Assembly (NCBI GenBank): GCA_027297205.1
Contig: JAPUIH010000383.1
Span: 1 to 40,564, forward strand
From: SAR324 cluster bacterium
Lineage (GTDB): Bacteria > SAR324 > JACQKK01
Length of the DNA: 40,564 bases
Direction: 5' to 3'
Shown: one piece after another, positions 1 to 40,564 of the stretch
How the letters are laid out: each line of letters begins with the position of its first letter
Numbering within the stretch: position 1 is the stretch's first letter
Notes under the pieces: generated by a model
What the model saw: the letters and a program-made list of their open reading frames with translations, nothing else
What the model was told of the DNA's origin: nothing
Database searches by the model: none
Program-made: the position numbers and the translations under genes

Positions 1-1
1 G

Positions 2-1126
2 CGGGATATGGAGGCCGGGGAACGGGCGGGGTTGGGTACGCGGCTGGACCGGCTCTTGCTGACCCCGGAGAGAATCGAGAGCATCCGCGCCGCCATTGAC
101 ACCGTGCGCGATCTGCCCGATCCGGTGGGGATGGAAATCGACGCATCGCGGCGGCCCAATGGCATGCAAGTTCGCCGGGTGCGTTGCCCGCTGGGTGTGG
201 TGGGAATTATCTACGAGGCGCGGCCCAACGTTACTGTAGATGCCTCGGTGATTTGCCTGAAAACCGGTAACGCGGTCGTGCTGAAGGGTGGCTCGGACGC
301 TATCGAGTCGAACAGAGCCATCACTGAAGCGATTCGCCGCGGCCTGGAGCGCGCGGGTCTGCCCTCTGCCGCCGTGCAGTTGTTGGATTCCACGGAGCGG
401 GCGGTGACGGGTGCGTTTTTGCAAATGCGGGGCCTGATCGACGTCATTATACCCCGCGGCAGCCTGGAGCTGATCCGCTTCACTCAGGACAATGCCAAGG
501 TTCCGGTTATCGAAACGGGCGCCTCGGTGGTGCATGCTTATGTGGATGAGGAAGTGGACGTCAACAAGGCCGTGGATTTGATCGTGAACGCGAAGACCCG
601 GCGCGTTTCCATCTGCGGGGCCCTGGACACGCTGCTGCTCCACAGTTCCATCCTGGAGGAGGTGGGGGTTCCTCTCTCCCGGCGACTGGCCGAGTGCGAC
701 CCGCCCGTTGAAGTACGGGCGGATGAGCGGGCCTATCCTGTCTTTGCGGACGCCATGGACGCGGAATACCTGAAACCTTTGGATGCACTCCAGGATTTCG
801 ATACGGAATATCTGGACTACAAAATGGCCGTGGGAACCGTGGATTCCATGGAAGAAGCTTTGGCCCATATCGAGGCCCATTCCCTCAAGCATACGGAGGC
901 CATTTACACCACCAACTCCGAAAAAGCCGAGCGGTTCATGCGCAGCGTGGATGCGGCCTGTGTGATGCACAACGTTTCAACGCAGTTCGTGGATGGCGCG
1001 GAGTTCGGCCTCGGTGCGGAAATCGGAATCAGCACCCAGAAACTGCATGTGCGAGGGCCTTTTGCCCTGGAAGGCTTGACAGGAATGAAATGGGAAATCA
1101 GGGGAGATGGCCAGACCCGGCCGTGA
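2..1126 (+). CDS. proA: gamma-glutamyl phosphate reductase, 5' end lies outside the window
   Basis: The translation carries ProA hallmarks: PLGVVGIIYEARPNVTVDASVICLKTGNAVVLKGGS, IVNAKTRR and STQKLHVRGP. The frame is open back to the window edge, and compared with E. coli ProA about 50 N-terminal residues are missing. Confidence 0.92.
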   Translation, partial: RDMEAGERAGLGTRLDRLLLTPERIESIRAAIDTVRDLPDPVGMEIDASRRPNGMQVRRVRCPLGVVGIIYEARPNVTVDASVICLKTGNAVVLKGGSDAIESNRAITEAIRRGLERAGLPSAAVQLLDSTERAVTGAFLQMRGLIDVIIPRGSLELIRFTQDNAKVPVIETGASVVHAYVDEEVDVNKAVDLIVNAKTRRVSICGALDTLLLHSSILEEVGVPLSRRLAECDPPVEVRADERAYPVFADAMDAEYLKPLDALQDFDTEYLDYKMAVGTVDSMEEALAHIEAHSLKHTEAIYTTNSEKAERFMRSVDAACVMHNVSTQFVDGAEFGLGAEIGISTQKLHVRGPFALEGLTGMKWEIRGDGQTRP

Positions 1127-1249
1127 TTCCATCATAGAAGGAAAATTCGGGTTGACTGACCCCTCACGGCGGCGGAGCGGAGTTCCGTAGCAATACATAG
1201 CGCCGCTCTCCGCGCGGGTAGGTTCCTGGTCCGCCGCCGATAATACGCC

Positions 1250-4200
1250 ATGCTGGAAATTGACTACAGCCTATTTCCACTCTCCGAGGAGGAGCACGAG
1301 CAGATTTCTGCCCGGGCGGAAAGCCTTGCGCGCCGTGGAAAGGCGCCGCCGCTCTCGCCTGCCTCCTACGGCAGGGTGGTGGTTATCAATCCATACGAGG
1401 GGCACACGCTTCACCACGTTCCCGACGATTTGCGCAGGCCGCTCCGCCGGGCCATGCTGCCGGTCTATAAGGCAAGCAAGGCGCTCACCGGCGGCCAGCT
1501 CGTAAAGGACATTCTTGAATCGACCGAGGAGCAGGTTTATCAGGTCGTTTTTGAGCTGTACTCCAAATTTCCCCACGCATTGTCATTTCTGCGCGAGATT
1601 TCGCGCGTCAAGAAAAAGTATCCTCAGTGCCGGCTGCTCATGCACGGGGAGATGGTGCGTTTTCAGGAGTTGCTCAAGGAGATCCTCAGCGAGAACGGTG
1701 CCAGTTGCGATCTGCTATTCGATCATTTCGAAGGTGCGATATCCCTGCGCAGTGTAGACCAGATTGAAAACGTGCTGGCCGAGTTGCCCCGCTATCCCAC
1801 TGTTTCCAAACCTTTTTTCTCGCATTTGCACATCAGTCAGGGAGACAAGGGGCAGAACTACAGCTTTGAGGAATTGCGGCACTTGTACCGCCAATTCGGC
1901 GTAGGCCACATCGAGGAGTTGGACATCTCCGGAAAGCTCCGGCAGAAGCTAATCATCCTGGACATACCCTTGTCCGCCATCAAGTTTCTGCGCATTGCGC
2001 CTGGGCGTGGCGACGGTATCTCCGCCATTAATCTGGACGGCCGGAAGGTTCTTCCCTCCGAGATCGCGGCGATGGGGCTGCTGGACAAGGATATTCCCAT
2101 CAGCTACGTCAAATCGGTGTATCGCAAGACCCAGGGAAAGGCAGAAGAGCAGATTTTGCTGGATCGCGTGCGCGCGCTCCGGATCAACTGCATAGAGGGG
2201 CATGTCTCGTTCTTATGGAAACCCACTGCGAGGTATATCCCGCTCTATGAAGTCAAGGGCATGCGCGTGCAGCTGGGGAAATCCAGCGCGGGCAATGGCG
2301 GGGAGGCCGTCCTCAATCCGCCGCCGGACAATGAAGTGCTGACTATCGAAAATGCAGTGATCACCGAGCAGGGACAACCGAGGTTTGGTGATATCCGCGC
2401 AGAAATCCGGCAGCGATTCCTAGAGAATGTATTTCAAGAGAATCTGGAGCGGCAGGTCAAGTTGCAGCGCTATGTTTCCAGCCTGAAGATCGCGTGCCTG
2501 GGGCCCATGGCCGCACAAACCATTCGGCTGCTGCGTCCCTATGGATTGGGCCAGTTTATTCCTCAGGAATCTCTGTACTACCTATGCGATTCCGTCGAGC
2601 AAATACCGGACTATTATCGCTCCGACGAAAGGGTGGAGCGCCTCTACGACGAGATTGTTGGGAATATCAAGGATTTGTTCGGGTTCGCGGATTCGGGAGA
2701 GATACAACCTGACCTGATCAATCACCGGCTGCCGGTCATTCAGGAATGGGCGCGGGGCGAGGTCCCTCTCGCCAGAGAAGTAACCGCGGAGCAACTGGAC
2801 GTCATCTATAAGGAAATGAAAATCTATCTGTCCTTCGTGGAAAACGAATTCCGCAGAATTAAAGCGAATGACGAGACGGATAAGGCAGTGTTCGGAACGG
2901 TGGAGCGGTGCCAGGCAACCTTGCTGCAGGTTGGGCAATTGGCCAATCTGATAGGTGGCCGGTATGGAAAGCTGCCGGACCGCCAGTCATTCCCGGATTT
3001 TGTATTTTTCAGTTCCGACAAGGATACCCTGGAAAACCGCCGATCGTATTATCTGCCCGGCCTTGCGTTTTCCGGCGTGTTTGGCGGAGACGAGATCCAG
3101 GAAATGTTTCGCTCAAACGATTTTGAATTCAGCGTGTTTCTCGAAGAACAACTGGCCCTGGCCGACTACGTCAAGTCGCAGGACTATGATGGCCAGTACG
3201 AGGCGGGTTTTTACGGCCATTACTTCGAGGGCAAGGCGGCCGAGGCCGAGAAGGAGCTTGAGAAGTTCCAGCAAACCGCGGAAAGCGTGAAGGACCCCTC
3301 GACCGATCAGTACCGGGAAGAGGTGGAACGGATGGCCGAGCACCATCGCGCCGAAGTGGAGGCCTATCGCAAGGACCGGGAGCGGCAGGTCGAAATACTG
3401 AATAGGCGGGAGTCCAACTATTTTGCGGCCTTGGGCGCGGTGAACGCTTATCTGGGTGACGTGGAATTCTCCTCGGAGCAGCCGGAATCGGGGGAAGACT
3501 ACATCCGTGCCCTGGATCAGCAACTAATTGATAAGTCCAAGGAACTGCTTGGTGAATTCAAAGAACTGGTCAGAATCAGTGCGGAAAGCACAAATTTGCT
3601 CGTGCAAGAGAAAAAGGAATCGCTCACTGCTTACCTGCTGGCCTTTTCGAAGGCGCAGAAGGCGCTCTACTCAAACATGAAGGCGGATTATGGAGTTGTA
3701 TTGGAAGAACTCTACCGGGCCGGTCTTCCGGAAATGTTGGACAAGCTGACCATCATTGCCCGCATATCCGATGATGAACTGGAAGCTGCCGAGAGTAATC
3801 TGCGCAGGCGCACAAATGCACTCAAATCGGAAATGACCGAAATCGCGGATAAAGTGAACCGCAACGTCAAGAAGAACCAGCAGACCATGGTGGCCATTCG
3901 GGAGGCTACGCGTCGGCTGGTGGCTTCCATTTCGAGCCCCGTGGAGGAGAAATTAAGCGAGGACGATCCCGCGGCGGTGGTAGCAAAACTGAAGGAGCGG
4001 CTCGAATTTGTCAAACGGGAAACCTTGAAAATTATCGCCGCTGCGGAGGCCAGCTACGAGACGGTGCAGGGGATTAAATCTCAACAGCGCAGCAGGTGCG
4101 AAAAGACCGTGGCCCTGCATATCGGCGATAACGAGCAGGCCATGATCGAAGCCCGCAAGGGAGGCTCACGCCTGGAGAGATTTATGGCGAAGAAGGTGGA

Positions 4201-5254
4201 GAAGCCGCTCCTGCCTGCGCTGGCTTTCGGGGACCGCAATTCGGCCGGCGGTTTATCGGAACAGGCGAGAATTGAAATTGCCGCGTGGCGCGAGGAAGGG
4301 GATATGCTGCGCGAATTTAGCGGGCGGGCGCTGAACTTGGAGGACATCGGCAAGGAACTGGAAACCTATCAGGAGTTTGAGAAAGTGTCGCGCGGCTTCC
4401 GGCGCGCGGTGCGGGAAAAGACCGTTACCCAGCAGGCAACGGCCAGGATCAACGAGCGCCTGGAGCAATTGGAACAGGAAAGGGAAAACATCGACCAGTT
4501 CGTGCAAGAGTGTATGCTGCCAGCCCATGCCAACTATGCGGAGCGGGTGCATATTCCCAACTTGCGCAAGCGAATCGCCTATTTCCGGCAAACCCTCACA
4601 TTCGTGCAGGCGTTGCAGGGGATATCCTTCTCTGACTTGCAGCGGAAATTTTTGGACCGGGCCATTTTCAGGCGCTTTTATGCCACCCAGTTCCGCACGG
4701 GCGCCCATTTTGGTCTGAATTCCGAATTGCCCATCTTCTCCAGACTGAGCAATATTACCGACGCGTTGTCGCTGTTTCACAGAAACCTGCTCACGACCCT
4801 GAGGGGATTTGGATACGACTCCAATGAGTTGACGCTGACCAGGCTTCCCGCGGAGCGGCCCGCCGGCGTCATACAATTCATTGAACAGCAAAAGCAGGCT
4901 TCGCCCGAACAGCGGCTGACTTATCTCATCCTCCCAGGCACCTTATCGCTTTCCCAAGCCCTCGAAATCATCCACCACAAGGAGGACTTGTACAACGGCC
5001 TGCCTCAGTTGGTGCTCATCTACGTCAGCAAATTCGACGCGGCCCTGCTCCACGAGAATCCAATCTTGCGCGAGCGCTATTTTGACGCGATGAAGCATAA
5101 CATCATCGTCAATATCGACGACGAGCACGTGATTGACAATCCAAAGACCATCGCCGATTTCCTGATCGAGCAAACCCTGGGCTGTTGCCATGACATCAAC
5201 GAGGATATGGCAACATCCATGGATATCGATAAAGCGCGAGGCGGCGTGGCGTGA
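1250..5254 (+). CDS. very large (1334 aa) hypothetical protein with a coiled-coil-rich central third; no recognisable catalytic motif
   Basis: Uninterrupted 4 kb ORF with normal-looking amino-acid composition. The central part (about nt 3170-4490) is rich in E/K/R/Q/L in a heptad-like pattern. I see no signal peptide, TM segment or P-loop. Its TGA stop overlaps the GTG start of the next gene (GTGA at 5251-5254). Confidence 0.8.
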   Translation: MLEIDYSLFPLSEEEHEQISARAESLARRGKAPPLSPASYGRVVVINPYEGHTLHHVPDDLRRPLRRAMLPVYKASKALTGGQLVKDILESTEEQVYQVVFELYSKFPHALSFLREISRVKKKYPQCRLLMHGEMVRFQELLKEILSENGASCDLLFDHFEGAISLRSVDQIENVLAELPRYPTVSKPFFSHLHISQGDKGQNYSFEELRHLYRQFGVGHIEELDISGKLRQKLIILDIPLSAIKFLRIAPGRGDGISAINLDGRKVLPSEIAAMGLLDKDIPISYVKSVYRKTQGKAEEQILLDRVRALRINCIEGHVSFLWKPTARYIPLYEVKGMRVQLGKSSAGNGGEAVLNPPPDNEVLTIENAVITEQGQPRFGDIRAEIRQRFLENVFQENLERQVKLQRYVSSLKIACLGPMAAQTIRLLRPYGLGQFIPQESLYYLCDSVEQIPDYYRSDERVERLYDEIVGNIKDLFGFADSGEIQPDLINHRLPVIQEWARGEVPLAREVTAEQLDVIYKEMKIYLSFVENEFRRIKANDETDKAVFGTVERCQATLLQVGQLANLIGGRYGKLPDRQSFPDFVFFSSDKDTLENRRSYYLPGLAFSGVFGGDEIQEMFRSNDFEFSVFLEEQLALADYVKSQDYDGQYEAGFYGHYFEGKAAEAEKELEKFQQTAESVKDPSTDQYREEVERMAEHHRAEVEAYRKDRERQVEILNRRESNYFAALGAVNAYLGDVEFSSEQPESGEDYIRALDQQLIDKSKELLGEFKELVRISAESTNLLVQEKKESLTAYLLAFSKAQKALYSNMKADYGVVLEELYRAGLPEMLDKLTIIARISDDELEAAESNLRRRTNALKSEMTEIADKVNRNVKKNQQTMVAIREATRRLVASISSPVEEKLSEDDPAAVVAKLKERLEFVKRETLKIIAAAEASYETVQGIKSQQRSRCEKTVALHIGDNEQAMIEARKGGSRLERFMAKKVEKPLLPALAFGDRNSAGGLSEQARIEIAAWREEGDMLREFSGRALNLEDIGKELETYQEFEKVSRGFRRAVREKTVTQQATARINERLEQLEQERENIDQFVQECMLPAHANYAERVHIPNLRKRIAYFRQTLTFVQALQGISFSDLQRKFLDRAIFRRFYATQFRTGAHFGLNSELPIFSRLSNITDALSLFHRNLLTTLRGFGYDSNELTLTRLPAERPAGVIQFIEQQKQASPEQRLTYLILPGTLSLSQALEIIHHKEDLYNGLPQLVLIYVSKFDAALLHENPILRERYFDAMKHNIIVNIDDEHVIDNPKTIADFLIEQTLGCCHDINEDMATSMDIDKARGGVA

Positions 5255-6393
5255 ACGTCCTGCTCAGTTCCTGTGTGCACTGGTGGAATGCCGAAGCGGC
5301 CTATGCGGCAGTGCTCGCGGAGCAGTTGCTCGCCGCGGGCCATCGCGTAACCGTATGGACCCAGGCGGGGACACACAATGCACGGGAATTGGAGCGGCGC
5401 GGGCTGCCCATTGAGACAAGTATCCCCGTGCCCGGGGGAAATCTGTTGGGGTGGCGGAGCACCCTGGCCGGATTGGCGGCCTTGCAGGCACGGCAAGGCA
5501 CAGAAATTGTGAATGTGTTCCGCTCCGCCGAGTTTCCCTTTCACCTTTGGGCGGCGCGCCATGAAAGAGGGCCGCGTGTGGTGCGCACGCGAGGCACCGC
5601 CCGGCCCATCAGGAGCGGCTGGATTAACCGGAAGATGCACCGCGACTGGTGTGGCGGGCTGATCGCATCCTCCGAGGCCGTGCGCAGGCAGATGGGGTCT
5701 GCCCTCGATTTGCCCGAGGAACGGATCCGCACGATTTACTACCCGATCGATCTACCCGATCCTGGGCAACTCACGCGGTGTGAAACAGCCCGACTGGATT
5801 TTCTGGAGGAACTGGGGATACGGGATCCCAGCCTATTGTTGGGAATCGTAGGCCGGCTATACCCGGAGAAGGGCCACGCCCGCCTGCTCGCGGCCTTGGA
5901 AAAAATCGTGCCTGCCTTCCCCAACGTGCTGTTGTTGATCCTCGCGAAATCCGCACCGGGGGAAGATCCTGAACGGCCGGCCCTGGAAAAACAAGTGCGA
6001 GAATTAGGGCTGGAAAATCACGTGCGATTCATTGGGTTCAGGGAGGATATCCGGCAACTGATGAGTTGGTTCGACATTGGTGTAATCCCTTCCCTGGACT
6101 CCGAAGTAAACTGCCGGGTAGCAGTGGAATTATTCTCGGTGGGCACGCCCGTAGTGGCGTTTCCCACCGGCGCTTTGCCGGAGGTGGTGGAACATGAATT
6201 GAGCGGGCTCGTAACCGCCACCCACAGCGAGGAAGACTTGAGCGAAGCGTTGATGCGCCTCGGCGCAGATGCCGATCTGCGCAAGCGCCTTGGACAGAGT
6301 GCCCGCGTCCAGGCGGAGCGGCGCTTTTCCCCCAAGGGCTTTCTGGAGGATACCTTGCAGGTGTTCGAAGCTGCGTTGCAGGGAACACCATAA
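5251..6393 (+). CDS. glycosyltransferase, GT4 (GT-B fold) family
   Basis: The C-terminal half is typical of GT4: GRLYPEKGHARLL, HVRFIGFREDI, PSLDSEVNCRVAVELFSVGTPVVAFPTGALPEVVEHELSGLV. The GTG start overlaps the upstream stop. Confidence 0.85.
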   Translation: MNVLLSSCVHWWNAEAAYAAVLAEQLLAAGHRVTVWTQAGTHNARELERRGLPIETSIPVPGGNLLGWRSTLAGLAALQARQGTEIVNVFRSAEFPFHLWAARHERGPRVVRTRGTARPIRSGWINRKMHRDWCGGLIASSEAVRRQMGSALDLPEERIRTIYYPIDLPDPGQLTRCETARLDFLEELGIRDPSLLLGIVGRLYPEKGHARLLAALEKIVPAFPNVLLLILAKSAPGEDPERPALEKQVRELGLENHVRFIGFREDIRQLMSWFDIGVIPSLDSEVNCRVAVELFSVGTPVVAFPTGALPEVVEHELSGLVTATHSEEDLSEALMRLGADADLRKRLGQSARVQAERRFSPKGFLEDTLQVFEAALQGTP

Positions 6394-6477
6394 CCGGATC
6401 GATGCGGCGCGGGGATTGCAGGTAGTTTTGAGGATGAGATGTGCCCATGAGATTACGCGCGGGAGATATCAACCGGG

Positions 6478-7383
6478 ATGAGCATGACTGCCACTAGAAA
6501 ATATCCGGACGGTAGGACCAGCGTCGTGGGAAGGCGGTGCATGCTGCCACTGCTGACCGCTGCTTGCCTGCTGCTCCTTGCCGGCGAGAGTCTGGCGCAA
6601 CTTAGGGATGAGTCCACCATTTCCACGGAGGGAACCCAGTTCGTCAAGCCGGAACCGCCGCCCCGGCCCGCACCGCCCGTACCTCCTGCCCGGCCCCGTA
6701 CCGCCGCCCCACGCGCTCCGGAACCTCCTGTGGTCAAGCGCCCTCCGCGCCGCGCCGCGCCGCCCCCGCGCTATCCCTCGGTGGTATTTTTGCTCGACAC
6801 TTCGGATTCCATGCTGAACAAAGTTCCAGGCAAGGGAACCACTCGGCTGGACGAGGCCAAATCCGCTTTGAGCCGCGTGGTGCAAAGCATGTCCCGGGTC
6901 ACGAGAATGCAGTTGTGGACTTTCAACACGCGCAGGAAGCCGGTAACCATCGGTGGCGCGCCTCCCGGCAGTTTTATCGCCGTGGGGCGGCCGGGTCTGC
7001 GCGAGCAGCTCGCCCGCAAAATTCAGGGCATCCGCACCGCCGGCGGCACCAACCTCTATCAGGCCATCATCCGTACCCTGGATATTTTCGGAGCCCCCGC
7101 CGATCAGCCGCTTTATCGCTCGGGCCAGCGCTTTCCAGTGCTGGTGGTGATCTCCGATGGCGAAGACGGCGGCAAGACCGGGCACACACTGGAATCCGTG
7201 CTGGCCGCCCGGCGGCGTTATCCCCTGGTGACCATCAACACCATCGGATTTCACATCTCCGGTGATGAAAAGTCGTACCAGCGATTGTGCCGCATCAGCA
7301 CCAACCCCCAGGGATGTGCTACGGCGGACAATCAACAGCAGTTGCAAAAAATTCTGGAGAGCTTCTACCAGCCGCGCGGATAA
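6478..7383 (+). CDS. exported von Willebrand factor A (vWA) domain protein with a proline-rich linker
   Basis: The N-terminal hydrophobic stretch LPLLTAACLLLLAGESLAQ looks like a signal peptide. It is followed by a Pro/Arg/Ala-rich linker, a MIDAS-type motif VVFLLDTSDSM, then GGTNLYQAI and VLVVISDGEDG. Confidence 0.85.
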   Translation: MSMTATRKYPDGRTSVVGRRCMLPLLTAACLLLLAGESLAQLRDESTISTEGTQFVKPEPPPRPAPPVPPARPRTAAPRAPEPPVVKRPPRRAAPPPRYPSVVFLLDTSDSMLNKVPGKGTTRLDEAKSALSRVVQSMSRVTRMQLWTFNTRRKPVTIGGAPPGSFIAVGRPGLREQLARKIQGIRTAGGTNLYQAIIRTLDIFGAPADQPLYRSGQRFPVLVVISDGEDGGKTGHTLESVLAARRRYPLVTINTIGFHISGDEKSYQRLCRISTNPQGCATADNQQQLQKILESFYQPRG

Positions 7384-7428
7384 GGCGGCTGGGTGTGAAG
7401 TAATAGGGGTTGCGGGCGGGCCGGGGGC

Positions 7429-8004
7429 TTAGGACCGATCCAGCAGTTGCTGAATCAACTCATCAACAGCGTCGGCACGTCCGGTGCCGGCGTGCATTTC
7501 CCCGTTGATACGGCGCACGATGTTTCCCTGCTTGTCCACGAGGTAAAAGGCGGGCCAATAGGAATTGTCCAGGGCGTTCCAGTACGCATAGTCGTTGTCC
7601 ATCATGACCGGATGCTTGATTTTGTAGCGTTTGACCGCCGCTTCCACTCGGCTGCGCGCCTTTTCGAAACTAAATTCCGGCGTGTGGATACCAATTACCT
7701 GAAGACCCTTACTCGCATATTTGTCCTCGATTCCCTGGACCCAGGGGAAGCTGCGAATGCAGTTAATTCACACGCTGGTCCAGATTTCAAGCAACACCAC
7801 CTTGCCCCTCAGATCCGATTTCTTGAGGGGCGCGGAGTTGATCCAGAATTCCGCGGAGGAAGTGGTGAACTCCGGCATCGTCCCGGCCGCCTGCGCCTGA
7901 TTGGTGCGAAAGGACGGACCCCACAATAATGCTCCCGCCGCCAGCAGCATCAACCCGGCGGCAATCCAGAATCTTGGCATTGTAATGATTGAACTCTCCC
8001 TCAT
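7429..8004 (-). CDS. TlpA/ResA/DipZ-type thioredoxin-fold redoxin with an in-frame TGA at the first Cys of CxxC (candidate selenoprotein, UxxC)
   Basis: ORFs 7768..8004 and 7429..7647 share one frame (576 nt in total). The only interruption is the TGA at 7768-7770. Read-through gives GKVVLLEIWTSV-U-INCIRSFPWVQGIEDKYASKGLQVIGIHTPEFSFEK...YWPAFYLVDKQGNIV. There is a GGAG ribosome-binding site 9 nt before the ATG at 8004, and the N-terminus has a hydrophobic anchor or signal segment. Confidence 0.8.
7731..7770 (-). promoter_or_regulatory. candidate bacterial SECIS element downstream of the redoxin UGA
   Basis: The mRNA reads UGA AUUAA CUGC-AUUC-GCAG C UUCCC(C)UG-GGUC-CAGGGAA. The second hairpin (7731-7749) has 7 bp, a single-nucleotide 5'-side bulge and a GGUC apical tetraloop. 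The loop starts 29 nt after the U of the UGA. Confidence 0.5.
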
Positions 8005-8135
8005 AATGGACGCTCCACGCTTCTCAGACTGTGAGTATGGGCAGTGGCCCCTGATTGCGGCAAGAGAAAAGGACCGCCCAGCTTAGAGTATGGAAGAATC
8101 CATTGGGTTCGCGTCAATCGCTGGAAGTTTCATGC

Positions 8136-10154
8136 CTATCCTGCTTCCACTTCCCACGCCCTGGTTTGCCCCTCTGGCTTGCCGGTGTATTCCCGGAGAA
8201 AGGCATCAAGCGCTTCCCGCTGCATGCCCAGGGCCTCCCCCAACAGCAGCGCCGCCTCGACGGCGTACAGGGCGCTTGCGCCCACCAACTCCCCGCCGAG
8301 CATGTAACTGTCCTTTTCCCCCTTGAATTGATAGCCGCCCGGCACTTGCCGCAGGCGCGACCCGGAGAAGGTGAGGGGCGGTGGATCCCGTTCGGCGGCC
8401 AGGGGCACCAACAACCCGTCATCCCCGCTCAGCAACAGCCGGCCAGGGGGCACAGCACGGCACAGCCCGGCAACCTCTTCCTGGATAACCGCAAGTTCTC
8501 CCGGATCGTCCTCACTATCGAGTGTCAGGTTGGTCACGATGGCCCAGTCCGGCTTGGCCGTTCTCAACAGTTCCGCCATGTCGCCCCGCTGCCGTGCTCC
8601 AAATTCCAGCACAAGCATTTCAAGCGGCTCACGGGAAAACAGGGCGCGCAAGGTTGCGGCGGTGAGGGTGCCCAGCACGGCCTTCCAGTCACGCGGATCG
8701 ATTTCCAGGCCCAGCACCGCCAAGGGCAGGCCGATTTCCGTATTGTAGGAGCGGGGATTGGCCCGTACGGCGTAGCGGCGTTCCAGCAAGCCGGTAAGGG
8801 TGCGCTTGAACACGGTCTTTCCGCGATTGCCCGCGATGGCAACCACCCGCGGCTTGCGCCGCCACAGATAGAACCGCGCCAGCAGGCTCAGATACCCTAT
8901 GGCCAAGCCGCGCGTACGCCGGCGAAACACTCCTCTCCTCGGCCGCGGAGCGGCCTGGGCGGCGGGAAAGGGATAGACCGCGCCGCTGCCATCCCTCCCG
9001 AAATAGCCTCTCATGCGCCGAAATGCTTCCTCGATGTCCCCTTCCTCCCGGCCGAAAGACATGCGCAGATGGGACTCTCCGGTTGGACCGAAGGCGCTGC
9101 CAGGTACCACCGCCACCCGCGCCCGCTCCAGCATGTCCAGGGCCAGGCGGCGCGAGTCCGCGCTGAAAGGTACCGGGTCCTTAACCCGGGGGAATACGAA
9201 ATACGCCCCATTGGGTTTCTGATAATCGAAGATATGCGACAGCTCGTCCAGATGCTGCAGGGTCAAGTCCCGCCGACGCCGGTAGGCCGCCTTGAACTCC
9301 GCAATTGCTTCTCCGCCATAGGCCAGGGCCGCCACCGCCGCGTGTTGGGAGATCACCGGCGCACAGGTCACCAGCGCGTCGTGCACCTTTAAAATTTCCG
9401 CCACGGCCTCCCGTGATGAGTGCAGGTAACCCACCCGCCATCCGGTCATGGCATAGGCTTTGGATAGGGAGTAAATCCGCACCACCCGCTCCCGGAAAGC
9501 CTCCACCTGGGCCGGGCTGAAATAGGGCTCCTCGTTGAAAATGAAATCCTTGTACACCTCGTCGGTGATGATCATCAGGTCGTGGGTTTCGGCCAGTTCC
9601 ATCATGCGCAGCGACTGCGCCCGGGAGTAGATGGTGCCCGTCGGATTGTTGGGATTGCAGTAGAAAATCGCGGCGGTGCGCGGCGTGATCAGGCGGGCGA
9701 TAGATTCCACATCCAGGTCGAAATTCCGCTCCTCGTCCAAAGCGGCGAACTTGGGCACGCAGCCCGCCATGCGGATCACCTGCTGGTAGGAGGCATAACA
9801 GGGAGAGGGCAGAATCACCTCGTCGCCGGGCTCGGTGAGGGCGAGCAAGGTAGCGGAAATGGCCTCGATGGAACCCGCGGTGACCAGAATCTCGCCCTCC
9901 GGGTCGTAGCGCATGCCCTCTCCCAGCAGGGATTCCGCCACCAGTTCCCGCAGCTCGGGCAGGCCGGGGGCCAGGGAATATCTGGCGGTCTCCCCCTGGT
10001 CCAACTTTTCCTTTACATACTCCTTGATGACCTCCGGCGTATCAAAGCTGGGGATGCCCTGGGCGAGGGAAACCGCGCCGGGCACCCGTGCCGCGGCGAG
10101 TTCGATTTCCTTGATGGGAGACAGCTCGATCTGGCTGGATCGGCGAAAGCGCAT
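8136..10154 (-). CDS. fusion protein: class I/II PLP-dependent aminotransferase (N-terminal, about 390 aa) joined to a MurF-like Mur ligase central domain (C-terminal, about 250 aa)
   Basis: The N-terminal part has NPNNPTG and the PLP-lysine motif YSLSKAYAMTGWRVGY. The C-terminal part has the P-loop-like VVAIAGNRGKT, then NTEIGLPLAVLGL, LVLEFGARQRGDM and PDWAIVTNL. It is one uninterrupted 672-codon ORF. Confidence 0.8.
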   Translation of the reverse strand: MRFRRSSQIELSPIKEIELAAARVPGAVSLAQGIPSFDTPEVIKEYVKEKLDQGETARYSLAPGLPELRELVAESLLGEGMRYDPEGEILVTAGSIEAISATLLALTEPGDEVILPSPCYASYQQVIRMAGCVPKFAALDEERNFDLDVESIARLITPRTAAIFYCNPNNPTGTIYSRAQSLRMMELAETHDLMIITDEVYKDFIFNEEPYFSPAQVEAFRERVVRIYSLSKAYAMTGWRVGYLHSSREAVAEILKVHDALVTCAPVISQHAAVAALAYGGEAIAEFKAAYRRRRDLTLQHLDELSHIFDYQKPNGAYFVFPRVKDPVPFSADSRRLALDMLERARVAVVPGSAFGPTGESHLRMSFGREEGDIEEAFRRMRGYFGRDGSGAVYPFPAAQAAPRPRRGVFRRRTRGLAIGYLSLLARFYLWRRKPRVVAIAGNRGKTVFKRTLTGLLERRYAVRANPRSYNTEIGLPLAVLGLEIDPRDWKAVLGTLTAATLRALFSREPLEMLVLEFGARQRGDMAELLRTAKPDWAIVTNLTLDSEDDPGELAVIQEEVAGLCRAVPPGRLLLSGDDGLLVPLAAERDPPPLTFSGSRLRQVPGGYQFKGEKDSYMLGGELVGASALYAVEAALLLGEALGMQREALDAFLREYTGKPEGQTRAWEVEAG

Positions 10155-10305
10155 GATGGCTTGACGGTGATTGCGCAGGCTGCGGCGTTGGTTCCGGCTT
10201 CGCCACGGTACTGCGTTTGCAACGAAATTGAATGCGGCGCGTGGCGCGTATTCCTATTTCTAATCCCTGACACCCCAAATGGAAAGCCCGAATGACCACG
10301 CATCC

Positions 10306-10866
10306 TTAGGCCCTGTCCGTGGAATTATCCGCGTGCGGCCGGGCCAGGTCGTGCAGATTGAAGTAATTGACCATGAAATGGAGCAATAAGGCAGGCCAGA
10401 GGGAGCCAAACCAATCCGTCAGCAGACCCATCGACACCCCCAGTACCAGGGCGAATCCGGTCCAGGGGAGAAGCCACCGGCGGTAAGGAAAATGGAAGAA
10501 GCCGAACAGCAATGCCGTGGGCCACAGCCCCAGCCGGGGGTGCAGCACTCCCCGGAACAGGATCTCCTCGCCGAAGGCGGACAGCAGGGACAACAACAGA
10601 ATCTCTCGGGAGGTCAGCGTGCCCAGCACCGTCCGGAACTCTTCATGCAGGCGCATCCCCCAGCCGGTATGCCGTGAGCTCCAGCGGCTCAGCGCCACCA
10701 CCCCAGCGGACCCGCCGCAGGCCACGGTAAGGCCGAAGGCCAGGCGCGTCCAATCATCTACTCTCAGCAGCCCCGGCGCACGCAGGAAAAACAAACCCGC
10801 CAGCATGGGCGTATAAAAAATGGCGGCAATCAGCAACAATCGGTGCGGAAAAGGCCCGTCGCTCAT
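10306..10866 (-). CDS. CPBP family intramembrane glutamic endopeptidase (CAAX protease-like)
   Basis: Multi-pass hydrophobic protein carrying the motifs EEILFRGVLHPRL, FGFFHF and LLLHFMVNY. Confidence 0.8.
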   Translation of the reverse strand: MSDGPFPHRLLLIAAIFYTPMLAGLFFLRAPGLLRVDDWTRLAFGLTVACGGSAGVVALSRWSSRHTGWGMRLHEEFRTVLGTLTSREILLLSLLSAFGEEILFRGVLHPRLGLWPTALLFGFFHFPYRRWLLPWTGFALVLGVSMGLLTDWFGSLWPALLLHFMVNYFNLHDLARPHADNSTDRA

Positions 10867-11142
10867 AATTCACGCGTGATAAAATTGCCGGGTTCTTGCA
10901 TGGCTGGCTGATCAGATTGGGGCGCATGGGTGCCCGCAACATTCCGCCAGGCGGATAATAATGGGTCAATCATGCCTATGGGTTGTTCTTGATTCGCTCC
11001 AGGGCGCTTGATAAATTGAAGGTTGGGCGGAATCCTGGAACTGTTCCCGCCGGGACCTGAAGCTATGGATCTTCCAGGGCAGGGCGGCGGCATCATGAGC
11101 GGCGGAGAACTTGTATTTCGAGCACAGCAAAACCGCGGTGAC

Positions 11143-12048
11143 ATGAAAGAAACCACTGGAAACAAGCGACCTGGCCGTAATGATCCCTGCTGGTGCGACA
11201 GCGGACGTAAGTACAAGAAGTGTCACATGATGGCCGACAAGCGGGAAAAACCACCTGCTTGGGGTATGGGCCATGTGGGCGACACCAGCGGCCACCACGT
11301 CAATACAAGCCTAATCAAATCCAAAGCGCAAATTGAGGGCATCCGTAAGGCGGGACGCCTGAACAAGCGCATCCTGGACATGCTCGAAGAGCGAATTCGG
11401 GAGGGAGTGACCACCATCCAGATCGACCAATGGGTACACGAGTTAACCGTCGCCAATAATGGCGTGCCCGCCCCGCTCAATTACAAGCAGTTTCCCAAAT
11501 CGGTCTGCACCTCCGTGAACGAGGTGGTCTGCCATGGCATTCCGGAAAAGCGGAAGTTGCTGTCCGGTGACATCATGAATGTGGACGTAACCTCTATTCT
11601 CCAGGGTTACTACGGCGACTCGAGCCGCATGTTCATGATCGGCGAAGTCAGTCCCGAAGCGCGGAAGCTGGTGCAGGTGACAAAGGAATGCCTTGAAATC
11701 GGGATTGCCCAGGTCAAGCCGGGAGGGTTCGTGGGCGATATCGGGAGCGCAATTCAGGATTACGCGGAGCAGCGTGGGTACTCCGTCGTGCGGGACTTTG
11801 TCGGGCACGGCACCGGGCTGCGTTTTCACGAGGATCCCCAGATTCCCCACTTCGGCCAAAAAGGCAAGGGACACCCTTTTCTTCCGGGTATGGTCTTTAC
11901 CATCGAGCCGATGATCAACGCCGGTCACTATGCCACTACTATTCTCAAGGATGGCTGGACGGCGGTGACCCGGGACGGCTCCCTTTCCGCCCAATGGGAG
12001 CATACCTTGGCCGTGACCAGCGACGGCGTGGACGTGCTCACCGCGTAG
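11143..12048 (+). CDS. map: type I methionine aminopeptidase with an N-terminal SEC-C zinc-binding motif
   Basis: GRNDPCWCDSGRKYKKCH is followed by the MetAP core: VCHGIP, NVDVT, GYYGDSSRMF, FVGHGTGLRFHE, FTIEPM and QWEHT. The start is uncertain. The ATG at 11143 is chosen because SEC-C motifs usually sit close to the N-terminus. In-frame alternatives are the ATGs at 11095 and 11065 and a TTG at 11023. Confidence 0.85.
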   Translation: MKETTGNKRPGRNDPCWCDSGRKYKKCHMMADKREKPPAWGMGHVGDTSGHHVNTSLIKSKAQIEGIRKAGRLNKRILDMLEERIREGVTTIQIDQWVHELTVANNGVPAPLNYKQFPKSVCTSVNEVVCHGIPEKRKLLSGDIMNVDVTSILQGYYGDSSRMFMIGEVSPEARKLVQVTKECLEIGIAQVKPGGFVGDIGSAIQDYAEQRGYSVVRDFVGHGTGLRFHEDPQIPHFGQKGKGHPFLPGMVFTIEPMINAGHYATTILKDGWTAVTRDGSLSAQWEHTLAVTSDGVDVLTA

Positions 12049-12207
12049 GAAACCGCTCTTCTTCCCAAGCGGTGGCCGGCTCTCTGCACCGCCGAGGACT
12101 AAATTCCAAAGCAATTCTTGCTGGAACATTCCAGGCAATATTTACGGGTTCCCCGCGCTTGTCAGCCCCAAGACTGGCCTCTGGGGCGAGGCCATGGGAA
12201 GCCGCCC

Positions 12208-13221
12208 TTATTTAGGAATTTCCCGCGCGCACTGCACCGCGAGGTCAAAATAACTCTGTGCGGTGTGGGCCAGTTCGCTGCGCACCTCATCGGAAATTTC
12301 TTCCGAGGCCTGGGATTCGCTGAAGATAAGACCGCTGCGCATGGCTTGCAGGGTGCGGTAGGGGGGCAACATGGTTGTGATCTCCCGGTCCCGGGATGCA
12401 CTGACGTAACGCTTCACGAATAATTCGGTCTGCTCCGTGGCTTCGTGCCGGGCCAGCTCATTAAGGAATGTCGCCAGGTCGTTCGCGGCGTCCAGCACCC
12501 GGAATTTCTTGGAGCCGCTCAGTGGAGACACGGCAAATACATCCTTGCCTTTGATGTACACGTGCTCGGGAACGAAAGCTCCATGGCATTCCAGTACCCG
12601 TCCCTTCTTTTGCCGCCGCAAGAATAGCTTGCGGTGGTCCTCCACGAATTTGAAAACGGGCCGTGTCACCGCGTCCAACACCGGCGGGGACACCGTAATG
12701 TTCACGTACTTTTTGACCTGGTAGAGCACTTCCTCCGTCAGATCACGAAAATTTTCCGGCCGTCCCGCGCCTGGTGCGATCTCCTCCTGGGGGCTTTCCC
12801 GGTGGCATTGCGCCAGGTAGCGGGCCAGTCTGCCAACCATCGCGGAGTTAAACTTTCCCTGAGGGATTTGCTTGTGCAGCCAGTAGTGGTCGGAAAGCTG
12901 GATCAGACGGAGCGCATAATCCACTACCTCTCCCTCACCATGGAGAGCATAGCCGCCCGCCGATTTTACAATGGGAACGACATCCAGGTAGATTTCCGGC
13001 GCCCAGCGCCTGCCCAGGGCCAGTGTTTCGCGTGCATACACCTCCCGCAACGCGATGGAGGAACTCGTCGGACCGGCTTTGCGCACTACGTAGGCAAACT
13101 CCCCCGTCCTGTAGATATATGAATTCCGGGTTTCTTCAAATTTAATACGGCGGCTCGCCGAAGGATAACTGGCCTCGTTGAGGAGTGCCCGGTGATATTC
13201 GGGATAAGTGGCGGTGGCCAT
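12208..13221 (-). CDS. hypothetical protein resembling the N-terminal (phosphotransferase-like, COG2187-type) part of bifunctional aminoglycoside phosphotransferase/ATP-binding proteins
   Basis: Long ORF with coding-like composition. The ATG at 13221 is preceded by GGGGGA at good spacing. The N-terminal pattern EETRNSYIYRTGEFAYVVRK...RE..LNrR-like is recalled from COG2187 proteins. The functional assignment is weak. Confidence 0.6.
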   Translation of the reverse strand: MATATYPEYHRALLNEASYPSASRRIKFEETRNSYIYRTGEFAYVVRKAGPTSSSIALREVYARETLALGRRWAPEIYLDVVPIVKSAGGYALHGEGEVVDYALRLIQLSDHYWLHKQIPQGKFNSAMVGRLARYLAQCHRESPQEEIAPGAGRPENFRDLTEEVLYQVKKYVNITVSPPVLDAVTRPVFKFVEDHRKLFLRRQKKGRVLECHGAFVPEHVYIKGKDVFAVSPLSGSKKFRVLDAANDLATFLNELARHEATEQTELFVKRYVSASRDREITTMLPPYRTLQAMRSGLIFSESQASEEISDEVRSELAHTAQSYFDLAVQCAREIPK

Positions 13222-13307
13222 TATTTTTCCCCCGGTCAGGACATTCACACACAGTGCTATTGCCCACGAGCGTGCCTGAAAACTCTCCGCGGCTATAGCT
13301 CATCCAT

Positions 13308-13337
13308 CCATGGGAAAAGTCAAATCGTTTCCCATGG
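13308..13337. repeat. perfect 10-bp inverted repeat CCATGGGAAA-N10-TTTCCCATGG in a divergent intergenic region
   Basis: Read directly from the sequence. It lies between the start of the minus-strand gene (13221) and the thiO-like start (13579). Confidence 0.7.
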
Positions 13338-13578
13338 CGAGCACCCGATCCAAAAAAGAATATGGTATGTTTCGGTTGAGTTTCCGCCGCCGTTGCCAAT
13401 TAGTACGGAGCGAAATTCCGCAGACGCCGTTCTGGAGGCTCGTCTTCCATCAAGACCGGCTAATTATTACATGGGATGCGGGAAAAAAGACAGGGCAAAC
13501 GGGCCAGGGTATAACCTGCGGCCGCACGCCATAACATCCGGCGTGGGAACCGTGGACGCAACAGGGGAGAGAGCATTG

Positions 13579-14694
13579 ATGGGTGCAGGCACCCTCATTA
13601 TTGGCGCGGGCGTTGTAGGTCTGGGCATTGGCTGGAAACTGGCGCAGGCCGGGGAACAGGTGATTATCCTGGAGCGCGGATTGGCGGGCCGGGAAGCCTC
13701 CTGGGCCGCCGCCGGCATGCTCTGCCCGGCCAACGAGGCCCATTACCAACAGGACAGCAACCTGGAACTGGCCCAGGAATGCATGCGCCTCTATCCCGAG
13801 TTCGTGCAGGAACTGGAGGCCTGCTCCGGAATGAATGTGGATTACCGCACGGAAGGCACCCTCACCGTCGCGCTCAACGCGGACGATGCCGCCGCGGTGA
13901 AAGTGTTTTTTGAGTATCAACTGGAAAAAGGGCTACCCGTCAGATGGCTTTCCGGGGACGAGGCGCGGGAGATGGAGCCACAGCTTTCCAATTTTGTCAG
14001 CGCGGGCATTTCCTGTCCCATGGATCATCAAATCGACAACCGCAAAATGATGGAAGCCCTCAAACGGGCATTTCTGAAGGCCGGTGGGGAACTCCATGAG
14101 CAAACAGAGGTCACCCACGTGCGTTGCGATGGTGGAAAGTACCGGGGGGTGATGGCCGGTGAACGGGAATGGCTGAGCGAGCGTTTGGTGCTGGCCGCGG
14201 GCAGTTGGTCCGGGTTGGTTTCCGGCATTCCGGAGCACGCCCGGCCTCCCGTGCGCCCGGTAAAGGGGCAAATGTTTTCCCTGCGCGCCCCATTTCCCGG
14301 CTTTATTACCCGGGTCATCCGCGCCCCGGATATTTATATTTCCCCCAAAAGTGACGGGCGGATCGTGTTCGGCGCAACGGTGGAGGAAATGGGCTTCGAC
14401 GCCGGCCTTACCGCAGGTGGGCTGTATTCCCTGCTCAAGGGTGCATGGGAAACCGTCCCCGGCACTTACGATCTGCCCATCGATGAAATGTGGTCCGGCT
14501 TCCGCCCCAGCAGCAGGGACAATACGCCGTTGATGGGCGCCTCGCGAGTGGAAGGTTTATTCATCGCCACTGGGCATCACCGCCACGGCATCCTGTTCGC
14601 ACCGGCCACCGCAATCCACATGAGCCGCCTTATCCTGGAAGGTGAGCCGCCGCAATCCCTGCTGCCCTTCGATCCTTCGCGCTTCACGGTCTGA
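13579..14694 (+). CDS. FAD-dependent oxidoreductase of the DAO family, glycine oxidase (ThiO)-like
   Basis: Dinucleotide-binding motif LIIGAGVVGLGIGWKLAQAG at the N-terminus, and ATGHHRHGILFAPATA near the C-terminus. The ATG at 13579 is preceded by GGGGAGAG. The 129 codons upstream in the ORF track look non-coding. Confidence 0.8.
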   Translation: MGAGTLIIGAGVVGLGIGWKLAQAGEQVIILERGLAGREASWAAAGMLCPANEAHYQQDSNLELAQECMRLYPEFVQELEACSGMNVDYRTEGTLTVALNADDAAAVKVFFEYQLEKGLPVRWLSGDEAREMEPQLSNFVSAGISCPMDHQIDNRKMMEALKRAFLKAGGELHEQTEVTHVRCDGGKYRGVMAGEREWLSERLVLAAGSWSGLVSGIPEHARPPVRPVKGQMFSLRAPFPGFITRVIRAPDIYISPKSDGRIVFGATVEEMGFDAGLTAGGLYSLLKGAWETVPGTYDLPIDEMWSGFRPSSRDNTPLMGASRVEGLFIATGHHRHGILFAPATAIHMSRLILEGEPPQSLLPFDPSRFTV

Positions 14695-14766
14695 CCGTCC
14701 CCCGCCTGATGGGTTCGAGTCCCCGCTAAAGTTATTCCCGCACCCGCCGATAAGTATAGCAAGCCA

Positions 14767-14872
14767 GGGATATTTCCCGGCATGTTCGATGTACACCCGT
14801 ACGTATCTCCTTCGTAAAGGAGCAAAAACCAGATGGGTACAGTCCATCGAACATGAATGCCGGGAAATTCCC
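14767..14872 (+). other. roughly 106-nt nested imperfect hairpin (possible cis-regulatory RNA or small RNA)
   Basis: ATTTCCCGGCAT+GTTCGATG (14772-14791) pairs with CATCGAAC (14845-14852) and ATGCCGGGAAAT (14857-14868), leaving a 4-nt ATGA bulge. The apex holds a perfect CTCCTT-CGTA-AAGGAG hairpin (14807-14822). Confidence 0.55.
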
Positions 14873-15098
14873 CCTCGGCTTTCACTTCATCCGTGAATCC
14901 CCAGGACACGAGCCAATTTTTTCAGGGAAGAAATTGATGGATATGGAAAAAACCAAACAACAAATTCAAACTGAAATTGAACAGGCAAGACACGTGTTTT
15001 ATGCCACGGGCCACCGCATCCGCCGGCTTGCGCCCGCGGATGCGGCAAGGTTGCAAAACGCCAAGCCCCGCAAGCAGCGTTTTAAGATGTTCGCCTAA
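14853..15098 (+). CDS. small hypothetical protein (81 aa, or 53 aa from the ATG at 14937)
   Basis: ORF only, in a lower-GC stretch. GGAAG lies 7 nt before the internal ATG at 14937. The ATG at 14853 overlaps the stop of a 7-codon mini-ORF (ATGA). No homology recognised. Confidence 0.3.
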   Translation: MNAGKFPLGFHFIRESPGHEPIFSGKKLMDMEKTKQQIQTEIEQARHVFYATGHRIRRLAPADAARLQNAKPRKQRFKMFA

Positions 15099-15252
15099 CT
15101 GTAGGTAATGGGCGGGGCACCTCCCCGCCTGCTCCCCATGTCATCCTCGCCACGTTCCCCAGCCGCACCATTTTCTCCCAATTTGCTTCGCGCCTGAATA
15201 CGCCCGTTACGCAGCATTGGGGAACTACCCATTCCGATCCGTGGTCAATCCC

Positions 15253-15852
15253 TTATTCGCCCACCACTTTTGCGCGCTTCTGTTCAAGACCCTTGGGGCG
15301 GATATCGAATCCCGCACCCGGATAAGCCACCCACTGCTCCGGCGGGGTGGGATCGGTCACTTCCGGCCAATGACCGGGTTGGGGCTCGCTTCCTTCCAAT
15401 GCCACCTCAGTGGGCCCTTGATCAGCCAATATTGGCGGCTTGACGATCTCCAAAACCTGCCAGGTCAATTCCAGGGGGATATTGTTGGGGTCGAAGAAAT
15501 AAATCGACCAGCCGAACCCATGATCCACGGCTCCGCTGACTGGATATCCCGCGGCTTCCAGCTTGTCCTTGAGTTGAAATAAGTCCGCTTTGGTATTCAC
15601 TCCGATGGACACGTGATCAAATCCCAGCGGCGCGGAAGTGGGCGTACCGTGGTTTTTGATTTCCATGGGTGTGGCCTGACTGTAGGAGAAGAAGGCAATG
15701 GAATCGGACGGAGTAATCTGAAAGAAATAGTGCTTGAACTCGCCGTTTCCTACCCCCGCCACCAGGGGCAGTCCCAGCAAGTCCCGGTAAAAGCGGATGG
15801 TCTTGTTCATATCGTTGGTGATGAATGCCAGATGGTTGATTCCGTTGTACAT
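15253..15852 (-). CDS. VOC (glyoxalase/bleomycin resistance/dioxygenase) family protein
   Basis: INHLAFITNDMNKTIRFYRDLLGLPL and FDHVSIGV repeat modules. The ATG at 15852 is preceded by GGAG 8 nt upstream. The longer ORF-track extension looks non-coding. Confidence 0.75.
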   Translation of the reverse strand: MYNGINHLAFITNDMNKTIRFYRDLLGLPLVAGVGNGEFKHYFFQITPSDSIAFFSYSQATPMEIKNHGTPTSAPLGFDHVSIGVNTKADLFQLKDKLEAAGYPVSGAVDHGFGWSIYFFDPNNIPLELTWQVLEIVKPPILADQGPTEVALEGSEPQPGHWPEVTDPTPPEQWVAYPGAGFDIRPKGLEQKRAKVVGE

Positions 15853-16125
15853 GGCCGATCTCCAGGGGTGAGTGGGCTCTCGATCGCGCATGACGCGCGC
15901 CGTGACCCGGCACGAATGGCAATCCGCGCAGGCGGTAAATATGCCCCGCGGGAACGTATATTCCTTATGATATATTAATTTAACATTAAAACACAAGAAT
16001 TTTCACATCGCAGGTAATTTTCCCGTTTTGCTCTCCCGTCCCATGTGCTAAAGCAGTTTTTTGCGCAACGTCATCCGGCTCAATTTAATTTGCAATCGTT
16101 GCTGGAACATTTCTAGAGGTGTCCC

Positions 16126-17343
16126 ATGTCTGTAATTCCCGTGGCCGCCGCCTTGAGCGGAACTGACGAGCTTATTCAGGAAGCTGAAAAATCCCTGATG
16201 TACGTAGTAACCCGGCCCGGCAATGTGATGGTGGCGGGCAAGGGCAGCTACATTTGGGATGCGGATGGGCGCAAATTCCTGGACTGCATCCAGGGTTGGG
16301 CGGTGAACGCCCTGGGGCATTGTCCGCCGGTGCTTACCAGAGCCCTCATCAAGCAGGCCAAGCAACTGATCAATGGCAGCCCGTCCCTGTACAACGAGCC
16401 CATGATCCAACTGGCCAAGCTGCTCACGGACCATTCCTGCCTGGACAAGGTGTTCTTCGCGAATAGTGGCGCGGAGGCCAACGAGGGCGCGGTCAAGCTA
16501 GCGCGCAAGTATGGCGCCCTGCGCCGGGCGGGGGCCCATGAGATCATCACCACTTGGCACAGCTTCCATGGACGCACCCTGTCCATGATGTCCGCCTCGG
16601 GCAAGCAACCCTGGGACAACCTGTTCGAGCCCAAGGTGCCCGGCTTTATCCGTGTGCCCTTCAACGATCTCAACGCCGTGCGCAACGCCATCACTCCAAA
16701 GACCTGCGCGATCATGCTGGAACCGGTGCAGGGGGAGGGCGGGGTGCACGTGGCCGGCAAAGCCTACATGCAGGGCCTGCGCAAGCTCTGCGACGAGACC
16801 GGGGTGCTGTTGATCCTGGACGAAATTCAAACCGGCATAGGGCGTACGGGAACCCTCTTTGCCTATGAGCAATACGGCGTCGAACCGGACATTATGACCC
16901 TGGGCAAGGGCATCGGCGGGGGGTTCCCGTTGTCCGCGCTGATGGCCAAGGACGAAGTCTGCGTGTTCGAGCAGGGGGATCAGGGAGGCACCTTCTGCGG
17001 CCAGCCCCTGGCCATGGTCGCCGGGCTGGCGGTGGTGGGGGAGGTCATTGCCAAGAACATCTCCGGCAGGGCCAAATCCCGCGGCCGCTACCTGGTGCGC
17101 CGCCTCAAGGCGCTGGGAGAGCAGTTCGGCTTTACGGAAGTGCGGGGCAAGGGACTGCTGGTGGCAGTGGAACTGCCCCAGGAAAAAGGCCCGGAGATTG
17201 TGCAGGAATGCTTCGACCAGGGTTTGCTCATCAACGCCCCCGGTCCCACCACCCTGCGCTTCATGCCCGCACTGAACATCTCCAACGCCCAGGTGGACGA
17301 GATGATGGACATCCTCTCAGCAGCGCTACGCAAGGTGCTGTAA
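16126..17343 (+). CDS. argD: acetylornithine aminotransferase (class III PLP aminotransferase)
   Basis: FANSGAEANEGAVKLARKY, LILDEIQTGIGRTGTLFAYE, TLGKGIGGGFP and GGTFCGQPLA. An AGAGGTG ribosome-binding site is present. Confidence 0.85.
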   Translation: MSVIPVAAALSGTDELIQEAEKSLMYVVTRPGNVMVAGKGSYIWDADGRKFLDCIQGWAVNALGHCPPVLTRALIKQAKQLINGSPSLYNEPMIQLAKLLTDHSCLDKVFFANSGAEANEGAVKLARKYGALRRAGAHEIITTWHSFHGRTLSMMSASGKQPWDNLFEPKVPGFIRVPFNDLNAVRNAITPKTCAIMLEPVQGEGGVHVAGKAYMQGLRKLCDETGVLLILDEIQTGIGRTGTLFAYEQYGVEPDIMTLGKGIGGGFPLSALMAKDEVCVFEQGDQGGTFCGQPLAMVAGLAVVGEVIAKNISGRAKSRGRYLVRRLKALGEQFGFTEVRGKGLLVAVELPQEKGPEIVQECFDQGLLINAPGPTTLRFMPALNISNAQVDEMMDILSAALRKVL

Positions 17344-17421
17344 TCAGGGAAGGCTGGGTCTGTACCGCGGAAATCGGACGGCGTGAGTCGGCCGACGTGC
17401 TCCGGTACGCCAGGGATCGGA

Positions 17422-17829
17422 CTATTGGGTCATCAGCTCGAAGCCGTAGAGCACAAGCTTGTCCACTTCATCCGGTTTGAAGCCGAGGCTCTTGCCGACC
17501 GCGGCCACCATCTCCTTTTCCTTCTTATCGAAATCCTTGTCGGACACCGCCACGCGGATAAGGTCGATGATCATGGACATGCCCATTTTGCGATCAATGC
17601 CCGGGGGGCTGCCAATGGGGGGCACGGTCTTGAACTGGACGAACTTCTTGAGCCGATCCACCACGTCCGGGTCGGGCACGAGCTGGATCACTTTCAGCAG
17701 AAAATCCATTTCGCTGCGGTCGATGTTCCCGTCGGCCAACACCATCCCCACTATCGCCGTCGCGAACCATTCCCGTGCTCGGGGATTGAGTTCGCTGACC
17801 TTGGTTTTAAAAGCGACGTCCATGGCCAT
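17422..17829 (-). CDS. TerB-like (tellurite-resistance TerB / DjlA N-terminal-like) domain protein
   Basis: 135 aa with two ADG/SDK...E repeats (LADGNIDRSEMDFL and SDKDFDKKEKEMV), as in TerB-family helical domains. The assignment is from memory. Confidence 0.5.
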   Translation of the reverse strand: MAMDVAFKTKVSELNPRAREWFATAIVGMVLADGNIDRSEMDFLLKVIQLVPDPDVVDRLKKFVQFKTVPPIGSPPGIDRKMGMSMIIDLIRVAVSDKDFDKKEKEMVAAVGKSLGFKPDEVDKLVLYGFELMTQ

Positions 17830-18049
17830 GGGACACCTTGGGGATAGGGCAAGCGCCTTGCGGCAGCCTGCATTACTATTGCGAACTACCTTGCTTTAAC
17901 GGGCCTGCATCAGAAGCGGTAGCCATAATCCTTAAAAAAAAGTGGCAAAATTTACAAGCAATATCGACGCTTCAACCCATTTCCGCTGAAACGGTGTGGC
18001 GCGGCCTGCTCTGCCGCAACGGGGCGCCGTCGTGATTTTTCTGCCCGGC

Positions 18050-18889
18050 TTAAGCCCGCTCGGGAACTTCGATCGGCAAGTCCTGCCGATCCCCCCACTC
18101 TTTCCATGAACCAATGAAATTCTGCACGTTGTCGTAGCCCAACAGCCGCAACGCCAGATAGGCATGGGAAGAGCGGTACCCGCCTTGTCAGAAGGGCACG
18201 ATGGCCTTGTCGCGCGTGATTCCCGCGGACTCGAACAGTGCCGCCAGTTCCGCCGCCGGCTTGAATTTGCCCTCGTTGTCCAGGTAGTTGGTCCATTCCA
18301 GGTGAATGCCGCCGGGAATGGTGCCGCCCCGGGGGCCTCCCCGCGTGTTGCTGCCCAGCCACTCGTCGTCGGCGCGGGTGTCCAGCACCGCCAGATTCTC
18401 GTCGCCCAGCTTGGCGTTCAGGTCATCCGCGGAGATGAAAATCTCCTCGCGGGGGGTGATGGGCAGGGAGTGGGGCTTGGGCGCGCGCATTTCCTGTGTT
18501 GTCTCGAAACCCGCCGCCTTCCAGGCGCTGATGCCCCCGTCCAGCACGTGCACGTCCTTGTGGCCGAAATACTCCAGCAGCCAAAAGGCCCGCGCGGCGC
18601 GAATGCCCGATTCCGCTTCATAGGCCAGCACGGTGCGATCCATGCCCACGCCCCGCAGCCCCATCTGGGAGCGCATCATGTCAATGTATTCTCTCATCAA
18701 CTCGGCTGTGGTCTGGGCCAGATGCACCCCGTACAGGTCGAAATGCGCCGCTCCGGGGATAATGCCGGTCATGATTTCGTGGGATGGCCGCATATCCAGT
18801 ATCACCAGATTTTCGTCCCCCAGCCGTTCCTTTAATTGCTGAGGCGTCCAGATCAGTCCGGCGTTGGGAAAGCTCTCAAGAGCTGCCAT
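18050..18889 (-). CDS. two-domain rhodanese (thiosulfate/3-mercaptopyruvate sulfurtransferase-like) with an in-frame TGA at the catalytic Cys (candidate selenoprotein)
   Basis: The ORF 18188..18889 stops at the TGA (18188-18190). The same frame then continues for 45 codons to a TAA at 18050-18052. The junction reads [54 protein letters not shown], which is the rhodanese active-site loop C-x4-R-S plus the conserved GSW.EW tail. An AGGAGAGG ribosome-binding site precedes the ATG at 18889. Confidence 0.8.
18169..18190 (-). promoter_or_regulatory. hairpin immediately 3' of the rhodanese UGA (possible SECIS, atypically close)
   Basis: The mRNA reads UGA C AAGGCGG-GUA-CCGC(U)CUU. This is a 7-bp stem with one bulged U and a G/U-containing apex. 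The apex lies only 12-13 nt after the UGA, closer than in the E. coli fdhF model. Confidence 0.35.
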
Positions 18890-20417
18890 CTGCCTCTCCT
18901 CTCAGAATTCGGGTTATCAAATCCACTATCAACCGCACGCCGGCTCCGCTTCCTCCCTTGGGAAATTGCGGATGGTCGCCGTCGCTCCATGCATAGCAAT
19001 CCAAGTGCGCCCACGCAACGTCTCCGGCAAACTCCTTGAGGAACATGGCCGCGGTGATGGCTCCGCCCATTCCGTCGCTGGCGGCGTTAACCAGATCGGC
19101 CACGGAGCTGTCCAGTTTCCTGCGGTAAGGTTCCCACAATGGCAGCGGCCATACGTGGTCGCCGGAAGCCTCCCCGGCCGCCACCAGCGCGTCCCGCAGA
19201 GCGTTGTCGTTGCAGAACAGACCCATCAGTTCCTTGCCCAGGGCGATCCGGCAGGCACCGGTGAGGGTGGCGAAGTCGATCATGTAGCGGGGTTTGTAGG
19301 TAAGGGCCAGCGCGTAGGCATCGGCCAGCACCACCCTTCCTTCCGCGTCGGTGTTGGTAATTTCGATGGTCAGCCCCTGTTTGCTGCGCAGGATATCGCC
19401 GGGATGATAGGCTCGCGGCCCCACGGCGTTTTCGGCCAGCCCCAGCACCGTCACCAGATGCACCGGCAGACCCAGCCCAGCGATGGCCCGCAAGGCGCCC
19501 ATCACGATCGCGGCGCCCCCCATATCCTTCTTCATCATGGCCATGCCGCTGCTGGATTTCAGGTCCAGCCCGCCCGTGTCGAAAACCACCCCCTTGCCCA
19601 CCAACGCCACCGTGGGCCGGCGCCTGCCCCCCTTGCCATACTCCAGCACGGCCAGCGCGGGGGGATGTTCGGCGGCGCGGCCCACCGCGTGAATGGCCCC
19701 GTAGCCCTCCTTTAGCAGCCTGTCTCCCCGAATGGCCCGGTAGGATGCGCCGGTCAGGCGCCCCAGCTTGCGGGCTTCGGCCAGCATGAAATCCGTGTGG
19801 GCCACTCCGGCCGGATGATTAATGAGATCCCTGGTCAGGGCGACGCCCCCGCCCACCGCGCCGCCGTCCTTCACACCCTTGCGCAGCACGGGCAATTGCC
19901 CCTTGCCCACCACTTCCACCGTGCAGGATCCGGGGCTGTTGCCCCGGGTGCGGTAATCCATGAAGGCATATCCGGTCATGTGCAGCGCCTCGCTGGCCAG
20001 CCGCGCCGCCTCCTCTTCGGGCCAGGGCAGGCCGCTGGGCAGCAGCAGGGATATCCTGCCGGCGCCCGCCCCACGCAGTTCCTTGAAGCCGCGCGCAATG
20101 GCCGCCGCAAAGCGGGGGCGGGTCAACACGCCCGCCTCCCCCAGTCCGGTGAACAGCCACTGGGAATCCCCATGGGGCAGCAGCATGCTTTCTCCTTCCG
20201 CGCCCTTGAAGTTGCGCATTTTCGCCAGGGTTGCCGCCGCCGCCGCCACGGCTTTTCCAGCATGGGCGAAGTCCCATTCCGTAGGGCCGGCCGGACTGAA
20301 CAGGGGTACCATGCGGTGGGGAAAGCCCGCCTTCCCGGTTGCTTTTACGCTTACATTCATACCTTGTTCGCTTTCTATGCTGGTGACTCGCCCCGGTATC
20401 CGGGTGGACGGGGACAT
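18876..20417 (-). CDS. pepA: leucyl aminopeptidase (M17 family)
   Basis: VGKGVVFDTGGLDLK and NTDAEGRVVLADA motifs. The stop overlaps the rhodanese start by 14 nt. An alternative start is the ATG at 20360. Confidence 0.9.
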   Translation of the reverse strand: MSPSTRIPGRVTSIESEQGMNVSVKATGKAGFPHRMVPLFSPAGPTEWDFAHAGKAVAAAAATLAKMRNFKGAEGESMLLPHGDSQWLFTGLGEAGVLTRPRFAAAIARGFKELRGAGAGRISLLLPSGLPWPEEEAARLASEALHMTGYAFMDYRTRGNSPGSCTVEVVGKGQLPVLRKGVKDGGAVGGGVALTRDLINHPAGVAHTDFMLAEARKLGRLTGASYRAIRGDRLLKEGYGAIHAVGRAAEHPPALAVLEYGKGGRRRPTVALVGKGVVFDTGGLDLKSSSGMAMMKKDMGGAAIVMGALRAIAGLGLPVHLVTVLGLAENAVGPRAYHPGDILRSKQGLTIEITNTDAEGRVVLADAYALALTYKPRYMIDFATLTGACRIALGKELMGLFCNDNALRDALVAAGEASGDHVWPLPLWEPYRRKLDSSVADLVNAASDGMGGAITAAMFLKEFAGDVAWAHLDCYAWSDGDHPQFPKGGSGAGVRLIVDLITRILRGEADGSS

Positions 20418-20435
20418 GAATTTACCTGATTTATT

Positions 20436-20879
20436 TCAGCCCTGATCTTGCGGGTACGGATCGGGCACGTTGATCTCCATATAATATTCGGCTTTCGCCA
20501 AAGCTGAAAACCCATACCGCGCGTACAGTCTGTGGGCGTCGTAGGTGGCAAGATTCCACCTCCGCAATCCCTGCAGCCCGGGGTGGGCCATCACGCAGTC
20601 GAGCAGCCACTTGCCCAGCCCCAGCCCCTGGTGGCTCTGCAAGATAAATACGTCGCCCAGATAGCCGAAGGTGGCATAGTCGGTAATCACCCGCGCGAAA
20701 CCAACCTGAGTCTGCCCCTCGAACACCCCGAAGCAGAGGGAGTTTTGCATGGATTTTTCCACCACGGCCAGAGGAATGCCCCTGGCCCAGTAGGACTCGG
20801 TCAAAAAGCCATGGATCGCCACGATATCCATTCTCGACCGCTCCGTCGTGATCAGGAAACCGTTCCGGCTGTCTTCCAC
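20436..20879 (-). CDS. GNAT family N-acetyltransferase
   Basis: 147 aa containing the acetyl-CoA-binding motif-A-like LQSHQGLGLGKWLL, with YARYGF near the C-terminus. Confidence 0.8.
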   Translation of the reverse strand: MEDSRNGFLITTERSRMDIVAIHGFLTESYWARGIPLAVVEKSMQNSLCFGVFEGQTQVGFARVITDYATFGYLGDVFILQSHQGLGLGKWLLDCVMAHPGLQGLRRWNLATYDAHRLYARYGFSALAKAEYYMEINVPDPYPQDQG

Positions 20880-21031
20880 GGCCAGCTCCTCACACCGATG
20901 GGTTGAAATCTCACGCTCGGCCTGGGAAGCTGTGCTTTTAACAGGACGCTCCCGCTGGCTGGATCTGCCCGTCAGGGCGTCCGTACAGTCTGCCCGATCC
21001 GTGGGCGGCGCCGCAATGGAGAATACCGGCG

Positions 21032-22726
21032 ATGGACTTCGATACCGTAATTTCTGGGGGAACCATTGTGGATGGTTCCGGGCAACCCGCTTACCGGGGC
21101 GATGTGGGAATCCGGGATGGGAAGATTGCCGCCGTGGGCAAGGTGCGGGGCGCGGCCCGCGATACCATAGACGCCGCGGGCATGATGGTGGCTCCCGGAT
21201 TCGTGGACGTGCATACCCACTACGATGCGCAGTTGTTCTGGGATCGCATGCTTACCATTTCTCCCTGGCATGGCGTCACCTCCGTGGTGATGGGCAACTG
21301 CGGGTTCACGGTGGCCCCCACGCGGCGGGAGCATCGGGAAATCATCATGCAGACCCTGGAAAAAGTGGAAGGCATGAGCATCGAGGTCCTGCGCGAAGGC
21401 CTGGGCGAAGACTGGGGATTCGAAACCTTCCCCGAGTACCTGGATGCCATCGAGCGCAAGGGCACGGCCATCAACGTGGCCGCCCTGGTCGGTCACACGG
21501 CGGTGCGCCTGAACGTGATGGGCGCGGAGGCCAGCGAGCGCGCGGCCAGCCAGGTCGAAATCGCGGCCATGCGGAAAATTGTGGCCGAAGCCCTCGCCGC
21601 GGGGGCGGTGGGCTTTTCCACGTCCGCCTCCAAAACCCATGTGGGGTTCAAGGGCAAACCAGTGCCCAGCCGCCTGGCGGAGTTCGCGGAAGTGCTCGAG
21701 CTGGCCGGCGCCATGACCGAAGCCAAGCGGGGAATCTTCCAGGCCACCATCGGCCCTGGGTTGTTTCTCGATGAGTTCGCCGAAATTTTCCGCACGGTCG
21801 GCCGGCCCGTTACCTGGACGGCCCTGCTGAGCGGCTTCATGGGACCGGGAGCGCACCGGGAGCAGCTGGAAAAGTCCCAGGCCCTGCGTGGCGAAGGTCT
21901 GGAGATTGTTCCCCAGGTGGCCTGCCGCCCTATCAATTTCGATTTTACCTTCAAGGAGCCTTTCCTGTTCGAGGCGATGAGCATGTTCAACCCTGTCTCG
22001 GCGGCGGACCTGGAAGGCAAGAAGCGCATTTACGCCGATCCGGAATTCCGGGAACGGTTCAGGTCACGCCTGGGCCCTGGCTCGCGCAGTGCCCTGGTGG
22101 GTTGGACGGACCGTGCCGTGATTTCCCACTACCCACCGCAGCCGGAACTGGAAGAGCGCGCCCTGGCCGATGTAGCCCGCGAACGCAACCTCGATGCACT
22201 GGACCTGGCCTTGGACTTCGCGCTGGAGACGGAGCTGGAGGCCCGCTTCAGGGTTCCCGTGGTGAATTACGACGAGGACGAGGTGGAGGAATTGTTGCGG
22301 GCGCCGGGAACCGTGGTGGCCCTATCCGATGCGGGGGCGCACGCCAGCCAGCTTTGCGATGCCTGTTACGCCACCCACCTGCTCGGCCACTGGGTGCGCG
22401 AAAAAGGCATATTCTCCGTGGAGGAGGCGGTGCATAAACTGACCGTCCTGCCTGCCCAGTTGTTCGGCATTTCCGACCGCGGCGCCCTGAGGGAGGGGCT
22501 GGCCGCCGATGTGGTGGTGTTCGATGCCCAGCGCGTGGGTGCCTGCGAGTTGCGCCGGGTGCACGATCTGCCCGCCAATGCCGACCGCCTGGTGGCTGAC
22601 GCCACTGGAATAGAGCTGGTGATGGTGAACGGCACTCCGCTCAGGCGTGACAACCGGGACCTGCTCGATCCGGAGGGAGCGCTGCCCGGCCGTCTGTTGC
22701 GCCATGGCGCGGCCAACGGTGCGTAA
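21032..22726 (+). CDS. N-acyl-D-amino-acid deacylase (D-aminoacylase) family amidohydrolase
   Basis: N-terminal DTVISGGTIVDGSG...DVGIRDGKIAAVG...APGFVDVHTHYD, and C-terminal LSDAGAH and ADVVVFD, both typical of this family. Confidence 0.8.
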   Translation: MDFDTVISGGTIVDGSGQPAYRGDVGIRDGKIAAVGKVRGAARDTIDAAGMMVAPGFVDVHTHYDAQLFWDRMLTISPWHGVTSVVMGNCGFTVAPTRREHREIIMQTLEKVEGMSIEVLREGLGEDWGFETFPEYLDAIERKGTAINVAALVGHTAVRLNVMGAEASERAASQVEIAAMRKIVAEALAAGAVGFSTSASKTHVGFKGKPVPSRLAEFAEVLELAGAMTEAKRGIFQATIGPGLFLDEFAEIFRTVGRPVTWTALLSGFMGPGAHREQLEKSQALRGEGLEIVPQVACRPINFDFTFKEPFLFEAMSMFNPVSAADLEGKKRIYADPEFRERFRSRLGPGSRSALVGWTDRAVISHYPPQPELEERALADVARERNLDALDLALDFALETELEARFRVPVVNYDEDEVEELLRAPGTVVALSDAGAHASQLCDACYATHLLGHWVREKGIFSVEEAVHKLTVLPAQLFGISDRGALREGLAADVVVFDAQRVGACELRRVHDLPANADRLVADATGIELVMVNGTPLRRDNRDLLDPEGALPGRLLRHGAANGA

Positions 22727-22800
22727 CGCGATGGCTGCGCGTGCTCGGGAATTGAAAAACCAGCGTAGTGCCGTCAGGAATTACGGTCTGGCGCCCCGTT

Positions 22801-24294
22801 TCAGCGCGGGCGTGGCATGCGCCGCTCCACGTTAGCCACGGAAGGGTCGATTTTTCCCGTCCACAGGGGAGAAATCAGATAAATCATCGTGATGGTCAGG
22901 GCGATTTCCCCGAACACAGGCGTGAATACACCCACCAGCCAGAGCGCAATGGTGCCCCACATAATGGCGGGGTGCCGCCCCATCAACCTGCCCATGTGCA
23001 GATACCGCACCGGATACAGGTTCATGACCACCGCGGCCAGTAACATGAAGCTGGCGGCGAAGATCACCATCGCCCCGGCGTAATGGGGGTAGACGCCGGA
23101 TATGGAGTGCGCCATTTCGATCGCCCCCATGGTCATCATGGCCGCCGCGGGCACGGGCATGCCCTTGAAAAAACCGGGAATCGGCTTTTTGTCCAGGGAA
23201 AAATAAGTCAGCCGTGCCCCTCCGGCTAGAAAATACACCAGCGCCACCACGGCTGCCGGATGGCCCGGCGCCAACTCCGCGAAGATCAGATAATAGATGA
23301 CCGCCGGGGCGACGCAAAAACTGATCAGATCGGAAATATCGTCCAGCAGCGCACCGAATGGTATGCGCGGCCGCTTGCTCTGGTCGGGCAGCGGTTCGGT
23401 CAGTCCCAGCCGGCGCGCCACGGTTCCGTCCAGCCGGTCGAAAAACGCCGCGGCGATCAAAATAAACAGAGCCTCCTTGACCCGTCCATAGCTGGCAAAT
23501 ATCATCGCCGTCACACCCAGCACGCCGTTCATCAAAGTGATGGTGTTGGGGAGCACGGAGAGGATGCGCCGCCGCAGCAACTCGTTATCTTCGCAAATGT
23601 CGTCCAGGGCGAGCATGCCGTATTTGCGGATGTAGGCGGTGATTGAGACGATATTGATGACCAGGAACAGAATTTCCAGCACGAACCACACCCGCAGGGG
23701 AAGCTGGTCCAACCAGCCCAAACCCCTGTAAAGCCAGTCCCACCCCTCCGCCGGAAGGTAGAAAGCATAGGCGTAGATCAGCACGGCCATGGGTGAGAAA
23801 ACGAGAGTACGCAGCCGCGTCAACTCGTAAGATTCAACCATCTGCGCATCCCGTACAGCGAAGCTGCGCAGAAACTGGGCGATCTGGTCGCGCATCAGCA
23901 CAAGCACACCGATGGCCAGCACGAACAGGGCGTGCAACAGTTCCGGGCGCGAGACCAGGGTGGGGTCCAGGCTTTCCAGCCGGTTGTATCGCCAGAGCAT
24001 TCCCGCGCCCAACACCGGGAATATAATGGACAGCACCACCCGGTCCATCATCCGGTCCGCCAGGGGGCCCAGCCGGGAGTGGGGAATGTATCGCTCCGCG
24101 AACCAGCCGTCGATCCAGTCAAAGGCCATGGCCAGCGTTAAAAACAACATCCCCAGCAGATAGGCGAGCGGATTGTGGGTGAACATTACCCACAAGGCAC
24201 AGGCAAAGGCTCCAAACACCAAGGGGGGCCGGCCAAAGGTGAGCACCGCCGCGACATTGGTGGGTAGTTTCTGGAAACGCTTCATGGGCCCCAA
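22801..24294 (-). CDS. membrane protein with two CDP-alcohol phosphatidyltransferase domains in tandem (the C-terminal one is PssA-like)
   Basis: The N-terminal motif is FDWIDGWFAERY...GPLADRMMD, a divergent form of DG-x2-AR...G-x3-D-x3-D. The C-terminal motif is the canonical FDRLDGTVARR...FGALLDDISD...FCVAPA. The protein is polytopic and hydrophobic throughout. Confidence 0.8.
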   Translation of the reverse strand: MGPMKRFQKLPTNVAAVLTFGRPPLVFGAFACALWVMFTHNPLAYLLGMLFLTLAMAFDWIDGWFAERYIPHSRLGPLADRMMDRVVLSIIFPVLGAGMLWRYNRLESLDPTLVSRPELLHALFVLAIGVLVLMRDQIAQFLRSFAVRDAQMVESYELTRLRTLVFSPMAVLIYAYAFYLPAEGWDWLYRGLGWLDQLPLRVWFVLEILFLVINIVSITAYIRKYGMLALDDICEDNELLRRRILSVLPNTITLMNGVLGVTAMIFASYGRVKEALFILIAAAFFDRLDGTVARRLGLTEPLPDQSKRPRIPFGALLDDISDLISFCVAPAVIYYLIFAELAPGHPAAVVALVYFLAGGARLTYFSLDKKPIPGFFKGMPVPAAAMMTMGAIEMAHSISGVYPHYAGAMVIFAASFMLLAAVVMNLYPVRYLHMGRLMGRHPAIMWGTIALWLVGVFTPVFGEIALTITMIYLISPLWTGKIDPSVANVERRMPRPR

Positions 24295-24479
24295 CTGGGA
24301 ATGCGGTAGGTTGGCCCGTCAAGCTGGTGTCTTCCCGCCGGCGCAATCCGCACCTGCATGGCGGGCGATGTGGCGGGCAAGCAAGCCTTCCGCGAATATG
24401 GCTGGTAATCGGATTCGTATTTCACGATCAAATTACATCTTTTGCGGCCCCGAGGCAATTGGCGATAGCCCGGACGGAT

Positions 24480-24959
24480 CTACTCCTGCACCACTTCGAT
24501 CAGCACGTTGAAGGGAGATTCGGGCGGTCCCTTGGGGTGCATGAAAAACACCGTGGTGCCCCGGGAGCCGGGGCGCGGCGCGGCGTCCAGAATCTGGAAG
24601 CCCTTTCCCTGCAGGTCATCAAACGCAGCCTGGATATCCCGCACGCGGAAGCCCACATGGTTCAGTCCGCCCTTTCCGCCATTGCGGTCGATGGCTTTCT
24701 GCACGGGGGACGCACCGCTCAGGGGCTCGATCAGCTGGATCAGGTTCGGGCTGCCGCCAATCTGCAAGAGGGCTTCGCGTACCTGATCATTCCCGCCGAT
24801 GGTTTCCCGGTGAATTTCCTGAAATCCCAGCTTCGCGTATGCGGCCACTTGCTCGTCCAGGGCGCCCTGGGGCACTGCAATGGCGATGTGATCGATAAAT
24901 AAAAAGCCGGGTAGTTCCTCAGCGATGCTGGAAAAGTCCGGCGAATTTTCTCCCACCAT
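24480..24959 (-). CDS. mce: methylmalonyl-CoA epimerase (VOC fold)
   Basis: IDHIAIAV...LGF....E.....QVREALLQIGG..IQLIEPL...SPV.K......GGLNHVGFRV.DI pattern. GAGGA precedes the ATG. Confidence 0.75.
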   Translation of the reverse strand: MVGENSPDFSSIAEELPGFLFIDHIAIAVPQGALDEQVAAYAKLGFQEIHRETIGGNDQVREALLQIGGSPNLIQLIEPLSGASPVQKAIDRNGGKGGLNHVGFRVRDIQAAFDDLQGKGFQILDAAPRPGSRGTTVFFMHPKGPPESPFNVLIEVVQE

Positions 24960-24985
24960 CTAGGAATCCTCAATGGGAATTAATT

Positions 24986-25009
24986 GCGGGCAGCCTCCGG
25001 GCTGCCCGC
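24986..25009 (-). terminator. rho-independent-type terminator hairpin after the Smr gene
   Basis: Perfect 10-bp stem GCGGGCAGCC/GGCTGCCCGC with a 4-nt loop, starting 5 nt after the stop codon. On the minus strand it is followed by AAUUAAUUCCCAUU. Confidence 0.6.
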
Positions 25010-25013
25010 CGTC

Positions 25014-25919
25014 TTAGCGCAGGGTGACCCAGATTGCGCCTTTGCCTCCATGACGCGGGGGCGCCCAGGAAAATGATTTGGCGAAGCGCTTCCCGTTGCG
25101 CTCCAGCCAGCTATAAATTGCGTCCTGCAGGACGGGGCCTTGTTGCCCTGAGTTGAGGCCCTTGCCCGTAATGATCAGCACGTCCCGTAGTTTGCGGTGG
25201 TAGGAGGTGAGCAGAAAATTTTGCACCATGCGCACCGCTTCCTCCTGGGTCTTTCCGTGCAAATCCAACTCGTCGTCCGGCTCCCGGTTGGCGGGTGCCT
25301 GACGTGGCGGTGGCGCTTTCTTTGGGGGTTCCGGTGCGCCGGCGAACTTTTCCGCCGGGTCGAACGCGCCTTCCCGCAGCAATTGCTCCATTAACTCTGC
25401 GCCGTCCTCTTCCATGCGAAACACGGTGCCGCCGCCATGCGCGGCCGATTTGCCTGCCTGGGTCTTGCGCGCCCCCTTGAGGGCTGTTTCCGTGGTGCTT
25501 TCGGTGGAAACCGCGGCCGCCGCATCACCCTCAGGCGCGGGCTGGGCCGAGGGTTTGTCCGCTGTGGCCGGCTTGGTTTTGCGTGCGGAGGGTTTCCGAG
25601 CCGGCAGTGGGGTTACCCCCAGCCGCTCCATGACCGCCATGAAATTTGCCATGTCCTCCTGCTGCGCGGCAAACTGCACGGTGCGGAACTTCTCCTGCCG
25701 TACCGGCGCCTCCCCCTGGCGCGGAAAAAACCGCACACCCATGTCGCGCATGGCTTCCAGGAAAGCCACGTCCTGCCCGCTCAGCTCTCCCAGTTTTTGG
25801 AAGGGCGCCGGCTGATGGGTGGCCTGCACCCGGGTCACCGAGCCCTGCCGCTTCAGGGTCTGGGTCTGCTTTTTCTTGCGCCGTTTCTGGGTTTCTCCGT
25901 AGAGACGCCGCCGTGCCAT
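25014..25919 (-). CDS. Smr (MutS2-related small) domain protein with a long basic, low-complexity N-terminal region
   Basis: C-terminal Smr domain: ELDLHGKTQEEAV...VLIITGKGLNS...GPVLQ...WL. The ATG at 25919 is preceded by a strong AAGGAGAG ribosome-binding site. Confidence 0.8.
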   Translation of the reverse strand: MARRRLYGETQKRRKKKQTQTLKRQGSVTRVQATHQPAPFQKLGELSGQDVAFLEAMRDMGVRFFPRQGEAPVRQEKFRTVQFAAQQEDMANFMAVMERLGVTPLPARKPSARKTKPATADKPSAQPAPEGDAAAAVSTESTTETALKGARKTQAGKSAAHGGGTVFRMEEDGAELMEQLLREGAFDPAEKFAGAPEPPKKAPPPRQAPANREPDDELDLHGKTQEEAVRMVQNFLLTSYHRKLRDVLIITGKGLNSGQQGPVLQDAIYSWLERNGKRFAKSFSWAPPRHGGKGAIWVTLR

Positions 25920-26028
25920 GACGCTCTCCTTATTACCCGCTCTTCCCGCCGCCGGTCTTATCCGGTTTGTTGATCCAGTTCCTGTAATTCTCTGTCCCCC
26001 AGCACGAAAAATCAATGCGGCCCTGAAA

Positions 26029-26883
26029 TCAGGCTTCGAAATCCAGGCTGATGTCGATGGCCGGGGCGGAGTGGGTGATGGCGCCGGAGGAGATCAGGTC
26101 CACGCCGGTGGCGGCGATGTCCGCGACCCTGTCCAGAGTTACGTTGCCGGAGGCTTCGGTGAGAATTCCGGGAGGCGCCAGTTCCACCACTGCGCGCATG
26201 TCCTCCAGGGACATGTTGTCGAGTAGCAACAGATCGGCTCCCGCGGCGATGGCTGCCTTGGCCTGGGCCACCGTTTCCACCTCGATTTCAAACTTGGCCG
26301 TGTGCGCCACCCGCTTACGGGCTTGCGACACCGCATCCTTGAGGGAAATTCCGGCGTGTTCCAGTATGGCCAGATGGTTGTCCTTCACCAGCACGCCATC
26401 GGAAAGGCCAAAGCGGTGATTGACACCACCCCCCACGGTGACGGCGTATTTTTCCAGTGCGCGCAGACCGGGCGTGGTCTTGCGAGTGTCGATTATCCTG
26501 GCCGCACTCCCGCCCTTGCGCGCCTGATGCACCAGGGCCGCCGTGGCCGTGGCCACCCCGGAGAGCCGTTGCAGGAAATTGAGCGCGATGCGCTCCGCCC
26601 GCAGCATGGCCCGGGCTTCCCCTTCCACGGCCGCGAACACCTCGCCCAGGGCCGGCCGCGCGCCGTCCTCCACCTTGGCCTCCCAGCGCGATTCCGGGTC
26701 GGCTTGGCGAAACACCTCGCCGGCCAGGGCCAGCCCGCAAATCACCCCTTCCTGTTTCAGCTTTACGCCCAGCCGGGCTGGAACGCCCACGGGCAGGAAA
26801 TTGTCGCTGGTGAGATCGCCCCAGGGGGAGTCTTCGGCCAGGGCCTCCCGGGCGGCCTTTTCAATGATTGCTGTCGTGAGCAT
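26029..26883 (-). CDS. nadC: nicotinate-nucleotide diphosphorylase (quinolinate phosphoribosyltransferase)
   Basis: AERIALNFLQRLSGVAT, IIDTRKTTPGLR, EKYAVTVGGGVNHRFGLSD, LLLDNM and SGAITHS. Confidence 0.92.
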   Translation of the reverse strand: MLTTAIIEKAAREALAEDSPWGDLTSDNFLPVGVPARLGVKLKQEGVICGLALAGEVFRQADPESRWEAKVEDGARPALGEVFAAVEGEARAMLRAERIALNFLQRLSGVATATAALVHQARKGGSAARIIDTRKTTPGLRALEKYAVTVGGGVNHRFGLSDGVLVKDNHLAILEHAGISLKDAVSQARKRVAHTAKFEIEVETVAQAKAAIAAGADLLLLDNMSLEDMRAVVELAPPGILTEASGNVTLDRVADIAATGVDLISSGAITHSAPAIDISLDFEA

Positions 26884-26908
26884 GGCGAATTGTGAATAGA
26901 GTCAAAGC

Positions 26909-26954
26909 GGAGGCGGCGCAGCATTGAGGACGAGCTACGCCCTCGGCCGCCTCC
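26909..26954 (-). other. intercistronic stem-loop between nadA and nadC
   Basis: GGAGGCGGC (26909-26917) pairs perfectly with GCCGCCTCC (26946-26954). An inner GAGG/CCTC pairing is also possible. Confidence 0.4.
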
Positions 26955-26987
26955 TCCTCAAGCGAATTGAGGTGTGACGGACAGGGG

Positions 26988-27989
26988 TCAGTCGCGGGGC
27001 ACGGCCATCATCCGTTGCAAGGCCCGGCGGGCTCCTTCAGCCACATCCTCCGGCACCAGGATTTCGAACACGTCCTCCTCGAGCGCCCGCTGAACATGGG
27101 TCAGGGCCGTGACCTTCATATAGGGACAATGCAGGCGGCAGCCGATACAGCCGTCCGCCATCACGAATGTCTTGTCCGGGTACTGCTTGCGCAGTTGGTG
27201 GATAATGCCGTTTTCGGTGGCCATGAGAAAGGTCTTGGCTTCGGGGTAACGGGCCACCCGTTCCATCATGGCCGTGGTGGAACAGATTTCGTCGGCCAAT
27301 GCCAGGACATCCTCCCGGCATTCGGGATGGGCGATCACGATCGCCTCCGGATGTTCCTCCCGCGTTTTTTCCACGTTGGCGCCGCGCAGCACATCGTGGG
27401 TGGGGCATACGCCGTCGTAGATGGCAAAATCCTTTTCCGGCAACTGCCGCGCCACCCACTGGCCCAAATTGCGGTCCGGCGTAATCAGAATTTTGTCCGT
27501 GGGCAGGCTGCGGGCCACGGATACGGCATTGGCCGAGGTGCAGCAGATATCGCTGAGGGCCTTAACCTCCGCCGAGGAGTTGATGTAGGTCATCACCGTG
27601 TGATCCGGATAGCGTTCCTTCCAGTCCTCCAGGCTTTCCGGAGTAATGCTGTCGGCCAGGGAGCAGCCCGCGGACAAGTGGGGGAGCAGCACCTTCTTGT
27701 CCGGATTGAGCACCTTCGCGGCTTCGGCCATGAAGTGCACGCCACAGAATACAATCCGCTCGGAATCGGTCTTTTGCGCTTCCAGGGCAAGGCCGAGGGA
27801 ATCCCCTACAAAGTCGGCGACATCCTGTACCTCGGGCACCTGATAATTGTGGGCGAGAATCACCGCATTTCGTTCCTCCGCCAGCCGGCGGATTTCACGG
27901 CTCAACTGCGCGGCCTGGGTCGCGTCTACCTCCGATGCCGGCAACTGTACGGGGGCTGGGAGACCGCCATCAACGTGCGAGGTTTTCAT
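26988..27989 (-). CDS. nadA: quinolinate synthase
   Basis: ILAHNYQ, FCGVHFMAE, LSAGCSLAD, YINSSAEVKA, CTSANAV, VIAHPEC and CPYMK. The ATG at 27989 is preceded by AAGGAA. Confidence 0.92.
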   Translation of the reverse strand: MKTSHVDGGLPAPVQLPASEVDATQAAQLSREIRRLAEERNAVILAHNYQVPEVQDVADFVGDSLGLALEAQKTDSERIVFCGVHFMAEAAKVLNPDKKVLLPHLSAGCSLADSITPESLEDWKERYPDHTVMTYINSSAEVKALSDICCTSANAVSVARSLPTDKILITPDRNLGQWVARQLPEKDFAIYDGVCPTHDVLRGANVEKTREEHPEAIVIAHPECREDVLALADEICSTTAMMERVARYPEAKTFLMATENGIIHQLRKQYPDKTFVMADGCIGCRLHCPYMKVTALTHVQRALEEDVFEILVPEDVAEGARRALQRMMAVPRD

Positions 27990-28182
27990 TTGCAAATTCC
28001 TTGATGCGGGCATTGGCCACGGGCCGGATATCATTCGTGCCGGATGGGAAGATCCGCCAAAATTCCTTCTTAATGAGGCTGGTAATGGTGCCGCTCTTGG
28101 AAAATCCGTGATACGCCGCCAACGCCTCCAACATTCCGATATCCGGATCGCTTGCCGAGTAGGTACGTACTTTTCGCTTCAT
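27970..28182 (-). CDS. small (70 aa) hypothetical protein, ribbon-helix-helix-like, overlapping the nadA start
   Basis: MKRKVRTYSASDPDIGMLEALAAYHGFSKSGTITSLIKKEF fits a strand-helix-helix pattern. It overlaps nadA by 20 nt on the same strand. The upstream leader is AT-rich and contains a palindrome. No Shine-Dalgarno sequence is visible. Confidence 0.45.
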   Translation of the reverse strand: MKRKVRTYSASDPDIGMLEALAAYHGFSKSGTITSLIKKEFWRIFPSGTNDIRPVANARIKEFANENLAR

Positions 28183-28221
28183 AATCGCAAATCTATATAG
28201 GGTTTTACTAAAAGTTAATGA

Positions 28222-28237
28222 ATTCTTATATAAGAAT
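28222..28237. promoter_or_regulatory. perfect 16-bp palindrome ATTCTTATATAAGAAT (candidate operator) with a third ATTCTT half-site at 28255-28260
   Basis: Read directly from the sequence. It lies 40-55 nt upstream of the RHH-like ORF start in an AT-rich stretch. On the minus strand, TTCATT-N17-TATATA promoter-like hexamers are also present. Confidence 0.5.
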
Positions 28238-28657
28238 GGCGAGATGGCAAGCGAATTCTTCATTCGCCGCGAAATTCCCGGCCCGCGCTGTCGCGAACTG
28301 GCGGGTTTCCGAGCGGAGCCGTCCGGCGTTTGCAGACGAAGTTCAGATATGGTTGGAGGACTTTTTCTCCCTGCCTCGTTAAAGCGTGCATGGACATGCC
28401 CCGGTCAGATTTGGAGGCCCAAGGTCACCCAATGCAGGCAACGGGTAGGTCGGCGGCGCAGTCCGAATCCCAAAGCAAAAAGGAGGAATTTGCAGGTAAG
28501 CGGTTGATCTTTAGGCAAGTTCCCGACATATACTCAGTTCACGAACTCCGTCTTCGAATTCCCGCTCGGCGGCGCGGTGGGCCGCGCCGAAGTAACGATC
28601 CGGCTCTAGGGCGGTGGACGGTGCCCAACTGGCGATAACCACAAGCAAGGATATTCC

Positions 28658-30682
28658 ATGACGAGCAAGGCAATCGCTTCCAAGGACCTGCCGCGCCTGG
28701 CTGCCCATGCCATTCGATTCCTGGCGATGGACGGGGTGCAGAAAGCCAAATCGGGCCATCCCGGAATGCCCATGGGAATGGCGGATATCGCGACGGTATT
28801 GTGGACGAAGGTGCTGAATTACAATCCAGCAAATCCAGACTGGCTGGACCGGGACCGCTTCGTGCTGTCCAACGGTCATGGTTCCATGCTTCTGTACAGC
28901 CTGCTGCACTTGAGCGGCTATGACCTGCCCATGAAGGAGTTGGAGAATTTCCGGCAGTTGGGCAGCAAGACTCCCGGCCATCCGGAAGCAGGCCACACCA
29001 AGGGCGTGGAAGTGACCACCGGCCCCCTGGGGCAGGGTATCTCCAATGCCGTGGGGCTGGCCCTGGCCGAAAGATGGCTGGCGGCCCGCTTCAACAAGCC
29101 CGGACATCAGATCATCAATCACCACACCTATGTATTCGCCGGAGACGGTTGCCTGATGGAAGGGATCTCTCATGAATCCTGCAGTCTGGCGGGGCATCTG
29201 AGGCTGGGCAAGCTGATCCTGTTTTATGACGACAACCATATCAGCATCGACGGCAACACTAAGCTGTCCTATTCCGACAACGCCACGGCGCGCTTCTCCG
29301 CTTACGGCTGGCATGTCCAGAAGGTGAACGGTCACGATCAGGCCGCTGTGGCCAAGGCCATCGCCGCCGCCCGCAAGGAAAGCAAGCGTCCTTCCCTGAT
29401 CGCTTGCCGCACGGTGATAGGCTGGGGGGCGCCCACCCTGGCCGGCTCCCATGCCACCCACGGCTCGCCCCTGGGCCAGGACGAGATCGCAGCCACGCGC
29501 AAGGCCCTGGGCTGGCCGTGGCCGCCCTTCAAGGTGCCCCGGCCCGTGCTGAACTACTGGCGCTCCGCCCTGGTGCGAGGCAAAAAGTCAGAGGGAGAAT
29601 GGAATCGCAAGGTGAGCGCATACCGCAAGGCCCACCCCACGGAAGGGGCGGAGCTGCAACGCATCATCGCGGGCAAGCCCTCCACGGCTTGGCAGGCGCC
29701 TCTGAACAAGCTGCGCAGGTCCCTGCTGAAGAGTGCGCCGGATACGGAAGCTACGCGGGTGGCCTCGGGCATGGTGCTGAATGCCGTGGGCATGGCCCAC
29801 CCGGACTTGATCGGAGGCTCGGCGGACCTGACCCCCTCCAACAACACGCGGGTGAAGGAATACGAGGATATCGCGCCAGGCAAGTTCAGCGGCAAGTACA
29901 TCCGCTATGGGGTGCGGGAGCACGGCATGGCCGGGATCATGAACGGCCTGGCCCAACACGGCGGGGTGGTGCCCTATTCGGGCACCTTCGCGATTTTCAC
30001 CGACTACCTGCGCCCGGCCATGCGGCTCTCCGCGATAATGGGGGCGCAGGTGATCTATGTGCTTACCCATGACAGCATCGGCCTGGGGGAGGACGGGCCG
30101 ACCCATCAGCCGGTGGAGCACTACGCGGCTTGCCGCGCCATCCCCAACCTGTACGTCTACCGGCCCTGCGATGTCCGGGAGACCCTGGAATGCTGGGAGT
30201 CAGCCCTGCGCCGTACGAACGGCCCCGCCGCGCTGCTACTGACCCGCCAGAAACTGCCCACCTTCCCCGGCACGGGAAAAGGCGGAGTGAAAAATGGCGG
30301 GTATGTGCTTGCGGATACGCCCAAAGGTCTTGCGCTCAAGGTGGTGCTGATGGGCACCGGCTCCGAAGTGCAACTGGCCATGGAAGCGCGGGAGCAGTTG
30401 AGCAAGCAGAAAATCGGGGCACGGGTGGTGAGCATGCCCTGCTGGGAGGCTTTCGAGGCTCAGCCCCAAGCCTACCGCAACCGGGTGATTCCGCCCAGGG
30501 TCACGGCCCGCGTGGCCGTGGAGTCCGGGGTGGAATTGGGCTGGGGACGTTACCTGGGCGACAAGGGTGTGATGGTGGGCATGAAAGGCTTCGGCGGCTC
30601 GGCCCCCTTCGACAAGCTCTTCAAGCATTTCGGCATTACCAGCGCCGAGGTGGTCAAGGCAGCCAAGAGCGCAATGAAATGA
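28658..30682 (+). CDS. tkt: transketolase
   Basis: GHPGMPMGMADIA, DRFVLSNGHGSMLLYSLLHLSGY, GPLGQGI, GDGCLMEGISHE, THDSIGLGEDGPTHQPVE. An AAGGA ribosome-binding site is present. Confidence 0.95.
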   Translation: MTSKAIASKDLPRLAAHAIRFLAMDGVQKAKSGHPGMPMGMADIATVLWTKVLNYNPANPDWLDRDRFVLSNGHGSMLLYSLLHLSGYDLPMKELENFRQLGSKTPGHPEAGHTKGVEVTTGPLGQGISNAVGLALAERWLAARFNKPGHQIINHHTYVFAGDGCLMEGISHESCSLAGHLRLGKLILFYDDNHISIDGNTKLSYSDNATARFSAYGWHVQKVNGHDQAAVAKAIAAARKESKRPSLIACRTVIGWGAPTLAGSHATHGSPLGQDEIAATRKALGWPWPPFKVPRPVLNYWRSALVRGKKSEGEWNRKVSAYRKAHPTEGAELQRIIAGKPSTAWQAPLNKLRRSLLKSAPDTEATRVASGMVLNAVGMAHPDLIGGSADLTPSNNTRVKEYEDIAPGKFSGKYIRYGVREHGMAGIMNGLAQHGGVVPYSGTFAIFTDYLRPAMRLSAIMGAQVIYVLTHDSIGLGEDGPTHQPVEHYAACRAIPNLYVYRPCDVRETLECWESALRRTNGPAALLLTRQKLPTFPGTGKGGVKNGGYVLADTPKGLALKVVLMGTGSEVQLAMEAREQLSKQKIGARVVSMPCWEAFEAQPQAYRNRVIPPRVTARVAVESGVELGWGRYLGDKGVMVGMKGFGGSAPFDKLFKHFGITSAEVVKAAKSAMK

Positions 30683-31347
30683 CCCTAATCGCCCCCTCCA
30701 TCCTTTCCGGCGACTTCGGCCGGATCAACGAGGAAATTGCCGCGGTGCAAGAGGCCGGGGCGGACTGGATCCATCTGGACGTGATGGATGGCCGCTTCGT
30801 GCCCAACCTGACCTTCGGTGCGCCGGTGGTGAAGTGCCTGGAAAAGCGCCCGGGTCTTATCTATGACGCGCACCTGATGGTGGAGGAGCCCGCGCTGCTG
30901 GTGCCCGGGTTCGCGGAGGCGGGTTGCGACCGCATTACGATCCATGCCGAAGCCGCGGGGCATTTACACCGCGCCCTGCAACTGATCCGATCCCTTGGGC
31001 TGAAGGCCGGGGTGGCCCTCAATCCGGGGACGCCCCTGGAAGCGGTGGACTGGGTGCTGGAAGACGTGGACATGGTACTGCTGATGTCGGTCAATCCGGG
31101 CTTTGGCGGCCAGGGCTATATACCGCAATCCACGCGCAAGATCGGCAAACTAAAGGAGACCCTGCGTCAGCGGGGTCTGGAGACGCTCATTCAGGTGGAT
31201 GGCGGCATCAATACGGACACCATCGGAGAGGCGGCGGCGGCCGGGGCGGATGTATTCGTGGCGGGCACCGCGGTGTTCGGGGAGCCGGACTACAAGCAGG
31301 CCATCGAGCAACTGCGTGAGCGGGCCGCCCAGGGAGAAAATGCCTAG
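30679..31347 (+). CDS. rpe: ribulose-phosphate 3-epimerase
   Basis: IAPSILSGDF, HLDVMDGRFVPN, MSVNPGFGGQ, QVDGGIN. The ATG overlaps the tkt stop (ATGA). The upstream part of ORF 30130.. is only an out-of-gene extension. Confidence 0.93.
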   Translation: MTLIAPSILSGDFGRINEEIAAVQEAGADWIHLDVMDGRFVPNLTFGAPVVKCLEKRPGLIYDAHLMVEEPALLVPGFAEAGCDRITIHAEAAGHLHRALQLIRSLGLKAGVALNPGTPLEAVDWVLEDVDMVLLMSVNPGFGGQGYIPQSTRKIGKLKETLRQRGLETLIQVDGGINTDTIGEAAAAGADVFVAGTAVFGEPDYKQAIEQLRERAAQGENA

Positions 31348-31549
31348 GGCCGGCCGTTTGTCCGCAAAGCACGGCGGCGCCCGCATATGAAAGGTGCGCC
31401 AAATCCGGGCGGATCAGGCTGGAGGTGGGCCGGTGAGCACGCAAGACCCGAAATTTCGATTTGACGAGGCAATTGGATTCGTGTTGTCTATTCCATTGGT
31501 TTCCCATGGCGTTAATCTGATCAATTTTTTCTACTAGTGCCTGTCGGTT

Positions 31550-32032
31550 ATGGTGGGATTCAGCAATTCCGTAATAAAAGAAGTGGATGAGTTGTTCAGC
31601 CGCTACCCGGTAAAGGTGCATGCCCTGCTGCCTCTATTGCATCTGGCGCAACGCGTTAACGATGGTTGGCTTCCCTCGGGATGGGATGCCTACGTGGCCG
31701 ATTTGTGCGATACAACGGTAAATCATGTGCGGGGTGTGATCACTTTCTACAACATGTTCCACACCAAACCGGTGGGCAGACACCACATCATGGTGTGTAC
31801 CTGCTTACCCTGTGGCCTCTGCGATGGGGACAAGCTGCTCACTCATCTGGAAGAGCGGCTGGGCCTGCATCCGGGCCAGACCAGCGCGGACGGCCTGTTC
31901 AGCCTGGAGGAAGCACAATGCCTGGCGGCCTGCGACAAGGCCCCACTGATGATGGTCAACGACAAATTGCACGAGAACCTGACGCTGGAGCAGGTCGACA
32001 ATTGGATTGAGCAGGCGCGGAAGAAGAAATAG
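31550..32032 (+). CDS. nuoE: NADH-quinone oxidoreductase subunit E (2Fe-2S)
   Basis: LLPLLHLAQ, VCTCLPCGLCDG and CLAACDKAPLMMVN supply the four Cys ligands, in the NuoE context directly ahead of nuoF. Confidence 0.85.
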   Translation: MVGFSNSVIKEVDELFSRYPVKVHALLPLLHLAQRVNDGWLPSGWDAYVADLCDTTVNHVRGVITFYNMFHTKPVGRHHIMVCTCLPCGLCDGDKLLTHLEERLGLHPGQTSADGLFSLEEAQCLAACDKAPLMMVNDKLHENLTLEQVDNWIEQARKKK

Positions 32033-32082
32033 CCGTGTCCGCCCGTATTTACTAGGGAATTGCAAGGAAAGCCGAATTAGCC

Positions 32083-33336
32083 ATGGTCGAAGAAAAGCAA
32101 ATTCTGACCAAGAACATGCGGGACAGTAAATATTCCGGCGATCTGAAGGCCTATAAAAACGCCGGCGGATTTAATGCCCTGGATACTGTGATCAGGAAGA
32201 TGAAGCCGGAGCAAGTGCTGGAACTCGTCAAGGCCTCGGACCTGCGGGGGCGCGGGGGCGCGGGTTTTCCCACCGGGGTGAAGTGGAGCTTTATGCCCAA
32301 AGACACGGGCAAACCCTCCTACCTGATTTGCAATGCGGATGAGAGCGAGCCGGGTACCTTCAAGGATCACCTGATCATGATGCGCGACCCCCACCTGTTC
32401 CTGGAGGGGATGATCATCGGCTGCTACACCATAGACTGCAATACCGGCTACATTTACATCCGGGGCGAATCGCAAACGGCTATCGCCATCATGGAAAAGG
32501 CCATCGGCGAGCTGTACAAGGACAAGCTGCTCGGACAGAACGTGATGGGCAGCAAGTACAGCCTGGACCTGTATGTACATCCCGGAGCGGGCGCCTACAT
32601 CTGCGGCGAAGAGACCGCGCTGCTGGATTCCCTGGAGGGCAAGCGCGGGCAGCCGCGCATCAAGCCCCCCTTTCCCGCGGTGTCCGGCTACAACAGCTGC
32701 CCCACCAGCGTTAACAACGTGGAGACCCTGGCCTGCCTGCCCTACATTATTAATGAGGGGCCCGAGGCCTGGAAGGCCATGGGCACGCCCAACAATTCCG
32801 GCACGCACATGGTCTGTATCAGCGGGCACGTGGAAAAGCCGGGGGTGTACGAGGTGGAAATGGGCGTTTCTCTGCTGGAGATGATCAACGATCTGGCCGG
32901 CGGGGTGCGCAATGGCAAGAAACTGAAAGCAGTCATTCCCGGCGGGGCTTCCGCTAACATACTGAAAGCGGATGAGGCGGATGTGCCCTACGAGTTCGAT
33001 GCGCTGATGAAGGCGGGAACCATGATGGGCTCGGCGGCGGTAATAGTATTCGATGAGGACACCGACATGGTGGAAGTGGCCAGCCGCACCATCCGCTTCT
33101 TCAACCACGAGTCCTGCGGGCAATGCACACCGTGCCGGGAAGGCACGTTCTGGCTGAAAAACATGATCCGGGATTTCCTGGACAACGCGGGAGATGAGGC
33201 CAAGATGCAGCGGGTGGAGCGCGTGTCCGCCAATCTGATCGGCACCACCATCTGTCCCTTCGGCGATGCCACCGGGGGCCCCATGGGCACATTCATCGGG
33301 AAGTTTCCCGAGGACTTCAGAAAACATTTTGCATAG
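32083..33336 (+). CDS. nuoF: NADH-quinone oxidoreductase subunit F (FMN, NADH binding, 4Fe-4S)
   Basis: RGRGGAGFPTGVKWSF, NADESEPGTFKD, YICGEETALLDSLEG and ESCGQCTPCREG. Confidence 0.95.
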   Translation: MVEEKQILTKNMRDSKYSGDLKAYKNAGGFNALDTVIRKMKPEQVLELVKASDLRGRGGAGFPTGVKWSFMPKDTGKPSYLICNADESEPGTFKDHLIMMRDPHLFLEGMIIGCYTIDCNTGYIYIRGESQTAIAIMEKAIGELYKDKLLGQNVMGSKYSLDLYVHPGAGAYICGEETALLDSLEGKRGQPRIKPPFPAVSGYNSCPTSVNNVETLACLPYIINEGPEAWKAMGTPNNSGTHMVCISGHVEKPGVYEVEMGVSLLEMINDLAGGVRNGKKLKAVIPGGASANILKADEADVPYEFDALMKAGTMMGSAAVIVFDEDTDMVEVASRTIRFFNHESCGQCTPCREGTFWLKNMIRDFLDNAGDEAKMQRVERVSANLIGTTICPFGDATGGPMGTFIGKFPEDFRKHFA

Positions 33337-33344
33337 CAGCGACC

Positions 33345-34955
33345 ATGCCGACCTTCTACCTGGACAATGAACCAATCGAATTCGAGCCGGGCGAAAACGT
33401 GCTCGCGGCGGCCCTGCGCCACCACCGGGAGATTCCCCATTACTGCTATCATCCCGGATTGCAGGTGACGGCCCAATGCCGCATGTGCCTGGTGGATGTG
33501 GTGGACATGGGCAACGGGCGGGGCATGCCCAAGCTGCAGACCTCCTGCTCCACGGCCGCCGCGGAAGGCATGAAGGTGGACTCGCAATCGGAAAAAGTGA
33601 AGCACGGCCAGATCCTGGTCAATGAATTTCTGCTGATTAACCATCCCCTGGACTGCCCCATCTGCGACCAGGCCGGAGAGTGCGATCTGCAGGATTTCTC
33701 CTTCAAGTACGGCAGTGGCCAGTCCGAGATGGAATACGAGAAGCGGGTCTATGGCTTGCGCGACGTGGGCACATTCATCGTGCTGGAGCGCAACCGCTGT
33801 ATCCACTGCTCGCGCTGTGAGCGCTTTACCCGCGACGTGACGGGCACCCACGATTTCGGTATGTTCCTGCGCACCCATGAATTGACCTTCGACACCTTCG
33901 AGGATCATCAGATCACCGACAAATTCCAGGGCAACCTGGCGGACATTTGCCCAGTGGGCTGCATCATGAACCGGGACTGGCGGTTCAAAAAGCGGGCATG
34001 GAAGTTGAACAAGACCGAGTCCATATGCCCCTCCTGCTCCACCGGATGCAACATCACCGTGGAGCACCATAAAAATCGTGTGTTCCGGCTGAAGCCACGG
34101 GAAAACCAGGAGGTCAACCGCTGGTGGATGTGCGACGAGGGGCGGATTGGCTTCAAGCAACTCAATGACCGCGTGACGCGTCTTGCCGAGCCCCAGGCCA
34201 GGGTGAAGGGCCAGTTGCGCTCGGTGGTCTGGGAGACCGCCTATGAGGCGATCGTTACCCGCCTGAAGGAAATCGGTGCCACTGGGGCTCAGGCGTTCGG
34301 CATTATTGATACCCACGCCACCAACGAGGAAATGCACCTCTTCAAGAAGCTGATGCAGGAAGGTCTGGGGGCCGAGACGGTCTATTTCCCGCTCAGAAGG
34401 GGAGAACAACAGGTGCAGCCGCCGCGCGAGGACATGGACCCTTTCATTTATACGCTCATCCAGACCGACAAGAGCCCGAACACCCGCGGAGCTCTGGCGC
34501 AGGGATTGACGGGAGACGAGGACGACAAGCGCCTGCTGGCCGCCTTGCAAGCAGAGCCCAAAGTGGCTGTAATCTGTGGTGCGCCCCTGGAGGACAACGC
34601 CGCGGTGTGCAAGGCGGCGGCCAAGGCGGAACTGGTCATTCAGCTGGGAACATTCCGGGGACCATGGACGGAGGTGGCCGATGTGGTGCTGCCCGGCTAT
34701 ACCTACGCCGAGAAGCAGGGAAGCTTCACCAACAAGGCCGACCGGGTGCAGCGTATTAACGCGGGCATCCGCCCTGCTGAAGGCGCACGGGATCAGGTGA
34801 GAATTCTACAAGAGTTATTGGCGGCCCTGGGCAAGCCCCAGAAAACCGTCGACGCCCCCGACGTGTTCGACGCCATGGCCAGCGAACAGGGTGCGTTCAA
34901 AGGCATGTCCTGGGACAAACTGGGCAGCCTCGGCGGGGTATTGCCCGGCAAATAG
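33345..34955 (+). CDS. nuoG: NADH-quinone oxidoreductase subunit G, short form (536 aa)
   Basis: N-terminal 2Fe-2S and 4Fe-4S motifs: CRMC...C, HPLDCPICDQAGECDLQD, RCIHCSRCERF, CPVGC and CPSCSTGC. The C-terminal molybdopterin-like part is much shorter than in E. coli NuoG. Confidence 0.88.
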   Translation: MPTFYLDNEPIEFEPGENVLAAALRHHREIPHYCYHPGLQVTAQCRMCLVDVVDMGNGRGMPKLQTSCSTAAAEGMKVDSQSEKVKHGQILVNEFLLINHPLDCPICDQAGECDLQDFSFKYGSGQSEMEYEKRVYGLRDVGTFIVLERNRCIHCSRCERFTRDVTGTHDFGMFLRTHELTFDTFEDHQITDKFQGNLADICPVGCIMNRDWRFKKRAWKLNKTESICPSCSTGCNITVEHHKNRVFRLKPRENQEVNRWWMCDEGRIGFKQLNDRVTRLAEPQARVKGQLRSVVWETAYEAIVTRLKEIGATGAQAFGIIDTHATNEEMHLFKKLMQEGLGAETVYFPLRRGEQQVQPPREDMDPFIYTLIQTDKSPNTRGALAQGLTGDEDDKRLLAALQAEPKVAVICGAPLEDNAAVCKAAAKAELVIQLGTFRGPWTEVADVVLPGYTYAEKQGSFTNKADRVQRINAGIRPAEGARDQVRILQELLAALGKPQKTVDAPDVFDAMASEQGAFKGMSWDKLGSLGGVLPGK

Positions 34956-35011
34956 GTGCAAAAGTCTGATGCAAACCGTTTCCGGCGGGGCCGGGAACCT
35001 GGAGCAAGCTG

Positions 35012-35551
35012 ATGCTGATCGCATTTTACATCGTTGCGGCTTTGGCCGTGGCCAGCGCATTCAATATATTGATTCTGCGCTCTCCGGTGTATTGCGCCCT
35101 TTCCCTGGTGGGTTGCTTCTTCTTACTGGGCATCATCTTTATCCTGCTCAACAACGAGTTCGTGGCCGTGGTGCAGGTATTGATATATGCCGGCGCCATC
35201 ATGGTGCTGTTCTTATTCGTAATCATGTTGCTCAATCTGCGCCCGGACAGCTCGCCCCGCAGCCTCAAATTCGGCATCGCCAAGATTTTGGGTATTGGCC
35301 TGACCGTGGGTATTTTGGCCCAGTTGATCGGTGTGTTCGGCAGCTCCGCGGCCAAGCTGGGGCCGATGGGTGAATATTCCGCCCAGCGGGTGACCGAGGA
35401 GGGATCCCTGGAAATTGTGGCGGAACTGATGCTGACCGAATACGTGCTGCCCTTCGAAATAATTTCCATCCTGTTGATGGTTTCCATCATGGGCGCGGTG
35501 GTGCTGGCCAAAAAGCGGCCGCCACCGGAAGAAGAGGAATCCCAGCCGTGA
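35012..35551 (+). CDS. nuoJ: NADH-quinone oxidoreductase subunit J
   Basis: Hydrophobic protein of 179 aa containing VQVLIYAGAIMVLFLFVIMLL, located directly upstream of nuoK. Confidence 0.88.
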   Translation: MLIAFYIVAALAVASAFNILILRSPVYCALSLVGCFFLLGIIFILLNNEFVAVVQVLIYAGAIMVLFLFVIMLLNLRPDSSPRSLKFGIAKILGIGLTVGILAQLIGVFGSSAAKLGPMGEYSAQRVTEEGSLEIVAELMLTEYVLPFEIISILLMVSIMGAVVLAKKRPPPEEEESQP

Positions 35552-35850
35552 TACCGGTCAGCCACATCCTGGGCCTGAGCGCTATTTTGTTCGCCATCGG
35601 CGTGGGCGGGGTGATGATCCGCCGCAATGCCATTGTGGTGTTCATGTGCGTGGAGTTGATGCTGAATGCCGTTAATGTGGCCTTTGTGGGCTTTGCCTAT
35701 GGCATGCAGTCCATGGTGGGCGTGATGTTTGTGTTCTTCGTGTTGGTCGTGGCGGCGGCGGAAGCCGTGGTGGGCCTGGCCATCATGCTGGCGATTTTCC
35801 GCAGCAGGGAATCCCTCGATTTGGAGGAGTTCAACCTGTTGCGTTGGTAG
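35548..35850 (+). CDS. nuoK: NADH-quinone oxidoreductase subunit K
   Basis: 100 aa containing MCVELMLNAVN and AAAEAVVGLAI. The GTG start overlaps the nuoJ stop (GTGA). Confidence 0.9.
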   Translation: MIPVSHILGLSAILFAIGVGGVMIRRNAIVVFMCVELMLNAVNVAFVGFAYGMQSMVGVMFVFFVLVVAAAEAVVGLAIMLAIFRSRESLDLEEFNLLRW

Positions 35851-35900
35851 ACCCCCTGTCCTTACACCGTACCGTGGGCGAACCGAATATTTGAGATGAG

Positions 35901-37826
35901 ATGTCCGCATATCTTTGGCTGATACCCGCGCTACCGCTGGCTGGATTCCTCGTGAACGGTCTGCTGGGCAGGTCTTTCGGGAAAACTTTTGTCGCCGTGG
36001 TTGGTCCGGGCGTAGTGGGCTTGTCGTTCCTCTTATCCGTGCTGGCCTTCCTGCAAATGCTCAACACGCCGGGCATGGTCACATCCCAGTCTGTTTTTAC
36101 CTGGATCGATTCCGGGTCTTTGCATATTCCCGTGGCCTTTACGGTTGACAGGCTCTCGGGGCTGTACATCCTGATCGTCACGGGCGTGGGCTTCCTGATC
36201 CATGTCTACTCCGTGGGCTACATGGGGGACGAGGAAGAATACGGTTTCTGGCGCTTCTTTTGTTTCCTGAATTTGTTCATCTTCTTCATGCTGCTGTTGG
36301 TGCTGGCCAACTGCTTTCTATTGATGTTCGTGGGCTGGGCGGGGGTGGGACTGTGCTCCTACCTGTTGATCGGCTATTACTTCAAGCGTCCCGCGGCGGC
36401 CAGCGCGGCCAAGAAGGCATTCGTGGTCAACCGCATCGGCGACTTTGGGTTCATTATCGCCACCCTGATTATTTTCACCGTTTTCGGCACCCTGGATTTC
36501 GCCACGGTGCTCGCCGAAGCTCCATACAGGCTGGAAGCGGGCGGGGCACTGGTGACCGCCATCACCCTGCTGCTGTTCCTGGGGGCGACGGGCAAGAGTG
36601 CGCAGATTCCCTTGTACACTTGGCTGCCCGACGCCATGGAAGGCCCCACCCCAGTCTCGGCGCTCATTCACGCGGCGACCATGGTCACCGCGGGGCTGTA
36701 CATGGTCGCGCGGCTGAGCGGGCTGTTCATGCTGGCCCCCTACACCATGGCGGTGGTGGCGGTGATCGGCGCGGCCACGGCGCTGTTCGCGGCAACCATC
36801 GGCCTGGCGCAGAACGACATCAAGCGCGTACTGGCCTACTCCACCGTCAGTCAGCTCGGCTACATGTTCATGGCCATGGGCGTGGGCGCCTTCGCGGCGG
36901 GCATCTTTCACGTAATGACCCATGCTTTCTTCAAGGCCCTGCTCTTCCTTTGCTCCGGCTCGGTGATCCATGCCCTGCATCATGAGCAGGACATGAACCA
37001 CATGGGGGGGCTGCGCAAAAAGATGCCCATCACCACCTGGACCTTCGTGATCGGGGCCCTGGCCATCGCGGGCTTACCCCTGTTCGCGGGCTTCTTCAGC
37101 AAAGACGAGATTCTGTGGCAGGCCTTCGCCTCGCCCCGGGGTCATGTGGCCTATTGGGTGATCGGTGCGGTGACGGCCCTGATCACGGCATTTTACATGT
37201 TCCGCATGGTGGCGCTGACCTTCTTCGGTGCAAGCCGGGTCGATCCCCATCATGCGCCCCACGTGCATGAGTCGCCCTGGAGCATGACCCTGCCCCTGAT
37301 CGTGCTGGCGGGACTGGCCATCGTGGGTGGCTGGATCGGCATTCCCCATGTGCTGGGTGGGGACAATCTCCCCAATGTGCTGGAGCACTACTTCGACGGA
37401 TTTTTTCCCGCCATTCCCGAGACCGCCGTCCATTACGAGGCGTCGGTGGAACTGATGCTGATGGGCGTAACCACGGTGCTGGCCCTGTTTTTCATGTGGC
37501 TGGCATTCCGGCTGTTCTCCAGCAAGCGAGAGCAGATGGCGGCATTCCGGGAAAAGATGGGCGGGGTACACTCCCTGCTCGCCAACAAGTATTACATCGA
37601 CGAGCTCTATGACCTGATTGTGGTGCGGCCTATTCACTTCATCTCGGACAAGCTGCTGTGGCGCATCGTAGATGTGCGCATCGTGGATGGCATCGTCAAC
37701 GGCATCGGCAATACGGCCCGCAATCTGGGGGGCACCCTGCGCCTTACCCAGACCGGGCTGATCGAGAATTACGCGGTGGGCATTGCCTTGGGCGCGGTGA
37801 TCATATTCTGGTTTTTGATTTTTTAA
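35901..37826 (+). CDS. nuoL: NADH-quinone oxidoreductase subunit L
   Basis: 641-aa antiporter-like subunit with GWAGVGLCSYLLIGYYF, NRIGDFGF, KSAQIPLYTWLPDAMEGPTPVSALIHAATMV and HAFFKALLFL. Confidence 0.95.
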   Translation: MSAYLWLIPALPLAGFLVNGLLGRSFGKTFVAVVGPGVVGLSFLLSVLAFLQMLNTPGMVTSQSVFTWIDSGSLHIPVAFTVDRLSGLYILIVTGVGFLIHVYSVGYMGDEEEYGFWRFFCFLNLFIFFMLLLVLANCFLLMFVGWAGVGLCSYLLIGYYFKRPAAASAAKKAFVVNRIGDFGFIIATLIIFTVFGTLDFATVLAEAPYRLEAGGALVTAITLLLFLGATGKSAQIPLYTWLPDAMEGPTPVSALIHAATMVTAGLYMVARLSGLFMLAPYTMAVVAVIGAATALFAATIGLAQNDIKRVLAYSTVSQLGYMFMAMGVGAFAAGIFHVMTHAFFKALLFLCSGSVIHALHHEQDMNHMGGLRKKMPITTWTFVIGALAIAGLPLFAGFFSKDEILWQAFASPRGHVAYWVIGAVTALITAFYMFRMVALTFFGASRVDPHHAPHVHESPWSMTLPLIVLAGLAIVGGWIGIPHVLGGDNLPNVLEHYFDGFFPAIPETAVHYEASVELMLMGVTTVLALFFMWLAFRLFSSKREQMAAFREKMGGVHSLLANKYYIDELYDLIVVRPIHFISDKLLWRIVDVRIVDGIVNGIGNTARNLGGTLRLTQTGLIENYAVGIALGAVIIFWFLIF

Positions 37827-37904
37827 AAGTGGCCCCGGCGGCGTTGCCGGGCTGGCGCGGCTGAAAGCGTAATTGCCCGGCGCCGCGCATGCAACAAGCA
37901 ACCT

Positions 37905-39482
37905 ATGACCATACTCGGCATACCCATCCTGACCCTGATTGTTTTCGCCCCCCTGGCGGGGGTGGCGCTGCTGCTGTTCGTGGACCGCTCCGCGGAATCC
38001 CTGGCCAAGTGGATCACCCTGCTGGTGAGCGGCATCACCTTCCTGTTCTCATTGCCGTTGTACTGGTTATTCGACGAGACACAGGCGGGCTTCCAGTTTG
38101 TGGAAAAGGTGCCCTGGATCAATACCTGGGGGGTGGAATACCACCTGGGCCTGGACGGCATCACCCTGTTTCTGGTGATGCTGACGACCCTGCTCACCTT
38201 TGTCGCCGTGCTGGGCACTTGGACCCAGGCCGACCGCCACGTGCGGGAGTTCATGATCACCATGCTGCTGCTGGAAGTGGGGATGAACGGCGTGTTCGTG
38301 GCCTTGGACGTGTTCCTGTTTTATGTGTTTTGGGAAGTGATGCTCTTCCCCATGTACTTCCTGATTGGGGTCTGGGGCAGCGATCGGCGCCTGTACGCAG
38401 CCATCAAGTTCGTGGTTTACACCATGACCGCCTCGGTGTTGATGCTGGCGGCGATCCTCACCATGTACTTCCTCAATTACAAAGCCACCGGGGAATTCAC
38501 CTTCTCCCTGCTGTCCTGGTACGAGCTGGACGTGGGCCTGCCGGTGCAATACTGGCTCTTCGCCGCTTTCGCCCTGGCCTTCGCGGTGAAAGTGCCCATG
38601 TTCCCCTTTCACACCTGGCTGCCGGACGCCCACGTCGAGGCCCCCACCGCCGGCTCGGTGCTCCTGGCGGGGGTGCTTCTGAAGATGGGTACTTACGGAT
38701 TCATCCGCTTCGCCATGCCGCTTTTTCCGGAAGCCACCGACGCCGCCCTGCCCCTGCTGATCACGATCTCGGTGATCGGCATTATTTACGGGGCGCTGGT
38801 GTGCATGGTGCAGCCCGACATGAAGAAGCTGGTGGCCTACTCCTCCGTGTCCCACCTGGGATTCGTGATGCTGGGGCTGTTCGCCCTCAATGCGGAAGGG
38901 GTGGAGGGGGGTGTGCTGCAGATGCTCAATCACGGCGTGAGCACTGGCGGGCTGTTTCTCGTGGTGGGCATGATTTACGAGCGCCGCCACACCAAGACCA
39001 TCGCCGAGTTCGGCGGGCTGATGAAAGTAATGCCCATCTACGCCACCCTGATGCTGATCATCGTGTTGTCCTCCCTGGGATTGCCCAGCCTGAACGGCTT
39101 CGTGGGCGAATACCTGATCCTGGTCGGGATTTACCAGGTCAGTCCCCTGGCGGCCATCATATCCGCCTCCGCGGTCATTCTGGCGGCGGTCTACCTGCTG
39201 TGGATGTTCCAGCGGGTGTTTTTCGGCGAAGTGGACAATCCGAAAAACCTGGGTCTCAAGGACCTGTCCTTGCGCGAGATCGCCGTGCTGGCGCCGCTGA
39301 TCATTCTGATCGTGTGGGTGGGGGTTTATCCCAAACCCTTCCTGGACAAGATAGGGCCTTCCGCGCAGAAATTTATTCAGATGGTGCAGGTTCCGGCCTC
39401 CTCACGCACCCAGGTGGTTCTTGCGCCCAGGTCCGGCAGGGCCGCGCCGCAAGTGCCGCATAGCCAGCCGGAACGCCGATGA
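37905..39482 (+). CDS. nuoM: NADH-quinone oxidoreductase subunit M
   Basis: FYVFWEVMLFPMYFLIG, KVPMFPFHTWLPDAHVEAPTAGSVLLAGVLLKMG and VAYSSVSHLGF. Confidence 0.95.
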   Translation: MTILGIPILTLIVFAPLAGVALLLFVDRSAESLAKWITLLVSGITFLFSLPLYWLFDETQAGFQFVEKVPWINTWGVEYHLGLDGITLFLVMLTTLLTFVAVLGTWTQADRHVREFMITMLLLEVGMNGVFVALDVFLFYVFWEVMLFPMYFLIGVWGSDRRLYAAIKFVVYTMTASVLMLAAILTMYFLNYKATGEFTFSLLSWYELDVGLPVQYWLFAAFALAFAVKVPMFPFHTWLPDAHVEAPTAGSVLLAGVLLKMGTYGFIRFAMPLFPEATDAALPLLITISVIGIIYGALVCMVQPDMKKLVAYSSVSHLGFVMLGLFALNAEGVEGGVLQMLNHGVSTGGLFLVVGMIYERRHTKTIAEFGGLMKVMPIYATLMLIIVLSSLGLPSLNGFVGEYLILVGIYQVSPLAAIISASAVILAAVYLLWMFQRVFFGEVDNPKNLGLKDLSLREIAVLAPLIILIVWVGVYPKPFLDKIGPSAQKFIQMVQVPASSRTQVVLAPRSGRAAPQVPHSQPERR

Positions 39483-40564
39483 CCAACCCCTTTACCACTA
39501 TTGATTTTCTCGCGGTGCTGCCCGAGACCATCATCGCCGTGATGGGCATGGTGGTGATCGTGATTGAGTTGTTCGGCACCGGGCGGGACACGCGCAACCT
39601 GGCCTACTTGAGCCTGCTTTCCCTGATCGTGGCCGGATACGTCGACGTGCTGCTGCTGGGCCGCAATCTGGAGGGGTTCTGGGGCACGGTAAGCGCCGAC
39701 GACTATTCCATTGCCTTCGAACTGATATTCCTGACCGTCTCCGGCCTGACCGTGCTGATCTCCATCCGCTATCTGGAAGACAGGCTGCTGCGTCATGGGG
39801 AGTATTACGCCCTGCTGCTGTTTGCCACTGTAGGCATGATGCTGCTGGCCTCCGGGCTGGACCTGCTGCTGATCTTTATCGGGCTGGAAATCCTGTCCAT
39901 ATCCAGCTACATCCTCTGCGGCATGATCCAGGCCGACCCCCGCTCCAACGAGGCCGCGCTCAAGTATTTCCTGCTGGGCGCATTTGCCACCGGGTTCCTG
40001 CTTTACGGCATCGCCATGCTCTATGGCGCCACGGGTTCCATTGAACTGCGTGAGATCAACGCGGAACTGGCCAAGGAGGACACCTTCAAGAATCCCTACA
40101 TCTGGATCGGCCTGGGCTTCATTCTGGTGGGATTCGGATTCAAGATCGCCCTGGTGCCCTTCCATATGTGGACCCCGGACGTGTATGAGGGCGCCCCCAC
40201 CGCCGTCACGGCCTTTCTGTCCACCGGGCCCAAGGCCGCCGGCTTCGCCGCGCTGATCCGCATCCTCTTCGAGGGGCTGGGCGCCACCCAGGCGGAATGG
40301 AGCCAGGTGCTGTGGGTGCTGGCCGCGCTGACCATGACCGTGGGCAATGTGGTCGCCCTGCAGCAGGACAATATCAAACGGATGCTCGCCTACTCCTCCA
40401 TCGCCCATGCGGGATATATCCTGGTGGCGGTGGTGGCCGGGGGACCGGAGGGACTGGCCGCGGTTTTGTTTTACACTTTCGCCTACACGTTGATGAATTT
40501 TGGGGCTTTTGCGATCCTGATCCTGGCCTCGAGCAAGGATCGTGAGCGGGTCACCTTCAGCGAC
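39479..40564 (+). CDS. nuoN: NADH-quinone oxidoreductase subunit N, 3' end lies outside the window
   Basis: My own translation from the ATG at 39479, which overlaps the nuoM stop (ATGA), gives MTNPFTTIDFLAVLPE...LIFIGLEILSISSYILCG...EAALKYFLLGAFATGFLLYG...FKIALVPFHMWTPDVYEGAPT...MLAYSSIAHAGY. The frame stays open to the window end. Confidence 0.9.
   Translation, partial: MTNPFTTIDFLAVLPETIIAVMGMVVIVIELFGTGRDTRNLAYLSLLSLIVAGYVDVLLLGRNLEGFWGTVSADDYSIAFELIFLTVSGLTVLISIRYLEDRLLRHGEYYALLLFATVGMMLLASGLDLLLIFIGLEILSISSYILCGMIQADPRSNEAALKYFLLGAFATGFLLYGIAMLYGATGSIELREINAELAKEDTFKNPYIWIGLGFILVGFGFKIALVPFHMWTPDVYEGAPTAVTAFLSTGPKAAGFAALIRILFEGLGATQAEWSQVLWVLAALTMTVGNVVALQQDNIKRMLAYSSIAHAGYILVAVVAGGPEGLAAVLFYTFAYTLMNFGAFAILILASSKDRERVTFSD

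Follow-up and report, generated by a model that had tools for sequence, protein, structure and literature searches.

Within the stretch of DNA analysed here (the window: 40,564 nucleotides, contig JAPUIH010000383.1 of assembly GCA_027297205.1, SAR324 cluster bacterium), two short minus-strand ORFs, 7768..8004 (78 aa) and 7429..7647, share one frame. Positions 7429-8004 of the minus strand read as a single frame of 191 codons, from an ATG at 8004-8002 to a TAA at 7431-7429, with a TGA at 7770-7768 as the sole internal stop. Re-checking of the sequence agreed with the preliminary description, which had taken the two ORFs for one frame interrupted by this TGA alone and had worded the residues on either side of it in the same way. 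Around the TGA the read-through product is ...LRGKVVLLEIWTSV-U-INCIRSFPWVQGIEDKY..., and its whole layout is MRESSIITMPRFWIAAGLMLLAAGALLWGPSFRTNQAQAAGTMPEF...LLEIWTSV-U-INCIRSFPWVQGIEDKY...HTPEF...YWPAFYLVDKQG...LLDRS, where U marks the putative selenocysteine (Sec). A GGAG motif 8 nt upstream of the ATG (8013..8016, minus strand) may be a Shine-Dalgarno-like element, judging from its sequence. The gene lies between a VWA protein (6478-7383, plus strand) and a 672-aa protein with an aminotransferase domain (8136-10154, minus strand).

The read-through protein was recognised by the Pfam model Redoxin (PF08534) with 53.6 bits against a cut-off of 26.6, over residues 42-177. Its best match among solved structures was Mycobacterium tuberculosis DipZ (5cyy/2hyx, E 1e-30, residues 20-189, approx. 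170 residues), followed by the Trx-like domains of SOQ1 and NHLRC2, and then by YkuV (E 3e-15) and ResA. Together with the single frame, these two matches support a predicted complete selenoprotein CDS at 7429..8004 (minus strand), 191 codons including Sec79. Protein searches returned 1454 homologues; in an alignment of 36 sequences, the TGA coincides with the invariant first Cys of W-x-x-x-C-x-N-C in all 35 homologues, and it does so in DipZ too. The redox centre reads W75-T-S-V-U79-I-N-C82, and positions 79 and 82 are both invariant Cys in the 35 homologues. The UGA at codon 79 (7768..7770, minus strand), which is conserved as TGA in relatives, would thus supply the U of U-I-N-C, and the TGC at codon 82 (7759..7761, minus strand) would supply the resolving Cys of the U-x-x-C centre. 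This alignment bears out the proposal that the TGA replaces the nucleophilic Cys while the resolving one is kept; the motif WTYSCINC, given there for DipZ-type domains, was also correct, since FWTYSCINC is the commonest form among the genome homologues listed, and M. tuberculosis DipZ has FWAYSCINC. Scores with curated NCBIfam models were well below the family cut-offs for ResA (NF002854, 67.9 vs 170), TlpA (33.6 vs 230), DsbE (20 vs 123) and StoA (37 vs 210), and the protein is therefore not taken for an orthologue of any of these. The NCBIfam selenoprotein model NF041054 ('ResA-like WAxxUGC') gave 38.4 bits against a cut-off of 300, the motif here being W-T-S-V-U-I-N-C, and neither the window protein nor any of five further TGA-containing homologues reached the cut-off of an NCBIfam model.

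Gene callers and GenBank treat the locus as two separate genes, encoding a 78-aa secreted peptide and a 109-aa 'redoxin family protein' (of the MCZ6473679.1 type), and their treatment is what speaks for such an arrangement. However, the annotated 109-aa product begins at an ATT codon inside a conserved motif (MRSFPW, its first residue being I83) and has neither the signal peptide nor the initial strands of the fold, nor the catalytic residue. The 78-aa ORF corresponds by homology to the N-terminal third of complete redoxins. We regard the probability of two genuine genes as negligible.

Codons 1-39 (7888..8004, minus strand) encode a predicted Sec-type signal peptide, as judged from hydropathy and from the N-termini of homologues: an n-region with Arg, a hydrophobic core, WIAAGLMLLAAGALLW, and the end A-Q-A / A-G. 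The basic n-region is followed by a core of 16 residues, and A-Q-A stands ahead of a conserved PEF; the Kyte-Doolittle maximum of 2.18 lies at residues 13-27, after which the sequence is hydrophilic. Leaders of the homologues are equivalent, with AxA-like ends directly before the conserved PEF. We infer that the signal peptide is cleaved and that the protein is exported. Known periplasmic selenoproteins include Escherichia coli formate dehydrogenase-N and the [NiFeSe] hydrogenases. Published surveys list DsbA-like, DsbG-like, thiol:disulfide interchange and TlpA-family selenoproteins (PMC1794560, PMC13188914). Against this background, the view of the preliminary description that an exported selenoprotein would be unusual does not hold: export is ordinary for the thioredoxin fold and is not unusual among selenoproteins.

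Seven independent assemblies of this SAR324 population agree in the TGA. Two of them are from ENA and five are metagenome-assembled genomes (MAGs), namely that of the window and four other NCBI assemblies, also named 'SAR324 cluster bacterium', in which the C-terminal fragment is recorded. The five MAG assemblies differ by two SNPs over 660 nt, which define two haplotypes, and the TGA and the hairpin downstream of it (described below) are identical in all. In the ENA contigs ERZ23498787 and ERZ25748031, which are short and belong to unrelated assemblies, the TGA, the frame and the hairpin core are kept at 95-97% nucleotide identity. As the window is a metagenome-assembled contig, one might suspect a sequencing or assembly error with TGC or TGT as the true codon; yet the same TGA was recovered in five separately assembled MAGs with two haplotypes, in the two unrelated ENA contigs and in diverged relatives, and the likelihood of an error is accordingly minimal. 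Compared with the window, one ENA contig has 14 synonymous versus 4 non-synonymous codon changes, spread over both halves, and in the other most replacements fall within the signal peptide. Purifying selection thus acts on both sides of the TGA.

Two deeper relatives from the SAR324 clade were found, one annotated in the MAG GCA_015231825.1 on a 230-kb contig, the other on a 1.72-Mb contig (ctg196950 of ERZ26167708) partly syntenic with the window, with genes for an M24 peptidase, a GT4 glycosyltransferase, an aldehyde dehydrogenase and SHMT in common. Both read ...IWTSV-U-[SI]NCIRSFPWVH..., with roughly 60% protein identity over the C-terminal part, and both have the GGUC hairpin with altered yet pairing stems (CCAUG/CAUGG and CCGUG/CACG.). 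The retention of TGA, hairpin and flanking frames in SAR324 lineages approx. 60% identical to one another therefore suggests long-term selection for read-through. Both came from a search with the C-terminal part, which returned many fragment proteins of 89-111 aa, a signature of further TGA-containing forms. It should be noted that TGA is the stop codon of 8 of the 20 confident genes in the window; UGA is therefore not generally reassigned and the recoding would be local, as had been proposed from the stops of neighbouring genes. When the window was searched for further genes split by a TGA, nothing but spurious pairs of high-GC ORFs came up.

Downstream of the TGA, a SECIS-like hairpin, CUUCCCCUG-GGUC-CAGGG-AAUC-GAGG, was found at 7725..7750 (minus strand), on the basis of the bacterial SECIS (bSECIS) criteria and of its occurrence at the same offset in relatives. 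Starting 18 nt after the TGA, the sequence runs UUCCCCUG (7749-7742), GGUC (7741-7738) and CAGGGAA (7737-7731), so that the core stem 7746-7742 pairs with 7737-7733 around a GGUC apical loop at 7741-7738, 26 nt from the UGA. CCCUG/GGUC/CAGGG is present in the minimum free energy (MFE) structure computed with ViennaRNA, and both the sequence and this fold reproduce the hairpin UUCCC(C)UG-GGUC-CAGGGAA of the preliminary description. The stem comprises five contiguous base pairs and four more past an internal loop, with a C.A mismatch or C bulge, and the loop has 4 nt. According to a 2026 review, the apical loop of a bSECIS spans 3-9 nt on top of an upper stem of 4 bp or more, and has within its first two positions a G with a G or U after it; the UGA-to-loop distance is 16-37 nt and the dG is -7.5 kcal/mol or lower (PMC13188914). 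Scored in this way, as the preliminary description had suggested, the window hairpin agrees with the consensus in four of four respects, its dG of -8.2 kcal/mol being marginal with respect to -7.5. The fold z-score of the region, only about -1.2, is unremarkable.

How much weight such a hairpin can bear was apparent from its background frequency. A consensus hairpin follows 14.9% of the 1099 UGA triplets in the window (4.5% at a spacing of 24-28 nt), and 15% of shuffled sequences pass the bSECIS test. Because about 15% of the UGA triplets in the window pass equal criteria, the window hairpin alone is weak evidence and within chance; what exceeds chance is that the TGA aligns with an invariant catalytic Cys and recurs in homologues. 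Rfam, searched at this site with gathering and with permissive thresholds, reported neither a SECIS nor any other family, a result that is not counted as evidence against a SECIS here. In genes as GC-rich as these, Sec and Cys forms could not be told apart by hairpin energy alone. When 60-nt segments were folded by MFE, many hairpins were lost to competing folds, and hairpins were consequently enumerated explicitly under the published criteria.

Homologues with TGA at the equal codon (hereafter U-forms) were collected from two scans. The scan of GTDB species representatives, in which the window's own species was not among the matches listed, served only as a source of homologues and yielded at least 80 homologous loci. 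Among the genome matches listed, two have TGA at the equal codon; one belongs to an Acidobacteriota MAG and the other to a Vicinamibacteria MAG, with 43-44% identity to the window protein. Both of these Acidobacteriota genomes carry a CCCUG-GGUC-CAGG element at the identical offset, and it is absent from all 73 scorable Cys-forms among the genome matches listed. Metagenomes were scanned with a pattern blind to the hairpin, namely TGA-NTN-AAY-TGY, 72 free bases and CAYACNCCNGARTT. At least 120 stretches were retrieved, and 119 of those listed encode genuine W-T-x-x-U-[IV]-N-C redoxins whose frame is intact both before and after the TGA. In total there are at least 130 distinct TGA-form homologues from several phyla, with both halves intact and in frame.

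Among the matches listed, a consensus SECIS is present in 105 of 111 unique U-forms, and 98 of these have a UGA-to-loop spacing of 24-28 nt; the corresponding control gave 5 of 73 Cys-forms among the matches listed, one of them in the 24-28 nt range. The hairpin sequences vary by subfamily (CCCGC-AGUU-GCGGG, CCCUG-GGU-CAGGG, CCGUG-GGUC-CACGG, CCCUC-GGU-GAGGG and others), and at least four loop types, AGUU, GGU, GGUC and GUU, occur within the W-T-x-x-U-I-N-C family. RNAalifold, applied to a codon-registered alignment of all U-forms, returned no consensus structure. The hairpins of the U-forms occur in three registers with loops of 3 or 4 nt, and they were therefore aligned on the loop, with a separate analysis of the GGUC subgroup. 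In the loop-aligned U-forms, five core pairs are kept in approx. 98% through C-G/G-C and G-C/U-A/C-G exchanges. In the GGUC subgroup, which includes the window, 92.9% of cells are paired, a share that drops to 25-55% once the 3' partner is shifted along; at two pairs both partners have changed, and none of 500 shuffles matched the observed score. An example of compensation is the window CAG (Gln), which is CAC (His) in relatives, the opposite Pro codon being CCC in the window and CCG in relatives.

These data bear directly on the idea that a nonsense change from TGC or TGT to TGA inactivated an ordinary CxxC redoxin, and that the two ORFs are decaying remnants. One base change would suffice, every one of the closest full-length homologues in the databases has Cys, and no Sec machinery was found in the window or in related loci. 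On the other hand, TGA stands at the equal codon in at least 130 homologues from several phyla with intact halves, strains differ mainly by synonymous substitutions both before and after it, and the TGA forms come with a covarying hairpin that Cys forms lack. A pseudogene at this locus is extremely improbable, and at the level of the family that explanation is effectively refuted already. The decisive evidence for the predicted Sec is comparative, consisting of the recurrence of TGA, the distribution of SECIS elements between U- and Cys-forms and the covariation of the stem.

With respect to the decoding machinery, selA, selB, selC and selD were not found within the 40.5-kb window or the related loci fetched, nor was a tRNA-Sec in the window or in 36 related loci. 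A 98-nt ARAGORN call, 'tRNA-Asp(atc)', in one related locus was considered as a mis-called tRNA-Sec and was dropped, having no Rfam support. Two incomplete SAR324 single-cell genomes have been listed with an 'orphan' SelD and neither SelA nor SelB (PMC5029168). This listing, together with the mismatch and the marginal dG of the window hairpin, could be read to mean that the lineage has lost its Sec machinery, and that UGA79 terminates translation or leaks (e.g. through Trp- or Cys-tRNA) in a gene on its way out. It is nevertheless weak evidence, because the single-cell genomes are incomplete, and three mutually diverged SAR324-clade lineages keep the TGA, the hairpin and the flanking frames. 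We therefore consider a relic very unlikely.

We estimate the probability that 7429-8004 (minus strand) holds a functional selenoprotein gene at roughly 0.9, and are equally confident that the two short ORFs are one gene, probably for an exported thioredoxin-fold redoxin with a UGA-encoded Sec in place of the catalytic Cys. The core of the preliminary description, i.e. a single gene with Sec as the CxxC nucleophile, inserted under the direction of a SECIS, is supported by the Cys/Sec alignment, the SECIS criteria, conservation, covariation and the TGA stops nearby. By these comparisons, the gene is predicted to encode a true UxxC selenoprotein, a redoxin of the TlpA/ResA/DipZ kind that falls on the DipZ-like branch. 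As to the mechanism, the SECIS consensus and the comparative conservation suggest that the GGUC-loop hairpin 26 nt downstream of UGA79 recruits SelB.GTP.Sec-tRNA(Sec), whereupon the UGA would be read as Sec. The full-length pre-protein would then be exported through the Sec pathway and its signal peptide cut after A-Q-A. In the periplasm, U79-x-x-C82 may alternate between a selenol/thiol and a selenenylsulfide state as it reduces disulfides or oxidised residues of envelope proteins, and would be re-reduced, presumably, by a CcdA/DsbD-type membrane electron carrier encoded elsewhere. The product would be a secreted thioredoxin-fold thiol-disulfide oxidoreductase of approx. 190 aa, of the TlpA/ResA/DipZ-C-terminal type, of a SAR324-cluster bacterium.

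The role is most likely that of a periplasmic reductant with a selenenylsulfide cycle, for which substrate and electron donor can be proposed only by inference. No genes for CcdA/DsbD, cytochrome c maturation or copper chaperones were found near the window gene. A Pfam survey of 139 ORFs flanking U-forms revealed no universal partner and no CcdA/DsbD; it gave some VWA proteins and some two-component systems, and a minority of MsrP/MsrQ-type neighbours (Oxidored_molyb 5, Ferric_reduct 3). In some U-form loci the redoxin frame continues from msrQ. The msrPQ-adjacent U-forms make up a soil subgroup, the sole hint to role that genomic context provides.

The exported UxxC class as such is well known, and the W-T-x-x-U-I-N-C branch is possibly an uncatalogued subfamily: it has no curated NCBIfam model, and among the papers searched none links DipZ-type redoxins with selenocysteine or names a DipZ-like branch as selenoprotein. 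A broader proposition, which we put forward tentatively and hold to be somewhat doubtful, is that W-T-x-x-U-[IV]-N-C...HTPEF redoxins form a large uncatalogued selenoprotein family of soil and sediment metagenomes (Acidobacteriota and others) and of marine SAR324, truncated in GenBank for want of a model, with three SAR324 lineages showing Sec decoding and a subset linked to msrPQ. If this were true, Sec decoding would extend to three lineages of a clade earlier listed with only an 'orphan' SelD, and the msrPQ-linked subset would point to a selenium-dependent branch of the repair of oxidative damage in the envelope. The window gene itself is direct sequence evidence for the use of Sec by the abundant deep-ocean SAR324 clade, which bears on the selenium demand of the dark ocean and revises the 'orphan SelD' listing. 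From the viewpoint of annotation, the window gene and, likewise, well over a hundred homologues in public metagenomes are split or truncated by GenBank and gene callers, and a curated W-T-x-x-U-I-N-C redoxin model would mend this. With Sec and Cys forms side by side and at least four types of hairpin at one fixed position, the family is also a convenient natural data set for bacterial SECIS models.

Among known proteins, the C-terminal domain of DipZ (2HYX, 5CYY) resembles the window protein in its W-x-x-x-C-I-N-C, HTPEF and YWPA motifs and in its extracytoplasmic location; it is grouped with the related Trx-like domains found in plant SOQ1 (7DJJ) and human NHLRC2 (6GC1). In DipZ, SOQ1 and NHLRC2, however, the nucleophile is Cys and the domain is part of a larger protein with a CcdA-like membrane domain (DipZ) or NHL repeats (SOQ1, NHLRC2), whereas the window protein has a predicted Sec and stands alone with a signal peptide. 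With TlpA, ResA, DsbE (CcmG) and YkuV it shares the fold, the position of CxxC, export or membrane anchoring and, probably, the role of a reductant; its setting differs from theirs in that genes for cytochrome c maturation or Cu chaperones are absent from its vicinity.

The hairpin had been likened to the SECIS of E. coli fdhF, the sequence of which was confirmed in 5419 of 5426 E. coli genomes. The resemblance stands in part: both are hairpins within the coding sequence downstream of the UGA, and the GGUC apical tetraloop is identical. The position and base of the bulge and the spacing differ, as do the stem sequences, which are unrelated. In fdhF a bulged U lies three pairs below the loop, the minimal hairpin begins 11 nt from the UGA and the loop, with G23/U24 in it, lies 18 nt from the UGA; the window hairpin has its C bulge or C.A mismatch five pairs down from the loop, at a spacing of 26 nt.

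Among bacterial selenoproteins, the UxxC thioredoxin-fold class is the commonest. Catalogued examples include the 'thiol:disulfide interchange protein', the 'Prx-like thiol:disulfide oxidoreductase', the 'Redoxin family protein (PF08534, UxxC)', the GOS family 'Prx-like 3' and the 'UGC-containing TlpA family' (PMC1794560, PMC2398784, PMC13188914), as well as NF041054. Within the portion of the GOS supplement considered here, the 'Prx-like 3' examples read W-U-G-x-C(-Q), as against W-T-S-V-U-I-N-C in the window protein, and neither UINC nor HTPEF occurs. With the catalogued UxxC families the predicted protein shares Sec in place of the N-terminal Cys of the redox motif, a thioredoxin fold of the envelope, a bSECIS just downstream and many Cys homologues. 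In mechanistic terms it is an ordinary bacterial selenoprotein, which leaves the understanding of how selenoproteins work unchanged.

The split redoxin is represented in GenBank by a 109-aa 'redoxin family protein' (e.g. MCZ6473679.1; P0001 and P0121 among the deposited fragment proteins), which covers positions 7429-7758 on the minus strand of the window and has the N-terminus MRSFPW. The start codon assigned to this product is the ATT of Ile83, immediately past the CxxC motif, and is an artefact: the Sec codon was not recognised, which forced the start downstream. On the opposite strand, convergent to the redoxin gene, lies a gene for a VWA-domain protein (6478-7383, plus strand). Three metagenome loci with U-form redoxins, i.e. 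homologues with TGA in place of the first Cys codon of CxxC, are also flanked by VWA proteins, an association that may be a coincidence.

Positions 1-12100 of the window were partially syntenic with the locus L208/L209 on a 1.72-Mb contig (ERZ26167708, ctg196950), which is probably the near-complete genome of a relative from the SAR324 clade. Common to both is a SEC-C/M24 peptidase gene adjoining the split redoxin, with a GT4 glycosyltransferase, an aldehyde dehydrogenase and SHMT encoded close by. Elsewhere in the window, the 1334-aa ORF (1250-5254, plus strand), annotated as hypothetical, matched no Pfam domain at a threshold of E<=1e-4; a minimum of five further SAR324 MAGs encode it, conserved from end to end. 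A complex I gene cluster (31550-39482, plus strand) comprises nuoE, nuoF, a nuoG-like gene, nuoJ, nuoL and nuoM, in this order. The nuoG-like gene is short (536 aa) and directly followed by nuoJ (35012-35551), with nuoH and nuoI absent between the two; nuoA-D are absent upstream of the cluster, where rpe and tkt are found instead.

Among the U-forms, a subgroup from soil (metagenome loci L093, L111, L181, L123, L200 and L201) carries the motif FWTYG-U-INC[KQR]NVIPQLR. Directly upstream of the redoxin gene in this subgroup are genes for an MsrQ/YedZ-like haem membrane protein and for MsrP (molybdopterin oxidoreductase), and an in-frame stop between these msrPQ-type genes and the redoxin gene is often absent. 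This arrangement suggests a selenium-dependent redoxin attached to a periplasmic methionine-sulfoxide repair system.

At another metagenome locus, L175, a U-form redoxin gene lies approximately 2.5 kb from a segment of 98 nt (8331-8428, minus strand) that ARAGORN called as 'tRNA-Asp (atc)', placing the anticodon at position 39. Because of the length of this segment and an overlapping TCA, a mis-called tRNA-Sec was suspected; this idea was dropped, as the segment matched neither tRNA nor tRNA-Sec in Rfam, and the call is probably a false positive.

Some U-forms have long in-frame N-terminal extensions. Another (L107, 1343-2240) continues for approximately 190 aa beyond the redoxin domain, and this C-terminal extension recalls the extra C-terminal domain of DipZ from M. 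tuberculosis.

Follow-up and report, generated by a model that had tools for sequence, protein, structure and literature searches.

A rhodanese gene on the minus strand of a marine SAR324 cluster genome is interrupted by an in-frame TGA, which raises the question of whether this codon is read as selenocysteine and, if so, by which signal. The window (the whole contig of 40,564 bp) contains an ORF at 18889..18188 (-), starting with ATG at 18889 and comprising 233 codons before the TGA. Past the TGA, 45 sense codons follow in frame until the TAA at 18052-18050, resulting in a read-through product of 279 aa. The locus consists of the following features:

18050..18889, minus strand: full coding sequence of the predicted selenoprotein, a 279-aa two-domain rhodanese (ATG 18889, Sec-UGA 18190-18188, TAA 18052-18050).
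18188..18190, minus strand: in-frame TGA, predicted selenocysteine codon (residue 234, loop U-Q-G-G-Y-R-S), placed by RhdA alignment and homologues.
18876..20417, minus strand: pepA (M17 leucyl aminopeptidase), with a 14-nt overlap between its stop and the start of the rhodanese.
17422..17829, minus strand: 135-aa ORF, the conserved neighbour downstream of the rhodanese, with only a faint TerB (PF05099) match.

The order pepA-rhodanese is kept within the SAR324-like clade. NCBI and JGI annotations of the rhodanese end at the UGA (233 aa), and 57 of the 120 top homologue clusters, ending exactly at the UGA residue, are likewise deposited as shortened 'rhodanese-like' proteins of 233-242 aa. NCBIfam does not possess a model for the UGA-type form.

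The Pfam Rhodanese domain (PF00581) is found twice in the product (E=4.6e-33), which aligns end to end with the PDB entries 1e0c, 1uar and 3hzu. In the PDB alignment the UGA position coincides with Cys230 of A. vinelandii RhdA ('vthCQthhRS'), and 63 full-length homologues carry C-QGGYR[SA] at this site. The best NCBIfam match is the SseA-type 3-MST equivalog with 123.7 bits, below its cut-off of 250. Judged by these alignments, the product is a tandem-domain rhodanese of the thiosulfate/3-mercaptopyruvate sulfurtransferase type (COG2897), and its persulfide-carrying catalytic Cys is almost certainly replaced by a UGA-encoded selenocysteine. The enzyme would then act as RhdA and SseA do, with a presumed intermediate Enz-Se-S(-) (selenopersulfide) or perselenide in place of Enz-S-S(-).

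The catalytic codon is TGA in more than 40 independent sequences and never TAA or TAG, with TGC or TGT in sister genes. TGA was found in 37 fetched loci, followed by 44-48 conserved in-frame codons, and furthermore in all held-out lineages (37 + 6 loci in total). Over 40 post-UGA codons dN/dS is 0.10, and 0.18 outside the helices described below. TGA is also the terminator of 9 of the 23 ordinary genes in the window, so a change of the genetic code does not apply; a sequencing error does not apply either, because four independent assemblies of the SAR324 organism, 1-3 SNPs apart, share the identical TGA. Carriers of the gene include the SAR324 MAGs GCA_027298105.1, GCA_027293585.1 and GCA_027295025.1. 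UGA has been retained in preference to TGC/TGT in lineages whose N-terminal 233 residues are down to approximately 45-50% identical, and the genomic contexts are of at least two kinds, so that an advantage over Cys is implied. On this evidence the rhodanese is a real recoded gene, and purifying selection acts on the 45 translated codons past its UGA.

What the first-pass annotation had observed at the gene itself is borne out: coordinates and translation of the 233-aa ORF, the 45 codons and the TAA agree, and TGA takes the place of the catalytic Cys of a two-domain rhodanese (U on Cys230 of RhdA, C in the full-length homologues). The downstream codons are conserved (dN/dS ~0.1), and TGA, not TGC or TGT, is read in all four assemblies.

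The structural features accompanying the UGA were compared between a Sec-type set of 32 sequences and a set of 41 Cys orthologues. The synonymous-site profile pointed approximately 100 nt downstream of the UGA, and two elements, here called helix A and hairpin B, were recovered de novo by RNAalifold. In order from the UGA, the region contains:

18177..18187, minus strand: 11 unpaired nt that separate the UGA from the opening pair of helix A (CAAGGCGGGUA; alignment columns 19-29), with the spacing of the E. coli fdhF upper stem-loop.
18168..18176, minus strand: 5' arm of helix A, CCGCUCUUC, in the Tyr-Arg-Ser-Ser codons; 100% paired, with 2 covarying pairs (RNAalifold).
18105..18167, minus strand: variable domain of 63 nt within helix A, whose fold differs by lineage and whose conserved pairing is limited to two C-G pairs.
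18095..18104, minus strand: 3' arm of helix A, G-A-AAGAGUGG, with one bulged A, in the Trp-Lys-Glu-Trp codons; recovered by RNAalifold, with partner-specific covariation at p ~5e-6.
18092..18094, minus strand: GGR linker joining helix A to hairpin B, its third position a purine in 32/32 Sec-type and 18/41 Cys-type sequences.
18071..18091, minus strand: hairpin B, GAUCGGC-AGGACUU-GCCGAUC, in the Asp-Arg-Gln-Asp-Leu-Pro-Ile codons; 7-8 bp with a loop in which GG is invariant; -11.9 kcal/mol; candidate for the part bound by SelB.

Helix A, 9 bp with one bulge, begins 11 nt past the UGA; the domain it closes measures 82 nt, of which 63 nt lie between the arms. Hairpin B begins three nucleotides past helix A and forms 7 bp with a 7-nt loop, or 8 bp with a 5-nt loop if loop position 1 is A. 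Its loop reads WGGAYYU, in which G123 and G124 are invariant in all 32 Sec-type sequences. G123 is located at a synonymous third position and is present in only 21 of the 41 Cys-type sequences.

All 512 pair-cells of the structure are paired in the Sec-type set, a value equalled by none of 500 shuffles, with slid controls reaching 32-59%. Compensatory changes occur in four pairs, covariation recurs on the tree, and four held-out lineages fit the structure. Drift in GC3 as the source of the U-A/C-G covariation was ruled out by the partner-specific association. G.U pairs occupy 36 cells, one G.U in helix A being invariant, and therefore point to sense-strand RNA. Imposed on the 41 Cys orthologues, the same structure is paired in 72%, no better than shuffles. 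The ensemble pair probability of helix A is 0.83 in Sec-type vs 0.00 in Cys-type sequences, and that of hairpin B 0.99 vs 0.18. Cys genes nested within Sec clades possess a decaying copy. This structure is a feature of every UGA-type gene and is missing from all ordinary Cys-type genes. The Cys orthologues constitute a built-in negative control, as the same peptide is encoded and the structure is absent. No other conserved structure or synonymous constraint was found between UGA and stop, and Rfam yielded no family, neither for the whole window at the gathering threshold nor for 18000-18300 at E<=10.

According to the bSECIS consensus (Zhang & Gladyshev; PMC13188914), a bacterial SECIS, the ligand of the C-terminal domain of SelB, has an apical loop of 3-9 nt, an upper stem of 4-16 bp, a G at one or both of the first two loop positions, mostly with G or U after it, an MFE <= -7.5 kcal/mol and a distance of 16-37 nt between UGA and loop. 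Hairpin B agrees with the consensus in stem, loop size, loop G and MFE (-11.9 kcal/mol here; <= -7.5 in 100% of the Sec-type sequences at d=103), but lies outside the consensus distance, its loop being 103 nt from the UGA in the linear sequence. No other hairpin after the UGA is of bSECIS grade, and this one, at d=103 nt, occurs in 100% of the Sec-type vs 5% of the Cys-type sequences.

Our explanation of the locus is a Sec-rhodanese of SAR324 in which helix A and hairpin B together form a discontinuous SECIS, and as a whole we regard it as probable. By its shape and its association with the UGA, hairpin B would be the SelB-binding SECIS stem-loop. Because helix A pairs position +12 with +93, the loop would be separated from the UGA by approximately 21 nt of folded chain, a distance within the range of 16-37 nt, provided that the 82 nt enclosed by helix A are left out of the count. 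With the UGA in the A site, helix A would be located just outside the mRNA entrance of the ribosome and would present hairpin B, with SelB-GTP-Sec-tRNA(Sec), where an fdhF-type SECIS normally sits. We also lean towards the more general statement that an undescribed class of bacterial SECIS is involved, with a SelB-binding hairpin approximately 100 nt from the UGA brought to the canonical position by a long-range helix. The linear distance of 103 nt violates the published model of the bacterial SECIS. Further points against the explanation are the empty Rfam searches, the lack of sel genes in the window and the 'orphan SelD' listing of SAR324 genomes (both treated below), and a crude scan of all retrieved loci for a second selenoprotein gene (a TGA-interrupted ORF plus GG-loop hairpin), which gave nothing convincing.

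The same violation can be read differently: the gene may be a genuine Sec-rhodanese in which helix A and hairpin B have another UGA-linked role (ribosome pausing, slowing of RF2 or mRNA protection), with SelB recognising some other weakly structured or lineage-specific element. Unknown signals of this kind do exist, as approximately 12.6% of bacterial selenoprotein entries are without a recognisable SECIS. We nevertheless consider this unlikely, given that no other conserved structure or synonymous constraint was seen between UGA and stop. Hairpin B, moreover, matches known SelB ligands in stem length, loop size, loop G and stability, and the structure decays once the UGA becomes a Cys codon.

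Read-through of the UGA without selenocysteine appears quite improbable. Helix A would then be a generic stimulator allowing a near-cognate tRNA (Cys or Trp) to yield low levels of the full-length enzyme, which would fit a genome with SelD and without SelA/SelB. Two incomplete SAR324 single-cell genomes, the sole SAR324 literature found, are in fact listed as 'orphan SelD' with no Sec trait detected. The window, i.e. the whole 40,564-bp contig, contains none of selA, selB, selC and selD, and no tRNA genes. C invariably follows the UGA, and UGA-C is a weak termination context in bacteria; this C, however, is equally common in the Cys-type genes. Against such a read-through, the codon occupies the one residue where an exchange of Sec and Cys is the classic selenoprotein signature, Trp at the catalytic site would inactivate the enzyme, and UGA is preferred to TGC/TGT across deep divergence and in at least two contexts. 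The invariant GG-loop hairpin would be left unexplained as well.

The first-pass annotation had placed a possible SECIS directly at the UGA, in a 7-bp hairpin:

18169..18186, minus strand: mini-hairpin AAGGCGG-GUA-CCGC(U)CUU, starting 1 nt after the UGA; present in the sequence, unsupported as a conserved or thermodynamically favoured structure.

It is the local MFE structure of a 51-nt fragment, its 5-bp core is recovered by RNAalifold from the 75-nt alignment, and the Tyr codon within it is always UAC in Sec-type genes. As a canonical SECIS it is nonetheless very improbable. In 5 of 30 sequences one of its pairs is lost, and none of the pairs shows covariation; short fragments after the UGA have a folding z-score of ~0, and 8 nt separate the loop from the UGA, against a canonical range of 16-37 nt. 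The mini-hairpin competes with the long-range helix for the CCGCUCUUC bases and loses, its ensemble probability being 0.01 when the full region is folded. The UAC constraint is accounted for by the first pair of helix A. At 16-37 nt past the UGA no canonical bacterial SECIS is present, and hairpins compliant with bSECIS are not enriched there (6% of Sec-type vs 7% of Cys-type sequences). The mini-hairpin is largely a by-product of the Q-G-G-Y-R-S codons, and the UGA-linked structure is found elsewhere (18176-18168 with 18104-18095, plus 18091-18071).

The perfect 7-bp inverted repeat with 7-bp spacer, GATCGGC-N7-GCCGATC, has a geometry typical of operators and could be taken for the DNA binding site of a dimeric regulator with no RNA hairpin involved, but this is barely credible: G.U wobble variants are tolerated (loci L016 and L054), changes are compensatory rather than half-site-preserving, the repeat occurs only with the UGA, whatever the gene context downstream, and it is accompanied by helix A with its invariant G.U and arms 63 nt apart. 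The chance that a sequencing error or nonsense mutation left a shortened 233-aa protein, the product called by NCBI and JGI, is negligible, an artefact or pseudogene being refuted by the conservation (TGA in more than 40 divergent sequences and in four assemblies alike, dN/dS = 0.10 downstream), and the 233-aa product would be left without active-site loop and without the final helices of the domain.

The enzyme itself belongs among known predictions. A 'rhodanese-related sulfurtransferase, COG2897 / UxxG (form 4)' has been listed as a predicted, uncharacterised selenoprotein family from metagenomes since 2005, in agreement with the first-pass statement that Sec rhodaneses are predicted but uncharacterised. 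Given this listing, that annotation implied too much novelty for the enzyme. The part of interest is the recoding signal, which it had overlooked. A literature search for distant or discontinuous bacterial SECIS elements found no such description, and no experimental precedent for a juxtaposition of the helix A type was retrieved from the literature.

Recent surveys treat the sizeable minority of bacterial selenoprotein genes without recognisable SECIS (~12.6% of entries) as an open problem, for which helix A and hairpin B provide a concrete, covariation-supported architecture. If the discontinuous SECIS is real, the rule 'immediately downstream, 16-37 nt' would refer to folded and not to linear distance, and some of the genes in question may hide similar split elements. 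SECIS-search tools should, on confirmation, admit helices bridging insertions, and engineered Sec insertion could relieve the codons right after the UGA of structural constraints. In annotation, a selenoprotein that is fairly common in the environment is consistently called wrongly. The chemistry of a selenolate in the persulfide-carrying position of a sulfurtransferase is uncharacterised and bears on selenopersulfide/perselenide trafficking.

Among tandem rhodaneses, A. vinelandii RhdA (1e0c, E=1e-42) shares with the SAR324 protein a common fold over ~270 residues and an active-site loop at the equal place; the same fold is found in Thermus 1uar, Mycobacterium SseA/CysA (3hzu/3aax) and E. coli SseA (1urh). 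The GSWxEW C-terminal motif of known tandem rhodaneses is present as well. The differences are located at the active site, with predicted Sec in the SAR324 protein vs Cys in the known enzymes, and a loop of QGGYRS vs QTHHRS in RhdA. The COG2897/UxxG family, a putative subfamily match whose published representatives are AACY01016424 and MCY3690685.1, agrees by its description in the two-domain SseA/COG2897-type architecture and in the Sec motif (U-Q-G-G fits UxxG). Surveys counted 3 and 1 sequences of this family, whereas here 57 of 120 top clusters are Sec-type. In the 2005 paper a SECIS-like stem-loop past the UGA is reported, from a screen of the sequence 'immediately downstream'; the conserved structure seen here, in contrast, is a discontinuous one whose apical loop lies at 103 nt.

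In E. coli fdhF the structured region also starts 11 nt after the UGA and inside the coding region, but in SAR324 the element at +12 (helix A) is separate from the loop-bearing stem. The recoding signal is likewise non-contiguous with the UGA in eukaryotes and archaea, where the SECIS is located in the 3'-UTR, and a 3'-UTR SECIS was reportedly engineered in E. coli (Su, Li & Gladyshev 2005, NAR 33:2486). The combination of a proximal helix and a distal protein-binding hairpin resembles the logic of SRE plus SECIS, as in the SRE/PSL helper stems of some eukaryotic mRNAs. Unlike these distal systems, the SAR324 element lies wholly inside a bacterial ORF, would be expected to need SelB and no SBP2-type adaptor, and would owe its proximity to the UGA to RNA folding.

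The rhodanese gene of the window and its flanking features lie as follows.

18889 to 18190-18188, minus strand: rhodanese ORF, ATG to TGA, 233 codons
18052-18050, minus strand: TAA closing the in-frame extension past the TGA, 45 sense codons
18876-18889: overlap of the pepA stop with the rhodanese ATG
17422-17829: small ORF with a faint TerB match

With the TGA taken as a residue the product is 279 aa long and contains two rhodanese domains (Pfam); coordinates and translation agree with the ORF of 233 codons, the 45 further codons and the read-through product of the first-pass annotation. The product can be aligned over its full length with tandem rhodaneses of solved structure, the best match being A. 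vinelandii RhdA (1e0c, E=1e-42). As had been proposed, the TGA coincides exactly with the catalytic Cys in this alignment ('vpfCQGGYRS' vs 'vthCQthhRS' of RhdA), and the post-TGA tail encodes the remaining active-site loop and the GSWxEW motif. By analogy, the enzyme is expected to act like RhdA/SseA via a selenopersulfide or perselenide intermediate.

Among the best 120 homologue protein clusters, 57 are called with 228-242 aa, all ending at the same residue, and the other 63 (276-309 aa) possess 'C-QGGYR[SA]' at that residue. In 37 of 89 related loci fetched for codon comparison the catalytic codon is TGA (Sec-type), TAA and TAG never occurring there, and 44-48 in-frame codons are conserved beyond it; in sister genes the codon is TGC or TGT (Cys-type). 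The proposed coding tail is conserved across relatives, with a dN/dS of 0.10 over 40 post-TGA codons in 32 non-identical Sec-type genes, and of 0.18 outside the RNA helices. A sequencing error hiding TGC or TGT, or a pseudogene, is ruled out by the TGA shared across loci and assemblies and by the selection on the tail: the window's gene recurs with 1-3 SNPs in three NCBI MAGs and one Logan assembly, TGA and tail unchanged. Within the window, 9 of 23 ordinary genes also end in TGA, so the genetic code is standard. The UGA at the catalytic codon is translated, and the gene is very probably a genuine selenocysteine-type rhodanese gene.

The first-pass annotation was correct in placing a TGA, here found conserved, at the catalytic Cys; this is not novel, the family having already been predicted. 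The Sargasso Sea study lists 'Rhodanese-related sulfurtransferase, COG2897' as a new predicted selenoprotein family (3 sequences), the GOS survey as a previously identified one (1 sequence), and a 2026 review as 'form 4, UxxG', a motif fitted by U-Q-G-G of the window's rhodanese. The gene is a new member of this family, which is far commoner than these survey counts suggest and, as the annotation stated, remains uncharacterised. NCBIfam selenoprotein models exist for other rhodanese forms (NF041203, NF045694), with no dedicated model for this one. Public annotation gives the shortened form: the 57 short clusters among P0001-P0120 bear the name 'rhodanese-like domain-containing protein' or 'hypothetical protein' at NCBI and 'thiosulfate/3-mercaptopyruvate sulfurtransferase' at JGI.

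According to a per-codon profile of synonymous identity, the strongest constraint in Sec-type genes lies away from the UGA, at codons +32 to +40 (G-D-R-x-D-L-P-I-E), with values of 0.77-1.00 except for Leu +37 (0.56), vs 0.25-0.62 in Cys-type genes. The nucleotides there form a perfect hairpin, GAUCGGC-WGGAYYU-GCCGAUC. Two elements, this hairpin included, were independently predicted by RNAalifold from 32 Sec-type sequences (UGA -15 to +129).

18176-18168 paired with 18104-18095, minus strand: helix A, long-range helix
18091-18071, minus strand: hairpin B, separated from helix A by a GGR linker

Helix A, of 9 bp with a single bulged A, begins exactly 11 nt after the UGA and pairs CCGYUCYUC with G-A-ARGARUGG some 70 nt downstream; the enclosed 63 nt differ between lineages.

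All 512 pair-cells are standard pairs, matched by none of 500 column shuffles, and pairing falls to 32-59% when partners are slid by 1-3 columns. Compensatory double changes occur at four pairs: 33:108 (CG27/UA5), 36:105 (CG22/UA8/UG2), 117:133 (UA31/CG1) and 118:132 (CG31/AU1). The pair states switch several times on the gene tree, with U.G intermediates. Drift in base composition as the source of this covariation is countered by partner specificity: of 28 other third-codon positions, 108 shows the strongest association with column 33 (p=5e-6) and 105 the strongest with column 36 (p=4e-6), vs p=1 and 0.64 for the crossed combinations. An invariant G.U pair, with 36 G.U cells in all, points to sense-strand RNA and speaks against a DNA palindrome. 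Applied to 41 Cys-type orthologues as a negative control, the structure is 72% paired, not above shuffles; amino-acid-fixed pairs are shared because almost the same peptide is encoded, and most of the pairs set by synonymous third bases are broken. G123, a synonymous third position in the hairpin B loop, is G in 32/32 Sec-type vs 21/41 Cys-type genes, and third positions of the Arg, Tyr and linker codons are likewise fixed in Sec-type genes.

In unconstrained single-sequence ensembles, mean pair probability (Sec-type vs Cys-type) is 0.83 vs 0.00 for helix A and 0.99 vs 0.18 for hairpin B, and the MFE structure contains helix A in 97% vs 0%. Across the whole post-UGA region a bSECIS-grade hairpin occurs solely at a distance of 103 nt, where 100% of Sec-type vs 5% of Cys-type sequences have it. 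Four held-out divergent lineages, like two more contigs of SAR324, carry TGA throughout and form 16/16 pairs (9/9 in one early-ending contig). A conserved, UGA-specific RNA structure is almost certain, and it is strictly coupled to the catalytic-codon UGA.

Where Cys-type genes nest within Sec clades (L020; L022/L023 and relatives), a decaying copy persists, often without the loop GG, in the equivalent of window 18071-18176. Hairpin B is recognisable but decaying in the TGC/TGT loci L022, L023, L027, L034, L037, L038, L049, L050 and L020, for example with loop GG changed to CG or AG, or stem G to A, and with third-position pairs of helix A broken. They resemble fossil SECIS elements that remained once Sec had been replaced by Cys.

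The mini-hairpin AAGGCGG-GUA-CCGC(U)CUU, starting 1 nt after the UGA and offered in the first-pass annotation as an uncertain SECIS, is present but rejected in that role: a 30-sequence alignment predicts its 5-bp core alone, with one pair broken in 5 sequences and no covarying pair, and its mean pair probability is 0.01 in Sec-type vs 0.10 in Cys-type sequences. Short post-UGA fragments show no more stable folding than shuffles do, and the region has no Rfam match even at E<=10. The published bSECIS criteria ask for an apical loop of 3-9 nt on an upper stem of 4-16 bp, a G among the first two loop positions, an MFE <= -7.5 kcal/mol and a UGA-to-loop distance of 16-37 nt; compliant hairpins are found in 6% of Sec-type vs 7% of Cys-type sequences, so there is no canonical SECIS.

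The window, a complete contig of 40.5 kb, carries housekeeping genes (pepA, nadA/nadC, tkt, rpe, nuoEFGJLM) and contains no tRNA or sel genes. The literature found connects SAR324 with selenium only through a pair of incomplete single-cell genomes classed as 'orphan SelD' organisms. Among all fetched loci, a crude scan found no second selenoprotein gene for hairpin comparison. The order pepA (M17 aminopeptidase), rhodanese, small ORF is conserved across the SAR324-like clade (window, L001, L002, L010-L020, L094-L098), and no pepA lies upstream in a soil clade of Sec-type genes, so that selenoprotein gene and RNA element are found in two or more genomic contexts. In the soil clade (L026, L030, L031, L036, L041, L042, L044, L048, L059) a perfect inverted repeat of 7-10 bp (CTGCTCTGG-ACG-CCAGAGCAG) encodes the conserved N-terminal motif LLWTPEQ just past the start codon, about 30 nt into the CDS (L036 ~2525-2550), with the TGA stop of the upstream gene 33 nt before the loop. 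Absent from the window's own sequence, the repeat may act as a hairpin in translation initiation or coupling, or may be due to chance. Elsewhere in the window, a 1334-aa ORF (1250-5254, plus strand) adjoining a glycosyltransferase and a VWA-domain gene has no Pfam (E<=1e-5) or NCBIfam (E<=1e-3) match, nor have ORFs of 346 aa (12208-13248, minus) and 343 aa (39377-40408, minus). The 405-aa ribulose-phosphate 3-epimerase ORF (30130-31347, plus) overlaps the transketolase ORF (28658-30682, plus) by ~550 nt; its Pfam domain covers residues 187-383 alone, so the true rpe start is probably much further downstream, and the overlap is an ORF-listing artefact, not biology.

Helix A and hairpin B together plausibly form a split SECIS, a model we consider somewhat better than even. 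Hairpin B (-11.9 kcal/mol) is the candidate SelB-binding element because its stem length, loop size, loop G and stability match known bacterial SECIS hairpins. Its loop lies 103 nt from the UGA in the linear sequence; helix A joins position +12 after the UGA to the nucleotide located 3 nt upstream of hairpin B, so that the loop would come to lie ~21 nt away along the folded chain, within the canonical range. When the UGA occupies the A site, helix A would sit just outside the mRNA entrance and could hold hairpin B near helix h16 of 16S rRNA, where SECIS and SelB are located in the E. coli complex. The 63-nt interior seems to be a tolerated insertion encoding essential protein sequence. The part worth following up is this discontinuous recoding signal. 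We found no description of a distant or discontinuous bacterial SECIS in the literature (Su et al. 2005 lay outside the reach of that search), nor any of this architecture. Reviews and the 2026 BSepDB paper, in which 12.6% of entries are without a canonical element and expanded models are called for, place the bacterial SECIS directly behind the UGA by definition. The canonical element thus stands immediately 3' of the UGA, whereas here the apical loop is 103 nt away; the 11-nt spacer between UGA and structured region is the same as that of the E. coli fdhF upper stem-loop.
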